Positions 1 to 64,000 of a stretch of 64,000 nucleotides of DNA are shown here, one piece after another (position 1 is the stretch's first letter; every line of letters begins with the position of its first letter). The translations under genes and the position numbers were made by a program. The notes beneath the pieces were generated by a model. It was not told the DNA's origin. It did no database searches and worked only from the letters and a program-made list of their open reading frames with translations. Source of the DNA: Mustelus asterias (Eukaryota); contig NC_135808.1 in the NCBI RefSeq assembly GCF_964213995.1, positions 33,542,001 to 33,606,000 on the forward strand. Reading direction: 5' to 3'.

Positions 1-504
1 ATAACCACTCTTCTTCTGCCAGTTTAACTCCCTCTCCTCATTCTTCTGTAGATTTGACCTACTCTCTTCCTGTTAATCTGATTCCTTTCTCTCACTCTCC
101 TCTTGTTAATTTGACTCCCACCCCTCACTGGCCTCCTGCTCAGTGGGTTTCTTTGTGATTTCTCTGTGTGATGATCACCTTATTAAAGGTGGTGTCTCAC
201 TGTAACTTGTTGTGCTATAGTCCCAGTCTGCTCGGAGCCTGTTTAACATTACTTGAGGGGAGTGGAACCAGCGGTCAAAATGTTTAGTGCAATGGGGGAG
301 TCCAGGATCGCAGTGCTTCCTTTCTTTGCACTGGAGCTGTTGAATGAAACCTCTTCAATCTCACTCTGAGGGCTGAACTTTGCAGGATTGGGACATATTG
401 CTCACCTTCTCAGAAGAAATAGCAGATACTAGCTAACCCACATTAAGCAAAAACCACCTCGCAAAATCCAGGCCTATGTGTTTCCCAGCCTGAACTGTGT
501 TTGA

Positions 505-600
505 ACTTCCTGGTTGCTATGACGGGCTAGCAATGGTTTAATTGGTTATTTTTCTGAAGCTAAGCAATGATTCATCAGCTGGATCTCCACTTTCAGTTCA
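505..600 (+). promoter_or_regulatory. Candidate X1/X2/Y-like and IRF-binding motifs upstream of the class I gene
   Basis: RFX-like half sites GTTGCTA (513-519) and CTAGCAAT (527-534), CRE half site TGACG (520-524), ATTGG (541-545), and ACTTTCAGTT (589-598; reverse AACTGAAAGT, IRF-E-like). These are short motifs and the TSS is unknown. Confidence 0.3.
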
Positions 601-738
601 GGAAATGATTGAAGTTCAGGAAAAGATCAGAGTTACAGAATAGAGTCTTAACAGAGCTGTTGTTTTCTTTGTTCCCTTCCATTCCTCAGAGTGTTAATAC
701 CCAGTCACTGATTGGAATTGGGACATTAGATTCACAGA

Positions 739-790
739 ATGTTGCTGATCCTTTTCCCCATCTCCCTGTGTTTTTCCTGGGTCTCTCCCG
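739..790 (+). CDS. Non-classical MHC class I heavy chain, exon 1 (signal peptide MLLILFPISLCFSWVSP)
   Basis: ATG at 739, 17 hydrophobic codons plus 1 nt, then strong donor CCG|GTAAGT at 790/791. Phase 1 matches the alpha1 acceptor (G+AT = Asp). Too short for the ORF track. Confidence 0.85.
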
Positions 791-1114
791 GTAAGTATAG
801 AATTCACTCTTCCATTCTCACTCTCACCCTTTCTCTCTCTCGCACACACACACACACTCTCTTGCTGTAAATTCCTGAGGAGTTTACTGAAAGTGGGAGT
901 GTCAATACCTGTAGAGGATATGTGCCACAATATTACACTGATAGTGTCTCACTTACTGTGTGTGTTAACCCTTTTTTCTCTGCCTCTATTTCTGTGGCTG
1001 GGATGTGGCCCAGGTGCAATGGATGCGGTGAGCCATTCAAAAGTCCATTCACTTTGGTGGGATTGGAAGATCCTGCCAGTGGGAGGGACCAGGAGATTCT
1101 GACCATTGATTCCA

Positions 1115-1415
1115 TCTGCCTCTCTTTTCTCTCTCTCTTTGGGTTTGTTTTTGTGCCTGTCTTTCTAGTCTCTGTCTCATTTCTCTGTTTCTCTTTCTAT
1201 CCCTCTGTCTCTTTTTTCTCTCTCTAATCTATTCCAGTCTCTCTCTCACTCACTGCCTGTCTCTCTCTCCCTCTCTTCATGTCTCTTTCTTATTGTATTT
1301 GCCTTTGGTTCTGTCTCTCTCTGTTTCTGTTTTTTTTCCCTGTCTGTGTATGCCCCATGTCCCTTTTTGTTATGTTTTGCCTTCTCTCTCTGCCATTGAC
1401 TCTGTCTCTCTGCAC
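1115..1415. repeat. Degenerate (CT/GT)n simple repeat in intron 1
   Basis: Low-complexity TCTCTG/TCTCTC runs. Confidence 0.8.
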
Positions 1416-2018
1416 TTTTACTAGAATTGGAGTCAAACAACTATTTCTTTCAATCTTTGTTGTCCACAAGATTTAAAATGAGCTATTGGTTTCAGAGTCC
1501 CAGTTATACTTGATCTGAAAGAATTAAATGGAATGGATGGGCAGTTTGCAGAAACATTTTCTTTCCCATAAGGGAATTTTCTAGTGCCTACTTAGCTCTT
1601 GCCACTTTGAAGATTGACTGGCCCTAACCTTTCAATCTCCAGATGTTTGGAGATTGGACATAAGCTGGGCATGTGTCTGGATCCTGTGTATTTCCAGATG
1701 CACAGACATGCAATGTGTTAGCCTGGAAAGTTTAAGTTTAACCTTCTGAACGGCTAATTCTTTCTTCCCAGAGCCCCCTGCGAAGTCTCCAACGCTGAGC
1801 TCAGTATCAGAGTTTTGGGACTTACCCAGGAAATGTTGCATAGTTCAATACCTACTCTAACTCAGTGGTCAGTCTGTGGAACTCAACTAAGCCACACAAC
1901 CAACATCTCCAATCACTCCCTGATCACCCAACTTCAACCGACCACCGGCAGCTCCCCCACCACCCTGCCCCCCCCCCCCCCCCCCTCCTCCATCCCAAAC
2001 CCCAGACAATCACCCAAC

Positions 2019-2307
2019 TGGTTAGCACTGCTGCCTCACAGCGCCAGGGACCCGGGTTCGATTCCCAGCTTGGGTCACTGTCTGTGTGGAGTTTGCACAT
2101 TCTTCCTGTGTCTGCATGGGTTTCCTCCCGTGCTCCCACAGTCCAAAGATGTGCAGGTTAGGTGGATTGGCCATGCCAAATTGCCCCTTCATGTCAGGAG
2201 ACTAGCTAGGGTAAATGCATGGGGTTATGGGGATAGGGCCTAGGTGGGATTGTAGTCAGTGAAGATCGATGGGCTGAATGGCCTCTTTCTGCACTGTAGG
2301 ATTCTAC
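2019..2307 (+). mobile_element. HE1-type V-SINE
   Basis: TGGTTAGCACTGCTGCCTCACAGCGCCAGGGACCCGGGTTCGATTCCC head, V-domain body, CR1-like GATTCTA tail. Confidence 0.85.
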
Positions 2308-2432
2308 AATATTTCTGTCGTTGATATAATTTTGGGGATTACTGAAGATTGTTAATCTGTGAATGGGCTTCAGTTGGGTGTCAGTGTTTGTAAATGTCTA
2401 TTAACTTGCCTATCAAATTGTTTGTTTTACAG

Positions 2433-2693
2433 ATAGTAATGCCTTTACTGTAATGTATTTGGCCACCTCTGGCACTACTGATTTACCTGAGTACGTTGGT
2501 GTAGGAATGATCAATGGGGTTCCAGTTGCCTATTATGACAGTGGTACCCAACAAATAGTCTCCCGACAGCAGTGGATGACGGATTCTTTTGATGCGGAGT
2601 ACTGGGAATATCTCACAAATCGAGGGAATAAACATTGTGCCATTGCAAAGGAGAACCTGAAGATGATAATGAAAAATACAAACCAGACATCTG
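2433..2693 (+). CDS. MHC class I heavy chain, exon 2 (alpha1 domain)
   Basis: Acceptor TTTGTTTTACAG|, 261 nt, donor CTG|GTAAGA. Translates (D)SNAFTVMYLATSGTTDLPEYVGVGMINGVPVAYYDS...QWM...EYWE...NQTS(G). The YYDS, WM, EYW and N86 glycosylation (NQT) hallmarks of class I alpha1 are present. Confidence 0.93.
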
Positions 2694-2842
2694 GTAAGAA
2701 CAGTGATACACAGTCTCTCCTTTGCCCTTTTACCTCCTGTCTTCTCACCATCTAAGGCCTCAAAGAATCATTCCAGGTGATAATGTGATTTACATATTTT
2801 TACATTTATTATACTGTATTCACTGCTCACAATGTGGTCTCA

Positions 2843-3190
2843 TAGAATCATAGAAATCCTACAGTGCAGAAAGAGGCCATTGCGCCCATCGAGTCTGCAC
2901 CGACCACAATCCCACTCAGGCCCTACCCCCATATCCCTACATATTTTACCCGCTAATCCCTCTGAACTACGCATCTCAGGACACTAAGGGGCAATTTTTA
3001 GCATGGCCAATCGACCTAACCTGCACATCTTTGGACTGTGGGAGGAAACCAGAGCACCCGGAGGAAACCCACGCAGACACGAGGAGAATGTGCAAACTCC
3101 ACACAGACAGTGACCCAAGCCAGGAATCGAGTCCAGGTCCCTGGAGCTGTGAAGCAGCAGTGCTAACCACTGTGCTACCATGCCGCCCAT
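2843..3190 (-). mobile_element. HE1-type V-SINE, full length
   Basis: Reverse complement of the HE1 consensus with (CATAGAAT)n tail. Confidence 0.9.
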
Positions 3191-3529
3191 TGGAGATCCC
3201 AAGCACAGACTGGGTGGTCATTTTTCAGAACACCTCCGTTCTGTCAATAAGTATAACCCTGAGCCTCCTGTTACTTGTCATTTAATTCTCCACCTTGCTC
3301 CAACTTCGACCTTTCTTTCCTTGGCCTGCTGCAGTGTTCCAATGAAGCTCAACTGAAGCTCAAGGAAAAATACCTCATCTTTTCATTATGTGCTTTACAA
3401 CCTTCCAAATACATGTTGAGTCCAAATTCAGTCTTTTGCCCCTCAACCTTTCCCTCCATTTCATTTATTAACTTATCTCTCAAGATTTTCTTGCATTTAC
3501 CTCTTTTGACAACATAATTCTTCCCATTC

Positions 3530-4720
3530 AAGCCTCGTTAATGATAATAGTAGGAAAAATTCGGGAATTACTACTAAAGGAGGGAACAGAAGAACTTCGA
3601 GAAATGGGAAATACAACAATGAATAGTTAGCATGAATTTCCAATGGGACAACCTTGCGTGGCTAACATTGTTGATCGTTTCAGGGAGATTGTGGAGACAG
3701 AGAGTGGACAATGGTAATGCAGTAGAGATAATTTATCTGGATTTTCAAAAGACCTTTGACATAGTGCCTCATAATAGATTAATGAATAAAAGTCAGAGAA
3801 TGTGGAGTCGGGAATAAGTGGCAGAATGTATTGTTAACTGTCTTCAAGAAAGAAAGAAGAGAGCAGGAACAAATGTTGGTTAGTGGCAGAATGTATGGGG
3901 AGTTGGTGGCTCATTGTTGGACTATCCAGAAACCCAAGGTAATAAACTAGGGGCCGGCATTCGAATCCCACCATGGTAAATGATTAAATTTGAATTCAAT
4001 AAATCTGGAATTAAAAGTCTCCTGAGGAGCATACAAAGCATTATGTACCATCTGGTTCACGAATGTCCTTTGGGGAAGGAAATCTGCATGAATGAATTTT
4101 TACCAAGTGGTGTTCCACAATGATCAGGCTGCTATTCATAGTTTGCATTAAAGATTGGAAATTAGGATTAAAGCACAATTTTGAAAATTGCAGATGGCAC
4201 CAAATTATAGGGAGGTGAGATGGGGTATTCAATACATGCTGGAGGGCATCAATAAATAGGCAAATAATTGGCAAATGGAGTTCAGCACAGATAATGTGAG
4301 GTAGTGCATTTTGGTAGAATTAGGGAAGTAACATTTTACTTGGAAGGTGTCTAAATTGGGTGTAAAAAGAAAGGGATCACAGAGTACAAATATGTTTATC
4401 ATTAAGAGTTGTGCCACAGGATACTATAAAAAAGAAATCAAAGTTCTAGGCTATATTTCTACAGAGATCAAATTGAAAAGGAGGGAAGTCATGCTATACT
4501 TGTATCAAACCTTGATTCGACCACACTTATTGTGTGTAATTCTGGTTGCCATATTATAAAAAGGATATAGAGGCACTAGGGCATTGGAGACAGTGCAGAA
4601 AAGATTTGCAAAGATAAAGCCAGAAATCAGTGGGTTATACATATACCAGTAAAGGATTGACAGGCTGTACCACTCTTCTCTTGCAAAAAAGAAGGCTCAT
4701 GGGATGACCGAACAGAGATC
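3530..4720 (+). mobile_element. Old degraded CR1 LINE fragments
   Basis: VDNGNAVEIIYLDFQKTFDIVPH and LYQTLIRPHL RT motifs, with many stops. Confidence 0.75.
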
Positions 4721-5569
4721 TTTCATCGAATCCTTATAATGCAGAAGGAGGCCATTTGGTCCATCGAGTCTGCATCGACTCTCAGATAGAGTATCCTACC
4801 CAGGCCTTCTCCCCCTCCCTATCCTCGTAACCCTTTTCCCTGTACTGTTTCACATCTTTAAAAATGAAAGCTTTTGATAGAGTGGATACTGCGAAATTGG
4901 AGGCGATATTACCATCATGTTGCGCCTGTTTCCGGGCACGAAAGCTTGGTAAAAACGGACGAGAGGCGAGTAGGGCAATCCGTGGCCGCCTCAGCACCAG
5001 TTCCCCCTTTACCAAGGCCCAAAAATAGCCTTTCAGGAATCCACCAAAAATGGGCATGATGGCCATTCAAACCTATTTGCATGCATTCCAATCCACTTAA
5101 CGGGCTGCACACCCAACTTTATTGGCACGTCCCCCTTTACTACTGCGTTCGCCAATCCGGAATTGGCCTGAAACAGACATGCTCCATAAAAGTCCAATTT
5201 GGACGCTCCATCCATGAGGGTTAGTGAGGAGGTAAGTGCCTAGCATCTGACGGCTCCATGCGTCCTTTCGTGGCTCCATTATGTTTTTTGGGTCGGTGGC
5301 AACTCTGCGAGTGTGTGGGGTTCGGGGGAGGGTGGGGTGGCTGTTGCTCAGCAGGGTGTCCAATGTCTGATTTGCAGCATGGACCCGGGTACCTGGGTCT
5401 CAGCACTGACCTCGGGACTTGTGGATGCTGCTGGGTCCTAATGCAGTCAGCACTCTTCCAGCTGAAAGATTGCACAAAGTCCTTGCGAATTGCACAGCAA
5501 GGCACTTTAGGGTTGCCGCAAGTTGAGCTATCTTCTCTCCTTCTAGCTGATTTCATTTACGCTATAGTT

Positions 5570-6480
5570 AATAGTTTGGGTGAATAATGGTCCCCCAGTA
5601 TCTTAGTTACTTCTTAATACATTTTGCTACCTGGTTTCTCAAGCTGGACCAGACTTTGGAGTAAATTGAACGTTTTACCGCCAATGGTACTAAGAAAAGC
5701 AGGGACTACAATATCCTCTGGAATCTTATTTGCCAATATATAACACTGAAATCTTTCTACATAAGATCTCCAATTCTTAGATTTTTCCTTGAATGAGCTA
5801 TTGGCATCAAAATTTCCTGCCATTCTTACTGGGTTACCGGGATCTAGGCAGTAATGTTTTCCAGGAGCTTGTCTTGATAATAAACAGCCCAGTTTTACTT
5901 TTCAACAGCTAGCTCTAGATTTTAATGCAATTCCAGGAATATCTGTTTTTCACTCTACCTCCATGCTTTACTTAAACTATGCACTTTGCAAGCTCTGCGT
6001 CCTGACCTCCTCGGATTGCCCGTATTTTGCTTTTTGGTGGGGACCTTTCTTTATGCTCCACTACCTTACTGGTCCAATGTCAGATGCAATCACTTACCTG
6101 CTGCTAATTCTACTCCAATTATCAGAAACATCGAAAGGGGATCGACCCTTCAATGAGTAAGTGCAATTCTAATTTTTCATTTCTTCTTTTTGTTAGAAGA
6201 AAATTTTTAATCTGCTCCTCATCACCAGTTTTGTTTTTATCTTGTTGTATATCTTGCACTCGTGAGGATAAAAGAAAGTGGAGTGTGTGGGTTGGTTGCA
6301 GTCAACAAGGCAGGTATATTGAGGTTCACTGTATGGAGGCATGGTCTAGACTGACTCAAAGTCCGCAAAGCAGCCGTTAACATCACGAATTACACACATG
6401 GCTAGATTCTTAAAGTGACAGCACAACAACACAACATCTACCCAAATAAATAAGTTACATTCCCTTCTCCTCTTGATCAT
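5570..6480 (-). mobile_element. Gypsy LTR retrotransposon 5' remnant (LTR, PBS, gag N-terminus)
   Basis: ORF 5614-5823 (NWRSYVERFQCYILANKI...AFLSTIGGKTFNLLQSLV) is Gypsy gag-like. A PBS-like TGGTGATGAGG lies on the minus strand near 6216-6226. Confidence 0.65.
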
Positions 6481-7136
6481 CAAGACTGGGACATACAAGA
6501 CAGGTTCTGAAAAGCAACCTCTTTTCACAGAATGGAGTTATTCACTGAAAATAAATTCTTTAATTTAAAATTTAGAAGAGTATGAGGTGATCTGATTGAA
6601 ACATGTAAGTTTCCCTTCGGGGTCTTCACAGGGTGGATGTGGAGAGAATACTTCCTCTTGTCAAAGAATCTAGAACCAGAGGGTCACTGTTTAAACATAA
6701 TGGTCACCCATTTAAAATGGAAATGAGGTGAATTTTTTCTCTCATAGTGTTGTGAGTCTTTGGAACAGAGATGAATAGATTCTTGTTAAGCAAGGATGTG
6801 ATAAGGTTATCAAGGGGAGGTGGGATGCAGATGTGAGGTGGCAATCAGATCAGCCTTGATATTAAATGCTAGGTAGGCTCGAGGGACTGAATGGCCCATT
6901 CCAGCTCCTTGTTCATAAGCTTATAAACTTCCTTCAACACCACACATTTGCTCAGTTTTACATTAATGGATGTCATTGTGAATTAACCAATAAAAAAAGA
7001 AGAATCTATTACTACGAAATGGATCCTACTGAGAGACCTATTGCTGAAACACTGAGCCCACAGAGAGATCTTTTACAATGATACTGAGCCTGCAGGGGGA
7101 TCTAATACTGTAAGACTGAATCCACACTGAGATATG

Positions 7137-9015
7137 GGGCGGAATTCTCCCAAAATATTTGTAAGGGCACAATCTTAGTGGCTTGTCCCAGCCAGTGAGA
7201 TTGCATGAGAGGCCAAAAATCTGGTTTGCACCTGGATTTTGACCTCCGAGAATCATACAAGCACTGTTTTAACTGCAAAGCTGATTTAAATATGAATGAC
7301 ATGTTTTTCATGGGCTCACTTGAACTTACCCTCTCGCGATCAGCGCAGACCAGATTTGATGGCCTCACCGATGGGATCAGAAGCCATTGAAGCCCCCACA
7401 TGGTCCGGGGCTTGGTCAGACAGTGCCCATGGAGCAGTGTCAGCTTAGCAATGCCCACTGGCCACCCTAGTACTGCCCACCGGGCACCGTAACTGCACCA
7501 TGGCTGTGACGAGGGATGGGGCCTAAGTGGGGCACATGCTGGGGAAGCCGCAGAGGGGAGTCTTAATGGGGACCCATCAGGAGGGTCCCAATGCCAGCGA
7601 CCCATGTTGCCATGTGGGGGGGGGGGGGGTTACAATGTCACCGATAATGGAGGGGGAAAGTTTGTTGGGGGGGGGGGGATGAGGCGTGGTTTGGGGATTA
7701 CAAAGAGGTCTCCCAGTTCAGTGGGAGATCAGGGCGCCTGCGCAATGACGGCCCAATCAGTCTAGAGCCGGCAAGCTTAAGCTCCTCACGGCCACTGGTG
7801 AGAATCGCACTCCTGTCTAGAAAAGTGACAGTGACACAAGCTTGCATTTTCAAGCTCAGCCAAAGAACAGGTCTGATACTCACCTGTTTTCTCGCTCTTT
7901 TGGCACTTCGAATATTTTTCGTAAGATCGTGGCTTAAGTGTCATAATAATGCAGTGATCCACGTCGGTCTCTCAGGCGTGCTCCACATTACAATCCTCCC
8001 ACACTCAGGCACTTTTTTGGAGAACTGTAAGTTTCACACCGATACTGGGTACTGGGATGGCTCGGGCCATTGAAGCCCGGACAGTTTTTTTTATTCATTC
8101 ATGGGACATGGGCATCGCTGGCTAGGCCAGCATTTATAGCCCATCCCTTGAGAAGCAGGTGGTGAGCCGTTTTCTTAAATCGCTGCAGTCTATGTGCTGT
8201 GGGTTGACCCACGCGGCCAGGCGGTGCCCATCGGTGCCCTTCGCCGGAGGTGCCCTTGGTGGGTTGCACCTGGCACACGGCACAGTGGTTAGAATTGCTG
8301 CCTCCCAGTCTCAAGTAAACGGGTTCGATTCCCAGCTTGGGTCACTGTCTGTGCGGAGACTGCATGTTCTCCCTATGTCTGCGTGGGTTTCCTCTGGGTG
8401 CTCTGGTTTCCTCCCACAGTCCAAAAAGCATGCTGGTTAGGTGAATTGGCCATGCTAAATTCTCCCTCAGTGTATCCATTCAGGCTCTGAGTGTGGCGAC
8501 TAGGGGATTTTCATAGTAACTTCATTGCAGTGTTAATGTTAGCCTACTTGTGACACTAATAAACAAAATAAATAAATAAACGGCTGTCCGGTGGCCACTA
8601 CTGGGCACCGCCAGCGTTGCCAGGTGGGCTCCACCTGGTGGGCACTGCCCAATGGGCACCACCTGATCATGCCCCTGACTATCTGGGGGTTTCAGTGGCC
8701 TCCGAGCTCCCTGGTGTGACCGTCGCACCAGGTCTCTGCTAGTGGAGACCAGTAGTGATTGCTGCCATTATCACGCTGCACCCGAAGGCCAGTGAATTCC
8801 ATGCACTGGATGCACGGCAATGCGTGTTTAAATGCTACTTTAAAAATGTTAATCAGATTCGCACCTTTTCTGGGTGCAATCCAGTTCACACCATCAGGAA
8901 GGGGTCAGAGGACTCACAAACTGTTTGGTGCCAAGTGTGAAACGGATTTTTAGTCCCGCATGCTGGTCTCCAGTACCGCTGCGACCTACCAACAGCGTAG
9001 CGAGGTCAGAGAATC
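7137..9015. mobile_element. Cluster of PIF/Harbinger-like non-autonomous elements with a nested SINE (8277-8580)
   Basis: GGGGCGGAATTCTCCC terminus and GC-rich interior. Segment ~7950-9015 matches the element at 38707-39670. Confidence 0.6.
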
Positions 9016-9019
9016 TATA

Positions 9020-10222
9020 GTGTTCAAGACCCAACCATCTTCAGCTGCTTCATTAATGACCTTCCTTCCATAATAAGGTCAGAAATGGGAACATTCACTG
9101 ATGACTGCACAATGTTCAGCATCATTCGTGACTTCTCAGACACAGAAGCAGTTCATGTCCAAATGCAGCAAGATCTGGACAATATACAAGGTTGGGTTGA
9201 CAAATGGCAAGAAACACCAATGGGCATCACGATGGCACAGTGGTTAGCACTGCTGCCTCACCATGCCAGGGACCCAGGTTCAATTCCAGCCTTGGGTGAC
9301 TGTCTGTGTGGAGTTTGCACATTCTCCCTGTGTCTGTGTGGGTTTCTTCTGGGTGCTCCGGTTCCTCCCACAGTCTAAAGATGTGCAGGTTAGGTGAATT
9401 GGCCATGCTAAATTGCCCCTTAGTGTCCAAAGATATGTAGGTTAGGGGATTGGTGGGGTAAATATGTGGGGTTATCGGGATAGGGTGAGGGGGGTCTTGG
9501 ATAAAATACTGTGTTGGAGAGTCGATGCAGACTCAATGGGCCAAATGGCCTCCTCCTGTACTGTGTAAGGATTCTATGACAAGTGTCAGACAATGCCCAA
9601 CTTCAGCAAGAGAGGATCTAACCATTGACATTTTATGTTAATAATGCTGAATCCCCCACTATCCACATCCTGGGAGTTACTATTGACCAGAACTGGACTA
9701 GCACTATAAATACTGTCAATACTTCGGCAGCAAATAACTTACCCCCTTATTCCCCAAAGCCTGTCCACCATCTGCAGGAATGCAATGGAATACTCTCCAC
9801 TTGCCTGGATGAGTGCAACTTCAACACCATCCAGGAAAACGTTGCCCAATTGATTGCTACCTCTTCACAAACATTCAATTTCTTCACCACCAATGAACAG
9901 TGACAGCAGTGTGCACAATCTACAAGATGCACTGTAAGGACTCACCAAAGTTCCTGAGCCAACACATTCCAACCCACGACCACTACCATATAGAAGATCA
10001 AGAGCAGCAAACACCACCACCTGGAGGTTCCCCTCCAAATTTATCACCATCCTGGTATATTGCCATTTCTTAACTGTAGCTGGGTCAAAATCCTGGAATT
10101 CTCTCCCTAATGGGTGTACCGCAAGAACTGCAATGGTTCAAGAAGGCAGCTCACTGCCACCTTCTGATGAGCAATAAATGCTGGCCGAGCCAGTGACGCC
10201 CACATCCCATAAATAAATGAAT
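9020..10222 (+). mobile_element. CR1-group LINE 3' fragment interrupted by an HE1 SINE (9222-9578)
   Basis: FTDDCTMFS RT motif. Same family and 3' end as the element at 32550-35778. Confidence 0.8.
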
Positions 10223-10404
10223 AATATACTGAGCTGATAGAGAGATTTATTTCTCTAAGACTGAACCCAGAGTGAGATCTATTACTGTAATACAGGACCC
10301 ACACAGAGATTTATCTTAAGGGGCAATTTAGCATGGCCAATCCTCTGTGCTTCCGTGCCGCCCTATTAATAGCTGATCTTTGATTCTCTGCTGATCTTTG
10401 ACAG

Positions 10405-10680
10405 GAATTCATGTTTTCCAATGGATTCGGTCTGTTGAGGTCACTGAAGACGGCTCCATTAAGAGATCGATGCGGTTTGGATTTGATGGAAAGGACTATA
10501 TTAGTTTAGAGCCAGACAGAATGAGATGGGTCACATCCAATCACATGGCAGTGAAGACCATGGAGAAATGGAATTCGGACGAATCCTGGAACAAGTATTG
10601 GAAATGGCAGTTGGAAGTAGAATTGATTGAACGTTTAAAACTACGTTTACACTTTGGAAAGGAATGTCTTAAAAGGAAAG
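10405..10680 (+). CDS. MHC class I heavy chain, exon 3 (alpha2 domain)
   Basis: Acceptor CTTTGACAG|, 276 nt (typical alpha2 exon length), donor AAG|GTATTC. Translates (G)IHVFQW...FGFDGKDYISL...W...TMEKW...LE...L...GKE with H93, Q96, D119-G120-K-D122-Y123, W133, T143, K146, W147. Confidence 0.93.
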
Positions 10681-10795
10681 GTATTCATTTCACTTTTGAG
10701 CCCATGTTCTGCTCTAACTTCACTGATCTATCAAACTGTTCTCCCATTCCATTCAGTGGGTTTATTGTTTGTGTTTTCACTCTTTCCCATTACAG

Positions 10796-11074
10796 TTCAG
10801 CCTGAAGTCTTCATCTCCAGAAGTGAACCCAATAGTCAGTATAAGCCGCTCACTCTCTCCTGCCTGGTTACTGGCTTTTATCCTGTAGACATCGAGGTGA
10901 CCTGGCTAAGGAATGGAGAGGTAATGTCTGAGACACTATCCTCGGGGGTTCGACCGAACCACGATGGGACCCATCAGATCCAGAAAGAGATTGAAATAAA
11001 TGCTGGGGATGAGGATCAATACTCCTGTCAAATTGAACACAGCAGCCTGGCAGAGCCCAAGCTCCACCAGTGGG
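10796..11074 (+). CDS. MHC class I heavy chain, exon 4 (alpha3, Ig C1-set)
   Basis: 115-nt intron, acceptor TTTCCCATTACAG|, 279 nt, donor TGGG|GTAAGG. LSCLVTGFYPVDIEVTW, RPNHDGTHQ and YSCQIEHSSL are canonical C1-set/class I motifs. Confidence 0.95.
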
Positions 11075-11759
11075 GTAAGGAACTATATGTGTGCATATTG
11101 TGTGTATGTGTGAAAAAGATAAACAGCAAGTGGTGGCTGAATGAAATATAGATGGTGACAGGCAAGAGAAACTGGGACTGTGTCATGGAAATTGATTCAA
11201 AAAGAATGAACAAGAGAGAGCCATGGACATTTAAAATGAAACACATCATTGAGCATGCCATATACATTTTCAATTTTTGGCATTTTCCCATGTTTAATTT
11301 CAGGAATGTTTGAGCTGATTTTTATTGCTATGTCACTGTTCAAGTAAATTCAACAGACAGGCCTGGCTTGTCTTTGAAATTCACCTGAAACTGACAACAT
11401 AAGCAGAGGCTCTGAAATCTACTTTGGAGAACAAACTGCTCAGTTTTCAAACTAATAAAAGTGTCAATCAAGCAATACCATTCAGAGTGTCAAAGTCAAA
11501 AAACTTGCATTTACTTCACAACTTTTAATCTTATGTAACTTAACACAAGAGGGACGGCATGGTGGCACAGTGGTTAGCATTGCTGCCTCACAGCACCAAC
11601 AACCCAGGAACAATTCCGGCCTTGGGTGACTTTCTGTGTGTTTACACATTCTCTCAATGTCTGCGTGGATTTCCTCTGGGTGCTTCTGTTTCCTCGCACA
11701 ATCCAAAGATGTGCAGGTTAGATTGATTGGCCATGGTAAATGCGTGGAGTTACAATGAT

Positions 11760-12450
11760 AGAACAAAGAAAAGTACAGCACAGGAACAGGCCCTTCAGCC
11801 TTCCAAGCCTGTGCTGATCATGATGCCCTGGAAAAAAAAACCCTTGCTCGGTCTGTATCCCTCTATTTCGTCCCTATTCATGTGCCCATCCAGATGCATT
11901 TTAAAAGTTGCTAATATGCCTGTTTCCACTACATCCTCTGGCAGTGCATTCCAGGCACTCACCACTCTCTGCATGAAAAACTTCCCCTGCACATCTCCTT
12001 TAAACTTTCCCCCTCTCACCTTAAACCTGTGATCCCTTATAATTGACACTTCCAACCTTGGAAAGAGCATCTGACTATCCATTCTGTCTAGAGGTGGCTA
12101 AATATAGCACTTAGGGCAAACAGGATCAAGATTGTGGGGAGATTATGGGGAGAAAGCAGGATTAGGCTACTGAGTTGGACGATCAGCCATGATCATGATG
12201 AATGGCGGAGCAGGCTTGAAGGGCTGAATGGCCTCCACCTGCTCCTACCTTCTATGTTTCACCACCTCATATTTGTCCAGATTAAACTCCATCTGCCATT
12301 TCTGTGCCCAGGTCTCCAATCTATCTATATCCTGTTGTATCCCCTGACAATCCTCGGCACTGTCAGCACTCCGCCAATTTCCGTGCCATCTGCAAACTTA
12401 CTAATCAGACCACCCACATTTTCCTCCAGATAATTTATATATATATATAT

Positions 12451-12484
<34 letters not shown>

Positions 12485-14545
12485 CTACAAGCAACAGACG
12501 TCCCAGCACTGATCCCTGTGGAACACCACGAGCTACAGATCTCCATTTTGGAAAACACTCTTCCACTGCTATAACCAAGACAGTTCTGTATCCATCTAGC
12601 CAGCCCATCCCGAATCCCACATAATTTATTTTTTGTACCAGTTTGCCATGTGGGACCTTGTCAAACACCTTACCAAAATCTATATAAACTATATCCACGC
12701 CCTTCCCTCATCAATTTACTTTGCCACCTCTTCACAAAACTCAATCAAATTGATGAGACATGGCCTTTCCCGTACAAAACCATGCTGCCTGTCACCAACT
12801 GGTCCATTTTCCTCCAAATGTGCATATAACCTGTCCCTCAATATCTTGTCCAAAAGCTTCCCCGCCACTGATGTCAGGCTCACCGCCCTATAATTTGCTG
12901 GATTATCCCTGCTTCTTTTCTTAAACAAGGGAACAACCGTGACTATTCTCCAGTCCTTTGGCTCGCCTGTGGTCAAAGAGGATGTGAAGATAACTGTTAA
13001 GGCCCCAGACATTTCTCCCCTTGTGCCCGCAGTAACCTGGGGACTTGACTACCTTAATGCATTTTAGGATAGTCAGCAATTTCCACTTTGACATATTGAT
13101 GTTCTCAAGAAGGTTCACGCACCTATCCTTGACCTCAACATCCGCCATGTCCTTCTCCTTGGTGAATACCAATACAAAGTAATCATTAAGGATTTCACCC
13201 ATGAAAGTTAATCTTGTGTAACTTAACACGAGAGGGATGGCAGGGTGGCACAGTGGTTAGCATTGCTGCCTCACAACACTAACAACCCGGGAACAATTCT
13301 GGCCTTGTGTTACACATTCTCTCAATGTCTGAGTGGGTTTCCTCCGGGTACTTCTGTTTCCTCGCACAATCCAAAGATGTGCAGGTTAGGTTGATTGGCC
13401 ATGGTAAATGCGTGGAGTTACAGTGATAGAACAAAGAACAAAGAAAAGCACAGCTCAGGCGAGCCAGACGACTGGAGAATAGTCAATGTTGTTCCCTTGT
13501 TCCACACATAACTTCCCTCCATTGTCCTTGAGTGAAATTACTCTTTCTCTTGCTACCCTCTTGCTCCTAATATATGCATAAAAAATCTTGGGATTCTCCT
13601 TGACCCTGTTTGCTAAAGACATTTCATGGCTCCTTTTAGCCCTCCTAAATCCACGTTTAAGTTGCTTCCTACTTTCACTGTACTCCTCAAGGGCTTCGTC
13701 AGTTTTTAGATGCCTAGACCTATAGCATGCTTCCTTTTGATTAAGCTTACAATTTCCTTTGTCATCCATGGTTCCCAAATCCTGCCATTTCTATCCTTCA
13801 TTTTTGTGGGGACATACCTGTCCTGCACTTCAGCCAACTGGCCTTTAAAAGCCTCCCACATGTCAGACGTGGATTTGCCCTCAAATAGCCGCTCCCAATC
13901 CACATTCCCTAATTCCTGTCTAATTTGGATGTAACTGGCCCTCACCCAATTAAGCATCCTCACCCGAGGGCCATTCTTGTCCTTATCCATGACTACCCAA
14001 AATCTTATGGAATTATGGTCACTAAGCCCAAAATGCTCCCCCACTGAAATATCGATCACCTGGCCTGGCTCATTCCCCAAAACCAAGTCTAGTATGGCCC
14101 CTTCCCTGGTTGGATTGTCAACATACTGTATCAAAAAGCCCCCCTGAAGACATCTAACAAATTGCTCTCCATCCGAGCCCCTGGCTGCAAGGGATTCCTA
14201 GTCAACATGAGGGAAGTTAAAGTCACCCATCACAACTACTCTGCTTTTTTCACACCTTTTCAGTATCTGACTACAAACTGCTCCTCTGTCTCCTATGGGC
14301 TGTTGGGCGGCCTATGGTACACTCCCATCATTGTGATTCACCCTTCCTATTCCTGGGCTCTACTCATAATGCCTCACTGCAAGATCCTTCCAATGTCTCC
14401 TCCCTCAACACAGCTGTGATGCAGTAATGCTCAGAATCAGTAATGCAACTCCCCCACCCCTTCTGTCCCATCCCGGAATGTTAAGCTGCCAGTGCTGTCT
14501 CTCCTTTAACCATGTTTCCATAATTGCAATTACATCATAATTCCA
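11760..14545 (-). mobile_element. CR1 (HER1-type) LINE, degraded ORF2, with an internal (TA)n at 12436-12484
   Basis: APE (PTREGAILDLVL, SDHNSI) and RT ([24 protein letters not shown]) motifs in minus-strand ORFs. Confidence 0.9.
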
Positions 14546-15589
14546 AGACATCTGTTTTCCAAATGGTCTCATTCCGAATGCTTGATTAAGCTCCAAGAAT
14601 TGCTAATGTGCTTAGCTCAGCAGGGGTCTGTTGACTCAGCTTACAGTACAAATTTTGTTTGACTGACATCTTTATTCACTTTTAGTAAATTTTCATCATA
14701 ATTCCATGAAATAATCCAGACTCTCAGTTCATCTGTTTTACCTACATTGAATTCTTCTTGCATTGTAGCAAACGCACTCCAGACCTACAGTCCTGCTGAG
14801 CCCTGCGGCTTCCCTCTGCCTGCTCTTACTCTGCGCTATGTTCATCTCGGTCTCACTTTTTCCCCCATTCTCTACACTGGGCAGGGTAGTTGTGATGGGT
14901 GACTTTAACTTCCCCATAGGGTGGGGAGATGTGGGCCTGGGTAGGATGCTCTTTCGGGGAGTCGGTGCAGACTTGATGCATTGAATGGTTCCTTCTGCAC
15001 TGCAGGAATTCTATGGTTCTAAAGGCATTTAAAGACCGCATCATAGAAAAATTTACTAAAAGTGAATAAAGATGTCAGTCAAACAAAACTTGTACTGTAA
15101 GCTGAGTCAACAGACCCCTGCTGAGCTAAGCGCATTAGCAATTCTTGGAGCTTAATCAAGCATTCGGAATGAGACCATCTGGAAAACAAATGTCTTGTCA
15201 TCCCTTCTCTTTCTGCAGGTCACAACCTGAAACGTTAACTCTGTTTCCTTCCACAAATGCTGCTAGAGTTGCTGAGCATTTACAGCATTTTCTATTTCGA
15301 TTTCCAGCACCTTCAGTATTTTGTTTTGGGACTGGGAAGAACTTCATGTTCAAAATAATATCTTAAGTCCACTTGAGAGGACCGAGAGGCCTCATTTTAA
15401 TATCTAGTTAAAAGATGGCACTTCTGACAGCGCAGTCATCTCTCAACACTACTCTCTAAGTATTTCTCTCAGTGCTTGCCCTCCAACAATACACTGCCTT
15501 CTCAGTACTGCCTGTCCAACAGTCTAGTAATATAACTGTATGTCCATTCCAACAAGGGTTACAGCTTTGGCACTGCCCTTTTGAAACTG

Positions 15590-16825
15590 GAGCAGTCCCT
15601 CAGTACTGACCCTCTGACAGTGCAACACTACCTCAGTGCTGACCCTCTGACAGTGCAGCAGTCCCTCAGTACTGACCTTTTGAAACTGCAGCACTCCCTC
15701 AGTACTGACCCTCTGACAGTGCAGCACTCCCTCAGTACTGACCCTCTGACAGTGCAGCACTCCCTCAGTACTGACCCTCTGACAGTGCAGCACTCCCTCA
15801 GTACTGACCCTCTGACAGCGCAGCACTCCCTCAGTACTGACCCTCTGACAGTGCAGCACTCCTTCAGTACTGACCCTCTGACAGTGCGGCACTCCCTCAG
15901 CACTGACCCTCTGACAGCGCAGCACTCCTCAGTACTGACCCTCTGACAGTGCAGCACTCACTCAGTACTGACCCTCTGACAGTGCAGCACTCACTCAGTA
16001 CTGACCCTCTGACAGTGCAGCACTACCTCAGTACTGACCCTCTGACAGTGCAGCCCTCCCTCAGTACTGACCCCCTGACAGTGCAGCACTCACTCAGTAC
16101 TGACCCTCTGACAGTGCAGCACTCCCTCAGCACTGACCCTCTGACAGTGCAGCACTCACTCAGTACTGACCCTCTGACAGTGCAGCACTCCCTCAGTACT
16201 GACTCCATGACATGTAATGCTCCCTCAGTTATAATTGACTGGCAGTACAGCACTCCCTCACTACTGACCCCCTGACAGTGTAGTGCTCCCTTAGTACTGA
16301 CCCCTTGACTGTGTAGTGCTTCCTCAATTATAATCGTCCGGCAGTGCAACACTACCTCAGTACTGACCCCCTGACAGTGTATTGCTCCCTCAGTACTGAC
16401 CCCCTGACAGTGCAGTGCTCCCTCAGTACTGACCCTCTGACAGTGCAGCACTCCCTCAGTACTGACCCTCTGACAGTGCAGTGCTCCCTCAGCACTGACC
16501 CTCTGACAGTGCAGTGCTCCCTCAGCACTGACCCTCTGACAGTGCAGCACTCCCTCAGTACTGACACTCTGACAGTGCAGTGCTCCCTCAGCACTGACCC
16601 TCTGACAGTGCAGTGCTCCCTCAGTACTGACCCCCTGACAGTGCAGTGCTCCCTCAGTACTGACCCACTGACAGTGCAGTGCTCCCTCAGTACTGACCCT
16701 CTGACAGTGCAGCACTCCCTCAGCACTGACCCTCTGACAGTGCAGTGCTCCCTCAGTACTGACCCCCTGACAGTGCAGTGCTCCCTCAGCACTGACCCTC
16801 TGACAGTGCAGTGCTCCCTCAGTAC
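15590..16825. repeat. 33-bp minisatellite (CTGACAGTGCAGCACTCCCTCAGTACTGACCCT)n, about 37 units, in intron 4
   Basis: Directly visible tandem array. The unit is a multiple of 3, which generates the repetitive ORFs on both strands. Confidence 0.97.
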
Positions 16826-17154
16826 AGTAATGGAGTGACAGCCTAGGTTTTGTGCTCAAGTCTCAATTGTGCCTCAGATGTGCTCAACGTTACCTGTCCA
16901 TGATGTCTCTCAGCTCCTGCACTAACCCTATGTTGCCAGGCTGCTAATCCAAGGGTGGAGTTAACTTGCTGCTTGTGTGTAAAGTTTGCCATTATTTCGA
17001 TGGAAAATAGGCATTTGCTATCAGCTGACATGCGAGAAACATCAATTTCACTGATGCCTGGGAACAACAACAAAGACACAAACAGATTAAATTAGAACTG
17101 GGAATGGATCTGGGAACACAGAGTAAATCCTGACATTATTCCAATTTGTTTCAG

Positions 17155-17274
17155 AAATCCCAGGAAACAGTTCGGGACACTTGCATCCTGGATTTATAAC
17201 AGTATTAGTGTTCACTGCACTGGCTGTTATATTTGGGATAGTCAGAATAATTATCTGGAAAAGACATCGAAGAG
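17155..17274 (+). CDS. MHC class I heavy chain, exon 5 (connecting peptide + transmembrane + basic stop-transfer)
   Basis: Acceptor TTTGTTTCAG|, 120 nt, donor GAG|GTAAGA, phase 1. Translates (E)IPGNSSGHLHPGFITVLVFTALAVIFGIVRIIIWKRHRR. Confidence 0.88.
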
Positions 17275-17714
17275 GTAAGAATCCTAGAGAGGGGAATGTA
17301 GAACTGAGGGGACAGAGTGAGTGTGGGGGATCTCCAGTACTGGGAGTACAGGAGCTGAGAGTGAGAGAGAGGGGAATTATATAGAATAAAATTTACTGTA
17401 AAGAACTGGCCCAACATCTTTATGTCAGTATTTTTACTGCACACATACCTCCTCCTACCATATCTTATCCAAATCTTTCAGCATGTTATGTTATTCCTTT
17501 ATTGGCCACATACTGAGTGTACGTCTTCTTCTTTGGTTTCAGTCTTTCCTTATCTCTTTAATCATCCACACTTGTCATTAATTGCTAATTTGTTCTTTTT
17601 TTATTGAATTAGAAATGAAAAAATGATTTCAAGGAAATGATGACCATCAATGAGACCAGGTTACAAGCAGGACAAGACTAAGTGATATATATTTCAGGGT
17701 ATAAATTACAAGTA

Positions 17715-19375
17715 GTTGAGGATCCAGCACTGATCCCTGTGGCACTTCACTTTCTACAACTTGCCAATCTGAAAAAATAATCTACTCTCTGCTTCCTGTT
17801 GGGTAACCAACCTTTTATCTAATATGTTACCTCTTATGCCATGTGATCTTATTTTGTGTAGTAACCTTTGATGTGGCATCAAATGCCTTTTGGAAATCTA
17901 AAAATACCACATCTACCCTTTATACACCTGGAATGTTGCTTTCTCAAGAAACTCTAATAGATAGGTTAAACACGATTTTCCTTTCATAAAATCTTGTTCG
18001 CTCTGCCTGATCACATAGTGATATTCTAAGTATCCTGCTCATACTGTAACCTCCTTAATAATGGATTCCAGCACTTTCCCTATGACAGATGTTAGGCTAA
18101 TTAGCCTCTCTTTTCCTGTTTGCTTCCTCCCTCTTTTCTTGAATAAAGATAACACATCAGCTATTTTCCAATTTGCTGGGACTGTTCCAGAAAATAATTA
18201 TTTTTGGAAGATTATTATTAATGAATCTACTATCTGTACCACCACTTTCTTTAAGATACAAAGTTAGGTAGCAAAGAAAGTTATGAGGAGGATGTAAAGA
18301 GTCTGCAAAGTGATAGAGATAGGTTAAGTCATTGGTCAAGAATTTGGCAGAGTATTTTGAGGGAAAAGTCAGGTTGTCCAATTTGGCAGGAATAATAGGA
18401 AAGTAGAATAACATTTAAATGGAGAAAGACTGCAGAATGCTGTGGTACGGAGGGATCTGGGGGTCCTTGTGCACAAAAATCACAAAAGTCAGCAATTCCA
18501 ATCTTTCTACAACTGTACAGAACATTGATGAGATCATACCTAGAGTACTGATTAGTTTTCATCTTGGTTAAAGAGGAATATGTTTGCATTGGAAGCAGTT
18601 CAGAGAGGATTCAGTAGGCTCATTCCTCAGATGATGGGGTCTTGTTTTATGAGGACAGGTTGAGCAGGTTGGGTCTACACTTACTGGAGTTTCAAAGAAT
18701 GAGAGGTAATCTTATGAAAACTTTTAAGGTTCTGAGGGAGTTTGACAGGGTAGATGCTAAGAGGATGTTTCTTATTATGGGAAAATCTAGAAATAGGGAG
18801 CAGAGTTTAAAAATAAGGGCCTCCCATTTAAGATGGAGATGAGGAAGAAAGTCTCCTCTCAAAGGGTCATTCATCTTTGGGGTTCTGTTCTGTTCGGAAC
18901 AGGTTACAAGCAGGACAAGACTAGGTATTTCAGGGTATAAATTGCAAGTAGTTGAGGATCCAGCACTGATCCCTGTGGCACTTCACTTTCTACAACTTGC
19001 CAATCTAAAAAAAAATCTACCCCAAAGATTAACGACCCTTTGAGAGAAGGCATTCTTCCTCACCTCCATCTTAAATGGGAGGCCCTTATTTTTAAACTAT
19101 GTTCCCTATTTCTAGGTTTTCCCATAATAGGGAACATCCTCTGAGCATCTACCCTGTCAAACTCCCTCAGAACCTTAAATTCTGTTCTGTTCAGAGTAGT
19201 GATGTTGAGTATATTCAAGGCTGAGTGAAACTGATTTTTCATCTACAAGAGAGTCAAGGGTTAACGGTGGGAGCCAGGCAGAAAAATGAAGTTAAGGCCA
19301 CAACAGATCAATGATCTTATTGAATAGTAGAGCAGGTTCAAGAGACTCAAAGACCTATTCCTGCTCTTATTCCTT
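17715..19375. mobile_element. CR1 LINE fragments in both orientations
   Basis: RT-region and 3' motifs (YEDRLSRLGL, RMRGNL, FDRVDA). Confidence 0.75.
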
Positions 19376-19461
19376 GGGATCTTACTTGCACAGGAGTGGT
19401 ACAGTGAAGCTTCACTACATTGGCCCCAGGGATGAGTGGGCCATCCTACAATGAGAGACTG

Positions 19462-20455
19462 GGCCTGTGATTCTCCCATCCTGCTACACTAATTTTTTAG
19501 CGCAGCACAGCCAACTTCTACCACAGTCTGCTCCATACTGGAAATTGGGGAGGTGGGGCTAGCATTTAAATGATATTTTCAATATCATTTAAATGGTATT
19601 AGTGGGCCCAGGACTCAAATTCTCCAGGCCCGCTAGCCTCTCCCACCCCGCTAAAGTGTTTCACTCCAGTGGGGATTACAGTAGGTTCCCACTTTCGGGG
19701 AGCAAGTAGCCTGACCCCTCTGAAGTGAAGGGGGAACAATCGGGGCCCACCAGGGGTCGGGCAGTGGGGTTGGTGTCCCTGGGCGTGGTCATCCCGGCAG
19801 TGCCAGCCTGTGCCTCCTGGCACTGCCCAGGGGGCACCTTGGCACAGCCTGGGGGCACCTTGCCACTGCCCATGGGGATGGGGCAGTGTCAAGGAGGTGG
19901 GGCTGATGGGGCAGGGCCTAAGAGGCAATCGGTGGGGGTGGGCGGATCCCGCTGCCACTCTGCCATTGGGATCGGTCAACTAAGGAGGAAGGCCAGTGCT
20001 CGGGGTGGGCTGGGGGAGGGGTGGGGTCAGCCCGGGAGGGGCGTCTGCCTGCTGATGGGGAGGGGATCGGCATTGCTGGGGGGTGTAACTGTTGGGGGAT
20101 GGGGGTGCTGGAGATCGGGGCAGTCCTGGAAGGGGAGGGAGTCGGGGCTGGCCCGAAAATGGTCAGGGGGTCATGTGGAGGGTCAGAGGTGCAACACTGT
20201 GGGGGTCGCGGGGCTGGTCAACAACCAAGCTGGCTACCAATCAGAAGGCTGACAGTGTGCAGAGGCCTGCTCATTTCAGCCTCCCGGGTGGGAATAGGCC
20301 CCACCCACTGATTTATAATGATATTCACACTGGTGGCCTCTGCATTGCACAGAGTGTGGAGATTCTAGTCTGAACTCCCACTGAAAAAATAACGTGACTT
20401 ACTCCAGTTTTCACGCAAATTGAACACTTAGAATTGTTTGGGGAGAATTCTGGCC
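19462..20455. mobile_element. Harbinger-like MITE splitting a CR1 3' fragment
   Basis: Imperfect TIRs GGCCTGTGATTCTCCC / GGGAGAATTCTGGCC. The flanks rejoin as CR1 sequence (GAGACTG...GGTCTAT). A related copy lies in opposite orientation at 27330-28200. Confidence 0.75.
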
Positions 20456-21181
20456 TGGGTCTATATTCTCTGGAGTTTTGAAGAATGAGGGGCAATCTCA
20501 TTGAAACATGCAGGGGCTTGACAGGGTAGACACAGAGGTTGTTTCCCCTGGCTGGAAAATCTAGAATATAGACCGGGTCGGAGGGACATATTCTCAGAAT
20601 AAGGGGATGTTCATTTAGGACTGAGATGAGGAGAGAATCTTTGGAATCATCTTCCCCAGAGAGTTATAGATGTTCCACCATTGAATACATTGAAGGGTGG
20701 AATAGATAGAATTATAGCCCATAGGAAATCAAAGGGAGAGCAGCGGAAAAGTGGTGTTGAAACCCAAGATCAGCCATGATCATATTAATTATGGAGTAGG
20801 CTCGACAGACCACATTGTCAACTCCCTATTCCTATTTCTTAAACTCTTTTTACAGTTTACAGTTTACCATGGTCTTTTTTCCCAGGGTGTATCACAAGCA
20901 GGGTAAAAAATATAGTTCAGTCGAAGATTCTCCAGAATTATCACATCTCAGTGGGTAACATGCAGTTAAAAAGTGTTTGCAATTAGTGCTCTTTGCTCTT
21001 GTCCATAGTAACAGATAAAACAGGAAATCCACAGCAACCATTTCATAGGAATTCTGGAAAAGGACATTTAATCGGTGAGATTCCAAGTTTTATAAAAATT
21101 TTAAATTGTTGTCTTATTGATGTCCACATTTTCACTTTTTCCAAACATCGTGCAATTGACTGTGTTTAATATTTTCATTAG

Positions 21182-21366
21182 ATTCAGCACAGCCATTTCT
21201 GGAGACCAACCTCGCTCACCATCTCCCAGAAACTATGGTTCATAATGTGGATCTGGAGCTAAGTGACTCCCATCCTCAGCTTAAACTGCAACCTTTTCAG
21301 ACAGGATCACAACCCGGAGCACACAATCCAGTGGAAGGTAACACAACCACAACTGAACAGGAATAG
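21182..21366 (+). CDS. Candidate terminal cytoplasmic-tail exon of the MHC class I gene
   Basis: Acceptor ATTTTCATTAG| in non-repetitive sequence. The phase-1 frame is open for 61 codons (DSAQPFLETNLAHHLPETMVHNVDLELSD...TEQE*). There is no homology support and alternative acceptors exist. Confidence 0.4.
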
Positions 21367-21749
21367 AATTCAGTCCAAACAGACACTTCAAATTCTGCAA
21401 TGTTCCTGATGTAAATACAGTAAAATGTGATGTAGGTCACAACATGGCAGAGCGCTTAACAAACTGTGAGAAAGGAGAGACAACTCAGAGCTTACTGAGA
21501 CACTGTGATCCACATTGTAAAATGGAAAGAACCCATTGTTAGAGAAAACTAATCTGAGCCCAGGTGTCGGGAGGAACTGGCAGTAATTGCAAAGCAGATA
21601 GGAATTGAAATAGATGAGGATGTCAAGCTGTTTTCACAAGATCTGAAAATATTTACAATTCTATTAAAAGAGAAGCCATTCCCCAATTAAAAGAGAATTG
21701 GAACATTTGTCATTTGCCACAAATTGTGTAATTTGTTTGCCATTATTCA

Positions 21750-23670
21750 ATATAAGCCCACTGACTTACACAGCTACTTCAACCACAACTCCTCACACCC
21801 TGCTTCCTGTAAGGACTCCATCCCATTCTCCCAGTTTCTTTGTCTCTGCCATATAATGATGCTACACATCTGCCCTCACCTCTTCCCCTCCCTTTAGTGT
21901 TCCCTTCTACTCCACCAGCTTCTGTGTTCAAAAGATCATCCTCTGCCATTTCCAACATGGATTCACCCCCAAACATATTATACCTTCACTTCCCCTATCA
22001 GCATTCCATGGGGCCTATTCCCTCTGTGACACTCAGGTGCATTCCTCAATCACCCCAATACCTCTTCCTTCAGCATATTCCCATGCAATTGCAGGCAGTA
22101 TAACACCTGCCCCTTTAACTGCTCCCCACCATCCCCTACCATCCAAGGCCCCAAAGACTCCTTCCAGATGATCCACTTGCACTTTTTCAATTTTGTCTGT
22201 GGTCTCCTCTACTATGGAAAGACTAAAAGAAAATTGGGTGACCTCTTTATAGAACACGTTCACTCAGTCTGCATGCATGACCCCGACCTTCCTGTTGCTT
22301 GCCATTTCAAGTCACCATATTGTTCTCATGGCCACATTTCCATCCCTGACCTGCTACAAAGTTCTCGGGAAACTAACAGAAATTGGAGGAACAGTATTTT
22401 CAGTTAGGCATTTTACAGCCTTCCAGACTTTATATTAAGTTCAATAACCTTGAACTCTGTTCTCCATTTTGATTTTTTTTCACCCCTTACTGTGCTTCAG
22501 AGTACAGTCTGTAACTTGTTTTCATGTTTTTCTTTCAGGAAGTGCTAACCATTGTTATGCTGTTGTCATGTTCTGCTATCTGACCTTTATGCTGCAGTTA
22601 ACATCTGATTTAATCTTTAACACTGTCATTACCATTACTTTGTCTTGTATCCATGACATCTTTGTCATTTCATCTCCCTGGAGCTCCAACCTATCCCAGG
22701 CTCTCTATTTTGCTCCACGACAATAATGTCTCCTTCAATGTCAACAAAATGAAGGAGATAGTCATCGACTTCAGGAAGGGTAGTGGAAGGCATGCCCCTG
22801 TCTACATCAATGGGGACGAAGTAGAAATGGTTCAGAGCTTCAAGTTTTTAGGTGTCCAGATCACCAACAACCTGTCCTGGTCCCTCCATGTGGACGCTAT
22901 AGTTAAGAAAACCCACCAATGCCTCTACTTTCTCAGGAGACTAAGGAAGTTTGGCATATCCGCTACACCTCTAACCAACCTCTGTAGGGGCACCATAGAA
23001 AGCATTCTTTCCAGTTGTATCACAGCTTGGTATGGTTCCTGCTCTGTCCAAAACCACAAGAAACTACAAAGGGTCGTGAATGAAGCCCAGTCGATTATTC
23101 AAACCAACCTCCCATCCATTGACACTGTCTACACTTCCTGCTGCGTCGGAAAAGCAGCCAGCATAATCAAGGACCCCACGCACCCCAGACATACTCACTT
23201 GCACCTCCTTCTATCGGGAAAAAGATACGAAAGTCTGAGGACACGTACCAAACAACTCAAAAAAAGCTTCTTCCCTGCTGCCATCAGACTTTTGAATGGA
23301 CCTACCTCGTATTAAGTTGATCTTTCTCTGCACCCCAGCTATGACTGTAACACTACATTCTGCACTGCCTCCTTTCCTTCTCTATGAACGGTATGCTTTG
23401 TATAGCACACAAAAAACAATACTTTTCACTCTATACGAATACATGTGACAATAATAAATCAAATCTAATCAAATCAAATCTGTTTCATCCCCTCTCCGCA
23501 ACAGCATAAAACCATCACATTCCTACCTCCCTGCAGCTCTGACGAAGAGTTATATGGTCTCAAAATGCTTACCCTGTTTCTCTCCACAGATGCTGCCAGA
23601 CCTGTTGAGTTTTTCCAGCATTTCCTGTTGTGATTACAGATTTCTGGCATTCACAATATCTTGCTTTTAT
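21750..23670 (+). mobile_element. Penelope-like element remnant interrupted by Rex1
   Basis: YKPTDLHSY...SHP...KDSIPFSQFL RT tail and GIY-YIG-like LLYYGKTKRKLGDLFIEH...PVACHF. A degenerate hammerhead core starts at 23539. Confidence 0.75.
22718..23480 (+). mobile_element. Rex1/Babar-clade LINE 3' fragment
   Basis: NVNKMKEIVIDFRK, SFKFLGV, LYFLRRLRKF, IESIL...ITAWYG, SFFPAAIRLLN motifs and a (CAAAT)n tail. Confidence 0.9.
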
Positions 23671-26600
23671 GTCGTCTCAATGTTCGAAAGGGTAAGAGAA
23701 AAATCATTGGCAAAAAACTAGGACCAGTAACTGCATAGTAATGAGGCACAACATCAAAAGTGAGAAATGCTACATTTGAAGGAGGGAATTTGGTGATTAT
23801 TACTAATATATACAAAGCAATATGTCATTTAAAAATAAATTATTTTCTGGGCATTCCTGCTGGCAAGATTTTCCGGTCCCACCAAAGGTGTCCCCCCCGA
23901 ACCGCTCCCCCCCCCCCCCACCCACCCCTCTCCCCACCCACCTGCAGCGGGTTCTCTGGAGGCGAGGTGGACGAACCATACAAAACACCATAGACTTCGA
24001 TGGGACCAGAAGATCCCTCCAGAAAACACGCCACGAAACTACCAGAAAATTCAGGCCTGGGTTTATGAAAAAGTTGTACGATCCTCTAGAGTCACAATTT
24101 TTACAAAATTTATTTACTGGAGGTGGGCATCGCTGGCTGGGCAGCATTTATTACCATCCCTAACTGTCCTTCACTTCAGACATTCAATAGTCAATCTCAT
24201 TAGTGAACCTGATGGGTTTTTACAATAATCAACAAGGTTTATCATTAGACTTTTAACTTTTGCTGTTCGTGTGTGAGATCCTTGTGGATTGTATATCTTG
24301 GACTGTCTGACAGCTTTATGTGAGTAAGAGTTTGGAGTGATGAAAAGGTGGATTTATTCTGGGGGAGCAGAATTTTTTAGGGTCTATATGAGCGAACCTC
24401 CCTGGTGACTTCCATCAGTGTTCCATCAGACTTCTTCCATCTTGCATCAGACTTACCTGATGAAGGAGCAGCGCTCCAAAAGCTAGTGGCTTGTGCTACC
24501 AAATAAACCTGTTGGACTTTAACCTGGTGTTGTGAGACTTCTTTCTGTGACTTACATCAGACCAGTGGTGGGGTTCTGGCTCATATCCCTCGGAAAGAGC
24601 ACCTGCACCTGTCCTGGAATGTTTGGAAGGATGGTTGGATCTTCTGGCTACTATTTCCAATAGATTCTCTGCACACTTATTCACAGAGTGAATGAATGTT
24701 CAGGTGCTGGTTAAAGATGGCACCAGGATCTTCGATCCCATGAGCCAACAGTGGGGCAGACGAATCCCTGCCCTCCCTGCCATGATATTCATAGAATCAT
24801 AGAAACCCTACAGTGCAGAAAGAGGCCATCTGGCCCATCGAGTCTGCACCGACCACAATCCCACCCAGGCCCTACCCCAATATCCCTACACATTCACCCG
24901 CTAATCCCTCTAACCATCTCAGGACACTAAGGGGCAATTTTAGCATGGCCAATCAACCTAACCCGCACATCTTTGGACAATGAGCTTTTTGCTCTGCAAT
25001 GAGAAATAATGAGCTGAAAAGTGGAAAGAACCTACTCTGCAGCCCTGTGAGAAACACATTGATTTCAGCAGCTCAGACAGCATCTATAGAGAGAGCAAGA
25101 GAGTTAATGTTCCAGATTGTGATCTTCCATCAGAACTGGGAAAAAGTTAGAAATGTACAAGTTTTTATGTGGATGAAATGTGAGGGTTGGGGAGGACAAA
25201 GGGAGGCTCTGAAATAAGGCAGAAGATGGGAGACATTCGGCAGGATTATCCGCAAGCCACTCAGTTCAAGGGCAATGAAGGATGGGCTGTCCAGCGAGCA
25301 ACGCGCACATCCCATGAACGAATGAAAACAACAAATCATGGCCTAAAATTGTTGACTGAAGGATGGGTGTCTAACCTTACTGAGTAAAATGTAATATTAT
25401 GCTCCTACTAAATGCTTCATATGTTTTACTCTGATACTTTTCTCGTGCCAAATATCCATTAATGACCCTCCCAATTCCTAACTTAAATTTAAAAGCATAT
25501 TTTGAGAAATGTGTTATGACACAGACACCGAATAGGACCTTATTTTGGTCTTCAGTGTGTTGCAGCAAGCCCTGGTATTCTCACACTCTCAGACAGCAAT
25601 TTTGACTATAAAAGAAAGTTACCAAGAATAACGATTTCTGTTTAAAGTTTCTTCCAAGGAAATATGCTTCACATGTTTCACAAATGACTTGAAAAAGGAA
25701 ATTGATTATTCTGACAAATTGCTGAACAATTTAAAGGGGAAGCTGGAGAATGTTGCTTATGATGTGGATGTGATCTAGCGTTATTCGCTGGACAGCCTAT
25801 CCCTAATTGCCCTTGAACTGAGATGAATGTTGCTTATACAGGATGGTGAAACAGCACCATCTGGTGGCCGAGGCAGTCACTTCCTCTGTTCAGTGATATC
25901 TTGAAACTGGAATGTGGGAATTTGGAACTTAATTTGCCCAGAGCTCCATTTAGTAAGGAGATCCGTGATTACAAATCTGTTTCAAAATGAGTCCTACAAC
26001 CAGAGAAGTTTGAGAAATAGCTCATGCATCACCTGAACTTTGGAATGTTCTGAAACATATCGGACAATGAGTTGGATGATAAACTATGAAGCAAGTTAAT
26101 TCGGAACAACAACTTACATTTATATAGAACCTGGAAAAACTCCCAAAGTGCTCCACAGAGGAATGATGAAAGATAAAAGACACTGATCTAAATGAGGTAT
26201 GAGAAGGGGTGATCAAACTTTGGTGAATGAGGAGGATTTTGAAGAAAAATGTGGTCATCTAATACAAAATTGAAGAATAATGGAACAAAGGTGAAATGCA
26301 CAGAAAAACCAGAAAATGTGCAGAAAGTACAGAGTGGAGAGATTCTGTCTGGGTGGATGCGAGGCCGTAAGTTATGGTGAGTCGTTCAAAACTCCACTGA
26401 TTTCAGCGGGACTGGAAAGTTCCACCAGCAGGAGCAGGCTATAATGTTACACCCATAGAATAATAACCATGGGAATATCAAGTATCTGATATCAATTAGC
26501 CTGAAGAGAATATGGTAAAGAGGATGAGATAGTGCAGAACTCTTTTATTACCTAATATTTAGGAAGCCCAACAAGAGAGGATTAATCACTGGATCTAGTA

Positions 26601-27329
26601 ATGGGAAGTGAACCAAAACAGATAAATATGTGAAAGTTGGAGAACACTTGAGCAATAGTGACCATAATCGAATACAGCTTCAGGAATAATAGTTAATGAT
26701 ATAAGCATGGCTAAAACCAGTGCAACTGATTAGAGTAGAGTTGATTTGAAATTTTGAGGATAGAATTTTTGGAAAAATGTAACAGACAAGAATATTGACT
26801 GCACTCTTAATACCTGACACAGTTGCTACTGTGTCTCCTTTTCAGTGCTGTTCCGAGGTTCAGTATCTCTGTTGAGCAGAGTTTGGCAAGATTGTCCAGT
26901 ACATCTGCCCTGCTGTCCCAGTCATCTCTGACTGCTTCAGTTACTTGCACAGTGAAGGTCACCACATGCTGTCCCATCCATCTCAGTAAGAGGTCCAGTG
27001 GAAGTGTCAGTATCAATCAATGGACCTAATTGATGTTGCTGAAAGTGATGCAAGGGGAATAGTGCTGTGAATGCTGTTGGATTGAAAAGAGGGTGCATTG
27101 CAGGATTTGGGTCATTAGTGGCTTTGTCGCCTGACATCACCTAGTCCGACCCTCCAAACATGTCACTGGATCAATATCAAAGCCTGAGTGTTAATTAGAT
27201 ATTAACCAGTGGTGGACATTAACTGGGGATTCACTTGTAGTTCTCCCTATAAGAGCAGAGTGAAACTCTGGTTATTGGGTTGGGATGTGCATATTTGTGC
27301 TGTGTACCTCTGTAAATAAAAACTTATAA

Positions 27330-28200
27330 AGATATTTCTCCAAAAAAAATTTGAAGTGTCGAACTCACGTAAAAACTGGAGTAAATCCCACTGTTTTTTT
27401 CAGTGGGAGTTTAAACAAGAATCTCCCACACTCTATGCACTGCAGGGTGCACTAGCATGAATCATGTTAAAATGCTGGGGACAGGGCCTATTGCTGCCAG
27501 CAGCATAGCGCTGAGCAGGCCACTGTGCAAAAATCTGTCTGTGCCAAGATCAGCACATGCACAGTGGCCCTGTCTGCTGGCCTACTGATTGCTGGCCCAC
27601 CCAATCGCTGGTTAGCCATGCGATCCCACAATGCCGGCCACCCCCACACCACCACCACCACCCCCCCCACCCCCGCCGACCCCAATGGCCCAATTGCTGG
27701 TTTCCCAGACATTTTCAGGCCCAGCCAAACCCCCTCCCCCCCCTCTTCCGGATCGCCAGCCCGGATCGCTGACCTCCCTCCCTTCCCCACCGATCCTGTC
27801 TGCAGAGTGGGAGCGAAATCCCTCACCCCCACCGATCACCCTCCAGAGGCCCAGCCTCCCCATTAGACCCCACCCACTTGGCACAGCCCCAGCCTGGTGG
27901 GCAGTGCAAAGATGCCTCCTGGGCATTGGCACTTTGCCCCTTGGGCAGTGCCAGGGGGCCCAGGCTGGCACTGCCAAGGTGTCAATCCAAGGGAGCACCC
28001 CCAACCCCAGTGCCCAATCCTCTTCACTCCAGCGGGGTCAGGCCACCAGCTCCATGTTAGTGGGAGCTATATTAAACCCCATTGGAGTGAAACACTCCTG
28101 GCAGAAGGGAGAGGCTAGCTGGTCTGGAGACTTCAGTCCCAGGCCTGCTAATTGCATTTAGATCATATTAAAATGAGCAGCTGAAAATATTATGCAGCTA
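27330..28200. mobile_element. Harbinger-like MITE (same family as 19462-20455)
   Basis: 27335-27445 is the reverse complement of about 20340-20450; GC-rich interior. Confidence 0.7.
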
Positions 28201-28679
28201 AATCGGCGGAGAGCTGATGGTACCGGAAATCCGACGCTGGGAGACACGCGGAGCCCCCAACGCGAATTGCACAAATTGACCACCAATATACAGTTAGAGT
28301 CTGGACTATTAAAATACAGCCTAGAGAAAAAAAAAACTAAGGGAACGGGGTGTTTCCCAGGGTCCAGGAAAAACCTGGATCTTAAAAAATAGATCGAGGC
28401 CATTTTGGGACCCAATCAGGAAGCACTTTCACAGTCATCACATGGAGGGTCATGGAAATGTGGAATTCACCCTCACGCAATAGGTGCTAAGGTTCAATTA
28501 GGCTAATTGGTATATCCTTCAATTTCTATCTCTCTTGAATGTTTGTAGCTTCTACTGAAATGTATCTATACACCATGGCAGAGCAATTTCTATGTACAAT
28601 TCATTCTCTGGGTAAAGCAGCTTAGAGAAAAAAAACTAAGAGAACTAAGGGTGTTTCCCGAGGTCCAGGAAAAACACGG

Positions 28680-29150
28680 AGGGCAATTGTCGCACCAGTG
28701 CGGAAGGGGGGGGGGGTGCCTGGGATCTGGTTTGGGATGAAATGGGGATGCAGCTGCTACGAATCCTGAGGGGCCCCCAGCTTCGAGGCATGGGATCCCC
28801 TCTGATAGTACTGTCAGGAACATTGGCAGGGAGGATCAACCCATAAGGCGGTGGGGGTTTTTGTGTGGCCTCAGCTGGACTCGATTGTGAGACCGGTAAA
28901 GGAGGATAGGGGGGGCGACCAATCTTCCTCCTCATCATCCTGCTCAGCAGGATGTTTGTTTGTGAGGACGCTGCGCAACCAAGATCTTGGCTTTAAATCT
29001 CCCTTACAATTCCTTCGCTCCTCAGACCTTCTAGCAGTCTCTATACCCATTTTCCTGGACTCATCCAACCGCTTCTGCATCTCCATTGGCCACTGCAAAT
29101 ATGCAGACCATCCCACGTGATAAATTTTTCCAAGCACTCCAGGAAAATTC
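28680..29150 (-). mobile_element. Possible endogenous retrovirus gag N-terminal fragment
   Basis: Two overlapping minus ORFs join by one frameshift into ...DDEEEDWSPP/YPPLP...KPPPPYG...PISSQTRSQ...RQLP, containing a PPPY late-domain-like motif. Confidence 0.4.
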
Positions 29151-29353
29151 TCTGTTGATGCACAGCTGAGAAGATGGGGTATCAGTTTAACATCTCATCA
29201 CATCCAAACAAAATCAGCTTTAATAAAGAAATACTAGATTATGTGCTCAAGGGTCAGGAGGGGGCTTGAACCCACCAACTCCTAACTGAGATTGCAGTGT
29301 GTGAACACTGAGCACAGTCTTCATTGAAGAGCCAATATGGAAGTTAAAGTAAA

Positions 29354-30233
29354 TGTGATGCTACTGTTCCTTTAAGAAATGTATTTACTTAAAATCAAGT
29401 TCTCTGCAGATCATAAGCAGGTTTTGTTTTCATTGTTGCTGATCTGTCTGCTAGAAATCCTTTTATTGCTGCTTCAATTGTTTAAATAGGGTTTTGTTTA
29501 TTTTTACTCTGGGCCTCGGATATTTTCTGGGATTTTTTATGACCCTGCATTGTTAGGGGAAGAATGATTGACAGGTCAAGTGACAGGAGTTCTTTCATTT
29601 TCAGTTTGGGCTGTTTCATTTTAGTTAGAAGGTGTTTGGACATCAGCCTGAAAAGCAGTGTTCCCTCTCTCTCTGGTATTGTAAATTCAGCTTGCTAGCT
29701 GGAAGCAGGCCTCCTTGCCTTCCTGGAGTGAAAATTCTGCTGTTGGTGGTTTGCTAGCTAGTACCTGGAGTCTCTTTCTCGCCCCCTGGGGTTTTGGGAA
29801 ACTATTCTGACTTCAAGCTTGTCTGTGTATATGTCAAGAGGGCTGCTGGAAATTATAAGGCTGGGAAGTCAAAGTTTCAATTCTCTAACCAAAGGACTAA
29901 GTACCAGCATCACGTGAGCATTTGTATTTTCTGTGCTAAACTTGTGGCAAGGGGTATTTATAGGGAAGTGTTTGATTGGAACATTTCATATACTTGTCAA
30001 GGGTTGTATACTATCATGGATTTTTTTTCTTGTTTGCAATTGGTAAAAGATATTGCTATGTGTTAACTGTATTCTTAAATGAACTTTGTTTGCTAAAAGC
30101 TCCCTCATGGGTCAGTTGAATCATACCTGAAGTGAAACATCTCATGCTTACCCTAGTCAAATTCAAATTGCAAAACCTATGATCCAGGCGGACTTCATAA
30201 AACACTTTGGAGTTTCTGACCTGAATTATAACA
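29354..30233. mobile_element. Probable solo LTR
   Basis: TGTGAT...ATAACA termini, about 880 bp, with near-identical 4-bp flanks TAAA/CAAA and no coding signal. Confidence 0.5.
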
Positions 30234-30299
30234 CAAATACTACATAAAATTACCAACTTACATTATCTATCTGGTCAGCTCTGCTGGTGACTGTGAAAG

Positions 30300-30635
30300 T
30301 ATCTCCCACCCCTCCCACTTCCCACTTCCTCATCCTGCACTTCCTCCTCAAATTACTCCTCCATTTCTTCCTCTTCCTTTCCCCTTCAAATTCCTCTTCC
30401 CCGTCCTCTTACATTCCCCCTCCACTTTCCTTCATTTCCTCCTCCTTTCCCCTCTCTTTCTCCTATCTCTCCTCCAGACCACCAGATTCACTTCCTCCAT
30501 TTCTACTTCCTGCCCCATTTCCTCTTTCGCCACTCCCTTCTCCTCTTCTTCTGCCTCCACCACCTCTCCCTCCTCCCCTTGCCCCCTTCACTTCCTCCTT
30601 CTCCCTTCCACCACCTTCACTTTCTCCTCCTCCAG
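30300..30635. repeat. Polypyrimidine (CCT/CTT-rich) low-complexity tract
   Basis: Almost entirely C/T on the + strand. Confidence 0.85.
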
Positions 30636-31423
30636 CTTGGAGATTCGCCAGAATGAAACCAATCTCAGAAGATTGATGATGATGACAGATTGCATGGATT
30701 AATTGCATTTCCTTGAGTACAAGAAGATTGAAGAATAATTGATTGAGGAGATTAATATGTTACAGAAAATCACTAGTGTTGATGTAGAGAAACTATTTCC
30801 TCTAGTGGTGGAGTCCAGATCAAGGAGACAGAATCTTAAAAAATAAATCGAGGCCATTTTGGGACCCAATCAGGAAGCACTTTCACAGTCATCACATGGA
30901 GGGTCATGGAAATGTGGAATTCACTCTCATGCAATAGGTGCTAAAGTTCAATAAGGCTAATTGGTATATCCTTCAATTCCTATCTCCCTTAAATGTTTGT
31001 AGCTTCTACTGAAATGTATCTATACACCATGGCAGAGCAATTTCTATGTACAGTTCATTCTCTGGGTAAAGCAGTTCCTCCTGTTTGCCTGCCTGGTTGG
31101 ATAAATTACTAATTATGTTTATGGCTCTAGTCCTGGATTCCCCACATTCCATGTTTATAATATCACAAAGTAATGGAAACTAACTGCAGCCCTGCATCGC
31201 CAAATAGTGGTGCTTCTCTGATCTAAAATAGCAACATGCTTCAACTTCCCTCCTTACAATTTCTTAATCATATTCAGCAATAACCATAATAATCAATTTC
31301 CTTTTTAAAATCATGGATAATTATATGAATTATGCTTTCTTTTCAAATTTTAAAAGTATGACTCTTAAAATAAATTGTTGTTCTTGATGGATTTGCTTCA
31401 GAATTTAGAGTTTAAAACTTATT

Positions 31424-32050
31424 CATAGAATTATAGAATCCCTACAGTGCAGAAGGAGGCCATTTGGCCAATCAAGTCTGCACTGACCACAATCCCGCCG
31501 AGGCCCTATTCCCGTAACCCCACATATTTACCCTGCTAATCCCCTGACACTAGGGTCAATTTAGCATGGCCAATCAACCTAGCCTGCACATCTTTGGACT
31601 GTGGGAGGAAACTGGACCACCCGGAGGAAACCCACACAGACACGGGGAGAATGTGCAAACTCCACATAGTGACCCGAGGCCGGAATTGAACCCAAGTCCT
31701 TGGGGCTCTGAGGAAGCTATGCTAACCACTGTGCCACCATACCGCCCACAATTGGACACAGGTGGACACTGGACACTAGACCATTGGACACCAGATGACA
31801 GTTAGCACTCCTACCTCACAGAGTCAGGGAACCGCATTCAATTCCAGCCTTGGGTGACTGCCTGTGTGGAGTTTGCACGTTCTCCCCATGTCTGCGTGGG
31901 TTTCCTCCAGGTGCTCTGGTTTCCTCCCACAGTCCAAAAATGTACAGGTTAGGTGGATCGGCCATGGGAAACGCACAGAGTTACAGGAAAAGAGCAGAGG
32001 GGACGGTCTGGGTGAGATGATCTTTTGGAGAGTCACTGCAGGGTCATAGA
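31424..32050. mobile_element. Two HE1 SINEs head-to-head (31424-31748 minus; about 31800-32050 plus)
   Basis: HE1 consensus in both orientations, separated by short GGACAC repeats. Confidence 0.85.
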
Positions 32051-32549
32051 GTCTTAGAGGTTTACAGCATGGAAACAGACCCTTCAGCCCAACTTGTCCA
32101 TGCCGTCCCTTTTTTCAACCACTAAGCTAGTCCCAATTGCCCGCGTTTGGCCCATATCCTTCTATACCCATCTTACCCATGTAATTGTCTAAACGCTTTT
32201 TAAAAAGACAAAATCATACCCGCCTCTACCACTACCTGTGGCAGTTTGTTCCAGACACTCACCGCCCTCTGTGTGAAAAGAATGCCCCCCTCTGGAACCA
32301 TTTGTATCTCTCCCCTCTCACCTTAAACTTATGCCCTCTAGTTTTAGATTCCCCTACCTTTAGGAAAAGATATTGACTATCTAGCTGATCTATGCTCCCC
32401 CCTCCCCCCCCCATTTATTTTACAGATCTCTATAAGATTACCCCTCAGCCTCCCAAGCTCCAGGAGAAAAAGTCCCAGTCTATCCAGCCTCTCCTTATAA
32501 TTCAAACTGGACCGCATGAGGGGATGCTATTGGATGTATATTTGGAGAT

Positions 32550-35500
32550 GGGAGGCGATGGCCTACTGGTATTATCACTTGACTATTAATCCAGAAACCC
32601 AGATAATGTTCTAGGGACCTGGGTTCGAATCCCGCCACGGCAGATGGTGAATTTGAATTCAATAAAAAAATATCTGGAATTGAGAGTCTGCTGATGACCA
32701 TGAAACCATTGTCGATTGACAGAAAAACCCATCTGGTTCACTAATGTCCTTTAGGGAAGGAAATCTGCCGCCCTTACCTGGTCTGGCCTCCATGTGACTC
32801 CAGAGCCACAGCAATGTGGTTGACTCTCAACTGCCCTCTGAAATGGCCTAGCAAGCCTCTCAGTTGTAACAATCGCTACAAAGTCTCAACAAAGAAATAA
32901 AACCGGGCAGACCACCTGGCATCGACCTCGGCACCGGAAAAGACAACGGCAAAACAAACAGCCCTGTCGACGCTGCAAAGTCCTCCTTACTAACAGCTGG
33001 GGGTTAGTGCTAAAATTGGGAGAGCTGTCTCACAGACTAGTCATTCTCATGGAATCATACGTTACAGATAACACCCCAGACACCACCATTACCATCCCTG
33101 GATATGTCCTGTCCCACCGGCAGGACAGACCCAGCAGAGGTGGTGGCACAGTAGTATACAATTAGGAGGGAGTTGCCCTGGGAGTCCTTAACATTGACTC
33201 CAGACCCCATGAAGTCTCATGGCTTCAGGTTAAACATGGGCAAGGAAACCTCTTACTGGTTACCACGTACCATCCTCCTTCGGCTGATGAATCAGTATTC
33301 CTCCATGTCGAACAACACTTGGAGGAAGCACTGAGGGTGGCAAGGGTGCAAAATGTACTCTGGGTGGGAGATTTCAATGTCCACCACCAAGAGTGGCTCG
33401 GCAGCAGCACTACTGATCGAGCTGGTCAGGTCCTAAAGGATATAGACTAGGTCTGCAGCAGGTAGTGAAGGAACCAACAAGAGGAAATAATATGCTTGAC
33501 CTCATCCTCACCAACCTGCCGGCTGCAGATGCATCTGTCCATGATAGTATCGGTAAGAGTGACCACCGACAGTCCCTGTGGAGACGAAGTCCTGACTTCA
33601 TATTGAGAATAACCTCCATTGTGTTGTGTGGCACTATCACCGTGCTAAATGGGACAGACTTCGAACCGATTTAGCAACTCAAGACTGGGCATCCATGAAG
33701 CGCTGGGGGCCGTCAACAGCAGTGGAACTGTACCCCAGCACAATCTGCAACCTCATGGTGCGGCATATCCCCCGCTCAACCATTACCATCAAGCCAGGGG
33801 ATCAACCCTGGTTCAATGGAGAGTGCAGGAAGGCATGCCAGGATCAGCACCAGGCATACCTAAAAATGAACTGTCAACCTGTTAAAGCTGCCAAATAGGA
33901 CTACTTACATGCTCAATGGCAAAAACAGCAAGTGATAGACAGGGCTAAGCGATCCCACAACCAACGGACCAGATCTAATCTCTGTAGTTCTTCCACATCC
34001 AGTCGAGAGTGGTGGTGGACAACTCACTGCAGGAAGAGACTCCACAAATATCCCTATCCTCAATGATGGAGGAGCCCAGCACATCAGTGCAAAAGATAAG
34101 GCTGAAGTATTCGCAGCAATCTTCAGCCAGAAGTGACGAGTGGATGATCCATCTTGGTCTTCTCCAGTGGTCCCCAGCATCTCAGATTCCAATCTCCAAC
34201 CAATTTGATTCACTCCACGTGATATCAAGAAACGGTTGGAGGCACTGGATACTGCAAAGGCAATAGGCCCTGATAACATTCCGGCAATAGTACTGAAGAC
34301 TTGTGCTCCAGAACTTGTCGCTCCCCTCGCTAAGCTCTTCCAATACAGTTACAACACTGGCATCTACTAACAATGTGGAAAATTGCCAGGTATGTCCTGT
34401 ACACACAAAGCAGGACAAATCCAATCCAGCCAATTAGAGCCCAATCAGTCTACTCTCGATCATCAGTAAAGTGATGGAAGGAGTCATCAACAGTGTTATC
34501 AAGCAGCACCTGCTCAGCAATAACCTGCTCAGTGACACCCAGTTTGGGTTTCGCCAGGGTCACTCAGCTCCTGACCTTATTACAGCCTTGGTTCAAACAT
34601 GGACAAAAGAGCTGAATTCCAGAGGTGAGGTGAGAGTGACCTTGACATCAAGGCCGCATTCGACCGAGTGTGGCATCAAGGAGCCCTTGCAAAACTGGAA
34701 TCATTCGGTATCAGGGGGCAAACTCTCCGCTGGTTGGAGTCATACCTGGTACATAGGAAAATGGTTGTGGTTGTGGAGGGTCAGTTATCTCAGCTCAATG
34801 ACATCTCTGCAGGAGTCCCTCAGGGTAGTGTCCGAGGCCCAACAATCTTCAGCTGCTTCATCAATGATCTTTCTTCCATCTTAAGGTCAGAAGTGGGGAT
34901 ATTCGTCGATGATTGCACAATGTTCAGTATCATTTGCGACTCCTCAGATACTGAAGCAGTCCATATTCTTATGCAACAAGATCTGGACAATATCCAGGCT
35001 TGAGTTGACAAGTGGCAAGTAACATTTGTGCCACACAAATGCCAGGCACTGACCATCACCAATAAGACACACTCTAACCACCACCCCTTAACATTCAATG
35101 GTGTAACCATCACTGAATTCCGCCACTGTCAACATCATTGGGATCACCATTGACCAGAAACTTAACTGGATTCACCACATAAACACAGCTACAAGAGCAG
35201 GTCAGAGGCTAGGTATACTGCAGTGAGTAACTCACCTCCTGACTCCCCAGAGTCTGTCCACCATCTACAAGGCACAAGTCAGGAATGTGATGGAATATTT
35301 CCCACTTGCCTGGATGGGTGCAGCTCCAACAGCACTCGAGAAGCTTGACACTGTCCAGGACAAAGCAACCTATTTGGCACTACATCTACAAACATTCAAT
35401 CCCTCCACCACCGACACTCAGTAGCAGCAGTGTGTACTATCTGCAAGATGCACTGCAGCAATTCACCAAAGATCCTTCGACAGCACCTTACAAAACCATG

Positions 35501-35778
35501 ACCACTTCCATCTAGAAGGACAAGAGCAGCAGATAAATGGGAACACCACCACCTGCAAGCCACTCACTATCCTGACTTGGAAATATATCGCCGTTCCTTC
35601 GAAGTCGCTGGGTCAAAATCCTGGAATTCCCTTCCGAACGGCATTATGGGTCAACCCACAGAACATGGACTGCAGCAATTCAAGAAGGCAGCTCACCACC
35701 ACCTTCTCAAGGGCAACTAGGGATGGGCAGTAAATGCTGGCCAGCCAGTGACACCCATGTCCCACATATGAGTAAAAA
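32550..35778 (+). mobile_element. Near full-length degraded CR1-group LINE (APE + RT) with a tRNA-like 5' head
   Basis: WVGDFNVHH, PTRGNNMLDLILTN, SDH, GVPQGSVRGP and FVDD motifs; A-rich tail at about 35773; multiple stops and frameshifts. Confidence 0.9.
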
Positions 35779-36164
35779 AAAAATATTTTACCACTTTCCA
35801 ACTTCCAGAGTTTGCTGCAACATGTTGAAATGTAAGGGGTTCTCTTCAGCACCTGGGCCAGGTGACATTATCAGATATAATGCATTTACAATCACATTCT
35901 GGTTGCAGGCATTTGGGCTCACTAATGGACTGATTTTTGAGATTGACATAAAAACGTATTAGGTTCTTGATATGAAATAATATTACATATTACTTAGTGA
36001 GGTTAGACACAAATCCTTGGTCACTGAAATCTACACATCCTTGCCCAGATATTTCGTTGTTATTAAGGCTTAATTAAATAATTTATTTAATTGATGAGCA
36101 GGTGATAGCTTATTAAAATTATGAGATATCAAAGCAATTACTTGATAAAGTACATTAAATGACA

Positions 36165-36885
36165 TTTGGTCCATCAGAAGGTCAGAAGTAGGGATGTTTG
36201 CTGATGATTGCACAATGTTAAGCACCATTCGTAATTTATCAGACACTGAAGCAGTCAATGGCCATATGCAGCAAGACCTGGCTAATATCCAAGCTTGAAC
36301 TGACAAGTGGCAAATACATTCATGCCACACAGGTGCCAGGTAATGACATCTCCAACAAGAGAGCATCCAAACATCTCATGACATTCAATGGCACTAGTTT
36401 CACTGAATCCCTTACAATTAACATCCTGGAGATTACCATTGACCAGAAATTTAACTGTACTAGCCAAATAAATACTGTGGCTACAAGATCAGGTCAAAGG
36501 CTAGGAATTCTGTGGGCAAGTAATTCACCTCTTGACTCTCTGAAGCCTACCCACCATCTACAAGGCAGAAGTCAGGGGTGTGAAGGAATATTCTCCACTT
36601 GCCTGGATGAGCGAAACTCCCAACAACATTCAAGAAGTTCAACGCCATCCAGGACAAAGCATTCTGCTTGATTAGCATCCCATCCACAAACATTCACTCC
36701 CTCCACCACAGACGCACAGCAGCAGAAGTGTGTATCATCTACAAGCTGCACTGCAGGAACTCACCAAGGTTTCTTTTGACTGCACCTTCCAAATCCATAA
36801 CCTCTTCCACTTAGAAGGACAAGGGTAGCAGATGCATGGGAACAACAACACCTGCATGTTCCCGCCAAGCCACTCACTATCCTTA
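36165..36885 (+). mobile_element. 3' fragment of the same CR1-group LINE family
   Basis: Collinear similarity to 34880-35575. Confidence 0.8.
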
Positions 36886-38706
36886 CTTTGGACTGCTTCA
36901 GTCTCTGAGGAATCTTGAATGGTGCTTTACATTGTCTAATATTAGTGAACATCCCCACTTCTGACCGAATGGATTTTATCAAGTGATTTGCTTTGAAACC
37001 TTAAGATATCGCTCGCTTCTCAATAAAACACCTAATTTTAAAATTTTAAAATTCAGTAAACATGATCACTTGTCCAGGGATCACAAAGTCCAATAACTGA
37101 ACACAAGCAACACAATTTGTAATCAACTATTTCATTATTTGAAGAAAACGCCTGAAACAATAAAATGAAAACGCCTTACGATGGAAATAACCTAGTACAA
37201 ATGTTAATGTTTAGCCTTTCTGCTACTACAGCTTTAGAAACCTGTTAGTAACTTTACTGACTGCTTTCTGTGACAAAGCTCTGAGATGACTATTGTAGAT
37301 TTCTTCTTCCAGCTTTGAGCTAGTTAAATCGACAGCCTCTTTCCCCCTCATGAATTCTGGTTATTACTTGTTTCTAAAATTAATTATAGATTTCCTTTGG
37401 ATATTGATATATATTGTGTTGCAAATATTTAGTTCACATTTCAGTTGGCGGGGGGGAGGCGTCAGGGGGAGGGGGAGTTTTCCGGCCATTCGTGCTGAGC
37501 GCCAAATTCTCCATCACAGCGACAGCGTGGCATGAATGGCCAATAAGATCGCACCCTGAATGTTTTAGAATATAACGCTTATTTTTAGGAATTAAAGGGT
37601 TAAAATTAAGATTAAATAGAAACATCAAGTTGAGAAATTGCTTATGCATTTCAAGTAAATGCAACTTAAACAAACTCGGAGTTGATAACAGCTAAAACCG
37701 AACATACGTTTATTTACAAGGTCAGCATTCGAAGTGAAAACACTAAATAATGGATGACCCATTTCTGGACTTGTTGGGAGAGCCAAAGTATCTATTGTTA
37801 TCTCTATAAAAGAAGTTAAAAATAGCAATTCTGAGAAAGAGGATTGCAAATCTCCCTTAGAGATAAAAATTATTCATATGGATTGCAGAATCAAAGAGTT
37901 GTACTGAAAGTAAAAGTATTTAGTTTGTACTTCTGTTTGAATATCTCAAACTATGCCATGTTGCCATGGTGATGGGCTGTGGGGGGTGAGAAGATTCCTT
38001 TGTTTAACTTATTTGCGTGTTTCTCTGGTCAGAAGCGAGCAGTTCAGTTTGGGAAGAACAGAGGCAGTTGTGTCGGCCTTATGTAGGCTACAACTCATTC
38101 AGTTTGGAAAGCCAAAGGAAATGAATGTCAGTCAGGCTGCACTTCAGCAGAGAAAATTCCAACTTTATTGCTCACCATGGGAATGCAGTGGAGGCTCAAG
38201 CTCAGTTTGGAATTCATATGATGAATGAAACTGCAAAAAATCGTAGTAAGAGAAAGAAATCTGCAGAGGTCCTCACAGTGACTTGTGATGGAAAGAGTTA
38301 GTTTGGAAGGCTGTTCGATGAGAAGGCAGATATATATCTGCCAGCAGTTAGGACAAGGAACTGAACAGTCCACTGTCATGAGGTCTTTAAAGAAAATTGG
38401 ACTTAACCAAAAGCCAATAAAAAGGTCTCCATGAATAATGTGCCTTGTAAAAGCTGAAATATTGAGGAGAATTAAAGTAAATTCCAGAGAACAGTGACAT
38501 ACCTCAGGGTTGTTCTGCCAGAAATGAATGAACCTTCAAAATTCCTGTAATATATAAGAGAGCTTGCAGAGGGAGGGGTGTATGGTGGTGCAGAGTACAA
38601 AATTGAATTAAATAGTTATAAATTTTACTGTTAAGATAATACTTTATTTGCTTATTTCATTTTACATACAATAAAGTTTGTTTTTGTATAGAAACTTGAA
38701 ATCTTG

Positions 38707-39670
38707 GAGAGGAATGCTCCCAAAAAGATTGTAAGTCTCATAACAGCGAGAACGATGGAATGATTTGCGCCGGTCTCTCAGGCACGCTCCACATCGCAAT
38801 CCTTCCACACTCAGTCACTTATTTGGGGAGATGGGAGGTTTGCATCAGTACTGACAGGGGGAGATTTAACACGTGGTGAGTTTGGCTTCTGTGCATTCAG
38901 ACACCATTTTGCGAGGGCAAACCTATCTCAGAGTGCACTGGGAGACCTCTCCTTCCCTCCACAGACATCAGGATGCAATGATCCCTCCCCCTCACCATCA
39001 TCGATGGCATGTTTTTCAACCCCCTGCCCGATGTAGGTCGCCGGTCGGGGCCCTCGCGATGGGTCCCCGTGCCCAATCCCCAGCATGCCCCCCCCCCCCG
39101 ATCAGGACCGCCTGCACAACCCCCCCCCCCCCCCCCCCAACCAACATTAAACCTCAACCCCGTCATGACTTCCACTCAGGCCCAACTCCTTGGCACTGAC
39201 CTGGCACACTATTGGTATCCAAATGGCACCGCCGGACTATCCGCTGGCCACCACCAGGCTATCTGGTGGCCACAGCTGGGCACCACGAGGTGGGCATGGC
39301 CTGTTGGGCACCACTCGGCCATTTCCCTGACCGCCTGGCGTCTTCAGTGGCCTCCAACACTCCCCACCCCCACCCCATGCCAGTGTGACCATCATGGTAG
39401 GTCTCTGCTCATGGAGACCAGTAGCGATTCTCGCCCAAAAGCCAGTGAATTCTGTGTGATGGGATTTAAATGGGCTTTGCATATTTAAATACTACTTTAC
39501 ATATGCTAATAACTCATGGCCATTCTGGGCCTGATCCAGTTCACACCATCAGGTAGGGGTCACGGGACTTGCAAACTATTTGGCGCTGGGTGTGAAACAG
39601 ATTTTTAGGCCCACACGTGATTCTCTGGAAGTGTGACTAATGCGCGGCAAGGTCGGAGAAACTCCCCCCC
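38707..39670. mobile_element. Harbinger-like MITE
   Basis: Imperfect TIRs (GGAATGCTCCC / GGAGAAACTCC), TTG on both flanks, and similarity to about 7950-9015. Confidence 0.65.
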
Positions 39671-40470
39671 TTGTGTTGTAATGCTGTCAGTTAATGACAG
39701 GGTGTGAAGATCTCTGTTCAAACATTAACGGTCTCAAACAGGATTGTAATAAATGATTGAACAATTAAATACTTATGTAACTTTAAATTAAAACAAAGAT
39801 TGAAAAAGAAAATAATTCAAATACGAAGTAGGTCAATCAGCATTTTAAATTGGGAAATACTTTGTCATATGTATAGGGAAAATTTCCAACTTCATTGGGG
39901 AGTTCCCATTGATAAATACTTGTTCAGGAGGCAGGGAGGGTCAAAATGGCAGAGCCCAATGGGCTCAAAACTGTAGTAGGAGGGTGAAGGAACTTCTCAG
40001 GTTCTGTCTTTGAAATTAGCTAGTTAATTGAACTCATTAATATTCACATTATATTTTTCCTCAATGTCTTTTCCAACCTTCTCCCAGGATAAGTTCCAAC
40101 TTGAAATGTTGTTTGCTGACTTTGCTGAGTATTCATCAGCAAACTCTCTGTTGCACTTGTAGTAAACCCATTTCCAAAAAGGTGTTTCAATGCTGGTATC
40201 AGCAGGAATATTCCAGTTACTGAATTGGTCATTGTGATCTCTGCTATGCTCATAACAAAATGATTCCCAGTTGGTGTCTTTAATCCCGGAAGGAACGTCA
40301 CCTCCAACATACACTGTACAATTCTTTGACGTGGCGAATTTTGGAGCAAAGTGCCGTCCATATTTGTTCAGCCTTCTGATCCGGTGATACTCAGCACTGT
40401 GCTGTGAGTACTCCTTGTTTTTACAATCACATAGGACACTACAGAAGGGATACTGCTTCCCATAGCCACC

Positions 40471-42683
40471 TTGATTTGATTTATTATTGTCACATGTATA
40501 CAGTGAAAAGTATGGTTTCTTGCGTGCTACACAGACAAAGCATACCGCTCATAGAGAAGGAAAGGAAAGAGTGCAGAATATAGTGTTACAGTCATTGCTA
40601 GGGTGTAGAGAAGGATCAACTTAATGCAAGGTAGGTCCATTCAAAAGTCTGATGGCAGCAGGGAAGAAGCTGTTCTTGAGCCAATTGGTACGTGATCTCA
40701 GACTTTTGTATCTTTTTCCTGACAGAAGAAGGTGGAAGAGAGATTATCCGGGGTGCGTGGGGTCCTTAGTTATGCTGGCTGCTTTGCTGAGGCCGCAGGA
40801 AGTGTAGGCAGAGTCAATGGATGCGAGGCTGGTTTGCGTGATGGACTTGGCTTCATTCACGACCCTTTAAATTTTCTTGTGATCTTGGGCAGAGCAGGAG
40901 CCATACCAAGCTGTGAAAGAATGCATTCTATGGTGCATCTGTAAAAGTTGGTGAGAGTTGTAGCTGACATGCCAAATTTTCTTAGTCTTCTGAGAAAGTA
41001 GGGGCATTGGTGGGCTTTCTTAACTATCATGTCAGCATGGAGGGACCAGGACAGGTTGTTGGTGGTCTGGACACCTAAAAACTTGAAGCTTTCGAGCATT
41101 TCTACTTCGTCCCCATTGATGTAGACAGGGGCATGTTCTCCACTATGTTTCCTGAAGTTGATGACTATTTTCTTCGTTTTGTTGACATTGAGGGAGAGAT
41201 TATTGTCGTTGCACGAGTTCACCAGATTCTCTATCTCATTCCTGCACTCTGTCTCATTGTTTGAGATCCGACTCACTATGATGGTGTCATCAGCAAACTT
41301 GAAATTCGAGTTGGAGGGGAATTTGGCCACACAGTCATAGGTGTATAGAGAGTATAGTAGGGGGCTGAGGTCCCACAGCCTTGTGGGGCACCGGTGTTGA
41401 GGACTATCATGGAGATCCAGTATCCTTACTGATTGCGGACTGTGGGTTAGGATGTTCAGGATCCAGTCACAGAGGGAGGGGCTGAGCCCCAGGCCACTGA
41501 GTTTGAAGATGAGTTTCATAGGAATAATGGTTGTTGAAAGCTAAGCTGTAGTCAATAAATAGGAGTCTGACATAGGTTTCTTTGTTATCTAGGTGTTCCA
41601 GGGTTGAGTGCAGAGCCAGGGAGATGCTGTCTGCTGTGGACCTGTTGCGGCGGTAGGCAAACTAGTGGATCCAGGCAATCTGGGAGGCTGGAATTGATTC
41701 GTGCCATGACTAACCTTTCAAAGCACTTCATAATGATGTATGTCAGAGCCACCGGCCAATAGTCATTAAAGCACGCTGCTTGGCTTTTCTTAGGTACCAG
41801 AATGATGGTTGTCTTCTTCAAGCAGGTAGGGACCTCCCATTGTTGTAAAAAGAGGTTGAAGATGTCGGCAAATACAACCGCCAGCTGATCCGTGCAGGAT
41901 CTGAGTGCTCGTCCAGGTACCCCATCCAGGCCAGTTGTGGGTTGACCTTTGAGAAGGCTGCTCTGACATCTGCAGGGTGACCTCAGATACAGGTTCATCC
42001 AGGGCTTCCAGGGTGGAGGGCATGCTCTCGCTGACCTCTTGCTCAAAACGAACATTGAATGCATTGAGCTCATCAGGGAGGGATGAGTTGAAGCGATTTT
42101 ATATGCCTTCATCTTGTAGTTTGTTATGTCTTGCAGATCTTGCCATAGTTGGCAGGGGTCCATGTGGCTAGCCTGGGACTCTAGCTTGGTCCTTTTGGCA
42201 TCTTTGATGGATCTCCTTAGATCATATCTAGTTTTCTTGTATAGGTCAGGGTCGCCTGACTTGAACATCTCAGACCTAGACTTCAACAAGCAGTGGATAT
42301 CCCTGTTCATTCATGGTTTCCGGTTGGGGAAAACACGGATTTGCTTCTTTGGCATGGTTTTCTGCATACTTACTAATGAAGTCAGTTACTGTAGTGGCAT
42401 ACTCGTTCAGGTAATTTACAGAGTTTTTAAATATTGACCAGTTCACTGACTCTAAGCAGTCTCATAGGAGATCATCCAATCCCTCAGACAAACATTGCAC
42501 GACTTTCTTTGACAGATTCTCCCATTTCATGTTTTGCTTGTAAGCCGGGAGCAGGAGCACAGCCTTGTGGTCTGATTTGCCAAAGTGTGGGTGGGCGATA
42601 GAGCGGTCGGCATATCTGATATTTATGTAGCAATGGTCTAGGATCTTTGGGCCTCTGGTGGAACAGGAGACGTGTTGGTGGTA
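40471..42683 (-). mobile_element. Rex1/Babar-clade LINE inserted into the GVIN pseudogene
   Basis: GKSDHKAVLLLPAYKQ, NDYWPVALT, KFADDT and LNVNKTK motifs; (CAAAT)n tail at about 40471-40480. Confidence 0.9.
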
Positions 42684-42980
42684 CAATTCACTGGATAGAT
42701 CTGTGATGAGAACAGTGATTTTCCCAGCAATATCTTTCTCCCAATTATTAACCCTTTCAGTCAGATCATTTATACTGTAACATTTTGAATTTTTTGCTGA
42801 AAGGTCTCTGGGTCAATCTTTTCAGACTGAAAAGTAACAGACCCAAACTTCTGTGGAATCTGTATCTCATTGCACAGTTTCTCTTTAAATATCCGAATAA
42901 TACCTGAATTCTGATCATTTGGGGGTGTTATATCCTTTAGAGTTTCACTCACCCGACTGATAAACCCCTGTAGAATATCA

Positions 42981-43620
42981 GGGCCCGATCATTCTCAGTG
43001 GGTGGGGGGGGGGGGAGGCCTGATCATTCTCTGGTGGGGGTGAGGGGGAGGCCCGATCATTCTCTGGTGGGGGGGAGGGAGGCCAGATGGATCTCTGGTG
43101 GGAGGGGGGGAGGCCAGATGGATCTCTGGTGGGGAGGGGGTGGGGGGCGGGGGGAGGCCAGATGGATCTCTGGTGGGGGGAGGGGGGAGGGGTGGTCCGC
43201 TGCCACTCTGTGGGCAATCGGTGGGGGACAAAGGGGGCAGAGGGTCGCGATCGGTCTGGTTAGCGGGGTGGGGGGTGGGTGGATAAGGGGGAAAGTTATG
43301 TTGTAGGGGTGGGGGTGATGTCTGTGAGGGCCTGGGGGTGATGTCTGTGAGGGCCATCGCTCCTGGGCCGATTTATCTGCTTTTTGCGGCCCAGGAGCGA
43401 TGTGACGGTGGCGCGATTTTCAATTTTTTTCCTAACTGCGCATGCGCAGTTCAGAGCTCCGATCGTTTCAGGCACGATAAGCCCCACCCACAGCGTGATT
43501 CAGACTTGCGTTTTTTTTTCAGGCTGAGTGCGTATTGGGGCGCCTGAGAGCAGATTTCCAAGTCGGATCTGAATTGCGCCCAGATTCAGCACTTAGAATG
43601 AAAATGGGAAAATCGGGCCC
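42981..43620 (-). mobile_element. Truncated Harbinger-like MITE (family of 54787-55794)
   Basis: The right end AAAATGGGAAAATCGGGCCC is the reverse complement of the left TIR at 54787. The left end breaks off within internal G-rich repeats. Confidence 0.8.
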
Positions 43621-45171
43621 GGGTGTTTCTGGATTTTCTCATCTATTATTCGCTGCAATTATTAGAGTCGTAATCCCGTTCCTGGTTCTGTGTCTGTATC
43701 ACAAACTGTTTACACTCCCACACCCACTGATCTGTAAGCTGCTGGGCACTTTCAATGTCTTTATTATTTTGTCCCATCAACACTTTAATATGTGTTCGGA
43801 ACAAATGATGTTGACTAATGAAAAAATTCCAAGTCACTCTGTTCAGGCAGGGTTTTCTTGATAAATTTCTGTTTGAGGAGCTTGGTGTCTGCCGGCATAT
43901 TCTGATTAAGACCCGCTTCTATGTCATTCATAATATTGACTCTCGGTGAAGAAGAACGTTTAAATGTTCAAATTGTTTCAATTGTCCTTTATCCATTTTC
44001 CTATCTTCTTGCCTACACTGTCAGAGAAGTTTATTAACTTGTTCTTCAATCGGACTGATAATTGTCCTTAATATCATTCAGCTCCTTCCTATCTCTCTGC
44101 CTTGCACTGCCTCATCACATTTCCTGTCCATATACATCCCACATCTGAAGGCCTCATTTTGCACTCTCCACTCTTGATATCTGATCCCGCCCAAGACCTA
44201 TCTGCTTACTTTAAAAGTTACCTTCCCCCTGGCCTGCTATTTTTCAATAGGACCTTTAAACTGACCTGCTCTATGCCAGCTAATGCCTGTGAAAAAGATA
44301 TGTGTCTTCCTTTGGTCCAATTCTTTTAGACTGCGGTTCTGGACCTGGGGACATGATGCACTGCCTGGATCTCGTGCAACCTGAGCCAGGGAGGTAGGGC
44401 AAGACAGACACTGAAGAAATTTAGTGTAGGTAAGTGGCTATGGAGTGACAATCTAACACTGATTGCCACTGTGAAGGAATTGTACCCCATATCTCCTTTT
44501 TCTCTAATGCAGTGATATAAACTGAGGGTATAGTTTGAACTATGTTAGTTAAAAGTGAATCTAAAAAAAATTCTCTAATGCATTTAAATAGCACCTTTGA
44601 CATAGCAAAATATTCCAAGGAGGAGAATTATCAAACAAAATTTGATACAGTAAAGGAATAGTTTGGTCACACGGGAATGTTTGAAGGAATGAAGGTTTGC
44701 GGGGCAGGCTTGAAGGGCCAGATGGCCTACTCCTGCTCCTATTTCTTATTTCTTATGAATTTAAGGGAAGAGATAATTCCAGAGATTGGGCGTGGTTGAA
44801 GGCACAGCCATCAATTGTGGAGCAATTATAATTGGAGGTGCTCAAGACTCCAGCATTGGTGGAGTCCAGATGACAAGAACAAATTATATTTATATAGTGT
44901 TCTTTAGCATAGTAACATATCTCAAGGTGCTTCGCTGGAGAATTATCTAGCACAATTTGACAACAAGCCACAGAATATTAAGGGCAGAGGGTAGAACTTA
45001 TGTTAATTATGCAAATTTCTCTACATCAAAAAGCCATCAATACAAAAACCAGTGGGATGGATGCTTTCCTCCGAGAGGGTGGGATGGGGCTTCCTATGAT
45101 TTGACAGGGTTGAGGGGCTTTTCTATACTCCAAAAAGGTGAAGTTGATAATGGAGACCTGGCTCAAAAAAA

Positions 45172-45780
45172 AATGGTACATTGGGGAAACCATGCAGATG
45201 CTACGACAATGGATGAACGAACACCGCTCGACAATCACCAGGCAAGACTGTTCTCTTCCTGTGGGGGAGCACTTCAGCAGTCACGGGCATTCAGCCTTGG
45301 ATCTTCAGGCAAGCGTTCTCCAAGGCGGCCTTCACGACACACGACAGCGTAGAGTCGCTGAGCAGAAACTGATAGCCAAGTTCCGCACACATGAGGACGG
45401 CCTAAACCGGGATGTTGAATTTATGTCACATTATCAGTAACCCCCACAGCTTGTCTCCGGGGCTTGCAGAATCTCACTAGCTGTTCTGTCTGGAGACAAT
45501 ACACATCTCTTTAACCTGTGTTTAATGCTCCCTCCACCCACATTGTCTGTATCTTTAAGACCTGGCTGGCTGTAGGGATTCGCATTCTAATCAGTATTCT
45601 GTAACTTGATTTTGTGTCTGTTTGCACTGTTTGAGAGCACATTTCCACTCCATCTGACGAAGGAGCATTGCTCCGAAAGCTTATGGTATTTGCTACCAAA
45701 TAAACCAGTTGGACTTTAACCTGGTGTTGTGAGACTTCTTACTGTGTTCACCCCAGTCCAACGCCGGCATCTCCACATCA
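45172..45780 (+). mobile_element. Penelope-like element 3' part (GIY-YIG endonuclease C-terminus + pLTR)
   Basis: WYIGETMQMLRQWMNEHRSTI...PVGEHFS...AEQKLIAKFRTHEDGLNRD. Confidence 0.9.
45650..45686 (+). ncRNA. Minimal type I hammerhead ribozyme (Penelope-associated)
   Basis: CCAT-CTGACGA-A-GGAGC-ATT-GCTCC-GAAA-GCT-T-ATGG: intact core, perfect 5-bp stem II, palindromic AGCT helix III, and CCAT/ATGG stem I. Confidence 0.75.
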
Positions 45781-46766
45781 AAAAAAGGACACATTTGGTA
45801 TCTAAATGTTGATAGTAAGAAGTCCACAACAGCAGGTAAAGTCCAACTTTAACTTGGACTTTAACCTGGTGTTGTGAGACTTCTTACTGTGCCCACCCAA
45901 GTCCAACGCCGACATCTCCACATCATTAATATTCATAGACACAAGGTTTTCAAGTAGTAAAGTGTAGATAGGGATCATTTAGGGAACAGTGGTCATAATA
46001 TCCTAATGTTACATATCCATGAATGACAACATTCTAAAGTAAATTGAGTAGACTGGGATTGCATTCTCGAGAATTGAAGAATGAGAGTTGATCTCATTGA
46101 AATATACAACATTTGGTTACAACATGAGATTATTCATGAAGACCCTGCCTTCTCAACCTTCCCCCTCCTAAGGTGAGGTGAGCCTCAGTTTACAATCTTC
46201 ATCACTCAGCTCTCCCCTTCAAAGGGGAGAGCAGCCTGAGGTCATCTGGGATTGTGGTGACTTTACCTTTTTACAGCTTTTCGACAGGGTTTGACAGGGT
46301 ATTTTTTTATTCATTCAATGGATGTGGGTGACACTTGCAGGGCCAGCATTTATTGCTCATCCCTAATTGTCCTTGAACTGAGTGGCAGTGGATATAGGAA
46401 GAATGTTTCCCATGGCGGGGATGTCTAGAACCAAAGGATGAAGTCTCAGAATAAGGGGTAGGCCATTTAGGACCTAAAAAATTCACCTGTACACATTTCA
46501 AGAAATCTGCTCCACCCAAGTTCTTTACATCTATATCTGTCCCAATTCATGTTGAGAAAGTTGAAATGACCCAATATGATTACCCTACATTATTGTTTTT
46601 ACACACATTCATGAGCTGTGCACATACTTGCTTCTCAATTTCCTGCTGACTATCTGGGGGTCTATAATAAACACCTAGAAATATGCCTGCCCCTTTTTTA
46701 TTCCTAAGCTCTACCCACAAAGCATCATTTGATGCCCCCTCTAAGATATCATCTCTCCTTATAGCA

Positions 46767-48564
46767 CAGTAAAGAGTCTCACAACACCAGGTTAAAGTCC
46801 AACAGGTTTATTTGGTAGCATGAGCTTTTGGAGCACTACCCCTTCATCAGGTGAGTGAATGATTTGCTTCACAAACAAGGCACATATAGACACAAACTCA
46901 ATTACAAGTTAATGGTTGGAATGCGAGTCTGAACAGGTAATCAAGTCTTTACAGGTGCAGACAATGCAAGTGGAGAGAGGGTTAAGCACAGGTTAAAGAG
47001 GTGTGAATTGTCTCAAGTCAGGACAGTTCGTGAGATTTTGCAAGCCCAGGCAAGTCGTGGGGGTTACAGATAGTGTGACCTGAACCCAAGATCCCGGTTT
47101 AGGCCATCTTTATGTGTACGGAACTTGGCTATCAGTTTCTGCTCGGCGATTCTGCGTTGTGTGTCTTGAAGGCCGCCTTGGAGAACGCTTACCCGAAGAT
47201 CAGAGACTGAATGCCCTTGACTGCTGAAGTGTTCCCCGACAGGAAGGGAACACTCCTGCCTGGTGATTGTCGAGCGGTGTTCATTCATCCGTTGTTGTAG
47301 CATCTGCATGGTCTCGCCAATGCCTCGGGACATCCTTTCCTGTAGCGTATCAGGTAGACAACATTGGCCGAGTCGCAAGAGTATGCACCGTGTACCTGGT
47401 GTTGTCACTTGAGATGATGGCATCCGTGTCGATGATCCGGCAGGTTTTGCAGAGGTTGCTGTGGCAGGGTTGTGTGGTGTCGAGGTCACTTCTCCTGAAG
47501 GCTGAGTAGTTTGCTGCGTACAATAGTCTGTTTGAGGTTGTGCGGTTGTCTAAAGGCAAGTAGTGGGGGTGTGGGGATGGCCTTGGTGAGATGTTCATCG
47601 ATGACATGTTGAAGGTCCGGAGAAAATGTCGTAGCTTCTCCGCTCTGGGGAAGTACTGGGCGACGAAGGGTACTCTGTCCGCCATGTCCCGTGTTTGTCT
47701 TCTGAGGAGGTCGGTGTGGTTTTTTGCTGTGGCATGTCGGACTGTCGATCGATGAGTTGAGCACCTTCAGGGGAATGGTGACCGCGACACCACACAACCC
47801 TGCCACAGCAATCTCTGCAAAACCTGCCGGATCATCAACACGAATGCCATAATCTCACATGAGACCACCATCCACCAGGTACACGGTACATACTTTCGCG
47901 ACTCGGCCAACGTAGTCTACCTGATACGCTGCAGGAAACGATGTCCCGAGGCATGGTACATTGGGGAGACCATGCAGATGCTATGACAACGGATGAATGA
48001 ACACCACTCAACAATCACCAGGCAGGAGTGTTCCCTTCCTGTCAGGGAACACTTCAGCAGTCAAGAAAGGGCATTCAACCTCTGATCTTCGGGTAAGCCC
48101 ACTCCAAGGCGGCCTTCAAGACACACAACAAAGCAGAGTTGCTGAGCAGGAACTGATAGCCAAGTTCCGCACACATGAGGACGGCCTCAACCGGGATCTT
48201 GGGTTCATGTCACACTATCTGTAACCCGCACAACTTGCCTGGGCTTGCAAACCCTCACTAACTGTCCTGACTTGAGACAATTCACACCTCTTTAACCTGT
48301 GCTTAACCCTCTCTCCACTCGCATTGTCTGCACCTGTAAAGACTTGATTACCTGTTCAGACTTGCATTCCAACCATTAACTTGTAATTGAGTTTGTGTCT
48401 ATATATGCCCTGTTTGTGAAACAAATCCTACACTCACCTGATGAAGGGGCAGCGCCCTGAAAGCTCGTGCCACCAAATAAACCTGTTGGACTTTAACCTG
48501 GTGTTGTGAGACTACTTACTATGCTTACCCCAGTCCAACGCCGGCATCTCCATATCATGGCTAC
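46767..48564. mobile_element. Penelope-like insertion with inverted arrangement (minus 46767-~47765, plus ~47770-48564) inside a CR1 fragment
   Basis: GIY-YIG ORF pieces on both strands, arms of about 700 bp inverted, and flanking direct repeat CTCCTTATAGCA (46755-46766) / CTCCTTATTGCA (48565-48576). Confidence 0.88.
48435..48469 (+). ncRNA. Minimal type I hammerhead ribozyme (Penelope-associated)
   Basis: CAC-CTGATGA-A-GGGGC-AGC-GCCCT-GAAA-GCT-C-GTG: intact core and CAC/GTG stem I. Confidence 0.7.
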
Positions 48565-49289
48565 CTCCTTATTGCAGTAACTGACTCCTTAACTAACAAT
48601 GCAATGCCTCCTCCTCTTTTACCCGCTCCTTTATCTCGCCTGAAAATTCTATATTTTGAGTTGCCATTCGTGTCCTTTCTTCAACCACGTCACTGTAATG
48701 GTTACTATATCACACTTCCATGTGTCAATCATTGCCCTCAACTCATCCGTTTTACCTGCAATACTCCTGGCGTTTAAGTAGAAGCTATCCAACCTTGCCT
48801 TACTCCCTTGAAACTTAATACAGCTACACTCCCTCTGACTTGATTGTTTTACTGTATTATGTTGTGTCCCTATTCTGCTAACAGCCTGAGTCCTCTGCTC
48901 CTGCTGAATTAGTTTAAACTCCTCCCAGCAGCTCTAGCAAAGGATGTTAGTCCCATTTTGGTTCAGATGTAGACTGTCCTGCTTGTACAGGTCCCACCTT
49001 TCCCAGAAATTGTCCCAGTGACCCAGGAATCTAAAACCCTCCCTCCTGCAGCAACCCACACATTCATCTGTGCTATTCTATTTTTGTGCTTGTTAGCACA
49101 TGGCACTGAGAGAAATCCATAGATTACAACCCAAGAGATCCTGTTTTTAAGTCCACTGCCTAACTCTCTGAATTCTTGATGCAAGACCTCATCCCTCTTC
49201 CTATCTATGTCACTGGTACCAACATGTCACCCTCCCCCTTCAAGATGCCCTGCAGCTGTTCAGTGAAGTCCCGGATTCTATTCTGACAG

Positions 49290-50040
49290 CAAAAAAAGAG
49301 AAACTGTAGTGATTTGAGGAAAAGCTCCAATGTGTTCAATAACAGAGTGTTAAGCTGGTGAAAATGTCAATTAATTCTTGCAAAGAGCTGGAAATCAAGG
49401 TTGGAATGCTGATGGAGTCATGTCAACATGAGACAAATGGACTAAGAATAAAACTTGCACATACTGTGACTGAGAATCAGAAGAACTGCTTAATCATCAG
49501 ATACAAACAAGTCAGCTCCCAACTGGGTGAGAGATTGGGAAGGCAACATTGGGAAATAAAGCCGAGTTGTAACAAATTTGGAAACAGGTTGAAGACTGTG
49601 ATCACTGCAAAGAATTATTTTAACAAAAATGGGCCATTTAAAATTGTCAGTTATTTAAGGGTACTTCAGATGAATATCAAGATAAAAGAGAATTATTTTT
49701 TTTTAAACTGCAGGAGATGCAACTGGAAATGGCTCAGACCAAACTGAGTGCAAAACACAGGTGGAGGAGAAAGCAGATTCATTAAATAAAGAACTACTCT
49801 TGTCCAAGCTGAAGATTTCTTGATACTGAAGATGAAAGGAAGAGATTAGTAAATGAAAGAGATGTGTGAGAACTGGACAAAGAAGCAATTCAGGCAGAGA
49901 AGGAAACTGGCATTACATGCCAGAACAAGAATGCCGAAATGGTCACACTAATAGAAAAACAGAAGAACAAATATGATAACATGGTCAATGGAATAGAAAT
50001 ACTAAGAAGAGAAGGAACTTTATCACATGATCTCAGTACT
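49290..50040 (+). pseudogene. SYCP1: SYCP1-like coiled-coil processed pseudogene fragment
   Basis: 49879-49998 translates KEAIQAEKETGITCQNKNAEMVTLIEKQKNKYDNMVNGIE, resembling the recalled SYCP1 C-terminal coiled-coil end (EAVKLQKEIDKRCQHKIAEMVALMEKHKHQYDKII). The upstream A/G-rich sequence has E/K/Q-rich broken frames. Confidence 0.6.
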
Positions 50041-50519
50041 AGAAACAGAGTGCCATGACCATTCCTTCACGTGGAGCAGACCAAATTGTGAATGAGCTAC
50101 TGTATTGTGATGAAGGTAAGTGCATGCATTGTAGAGTAAGGTACTTGACAGAGAAAAGGATCAATGGAGGATTGGAGAGTGACACTGTCTACAGACTAAA
50201 GTATGTTGTCCTTGGTTAGTGCACAGACTAGGACAGAACTCAGAAAGCAGCAAGCCTGTATGGAAGAATCCCATGCAAGACTATATTGGGACTCTGCATA
50301 ATTGAAGCTTTCTAGAAGAAGTGTTATATTAAATGCAAGTCTCAAGATCCCTCCATTGAACAATTGCTACATCAATTTACAAATGTCCAACTTGTGTGTA
50401 TAATGTTTATTTAGAATGTGAGTTGAGTAAATTGATCTTGAAGATTGTCTAAGAAAGGTAAAGGGGGAGGGTGTAGTGATTGTAGTGTCTGTCTCTTTAT
50501 GAGACAACCCATGAGATTC

Positions 50520-50845
50520 CATAGAATCATCAAATCACTAAGCGCAGAAGAAGGCCATTTGGTCCATCGAGTCTGTACTGACTCTCCAAGAGCATCTTAA
50601 CCAGGCCCCCACCTGATCCCTGTAATCCTGCACATTTACCATGACGCAAGTATCATGGGACACTAGGGGGAAATTTACCATGGACAATCCACCTAACCTG
50701 CTCTTTGGAGTCTGGGAGGAAACTGGAGCACCTGGAGGAAACCCACGCAGACACGGGGAGAATGTGCAAACTCCACACAGACAGTGACCCAAGGCCAGAA
50801 TTGTACCCAGGTCCCTGGCACTGTGAGGCAGCAGTGCTAACTACA
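50520..50845 (-). mobile_element. HE1-type V-SINE
   Basis: HE1 consensus, reverse orientation. Confidence 0.85.
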
Positions 50846-50974
50846 GTTTCACCCCTTCTCATTCATTCTCATTTCATTACAAAAAAAAACTTATAAAACA
50901 ATAAAATACCCTCTCACACATTCATTCTATTAGCAATGGTCAATTTTATATTTTTCAGTCCTAACTGGACTCCT

Positions 50975-51960
50975 TTAAGTTCTGGACAGGGCATCTGCAA
51001 TCACATTTGATTTCCCAGGAATGTCGGTGATTTTTAAGTGGTACAATTAGAGGAACAAACTCCAATAGAATAACTTGTCTTTCTGGGTCTTAAACTTTTT
51101 CACAAAAATTAAAGGATTGTTAATATCAGTATAAACTGTGGTCTCTCAGACATATATCTCAAAAGTATTTTGAGAGCCTGTAATAAACCAAGGGTTTCCT
51201 TTTTTTGTGGAGTACTGTTTCTGATGCTTGTTGAGTTTTTTAGAGAAGTATCTGATTGGTGTTTCTATTCTGAATGTGTCATCTTGTAGGAGAACTGTTA
51301 AAGTCCAGGGCTGCAAGCACAGGTCCACCTATTAAAATTGCTTTCAGCTTTTGGAAAGCTATCTGGCATTTCTCAGTCCATAATATCTTTGCTTTTCCCT
51401 TTCGTAGATCTGTCAGCGGGGCAGCTACTATGCTAATGTTTGCGATGAACTTGTGGTGGAACTCACACATCTCCAAGAACCTCATGATTTCCTGTTTTAT
51501 TTTGGGAACGTGGAACTGGGCTATGGATTAAATCTTGGTAGCCATGATTTGGACCCACTACATGTTCTAGTTAGATCACTTTAGCCTTAGCAATCTTACT
51601 CTTTGCCAGATTGACCATTAGGTCAGCTGACTGTACGCTCTGGAAATGACTTCCAGTTGCTAATTATGGTTTTCCAAGGTGCCACTGTACACTAGGAAGT
51701 CATCAAGGTACACTACTCAATTGAGTAAACCTGCCAATACCTGGTTCATCAGTCTTTGGAATGTAGCCGGATCATTTCGGAGTCAAAAAGGCATAATTCG
51801 ACACTGGTATAACCCATCTGATATTATGAAGGTGGAGATTTCCTTTGTGAGGGCCATCAACAGAACCTGCCAGTATCCCTTGTGTCTTTGCAATATAGGA
51901 ATTTTACCTTTACCAGCTGTTGGGCCATGGCGTCTCTCCTGTAGCAGAAGGGTCTGGTAA
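50975..51960 (-). mobile_element. Gypsy pol fragment (RT-RNase H), degraded
   Basis: MPF*LRNDPATFQRLMNQVL...VVYLDDFLVYS, FIANISIVAAPLTDL, YFSKKL and NVIADALSRT* motifs. Confidence 0.88.
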
Positions 51961-52086
51961 CTAAATGATTAATACTGGACTAAGTAGAATATTGTGCTCA
52001 CACTGTGATGTAAGAAGACACATAACCTAGATCTAGGTTCAGTTTAGAGATGGGTAGCAATGTGAGCAGACCTAGTATGGGTCCCC

Positions 52087-53522
52087 TCCATACTGGAGGA
52101 TAGCAAATGTTGTCCCCTTGTTCAAGAAGGGGAGTAGGGACAACCCTGGTAATTATAGACCGGTGAGCCTTACTTCTGTTGTGGGCAAAGTATTGGAAAG
52201 GATTATAAGAGAGAGGATTTATAATCACCTAGAAAGGAATAATTTGATTAGGGATAGTCAGCACGGTTTTGTGAAGGGTAGATCATGCCTCACAAACCTT
52301 ATTGAGTTCTTTGAGAAGGTGACCAAAGAGGTGGATGAGGGTAAAGCGGTTGATGTGGTGTATATGGATTTCAGCAAAGCGTTTGATAAGGTTCCCCATG
52401 GTAAGCTTTTTCAGAAAATATGGACACACGGGATTGAGGGTGATTTAGTGGTTTGGATCAGGAATTGGCTAGCTGTAAGAAAACAAAGGGTGGTGGTTGA
52501 TGGGAAATATTCATCCTGGAGTTCAGTTACTAGTGGTGTACCGCAAGGATCTGTTTTGGGGCCACTGCTGTTTGTCATTTTTATTAATGACCTGGATGAG
52601 GGCGTGGAAGGATGGATTAGTAAATTTGCGGATGACACTAAAGTCGGTGGAGTTGCAGACAGTGCGGAGGGAAGTGGCAGGTTACAGAGGGACATAGAAT
52701 AGCTGCAGAGCTGGGCTGAGAGGTGGCAAATTGAGTTTAATGCGGAAAAGTGTGAGGTGATTCACTTTGGAAGGAGTAACAGGAATACAGAGTACTGGGC
52801 TAATGGTAAGATACTTGGTAGTGTGGATGAACAGAGGGATCTGGGTGTCCATGTGCATAGATCCCTGAAAGTTGACACCCAGGTTGATAGAGTTGTTAAG
52901 AAGGCGTACGGTGTGTTAGCTTTTATTGGTAGAGGGATTGAGTTTCGGAGCCAAGAGGTCATGCTGCAACTGTACAAAACTCTGGTGCGGCCGCATTTGG
53001 AGTATTGCGTACAGTTCTGGTCGCCGTATTCTAGGAAAGATGTGGAAGTGTTGGAAAGGGTGCAAAGGAGATTTACCAGGATGTTGCCTGGTATGATGGG
53101 AAAATTGTATGAGGAAAGGCTGAGGGGCTTGAGGTTGTTTTCGTTAGAGAGAAGAAGGTTAAGAGGTGACTTAATAGAGGCATACAAGATGATCAGAGGA
53201 TTAGATAGGGTGGATAGTGAGAGCTTTTTTCCTCGGATGGTGTTGGCTAGCATGAGGGGACATAGCCTTAAATTGAGGGGTGAGAGATATAGGACAGATG
53301 TTAGAGGTAGGTTCTTTACTCAGAGAGTAGTAAGGGCGTGGAATGCCCTGCCTGCAGCAGTAGTGGATTTGTCAACATTAAGAGCATTCAAATGGTTATT
53401 GGATAAACATATGGATGATATTGGAATAGTGTAGATTAGAGGGGCTTTAGATTGGTTCCACTGGTCGGCGCAACATCAAGGGCCGAAGGGCCTGTACTGC
53501 GTTGTTATGTTCTATGTTCTAT
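52087..53522 (+). mobile_element. Young 5'-truncated CR1 (HER1-type) LINE
   Basis: RT frame nearly intact ([24 protein letters not shown]) with one stop at 52700-52702; (TGTTCTA)n tail. Confidence 0.95.
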
Positions 53523-53654
53523 ACCTGTACCCTGTACTGTTAACATGTATATCGTTAAGTTAGTTAATTGAGACATCTTTATAATTTATTCAAGACTGCT
53601 TCATGGTGCTACAAAAAGCCTCTGAGAAGGTTAGCAACAAAAGCATGCACCAAT

Positions 53655-56600
53655 TAAAGGCAAAATACTGCAGATGCTGGAAATCTGAATTAAAAACAGA
53701 AAATGCTGGATAAACTCAGCTGGTCTGGCAGCACCTGTGGAGAGAAACAGAGTTAATGTTTTGGGTCATAATGACTCTTCTGCAGAACTGAAGAAATGTA
53801 AAGAATTATATGGCTGGAAAGGAAATGCAGGAGGTGAAGGACAGTAATAGGACAGGGCAAAGGAGAGATTAACAAAGGTGTCATGGACAAAGACAATTGG
53901 GAGTGTTAATGGTGCCGTTAAAGGATGAAGAGTACGAATGGCAAAAGGTGAGATTAGCAGAATGTGTAAATGGAAACAACTGAACAGCAAGGGACAGGAG
54001 GCCATGTGGGGAAGGGGTGGGATTGTGAAGGGACAAGCCAGGGAGCTGAAGAACAATGAAAAACAAACAAAAAGTGAGGTGGGCAGGGATGGGGGTGGTT
54101 TAAGATGGAGGGGAAAGGTCACAATCTAAAGTTATTGAACTCAATGTTGAATCCAGAAGGCTGTAACATGCCTAAGCAGAAGATGAAGTGTTATTCTTCC
54201 AAGTTGCATTGGGCATCACAGGAACATCACAATAGGCCAAGGATGGGTATGTGGATATGAGAGCATGATGGCGAGTTTAAAAGACAAGCATCCGGAAGAT
54301 TAGGATCATGCTTGCAGATGGATGAAGGTGTTTTGCAAAGCGATTACCCAGTCTGCATTTAGTCCCCCTATTGTAGAACAGTCCGCATTGGGAGCAGCGG
54401 ATATAGTCGATCAAGTCGAAGGAAGCGCATCACCTGAAAGGATGTTTGGGTTCTTGGACAGTGAGGAGGGAGGAGGTAAAGGGGCAGGTGATGCACCTTC
54501 TGCAATTGCATGGGAAGATGCCGTGGGAAGGGGATGCAGGGTTGGGGGCAATGGAAGAGTGGACCGAGATGTCACAGATGGTGTGGTCCCTGTGTAATTT
54601 CAAAGAATCACTATAGTGCAGAAGAAGGCCATTCGGCTCATTGAGTCTGCACTGACTCTCCGACAGAGCATCTTACCCAGGCCCACCCCCTGCCCTATTA
54701 CTGTAACCACATATAGTTACCCTGCAAACCTACATATCTTAGGACTGTGGGAGGAAACCGGAGCACCCAGAAGAAATCCACACAAAGGGCCCAATTTTAC
54801 CATTTTCTTTCTAAGTGCTGAATCTGGGCACAATTCAGATCTGACTTGGAAAACTGTTCTCAGACGCCCCCATACGCACTTAGCCTGAAAAACTAATCGC
54901 AAGTCTGAATCGCGTGGTGGGCGGGGCTTACCGCACCTGAAACGCTGCTCGTCTGATCATAGCTTTGAACTGGGCATGCGCAGTGAGAAAAAAAATTGAA
55001 AAACACTCCCCTGTCACATCGCTCCCGGGCCACAAGAAATAGATAAAGTGGCCCGGGAGCGAAAAGCGGGAGCGATGGCACCCACAGAGATCACCCCAAC
55101 CCACAACATAACTGTCCCCCTTATCCACCCGACCCCCCGCTACTCAGACCGATCGCGACCCCTGCCCCCTTCCCTCCCACAGAGTGGCAGCAGAGCCCCC
55201 TGCCCCCGCGACCCCACCAGAGAACCATCTGGCCTCCCCCCCCAGAATGAACGGGCCTCCCCCACCCCCCGAGAATGATTGGGCCTCTCCCCCCACCCCC
55301 CTCAGAGAACAATCGGGCCTCCCTCCCCCCCCAGCCCCCCAGAGAATGGTCGGGCCTCCCCCCCCCCCCCCCCCCCCCGAGAATGTTCGGGTTTCCCTGC
55401 CCCCAAGAATGATCAGGCCTCCCTCCCCACCAGAGATACATCTGACTCGCCGCCCCCCCCCCCCCCCCCCCTCCCCGGCCTCCACCACCGATCTGAGTCA
55501 GAGAGCCGCTGCGCCCGGAACAGACCTTTGCCGAGCATGTCTGTTTCACATCAAATCTGGACGCGCGAACGCGATGGTAAAGAGAAATGCTGGTAAAGTT
55601 GGAGGGCAGCCCATTAATTCAATTTAAATGCATGCAAATGCATTTAAATTGCCGTTGCGACTGTTTCGGGTGCGATTCGGATCGCGGCCATGTTCAGGCC
55701 TTGGTAAAGTGGGCATCTACGGATCGCATTAATGGCCTCATGCCCAACTTTACCGAGTTTTCACGCCTGTTAACGCAATGGTAAAATAGGGTCCAAACAG
55801 TCACCTAAGGCTGGAATTAAAGCTGGGTCCCTGGCACTGTGAGTCAGCAGTGCTAACCACCGTGCCACCATGTTGTAATGCTGACAGAGGGAGTGAGGGA
55901 ATAAGATAGGTCTACCTGGGCATTACTTTTTGTGGATTTTGGGAAGCAGGTAGAAGAGGGCTAAGCAGGGTTGGGAAACATATGAGGTTGGAAGCAGTGG
56001 AGAGAAGATCCCCAAAGGCAAATTTAGTGGTGGCATCATGCTGGAGTTAGCAGAAATGGTGGAGGATAATTCTTTGAATGCAGTGGAGTGAAAGTGAGGA
56101 CAGAGGAGCTCCCACACCTCTGAATGTCCTGGCAACCTCAGTTGAGGAAAAAGGCAGACATGTCAGAAACGTTGTTTTCAAAAATAGCATCATTAGAACA
56201 GAGGCAGCAGAGATATAGAAACTGAGAGAATGCGATAGAGTCTTTACAGTCAGTGGAGAATGAGGAGCTGTAGTTGAGGCAGGTGAATGTTTCCAGGTCC
56301 TGATGAGAGCATGAAGTGACACCGACCCAGCATTGATCTGTCGGTGGGTCTGTCAGCTTAGTTGGCTGGACAGCTGGTTTGTGATGCAGAGCGACACCAA
56401 CAGCGCGAGTTCAATTCCCGTACCAGCTCAGGTCATTCACAAAGGCCTGGCTTCTCAACCTTGCCCCTCGCCTGAGGTGTGGTGATCCACAGATTAATCA
56501 GGATCCACCAATCAACTCTCCCCATCAAAGGGGACAGCAGCCTCGGGTCATCTGGGACTTTGGTGACTTTACACAGTCATCGATGTAATGGAGCAAGAGT

Positions 56601-56870
56601 TTTGGGAGAGGGCCTGAGTAGGACTGGAACAAGAAATATTCCAAATACCCCACAAAAAACAGGCATAACTGGAGCCTATGTGGATATCCATATCCACATA
56701 TTTTATTTTCAAGAAGTGAGACAAGTTCAAGGAGAAATTATTTAGTGACAGAACAAGTTCAGCTGGGCGGAGGAGAGTGATGGTGGATGGCGATTGTTCA
56801 GGCCTCTGTTCAAGAAAAAGTAGAGAGCCCTCAGATCATCCTGCAGGGATGGAGGTGTAGAGGGATTGAA
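53655..56870 (-). mobile_element. Degraded Penelope-like element with nested HE1 SINE, MITE and a second tRNA-SINE (about 56345-56572)
   Basis: Reverse similarity to 21750-23670; FYLLPKIHK RT motif in ORF 55923-56135. Confidence 0.7.
54787..55794 (+). mobile_element. Complete Harbinger-like MITE inserted in an HE1 SINE
   Basis: TIRs GGGCCCAATTTTACCA / TGGTAAAATAGGGTCC (14 of 16 complementary), 3-bp AAA duplication, and flanks that rejoin into HE1 (CCACACAAACAGTCACC). Confidence 0.85.
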
Positions 56871-57176
56871 TCATAGAATCCTTAAAGTGCAGAAAGAGGC
56901 CATTTGGCCCATTGAGCCTGCATCGACAATAATCCCACCCAGGCCATATCCCCATAACCCCACATATTAACCCTGCTAGTCCTGCTGACACTAAGGGGCA
57001 ATTTAGCATGGACAATCAATCTAACCCGCACATCTTTGGACTATGTGAGGTAACTGGAGTGAGAGGAAACCCACGCAGACACAGGGAGAATATGCAAACT
57101 CCATACAGTGACCCGTGGCCAGAATTGAACCCGGGTCTCTGGCGCTGTGAGACAGCAGTGCTAACCACTGCGCCAC
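56868..57176 (-). mobile_element. HE1-type V-SINE
   Basis: HE1 consensus, reverse orientation. Confidence 0.88.
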
Positions 57177-57899
57177 TCATAACAAACAGGCTTCAACATG
57201 AGACAAAATTTTAAATTTCCAGGCTAGCCAGTTCCGGGAACGTCTTCTCTGATCAAATTAGACAAAAACACAGTTGTAAATTTCACTAGCAAACCCAAAT
57301 TCTGACTTGGTGTCCTATCCACATGGCACCTGAGTTCATAACAAATAAAGAAAACAGACAAAGCAATATAGCATCAATTAATTTGCGTACTTCACCACTT
57401 TCTGGTCTTCCGGCAGCACCCAGACTGTGCCGCCTGATCTGTTCCCGACCTGTAGCATGATGTCATGGAGTGAGAAGTCCTTCAGCAGCCTTCTGACCCC
57501 ACAACTATTTTGTGTTCTTCACCGAAGCACTGTGGCGGAAGTATAAGACCTCCAGACCACCGAATCTTCAATGTCAGGGACTTGATGATAAGTGTGGGAA
57601 TAAGAATGTTATTAATGCATGCCTGTTAATGCTAATAATGAAATAGCATGGGGTTAGAATAGTTTATGGCTGTAACAATAAAGTTAATACACAAGACTTA
57701 TTGCAATGGAAGAGTTGAAGTAACCTGGAAGAAAACTAAAATCAGTCTATAGCCAAGGAATAAAGACTTGGGGCGGATGTAGCAGAAGGGTCTGGTTCCC
57801 AAGTGGGACAGAGTACAGTATCACCCACACCAGGATGTCAGTAGAATCAGTCTAGAGATGAGTACCAATGTATAAGGATATATATGTACATGGTCAAAC

Positions 57900-59640
57900 A
57901 TGCTCAATGACTGACCTTCCACAGCCCTCTGTGGTAGAGAATTCCAAAGATTCATCACCCTCAGAATGAAGAAATTCCCACTCATTTCAGTCCTAAGTGG
58001 CCTACCTCTTATACTGAGACCGTTTCCCCCAGTTCTAGAACCCTGAGCTAGGAGAGACATCCTTCCTGCATTGACCCTTTCAAATCCAGGAAGAATTATG
58101 CATGCTTCAATTAGATCATCTCTCATTCTTCTAGACAATAGAAAATACAGGCCCAGTCACCTCAATATTTTGTCATAGGATAATTCCTCCCTCCCAGGGA
58201 TTAGCCAGGTGAACCTTCATTGCACTCTCTCTATGGGAAATATACCCTTCATTAGATAAAGAGACAAAAACTGTACACAATACAGCAAGTGTGGTCGCAC
58301 CAAGGCTCTATCCAACTGCAGCAAGACATCTTACTCTTGTATCTCACATCCTCTTGCAATAAAGGTTAACTCCAACGAGAGAGAATCTAACCATCTCCCT
58401 GTGACATTCAATGACTTTACCATCGCTGAAATCCCAACTATCACCATTCTGAAGGTCATGATTAACCAGCAATTGAATTGGACTAGCTACATAAAAACTG
58501 TGGCTACAAGAACAGGTCAGAGGCTAGGCAGTGAGTAACTCACCTCTTGACTCCCCAAAGCCACAACGTACAAATCAAGAGTCTGATGGAATACTGTGCA
58601 GCTCCAACAACACTCAAGAAGCTTGGCACCATCTCGGGTAAAGCAGCCTGCTTGATTGTCACCCCATCCACAAATATTCACTCCCTCCATCCACCGATGC
58701 AAAGTGGAGCAGTGTGTACTATCTACAAGATGCACTGTAGGAACTCACCAAGCCTCCTTAGACAGCATCTTCCAGACACACAACTATTACCATCTACAAG
58801 TACAAGGGACATATGGGAACACCACCACCACCACCATCTGGAATTGCCCCTCAAGCCAAACACCATTCTAACCCTGACTTGGAAATATATTGCCGTTCCT
58901 TTGCTGTGTGTCACAATCCTGGAATTCCCTCCCTAACAGCACTGTGGGTGTACCTACACCTCAAGGACTGCCTGGGGAACATGTTGATTCTTTCATAAAT
59001 TATCTGTCGGCAGGTGTGAGTAATGCTATTTAATGGCCTAGCTTATCCGAGACAGAATCGTGATGGGTGTCAGTCTCAGATTGAGAAGGCAACTCAGCAT
59101 CACCTTCTCAAAGGCAATTAGGAATAGGCAATAATGTCTAACCGAGCCAGTGATGCCCAAATCCCATGAATGAACATTCAAAAATTACCTATTGCTTGCT
59201 GCACCTTCACTTTCAGCAATTTATGAACAAGGACATTCAAGTCTCTTTTGACATCAGCATTTCCAAATTTCTCTCCATTTAAAAAATACTCCACGTTTCT
59301 GTTTTTACTACCGAAGTAGATAATTTCACATTTTTCTACATTCCAACTGCCACGTTTTTTGCCCACTCAGTCTGTTTAACTCTTCTTGAAACTTCTTTGC
59401 ATCTACCTTACAACTCACAGTCCCATTGGAGTCCAAAAAGGGGAAAGCAGCCTATGGTCCTCTGGGACAGCAGTGATATTTACAGATCCTCGCAGTACTA
59501 GACAGCTTGCCAACTGAGAATCGCCCGTTTATTTCCACTCTGTTTTCTGTCCATTATTAATTCACAATCCATGCCAGTATATTACTCTCAATCCCACGTG
59601 CTCTAATTTTGCTTACTAACCTCTTGTGTGGGACTTTATA
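57900..59640. mobile_element. CR1 fragment (minus) interrupted by a CR1-group 3' fragment (plus, about 58370-59175)
   Basis: RMRDDLIE...NLWNSLPQ and NVEKCEIIYFG motifs on the minus strand; family 3' end at about 59100-59175 on the plus strand. Confidence 0.75.
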
Positions 59641-60132
59641 GGGTGGGATGGGGTTTTCTCTACTCCAAGAAGGTGAAGCTTTCATCCCATCCTTTTGGAC
59701 TGGAAAAAAATACTCTGGCATCCGTTCAGATAAAAGACATTGGGATGGAGCTAAAAAAAAAAGTGGAAAGATGATGCTGCAAAATTAACGAGACCTGTTT
59801 TTATTATAATGGGGGAGGAGTCCTGGATCCATGTCTCCTCCCCTGGCACCGGAACTGGTGGAATCAATCTCAGTCATTGTGCAGGATTCAATGTAGGTGA
59901 TGGGGGTTTCAGTCGCTAACTGAAGAGTCTGCAAAACCTCTGCGCTGCCTTCTTTCAGATGCTTTCAGTGGACAGGGGCAAGACTTGGTGGGATTAAAGA
60001 CTCTGGTGCCGGAGAGCGGAAAACTATCCATTGCAGGCAGCAATGATAGAGGCAATGCTGCAGCAGGGGTCCAGGGTTAGCAAGGAATCAAGGGCACAGA
60101 TGAGTAAGGGCGGGATCAGAGGGGTTTAGGGG

Positions 60133-61620
60133 AACAAAGAACAAAGAACAGTACAGCACAGGAAACAGGCCCTTCGGCCCTCCAAGCCTGTGCCGCTCCT
60201 TGGTCCAACTAGACCAATCGTTTGTATCCCTCCATTCCCAGGCTGCTCATGTGACTATCCAGGTAAGTTTTAAACGATGTCAGCGTGCCTGCCTCCACCA
60301 CCCTACTTGGCAGCGCATTCCAGGCCCCCACCACCCTCTGTGTAAAAAACATCCCTCTAATATCTGAGTTATACTTCGCCCCTCTCACCTTGAGCCCGTG
60401 ACCCCTCATGAACGTCACTTCTGATCTGGGAAAAAGCTTCCCACCGTTCACCCTATCTATCCCCTTCATAATCTTGTACACCTCTATTAGGTCTCCCCTC
60501 ATTCTCTGTCTTTCCAGGGAGAACAACCCCAGTTTACCCAATCTCTCCTCATAGCTAAGACCCTTCCATACCAGTCAACATCCTGGTAAACCTTCTCTGC
60601 ACTCTCTCTAACGCCTCCACATCCTTCTGGTAGTGCAGCGACCAGAACTGGACGCAGTACTCCAAATGTGGCCTAACCAGCGTTCTATACAGCTGCATCA
60701 TCAGACTCCAGCTTTTATACTCTATACCCCGTCCTATAAAGGCAAGCATACCATATGCCTTCTTCACCACCTTCTCCACCTGTGTTGCCACCTTCAAGGA
60801 TTTGTTGACTTGCACACCTAGGTCCCTCTGTGTTTCTATACTCCTGATGACTCTGCCATTTATTGTATAACTCCTCCCTACATTATTTCTTCCAAAATGC
60901 ATCACTTCGCATTTATCCGGATTAAACTCCATCTGCCACCTCTCCGCCCAATTTTCCAGCCTATCTATATCCTGCTGTATTGCCCGACAATGCTCTTCGC
61001 TATCCGCAAGTCCAGCCATCTTCATGTCATACGCAAACTTGCTGATTACACCAGTTACACCTTCTTCCAAATCATTTATATATATCACAAATACCAGAGG
61101 TCCCAGTACAGAGCCCTGCGGGACACCACTGTTCACAGACCTCCAGCCGGAAAAAGACCCTTCGACCACTACCCTCTGTCTCCTATGGCTAAGCCAGTTC
61201 TCCACCCATCTAGCCACTTCTCCTTGTATCCCATGAGCCTTAACCTTCTTAACCAACCTGCCATGTGGGACTTTGTCAAATGCCTTACTGAAATCCATAT
61301 AGACGACATCCACGGCCCTTCCTTCATCAACCGTTTTTGTCACTTCCTCAAAAAACTCCACCAAATTTGTAAGGCACGACCTCCCTCTTCCAAAACCATG
61401 CTGTCTGTCACTAATGAGATTGTTCCATTCTAAATGCACATACATCCTGTCTCTAAGAATCCTCTCCAACAACTTCCCTACCACGGACGTCAAGCTCACC
61501 TGCCTATAATTTCCTGGGTTATCCCTGCTGCCTATAATTTCCTGGGTTATCCCTGCTACCCTTCTTAAACAACGGGACCACATTCACTATCCTCCAATCC
61601 TCAGGGACCTCACCCGTGTC
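60133..61620 (-). mobile_element. Young 5'-truncated CR1 (HER1-type) LINE
   Basis: 342-aa RT ORF plus a frameshifted 110-aa C-terminus, (GTTCTTT)n tail, and a 28-bp tandem duplication at 61501-61556. Confidence 0.95.
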
Positions 61621-61746
61621 TAATTCACAGTAATTTCACAGTCAGGGGTAGGATGTCCATTTCTCCACCCACCATCGGCTTGCTTGATAAAATGTTGTCC
61701 CCGCCTCCAAACCCGTCATGGGAGACGGAATTAAATTCCGCCCTTA

Positions 61747-64000
61747 GGTCACGATTTTCCCATTGCAGCCCCGCACTTTTCTGGCAGGTCCGACCAGGAG
61801 ATGAGCGTGTCGGCCATTTCGCGGATTCCCTGATAGTTTTCTCAACCTGCGCACATCTCCCGGCCGGAGAAGAATGGCGCTGCCGGGAACCTGCTGAAAA
61901 CCGGTGGGCTGCTATTTAGCATAAGTGTACATACCTTTACATCCCATTATCGGGATCCACATGGCAATCTCCGCCCACGTCTGCATCTCCCACCTCTTTG
62001 GCGTGATGTAATTTTGGCGCAAATCAGAACAGGTATTTAGGAGTCGCAACCTAGTGTGGCAGCCTTGAACTGGTGTGAAGAGGTAAGTGCTGCCAGCAGA
62101 GCGTGGGGGATGTTACAGGCAGGCCCTGGAGATACCTGGTGGCCTTCCTCCTGGCTGCCTTCAGGTTTTGGCCCATTGATGAGTGACAACTGTGAGGGGT
62201 TGAAGGGGGGCTTCCATTTCCTCACAGCTCCCTGGGTGAGGTTCTGTCAGGGAGTCCTGCTCCCCCCACATCCCAGTCCCGCCCCCCCACCTCCACCCTC
62301 CAAGCAGCGCTGAAGCTGACTATGAGAGGCAGCGTTGAGGGCTCCCGCGCCCCCCGCCCTCCCCCCCGCCCCAAGCAACGCTGAAGCTGACTGTGAGAGG
62401 CAGCCTCGAGGGCTCCCGCTCCCCGCCCCCCCTCCACAGCACTTTGCAGTGGCATTGTCTTTCTGCAGGGTGTGGTCAGGGACTCTACTAAGTGCTGGTG
62501 TTCCGGGGTAGGGGAGGGGTGTACCATGTACTGACTGAGGCCCAACCAGATGAAGCAGCTGCTGCTCCAGGTGCAGAGGTTCAGATATGGACTGCGTGGA
62601 ATCTGCTGTCACTGGGCACACATCTGGTGCTGCTTTGCAGTCTATCCCTGCCATGTGACATGGACCAGCAACACATGCCTGTAACAGATGTTGCAGTTGC
62701 ACTCATAGCAATGGCTTAAGGGTGCGCATTGTCCACATCTGCACACTGACCTGCGTAATCTGTGCCAACATTTGTCATGATGGGAATCTCACATAACCCT
62801 AATCGGGCCATGCATGGCACCATGGATTGTGTGGGGTTGCCAGCTCCCACAAGTGGGGATGCTGGCCCAAATGAGGGATTGGGGTGGTGCTGGGTCTATG
62901 CAGCCAATGATAATAATCCATCTTTCTATGCTCTTTCCAAACCCCACTGTGCCGATGGATCTCGGCTTGCTCGATCTGGAGCTGGCCATGTTGGTGGTAG
63001 CAGGGGTGCAGGAGGAGGAGGAGGCGGTTCAGGAGGTGGTGGGCATGGAGAGAGCACCATTGCCAGCCCAGGCACATTAATAGGGTCAGATGTTTCTGGG
63101 GGAAATGGTGGTGGGATGACAGGAGCTGGGGAAGGGTAATGTGGTGGTTTGAGGGCCGAGGTGAAATTGGAGGGGGAAATAGGGGGAGATGTGCTGTCGC
63201 CAGCTGCGCTTGTCCAAAACCACGGTGCGTCACAGTTGTGAGATGCTCTCGCGCCTGGCACCTCGGGAGAGTGGCAGCCACCCGCTCCCTGTGGACATGA
63301 AGGTGCCGGCAGCCCTCAATCTCTATGCCTTCGGGTCATTCCAGGCTCCCAGTGGTGGGATCTCCCAGCCTCCATGCACAGATGTGTGCGGCAGGTCACA
63401 GATGCCCTGTATGCCCGGGCAGGGCAGTGCATTCATTTCGATCTGGGCTGTGCACAGCAGGAGGCCCCGGGCTCTTGGCTTCACATCCACTGCCGGGATC
63501 CCGAATGTGCAGGGCGCAGTGGATGGCACGCACATCGTCTTGCGGGCCCCCCATGCAGGGCCGCAGCAATTTGTGAACCGGAAGGGGTCCCTGAACGTTC
63601 AGATCGTCTGCGACCATCGGCTCAAGATCATGCAGGTCGACGCACACCACCCAGGGAGTGTCCATGACAGTTTTGTGATCCGGCAGTCGGATATCCCTGG
63701 GCTCTTTGAAGACCAGCCCAGGCTCCCGGGCTGGCGACTGGGTGACAAGGGTTACCTGCTAAGGTCATGGCTGATGACGCCTGTGCGGAGGCCCCAGACC
63801 GAGGTCGAGACCCGCTACAACGAGGCCCATGCAGCCACCCGGTCCGTTGTTGAGCGGTGCATCGGCCTGCTGGAGATGCGGTTCCACTGCTTGGAGCGCT
63901 CTGGGGGGCCCTCCAGTCTGACTCTGTGCGTGCTTCACGCATCGAGATTGTTTGCTGCGCTCTGCACGAGATCGCCCAGCAATGGGGAGACCAGCTGGAG
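61747..64000 (+). mobile_element. PIF/Harbinger DNA transposon with frameshifted transposase (about 62955 to window end)
   Basis: TTA followed by TIR-like GGTCACGATTTTCCC. KVPAALNLYAFGSFQ, VQGAVDGTHI, NRKGSLNVQIVCD, PGSVHDS, LGDKGY and YNEAHAATRSVVERCIGLL are DDE_Tnp_4 motifs. Frameshifts lie upstream of about 63470. Confidence 0.92.

Follow-up and report, generated by a model that had tools for sequence, protein, structure and literature searches.

Can an MHC class I gene lose the C101-C164 disulfide of its alpha2 domain and still be functional, and if so, to which lineage does it belong and what might its groove hold? These questions are raised by a locus of the smooth-hound Mustelus asterias in a window of 64,000 nucleotides (the whole stretch of DNA analysed). 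The original prediction described five open exons with phase-1 junctions and AG/GT ends, and we recovered this structure as a 329-amino-acid open frame on the forward strand. Exon 1 (739..790) encodes the signal peptide; this leader is nearly identical to the UDA leader of the same genome. Exon 2 (2433..2693) encodes the alpha1 domain, with the replacements Y7>V, E63>L and R/Y84>N, while Y59 and the N86 glycan site are kept. The alpha2 domain in exon 3 (10405..10680) carries G100>S, C101>V, Y159>Q, C164>L, W167>R and Y171>R and keeps T143, K146 and W147; an ungapped alignment to the solved class I chain 7CPO_A places the valine codon (GTT, 10434..10436) at HLA position 101 and the leucine codon (TTG, 10623..10625) at position 164, as had been proposed. 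Exon 4 (10796..11074) encodes the C1-set alpha3 domain, which has a cysteine pair of its own; at the DNA level this exon is 92-98% identical to the 14 paralogue alpha3 exons found. Exon 5 (17155..17274) encodes the connecting peptide and the transmembrane helix. Two cytoplasmic exons follow on the same strand, beyond the point where the predicted model had ended: exon 6 (21009..21074) and exon 7 (21182..21366), the latter closing with a TAG stop (21364-21366). The seven-exon reading is a letter-for-letter match to a 412-aa database protein labelled Mustelus asterias (P0003), and with PF00129 and C1-set domains it has the complete layout of a class I heavy chain: leader, alpha1, alpha2, alpha3, transmembrane and tail exons. 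Elsewhere in the window, an ORF at 40024-40548 had no Pfam or Atlas match.

One-to-one orthologues were identified in nine other sharks, the whole set spanning four shark orders, with alpha1 domains 86-97% identical, whereas the UDA orthologue, found in six of those nine species, is only 64-76% identical in alpha1. The support of the orthologue clade in quick trees is modest (SH-aLRT 84 and 93), and we found no orthologue in whale shark, sevengill or sawshark, where the best alpha1 matches reached 64, 71 and 59%, respectively. Against paralogues, dN/dS was 0.22-0.42 for alpha1 (11 pairs) and 0.23-0.78 for alpha2 (16 pairs), and exceeded 1 in one of 14 alpha3 pairs (1.59, with a very small dS). 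The conservation among orthologues, together with values below 1 in all 27 alpha1 and alpha2 paralogue pairs, suggests a functional rather than a decayed gene. Similarly, H93, Q96, D119, G120, D122 and the alpha3 RPxxDGTxQ motif are all present, as is N86. The first five are beta2m contact positions, and these residues are kept in 10 of 10 orthologues and in 51-53 of 53 paralogues. Downstream of the TAG stop lies an untranslated remnant of a longer tail (21367..21515, forward strand), cut by the stop and by a frame shift near 21399; this distal tail is still coding in the catshark and horn shark orthologues. A copy that is untranscribed, or that began to die only recently, with an ectodomain yet to decay, might look like this. 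Three of the 17 family alpha2 exons of the genome do contain stops, and exons 3-5 are gone from a neighbour at 33.616 Mb. However, every splice site of the gene is intact, its terminal branch is short (0.026), and the orthologues of white, basking, bamboo, epaulette and zebra sharks end at or before the same point, all of which leaves the idea of a dying copy with hardly any credibility. Contigs of relatives, from runs only guessed to be RNA, were spliced at the predicted alpha2-alpha3 intron; they were matched to 781 bases around exons 3 and 4, with other junctions seen only as loose ends, and among those matched at 85% likeness or more there was no transcript that could be shown to be of this gene.

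To judge how unusual the missing disulfide is, we took 193 alpha2 domain rows and set aside 6 family rows and 21 non-family rows gapped at one or both sites. In the 166 non-family domains aligned at both sites, both cysteines were present in 158, one was missing in 8 and both in none. Within the family the picture is different: the 83 aligned relatives, drawn from 13 shark species, all lack Cys101 and 76 of them have Val101, its codon varying silently among paralogues (GTT/GTC/GTG), while position 164 holds Leu (30), Phe (23), Cys (7), Tyr (7), Ser (7), Gly (4) or one of four single residues among 82 relatives. In the smooth-hound genome itself, all 17 full family alpha2 exons have Val or Ile at 101, and among the 17 other class I exons examined, 16 keep the cysteine pair and the remaining one belongs to a broken copy. 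The loss of the disulfide is therefore an old, family-wide trait and not special to this gene. Nor does it fit the predicted paired replacement by two aliphatic residues, the part of the original interpretation that did not stand, whereas function, beta2m contacts and a UCA/UEA-type affiliation held up. Since position 101 is never Cys and position 164 varies, with Cys retained in 7 of 82 relatives, the alignments indicate that Cys101 was most likely lost first and that 164 drifted afterwards. Gly100 and Trp167 are missing in every aligned family member, so the bond was likely lost together with the pocket for the peptide N-terminus. A substitute disulfide was considered and rejected: the spare cysteines are the unpaired Cys71 of exon 2 and Cys178, at HLA positions that lie far apart in known structures, and Cys178 is missing in orthologues. 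Novelty of the cysteine loss was not sustained either, as published sequences of the family already lack both cysteines and the loss is thus no discovery of ours. Our literature search, with most subscription journals outside its reach and hence weak, found nothing on cysteine loss in sharks or on this orthologue group; the original UEA and UDA papers, including their supplements, may already describe both.

Which lineage, then, does the family represent? It forms a single clade (SH-aLRT 100) in a quick tree, apart from the UDA, UBA-like and UGA-like rows (the tree had no UFA row); the first of these quick trees left out 10 of 77 proteins with less than 90% cover. It is multicopy, with 17 full alpha2 exons and one partial exon in the smooth-hound genome, and all its matches carry shark names (77/77 and 83/83, 13 species), in a word-index search that can miss distant members. 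The UEA lineage is reportedly present in sharks and absent from rays and chimaeras, and is said to have lost conserved peptide-anchoring residues, to have the most hydrophobic groove among shark class I molecules and to comprise three sublineages. In our gene, four of nine peptide-anchor positions are replaced (7, 84, 159 and 171) and five are kept (59, 123, 143, 146 and 147). Of the classical (UAA) N-terminal pocket Y7, Y59, E63, Y159, W167 and Y171 only Y59 remains, and with C101-C164 also missing the gene is not classical class Ia. Excerpts of two papers describe UEA (Almeida et al. 2021, J Immunol 207:824) as multicopy, MHC-linked and adjoining single-copy UDA between brd2/beta2m and rxrb (PMC10751288, PMC12562908); like UEA, our family is matched in sharks only and has lost its N-terminal peptide anchors. 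The gene order on the chromosome matches that UDA-plus-UEA cluster, as far as those excerpts describe it: an RXR-type exon at 26.06 Mb, UDA at 32.277, 14 full family exons at 32.31-32.80, our gene at 33.55, beta2m at 33.795 and a BET-domain exon in the BRD2 position at 33.87, the markers compared being brd2/beta2m, UDA and RXR-type. The UDA orthologues found, LOC121291255 and LOC119975565, are both marked MHC-Ib in the described class Ib cluster. An interpolation from accession number spacing alone would equate the catshark orthologue (P0008) with LOC119975713, a lone MHC-Ib gene lying about 240 kb from B2M; in white shark the same interpolation was ambiguous. This gene order, together with the published relatives lacking the cysteines, makes it very likely that the gene belongs to UEA, in agreement with the guess of a UCA/UEA type. 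We give very little weight to an unnamed Cys-less shark lineage distinct from both UEA and UCA: the sequences compared include none labelled UEA, but no second multicopy family was found next to UDA in the stretch where UEA is described, and one member is already in a published query file (Supplemental File 10 of PMC10751288). That file has no UEA label, and its nurse-shark family sequence, with V101/L164, is labelled UCA (Gcirratum_UCA_NODE_26056). By eye, it is identical to our gene at 66 of 92 alpha2 and 81 of 93 alpha3 positions, but its alpha1 is nearer to the paralogue P0016, which makes it a member of a sister subgroup and not an orthologue. The spiny dogfish UCA AF515705 in the same file likewise lacks both cysteines (V101/V164) and shares W152 and W156, but at only about 32 of 92 identical alpha2 positions by eye (about 35%) it is probably a related, separate branch. 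Shark UAA, UBA, UDA, UFA and UGA share the domain layout, the chromosome region and the beta2m contact residues, but their queries in that file all retain C101 and C164; alpha2 identity between our gene and the other class I loci examined in its own genome is 28-42%.

What sets this copy apart from five family paralogues is its one-to-one orthology, its longer tail and a groove that is less hydrophobic and more basic. On the Kyte-Doolittle scale, and with our own list of positions, the groove mean was -0.26 for this gene, 0.07 to 0.41 for the five paralogues, -0.49 for UDA and -0.26 to 0.53 for three distant class I genes; the groove is thus not more hydrophobic than a classical-like one. Unlike the paralogues, which change fast, the orthologues share a near-invariant groove that is aromatic and basic (Y9, R66, H70, W97, R99, K146, W152, W156, R167 and R171). 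Over the 10 orthologues, 40 of 47 groove positions are invariant, compared with 77 of 132 outside the groove (Fisher p = 0.001), the groove positions being those commonly assigned in class I and buried positions being conserved in any case. AlphaFold2 modelled the alpha1-alpha2 platform with a pLDDT of 86-95 per block and alpha3 poorly (pLDDT 49-76; pTM 0.51). We found no closely related solved structure for the family, and a fold search scored classical class I and MR1 almost equally, which makes it uninformative on the ligand.

We favor the reading that this is an intact shark gene for a non-classical MHC class I chain that lacks the alpha2 disulfide and very likely belongs to UEA, with a strongly conserved groove that probably holds one fixed ligand other than an N-terminally anchored peptide. 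According to excerpts of PMC8236899, the C101-C164 bond of classical class I is raised by Gly100; this swings Trp167 over the end of the groove and forms the pocket for the peptide N-terminus. In our family, Cys101, Gly100 and Trp167 are gone from all aligned members; this copy has also lost Tyr7, Glu63, Tyr159 and Tyr171. Presumably the N-terminal pocket was given up in an early shark; replacement of Cys101 by Val likely followed, the valine then being retained in the core while 164 drifted. Packing of the alpha2 helix in place of the bond likely falls to the near-invariant Met114, Trp133, Trp147, Trp152 and Trp156, and the heavy chain would still pair with beta2m and reach a membrane. There it would present a single conserved ligand, probably an anionic or aromatic one, to receptors of the innate-like T or NK type, in the manner of MR1 and of the role proposed for the fish Z lineage. 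A groove this stable over four shark orders argues for a single ligand. Nevertheless, T143, K146 and W147 are kept and could allow docking of a peptide C-terminus, which counts against this explanation. The family could instead bind a single invariant peptide, or a few of them, held by the C-terminus alone, the N-terminal end being open or blocked by R167/R171: all 10 orthologues share T143, K146, W147, N77 and Y59, and in the fish Z lineage, as presented in excerpts of PMC4364491, an invariant groove goes together with a presumed binding of peptides. We regard this as unlikely, as Y7, E63, Y159, W167, Y171 and R/Y84 are all replaced and W152 and W156 would crowd the groove. Less probable again is a closed groove without ligand, with the conserved surface itself docking a receptor or partner as in MIC, HFE and FcRn. 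It would agree with the similar conservation of the alpha1 outer face (86-97%), with the location of the gene apart from the main family cluster, 250 kb from beta2m, and with the Gly100-dependent change of helix position between classical class I and MIC-A noted before (excerpts of PMC8236899), but conservation is higher at groove-facing positions than in the rest of the domains, and the conserved groove includes charged residues that would need a partner. Returning to the single fixed ligand, innate-like antigen presentation in sharks would, if it is true, become directly testable. The family is a natural test of how the class I platform folds without the alpha2 bond, and this copy is its best target both for such a test and for ligand hunting. 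The family has most likely been described already; what stands out is a groove almost unchanged across ten shark species.

The groove of MR1 is conserved across species. A groove conserved more than the rest of the domains follows the pattern of MR1 and of the Z lineage, and by this analogy a single-ligand function is likely. It is possible, though doubtful, that within the fast-evolving UEA family this one gene beside beta2m, whose groove is frozen, disulfide-free, aromatic and basic, is the shark counterpart of MR1 or of the Z lineage, presenting a single conserved anionic ligand and not singled out in print. Teleost Z1, with its groove conserved between species (excerpts of PMC4364491), and mammalian MR1, in the role given by excerpts of PMC12562908, are likewise non-classical class I, and their likeness to our gene lies in evolutionary pattern alone. 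Unlike our gene, the Z query of Supplemental File 10 of PMC10751288 keeps C101-C164, with no orthology implied, and the Z lineage, in the excerpts of PMC4364491, keeps most peptide anchors.

The gene has the five exons of the original prediction (739-790, 2433-2693, 10405-10680, 10796-11074 and 17155-17274), whose AG/GT ends, phase-1 junctions and open 329-residue frame were confirmed, and it continues into two cytoplasmic exons, exon 6 at 21009-21074 and exon 7 at 21182-21366. The seven-exon translation matches P0003, the database protein of this gene (412 residues, labelled Mustelus asterias), with no differences, and a Pfam search finds MHC_I and C1-set domains in the product. Aligned without gaps to a class I chain of solved structure, the product also shows the reported Val at C101 and Leu at C164 (HLA-equivalent numbering). 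The claim that such a loss is rare in class I generally stands as well: among 166 alpha2 domains from outside the family that could be aligned at the two positions, both cysteines are present in 158 and both are missing in none. Judged by eye, intron 4 holds a tandem repeat, and several frames resemble LINE reverse-transcriptase fragments (15524-16862, 22614-23315, 40857-42310, 52076-53434 and 60555-61583). A 174-codon open frame on the minus strand (40024-40548) had no Pfam or Atlas matches; it resembles the C-terminal end of a very large inducible GTPase (GVIN/URGCP-type), possibly a remnant.

Two database searches returned 77 and 83 relatives, 87 of them distinct, all shark-named and from 13 species, the rows being non-independent because isoforms and paralogues are among them. 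Position 101 is Val in 76 of 83 aligned rows and Cys in none, while position 164 (82 rows) is Leu in 30, Phe in 23, Cys, Tyr and Ser in 7 each, Gly in 4 and something else in four single rows; Gly100 (0/81) and Trp167 (0/83) are never kept. In this genome, position 101 is Val or Ile in each of the family's 17 full alpha2 exons, the Val codon differing silently between paralogues; of the 17 other class I alpha2 exons examined, 16 retain both cysteines and one, a broken copy, does not. The idea that the two cysteines were replaced as a pair by aliphatic residues therefore did not hold. Judging from these counts, Cys101 was most likely lost first, ahead of the split of the sampled shark orders, and position 164 probably drifted later.

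The cysteine loss belongs to an already known shark-wide family. In Supplemental File 10 of PMC10751288, 23 of 26 alpha2 queries have both cysteines, including every UAA, UBA, UDA, UFA and UGA row; the three that lack both are a nurse-shark transcript labelled UCA, spiny dogfish UCA (AF515705) and a ray 'UHA' query, the last otherwise unlike our family. The nurse-shark transcript has V101 and L164, as here, with identities (by eye) of 66/92 in alpha2 and 81/93 in alpha3, and the spiny dogfish sequence has V101 and V164. A term search of that supplement did not find the label 'UEA'. The paper describes a single cluster of class Ib genes, bounded by brd2/beta2m on one side and hsd17b8/rxrb on the other, in which UDA is single-copy and UEA multicopy. 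Gene order along C8, the contig carrying the gene, agrees with this description: a large cluster of class I genes that keep the cysteines (21.6-24.7 Mb), an RXR-type exon (26.06 Mb), UDA (32.277 Mb), 14 full family exons (32.31-32.80 Mb), our gene (33.55 Mb), beta2m (33.795 Mb) and a BET-domain exon (33.87 Mb). Moreover, the UDA orthologues recovered in white shark and catshark are loci that the paper marks as MHC-Ib within that cluster, and in our tree the family forms one clade (SH-aLRT 100), separate from UDA and UAA/UBA-like rows. We therefore read the family as, very probably, UEA, matched through its description in PMC10751288 and not through labelled UEA sequences. In the 21.6-24.7 Mb cluster, class I alpha2 matches number more than 50; they are arranged as repeated blocks and look UBA-like by eye, and the copies examined have both cysteines. 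Two family members lie far from the described cluster, at 3662451 (L014, 3.66 Mb) and 40145374 (L005, 40.1 Mb).

The aspect of this gene worth following is that it is a conserved one-to-one orthologue. Clear orthologues were found in nine other sharks, belonging to four orders, with 86-97% identity in alpha1 and 79-90% in alpha2; UDA in the same species set reaches 64-76% (6 species, a partial basking shark record left out) and 68-79% (7 species), and eight other M. asterias family proteins have a best alpha1 identity of only 41-86% across four species. The genome has a single alpha1 of this type, the next closest being 74% identical. Of 47 groove positions, listed after HLA-A2, 40 do not vary across the 10 orthologues, compared with 77 of the 132 remaining positions (Fisher p = 0.001), with buried sites conserved in any case; many of those groove sites vary widely across 53 paralogues. 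Support for the orthologue clade is modest (SH-aLRT 84 and 93 in two trees), and the search yielded no orthologue from whale shark, sevengill or sawshark. The group may correspond to a UEA sublineage already in print. In alpha1 (2433-2693), all 9 aligned orthologue rows share an unpaired Cys at HLA position 71, a candidate dimer or ligand-binding residue.

Function rather than decay had been proposed, and the dN/dS comparison with paralogues agrees, with values below 1 in all 11 alpha1 pairs (0.22-0.42) and all 16 alpha2 pairs (0.23-0.78). Alpha3 is homogenised (dS 0.03-0.17), and 1 of 14 pairs exceeds 1. Contigs of relatives, not of the gene itself, from four runs of four studies, the runs being guessed to be RNA, cover exons alone; one joins 10678 to 10794, skipping 115 bases with GT-AG ends, and in all four runs the unaligned ends at 11074 look like the transmembrane exon start. 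Against function, a stop codon and a frame shift interrupt the distal tail, which catshark and horn shark still code; since the tail ends equally early or earlier in orthologues of five other sharks, this part looks dispensable.

The paralogue P0004 (C8 32458534-32458806, L002; 32465736-32465990, L040), 1.1 Mb away, is 93% identical in alpha2 (dS 0.08) and just 51% in alpha1 (dS 1.17), a mismatch that makes a recent transfer of its alpha2 exon from the conserved gene likely. Alpha3 exons in this genome (10796-11074 and loci L002-L017) are 92-98% identical in DNA in 14 pairs, with alpha1 dS up to 1.2-1.9, a pattern indicative of domain-wise concerted evolution. The leader (739-790; P0119, P0124, P0126) is nearly identical between the family and UDA despite 28% alpha2 identity; a shared or converted first exon is possible. 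An adjacent paralogue (C8 33611.8-33624.4 kb; L061, L062) has a leader, tail exons and an open alpha1 (74%, dN/dS 0.22); its alpha2, alpha3 and transmembrane exons were not found in 33.606-33.876 Mb, which contains no assembly gap.

AlphaFold2 (61 sequences) models the alpha1-alpha2 platform confidently (pLDDT 86-95 per block) and alpha3 weakly, and structure searches found no solved structure close to the family. According to PMC8236899, Gly100 raises the C101-C164 bond, which swings Trp167 upward so that it blocks the groove, while the N-terminus of the peptide is held by Tyr7, Tyr59, Glu63, Tyr159 and Tyr171. From this set, Trp167 included, our gene retains Tyr59 alone, and disulfide loss would be part of abandoning the N-terminal pocket. 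Met114 and Trp 133, 147, 152 and 156, each present in at least 62 of 63 rows, would pack the alpha2 helix in place of the bond, and retained contact residues predict beta2m pairing. At the opposite end T143, K146 and W147 are retained. The groove of this copy combines aromatic with basic residues and is less hydrophobic than in five paralogues, which favours a single anionic or aromatic ligand over a long lipid. Less probably, the groove may hold an invariant peptide anchored at its C-terminus, or may be closed, its surface binding a receptor. Parallel patterns of groove conservation, for which we claim no orthology, occur in MR1 and in the fish Z lineage, the latter as described in PMC4364491.

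What the first reader, a model, noticed from the sequence alone, without database searches (positions are those of the whole stretch)
2433..10680. Asymmetric groove: C-terminal anchor kept, N-terminal pocket replaced by arginines
Manual alignment to HLA numbering: Y7>V, Y159>Q, W167>R, Y171>R, position 99 = R, and 84 = N. Y59, Y123, T143, K146 and W147 are retained. The alpha2 helix and floor are aromatic-rich (W97, W152, Y155, W156, W158). Inference: the ligand could be anchored at the F-pocket end with an open or cationic A-pocket suited to an anionic (e.g. phosphorylated or acylated microbial) ligand, a binding mode unlike classical class I.
Basis: partly seen in the sequence, partly recalled or inferred. 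Interest (0 to 1): 0.7.

Follow-up and report, generated by a model that had tools for sequence, protein, structure and literature searches.

The report
Conserved arginine-rich shark MHC class I
This is an intact shark non-classical MHC class I gene whose groove has lost the residues that normally hold a peptide's start and carries four arginines unchanged in eleven shark species, so it likely binds one conserved short or acidic ligand by its carboxyl end rather than ordinary peptides.

Summary
The residue calls are right: V7, Y59, N84, R99, Y123, T143, K146, W147, Q159, R167, R171. The gene is an intact 7-exon shark class Ib gene, most likely of the multicopy UEA (UCA-related) family, and the intact class I gene nearest beta2-microglobulin among those found. 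(1) The alpha2 disulfide is gone (C101V, C164L, G100S), as in the whole family. (2) There is a fourth arginine, R66. (3) Acids D56, E58 and E163 are conserved along with the arginines. R99+R167+R171 occur in 11/11 orthologues and 6/6 sister genes but 1/56 other family members (a gene-conversion chimera); groove positions are more invariant than the rest (35/44 vs 81/135). So this is a conserved subclade inside a fast-evolving family. The aromatic floor and T143/K146/W147 are family traits. Best reading: the A pocket is rebuilt as an arginine-acid plug or roof, the ligand is held at the F end, and R99 is the likely free charge. An open cationic pocket for a phosphorylated microbial ligand is possible but unshown. 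F-anchored binding without the A pocket is known (HLA-F, Mamu-B*098, YF1). The key UEA paper was not readable, so prior description cannot be excluded.

The parts
739..790 (+). exon 1, leader peptide
   Evidence: gene model translates exactly to P0003
2433..2693 (+). exon 2, alpha1 domain: V7 (2450), Y59 (2600), L63 (2612), R66 (2621), C71 (2636), N84 (2675), N86 glycan site
10405..10680 (+). exon 3, alpha2 domain: R99 (10428), V101 (10434), Q159 (10608), E163 (10620), L164 (10623), R167 (10632), R171 (10644); T143, K146, W147 kept; no C101-C164 disulfide
10796..11074 (+). exon 4, alpha3 Ig C1 domain with both cysteines
17155..17274 (+). exon 5, connecting peptide and transmembrane helix
21009..21074 (+). 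exon 6, cytoplasmic tail
21182..21366 (+). exon 7, cytoplasmic tail to stop; the tail of about 85 residues has no YxxPhi or acidic dileucine motif

Best explanation
It is an intact, conserved shark class Ib heavy chain, most likely of the UEA family, whose A pocket is predicted to be rebuilt as an arginine-acid plug so that it likely binds one conserved ligand by its carboxyl end in the F pocket. Shown: gene, residues, conservation, class I fold. Inferred from equivalent positions in solved structures: R167 and R66 pair with E163 (within the helix and across the groove), R171 with D56 or E58; the loss of G100, C101, C164 and W167 removes the module that positions the A-end wall; a free peptide amino group can no longer be held. 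T143, K146, W147 and N77 would hold a terminal carboxylate. The middle of the groove is crowded with aromatic residues, so the ligand would be short or would leave the groove before the A pocket, as in HLA-F. R99 on the floor has no evident acidic partner (E63 is L) and would bind an acidic group of the ligand. Pairing with beta2-microglobulin is likely (Q96, D119, G120, D122 kept) but untested.
For: R99+R167+R171 in 11/11 orthologues, 6/6 sister genes, 1/56 other members; these form a clade with support 100/99 that includes Heptranchias. D56, E58, E163 are invariant in the 11 orthologues, and E/D163 is in 17/17 clade members. Groove positions invariant 35/44, other alpha1-alpha2 81/135, alpha3 56/93; Fisher p 0.019 and 0.033. 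Middle-zone side-chain volume 2550 against 2269, 2281 and 2438 cubic angstroms in the UAA-like, UDA and UGA genes. AlphaFold alpha1-alpha2 model pLDDT 91.9, one unbroken strand over positions 93-103, so 97 and 99 alternate with Q96. Precedents read: Arg167 occluding in FcRn and bridging to Glu63 in M10.5; Arg66-Glu163 roof; G100/C101-C164 lift position 167; blocked A pocket in HLA-F; F-anchored ligands with an empty A pocket.
Against: No coordinates were available, so no side-chain position, salt bridge or electrostatic map was computed. T143/K146/W147 are family-wide (36/56) and are partly lost in sister genes (I143 with N146 or E146), so they may be inherited and not show ligand use here. 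R84 is lost (N, S or G). Outward-facing helix positions are also conserved (16/24), which fits receptor binding as well. The groove list is recalled, and the p values ignore relatedness. Four arginines against three nearby acids could also leave a real cationic pocket.
Confidence: 0.45

Rival explanations
1. Open cationic pocket, MR1-like: R66, R99, R167, R171 and H70 with the aromatic floor form a cradle for a small phosphorylated or carboxylated microbial metabolite, presented to invariant T cells.
For: Net +3 at A-end positions; small G24, A34, G67, V7 give a roomy B zone (1489 against 1689-1792); near-invariant groove in one gene per species; MR1 entries tie with classical class I in the fold search.
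Against: Acids D56, E58, E163 are conserved with the arginines; Arg167 occludes or salt-bridges in known structures; the MR1 tie reflects the shared fold only; the F-end peptide anchors are kept.
Confidence: 0.2
2. No groove ligand: a closed or empty platform that binds a conserved protein partner, like FcRn, HFE or M10.
For: Very crowded middle zone; R167 shared with FcRn and M10.5; HFE ties for the top fold match (Z 23.0, rmsd 2.5); helix-top positions conserved 16/24; long motif-free tail.
Against: Groove positions are the most conserved class; open-groove chains fit the model as well or better (UGA rmsd 2.0, ZAG 2.0, classical 2.0-2.3; FcRn Z 20.0, rmsd 2.9), although a predicted backbone is weak evidence on groove width.
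Confidence: 0.2
3. N-acylated lipopeptide presenter like chicken YF1 or Mamu-B*098: acyl chain under an R66-E163 roof, short peptide anchored in the F pocket.
For: R66 and E163 invariant, the same pair that roofs Mamu-B*098; small hydrophobic B-zone residues; this mode needs no A pocket.
Against: Y9 is invariant in the orthologues, and Tyr9 was shown to hinder the myristoyl chain; R99 puts a charge on that floor; mean hydropathy of the B zone is only 0.35.
Confidence: 0.15

Closest known systems
Shark UEA nonclassical class I family (Almeida et al. 2021; paper not held, description and recall)
   Same: Multicopy shark family next to single-copy UDA, between beta2m/brd2 and slc39a7; altered peptide-terminus residues.
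   Different: This gene lies 0.75 Mb outside the main cluster, is one gene per species and nearly invariant, and has a cationic A end, not a hydrophobic one.
Dogfish UCA and the nurse-shark sequence labelled UCA in the supplement of PMC10751288
   Same: Both lack C101 and C164 and have W97 with K or R at 99 (by eye); the nurse-shark sequence is of this family.
   Different: Neither has R167 or R171.
HLA-F
   Same: A pocket blocked, ligand not held by its N-terminus.
   Different: HLA-F keeps the alpha2 disulfide and blocks the pocket with other residues (recalled: W62).
Mamu-B*098, HLA-A*24:02 with lipopeptide, chicken YF1*7.1
   Same: F-end anchoring, unused A pocket, R/K66 roof.
   Different: The Mamu and HLA molecules need Ser9 or Gly9; this gene has Tyr9 and R99.
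FcRn and mouse M10.5
   Same: Arg167; M10.5 also lost Y7 and Y171.
   Different: M10.5 lost the F-end anchors, which this gene keeps; FcRn fits the model less well.
MR1 and teleost Z lineage
   Same: Strongly conserved groove implying one conserved ligand (Z lineage).
   Different: Z keeps the peptide anchors; MR1's Schiff-base lysine (recalled) has no counterpart shown here; no orthology is implied.

Membership tests
MHC class I heavy chain | leader, alpha1, alpha2, alpha3, TM exons; MHC_I plus C1-set domains; platform fold | tested here: met
classical class Ia (UAA) | Y7, Y59, R/Y84, T143, K146, W147, Y159, Y171 conserved (list read) | tested here: not met
   4 of 8 kept: Y59, T143, K146, W147
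classical class Ia (UAA) | C101-C164 disulfide | tested here: not met
   V101, L164
shark UDA | single copy, peptide anchors kept | tested here: not met
   UDA is a separate gene at C8:32.28 Mb, 28-32% identical in alpha1/alpha2
shark UFA/UGA (CD1-like) | sequence lineage of 8GM8/9CH4 | tested here: not met
   17% and 28% identity in the platform; UGA is a separate gene at C8:31.05 Mb
shark UEA | multicopy family | tested here: met
   17 full alpha2 exons at 62-100% identity in this genome
shark UEA | in the class Ib region with UDA, between brd2/beta2m and slc39a7 | tested here: met
   ZIP 26.76 Mb, UDA 32.28, family 32.31-32.80, this gene 33.55, beta2m-type exon 33.795, bromodomain 33.86 Mb; brd2 and slc39a7 identified by domain and position only
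shark UEA | sharks only, not rays or chimaeras (recalled) | tested here: inconclusive
   all named hits are sharks (76 of 76, 82 of 82), but these searches see only word-sharing candidates
shark UEA | groups with sequences named UEA; which of three sublineages (recalled) | not testable with these tools
   no sequence labelled UEA was returned; paper not held
MR1-like metabolite presenter | binds a small microbial ligand in the A' pocket | not testable with these tools
   needs ligand elution or structure
N-myristoyl lipopeptide presenters (Mamu-B*098 type) | small residue at position 9 | tested here: not met
   Y9 in 11 of 11 orthologues; requirement read
N-myristoyl lipopeptide presenters (Mamu-B*098 type) | R66-E163 pair | tested here: met
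   residues present in 11 of 11; the contact itself was not computed

The most novel reading that the evidence does not exclude
Sharks have kept, since before hexanchiform and galeomorph sharks split, a disulfide-less class I molecule with a poly-arginine pocket that presents one conserved anionic microbial or stress ligand to invariant T cells or NK-type receptors: an independent shark counterpart of MR1, sitting next to beta2-microglobulin inside an otherwise fast-evolving family.
Probability: 0.2. Interest if true: 0.75.

Novelty: new variant of a known kind. Interest (0 to 1): 0.45.

Why it matters
Shark class Ib lineages are described as of unknown function. One member of a birth-and-death family that has stayed nearly unchanged in its groove across 11 species is the best candidate for a defined ligand, and the test is direct: express, refold, elute, crystallise. 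A structure would also show how a class I platform folds without the alpha2 disulfide and without W167/Y171. If the arginines prove to be only a plug, it is a tidy structural variant of modest interest.

Tried and rejected
Register shift or frameshift artefact: rejected. Pseudogene: rejected for this copy; frame and splice sites are intact. UDA, UGA, UFA, UBA or UAA membership: rejected. The table is off by one for positions 114-150; one search corrects it, and only 95-101 and 152-171 were used. The gene at C8:41.59 Mb was dropped from the groove comparison because its alpha1 frame breaks. Expression: no RNA holder listed; contigs of 4 of the 23 listed runs covered family exons at the same splice sites but not 10630-10680 and look like paralogues from other species, so they say nothing on this gene. 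Side-chain geometry and electrostatics: the folding tool returns no coordinates. The heavy chain plus beta2m fold was not available. Fold searches do not separate classical class I, MR1, YF1, HFE, ZAG and UGA. Earlier findings of the scan: none. Papers not held: Almeida 2020, Almeida 2021, Dulberger 2017. Searches listed no paper that describes this subclade; that is weak, as the main paper and its supplements could not be seen and may show it as one of the UEA sublineages.

Full report
What is there. The interval holds the alpha1 (2433-2693) and alpha2 (10405-10680) exons of an MHC class I heavy-chain gene. Seven exons (739-790, 2433-2693, 10405-10680, 10796-11074, 17155-17274, 21009-21074, 21182-21366) have AG/GT ends and translate exactly to P0003, 412 residues, which NCBI lists as XP_078073800.1 of Mustelus asterias. 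Pfam gives MHC_I and C1-set. No other class I exon lies in the window.

Observation check. Alpha2 aligns without gaps to solved non-mammalian class I chains, and a published alignment with HLA-A2 and a nurse-shark family member gives the same register. The AlphaFold model of alpha1-alpha2 (pLDDT 91.9, pTM 0.85) has an unbroken strand over positions 93-103 and the usual two helices, so by homology 97 and 99 point into the groove and 167 and 171 lie at the A end. The tool gave no coordinates, so orientation is inferred, not measured.

Family. The genome holds 78 alpha2 matches, all on contig C8; 17 full exons are 62-100% identical to this one, 14 of them at 32.31-32.80 Mb. Next to that cluster lie UDA (32.28 Mb) and UGA (31.05 Mb), identified by eye against the labelled sequences in the supplement of PMC10751288 and against 9CH4. 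On the other side of this gene lie a beta2m-type exon (33.795 Mb) and a bromodomain gene (33.86 Mb); a ZIP gene lies at 26.76 Mb. PMC10751288 places multicopy UEA with single-copy UDA between brd2/beta2m and slc39a7. A nurse-shark sequence labelled UCA in its supplement is plainly of this family, and dogfish UCA also lacks both alpha2 cysteines. I recall that true UCA is confined to dogfish and that its relative in other sharks was named UEA. The family is therefore most likely UEA; no sequence labelled UEA was available to prove it.

Family traits versus traits of this gene. C101 is absent in 74 of 74 aligned hits (76 hits, 2 unaligned); C164 is present in 7. W147 is universal, T143-K146-W147 occurs in 36 of 56 other members, R99 in 26 of 56, W97 in 44 of 56. 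By contrast R99+R167+R171 occur together in 11 of 11 orthologues (one per species: Mustelus, two Scyliorhinus, Carcharodon, Cetorhinus, Stegostoma, Rhincodon, two Chiloscyllium, Hemiscyllium, Heterodontus), 6 of 6 sister genes, and 1 of 56 others; 27 of the 100 aligned proteins were dropped as isoforms or duplicates. A further Rhincodon sister gene has the triad, and two Pristiophorus members do not. The triad marks a clade with support 100/99 that includes Heptranchias; the orthologues, which add R66, form a clade with 98/95 (80 rows). The one exception, P0004 at 32.46 Mb, is a chimera: 95.6-97.7% nucleotide identity to this gene from the alpha2 exon through alpha3 but 70% in alpha1, and its two domains fall in different clades. 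In this genome R167+R171 are in 3 of 17 alpha2 exons: this gene, the chimera and the sister at 40.14 Mb. So the arginines vary among paralogues and are fixed among orthologues.

Conservation pattern. Orthologues are 84-92% identical in alpha1-alpha2. Invariant across 11 species: 35 of 44 groove positions (list recalled from HLA-A2), 81 of 135 other platform positions, 56 of 93 alpha3 positions; Fisher p 0.019 and 0.033, without correction for relatedness. Outward-facing helix positions: 16 of 24. This resembles the teleost Z lineage, where a conserved groove is taken to mean a conserved ligand.

Groove chemistry. A-end positions carry net +3 (R66, R99, R167, R171, E163), against -1, 0 and -1 in the UAA-like, UDA and UGA genes and -1 to +2 in five other family members; the middle zone is bulky (2550 against 2269-2438 cubic angstroms; 2256-2593 within the family); the B zone is small-walled. 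The acids matter. E/D163 accompanies R167 in 17 of 17 clade members against E in 9 and of 56 others, and D56 and E58 are invariant in the orthologues. In solved structures Arg167 partly occludes the A-B pocket of FcRn and bridges to Glu63 in M10.5 (PMC1174912); Arg66-Glu163 roofs Mamu-B*098 (PMC12212280); the G100 irregularity and the C101-C164 pair lift position 167 to block the groove (PMC8236899). All of G100, C101, C164 and W167 are changed here.

Mechanism. Best reading (0.45): the A end is an arginine-acid plug or roof that cannot take a free amino terminus; the ligand is held by its carboxylate at T143/K146/W147/N77, is short or leaves the groove early, and meets R99 with an acidic group. 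Rivals: an open cationic cradle for an anionic metabolite (0.2); a ligand-free platform for a protein partner (0.2); N-acyl lipopeptides (0.15), weakened because Tyr9 hinders the acyl chain (PMC9243169). Fold searches do not decide: UGA Z 23.1 (rmsd 2.0, 177 aligned), HFE 23.0 (2.5, 176), ZAG 22.4 (2.0, 174), classical 21.8-22.0 (2.0-2.3), FcRn 20.0 (2.9, 172), UFA 17.8 (3.0, 173); class I, MR1 and YF1 tie for the whole chain. Pairing with beta2m was not tested; the contact residues Q96, D119, G120 and D122 (recalled as such) are kept, and position 115 is R in most of the family.

Results against my reading.

Novelty. The family, and probably its lack of the disulfide, are known. F-anchored binding with an unused A pocket is known (HLA-F, PMC7590165; lipopeptide presenters). 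What I did not find in print is this conserved, arginine-marked gene beside beta2m, but Almeida et al. 2021 and its supplements were not readable and may cover it. In the white-shark gene table two unlabelled genes (LOC121291667, LOC121291668) sit next to B2M in the matching place and orientation; that they are this gene and its neighbour is inference.

Papers seen: PMC10751288 (passages; supplement parts 4, 97, 98 and term searches), PMC12212280 (passages, section 11), PMC12562908, PMC9586880, PMC9243169, PMC4364491, PMC1174912, PMC7590165, PMC8236899 (passages only). Almeida 2020, Almeida 2021, Dulberger 2017: nothing seen, recalled only.

Verdict: observation confirmed, interpretation partly supported, new variant of a known kind, interest 0.45.

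Noticed in passing
G000:C8:33.611-33.625 Mb (L061, L062), just past the window end: Relic duplicate of this gene: leader, alpha1 (74% identical) and tail exons, but no alpha2, alpha3 or TM exon in 33.61-33.64 Mb.
   Followed up: partly
G000:C8:32.457-32.467 Mb (L002, L035; P0004): Chimeric paralogue: alpha2-alpha3 recently copied from this gene, alpha1 from another clade.
   Followed up: yes
G000:C8:21.6-24.8 Mb: A cluster of about 50 class I alpha2 exons that keep C101/C164 in those examined, with repeated blocks of identical scores; probably UBA, possibly with assembly duplications.
   Followed up: no
L070 (C8:41.59 Mb) and L064 (C8:42.40 Mb): Two UAA-like genes; in the first the alpha1 frame breaks after about 65 codons, the second has E59 and W63 in alpha1.
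   Followed up: no
window 15591-16825: 33-bp minisatellite, 37.5 copies, 88% matches, in intron 4.
   Followed up: no
window 38128-40548: Open frames of 135 and 174 codons without a Pfam match; the second recalls the C-terminus of very large interferon-inducible GTPases (recalled, untested), probably a broken gene.
   Followed up: partly
window 2636 (C71) and alpha2 position 178: Unpaired C71 is invariant in 11 orthologues; C178 is particular to this species and its chimera among them. Possible dimer or ligand-adduct site, untested.
   Followed up: no
G000:C8:3.66 Mb (L014, L045): One family member lies about 29 Mb from the cluster.
   Followed up: no
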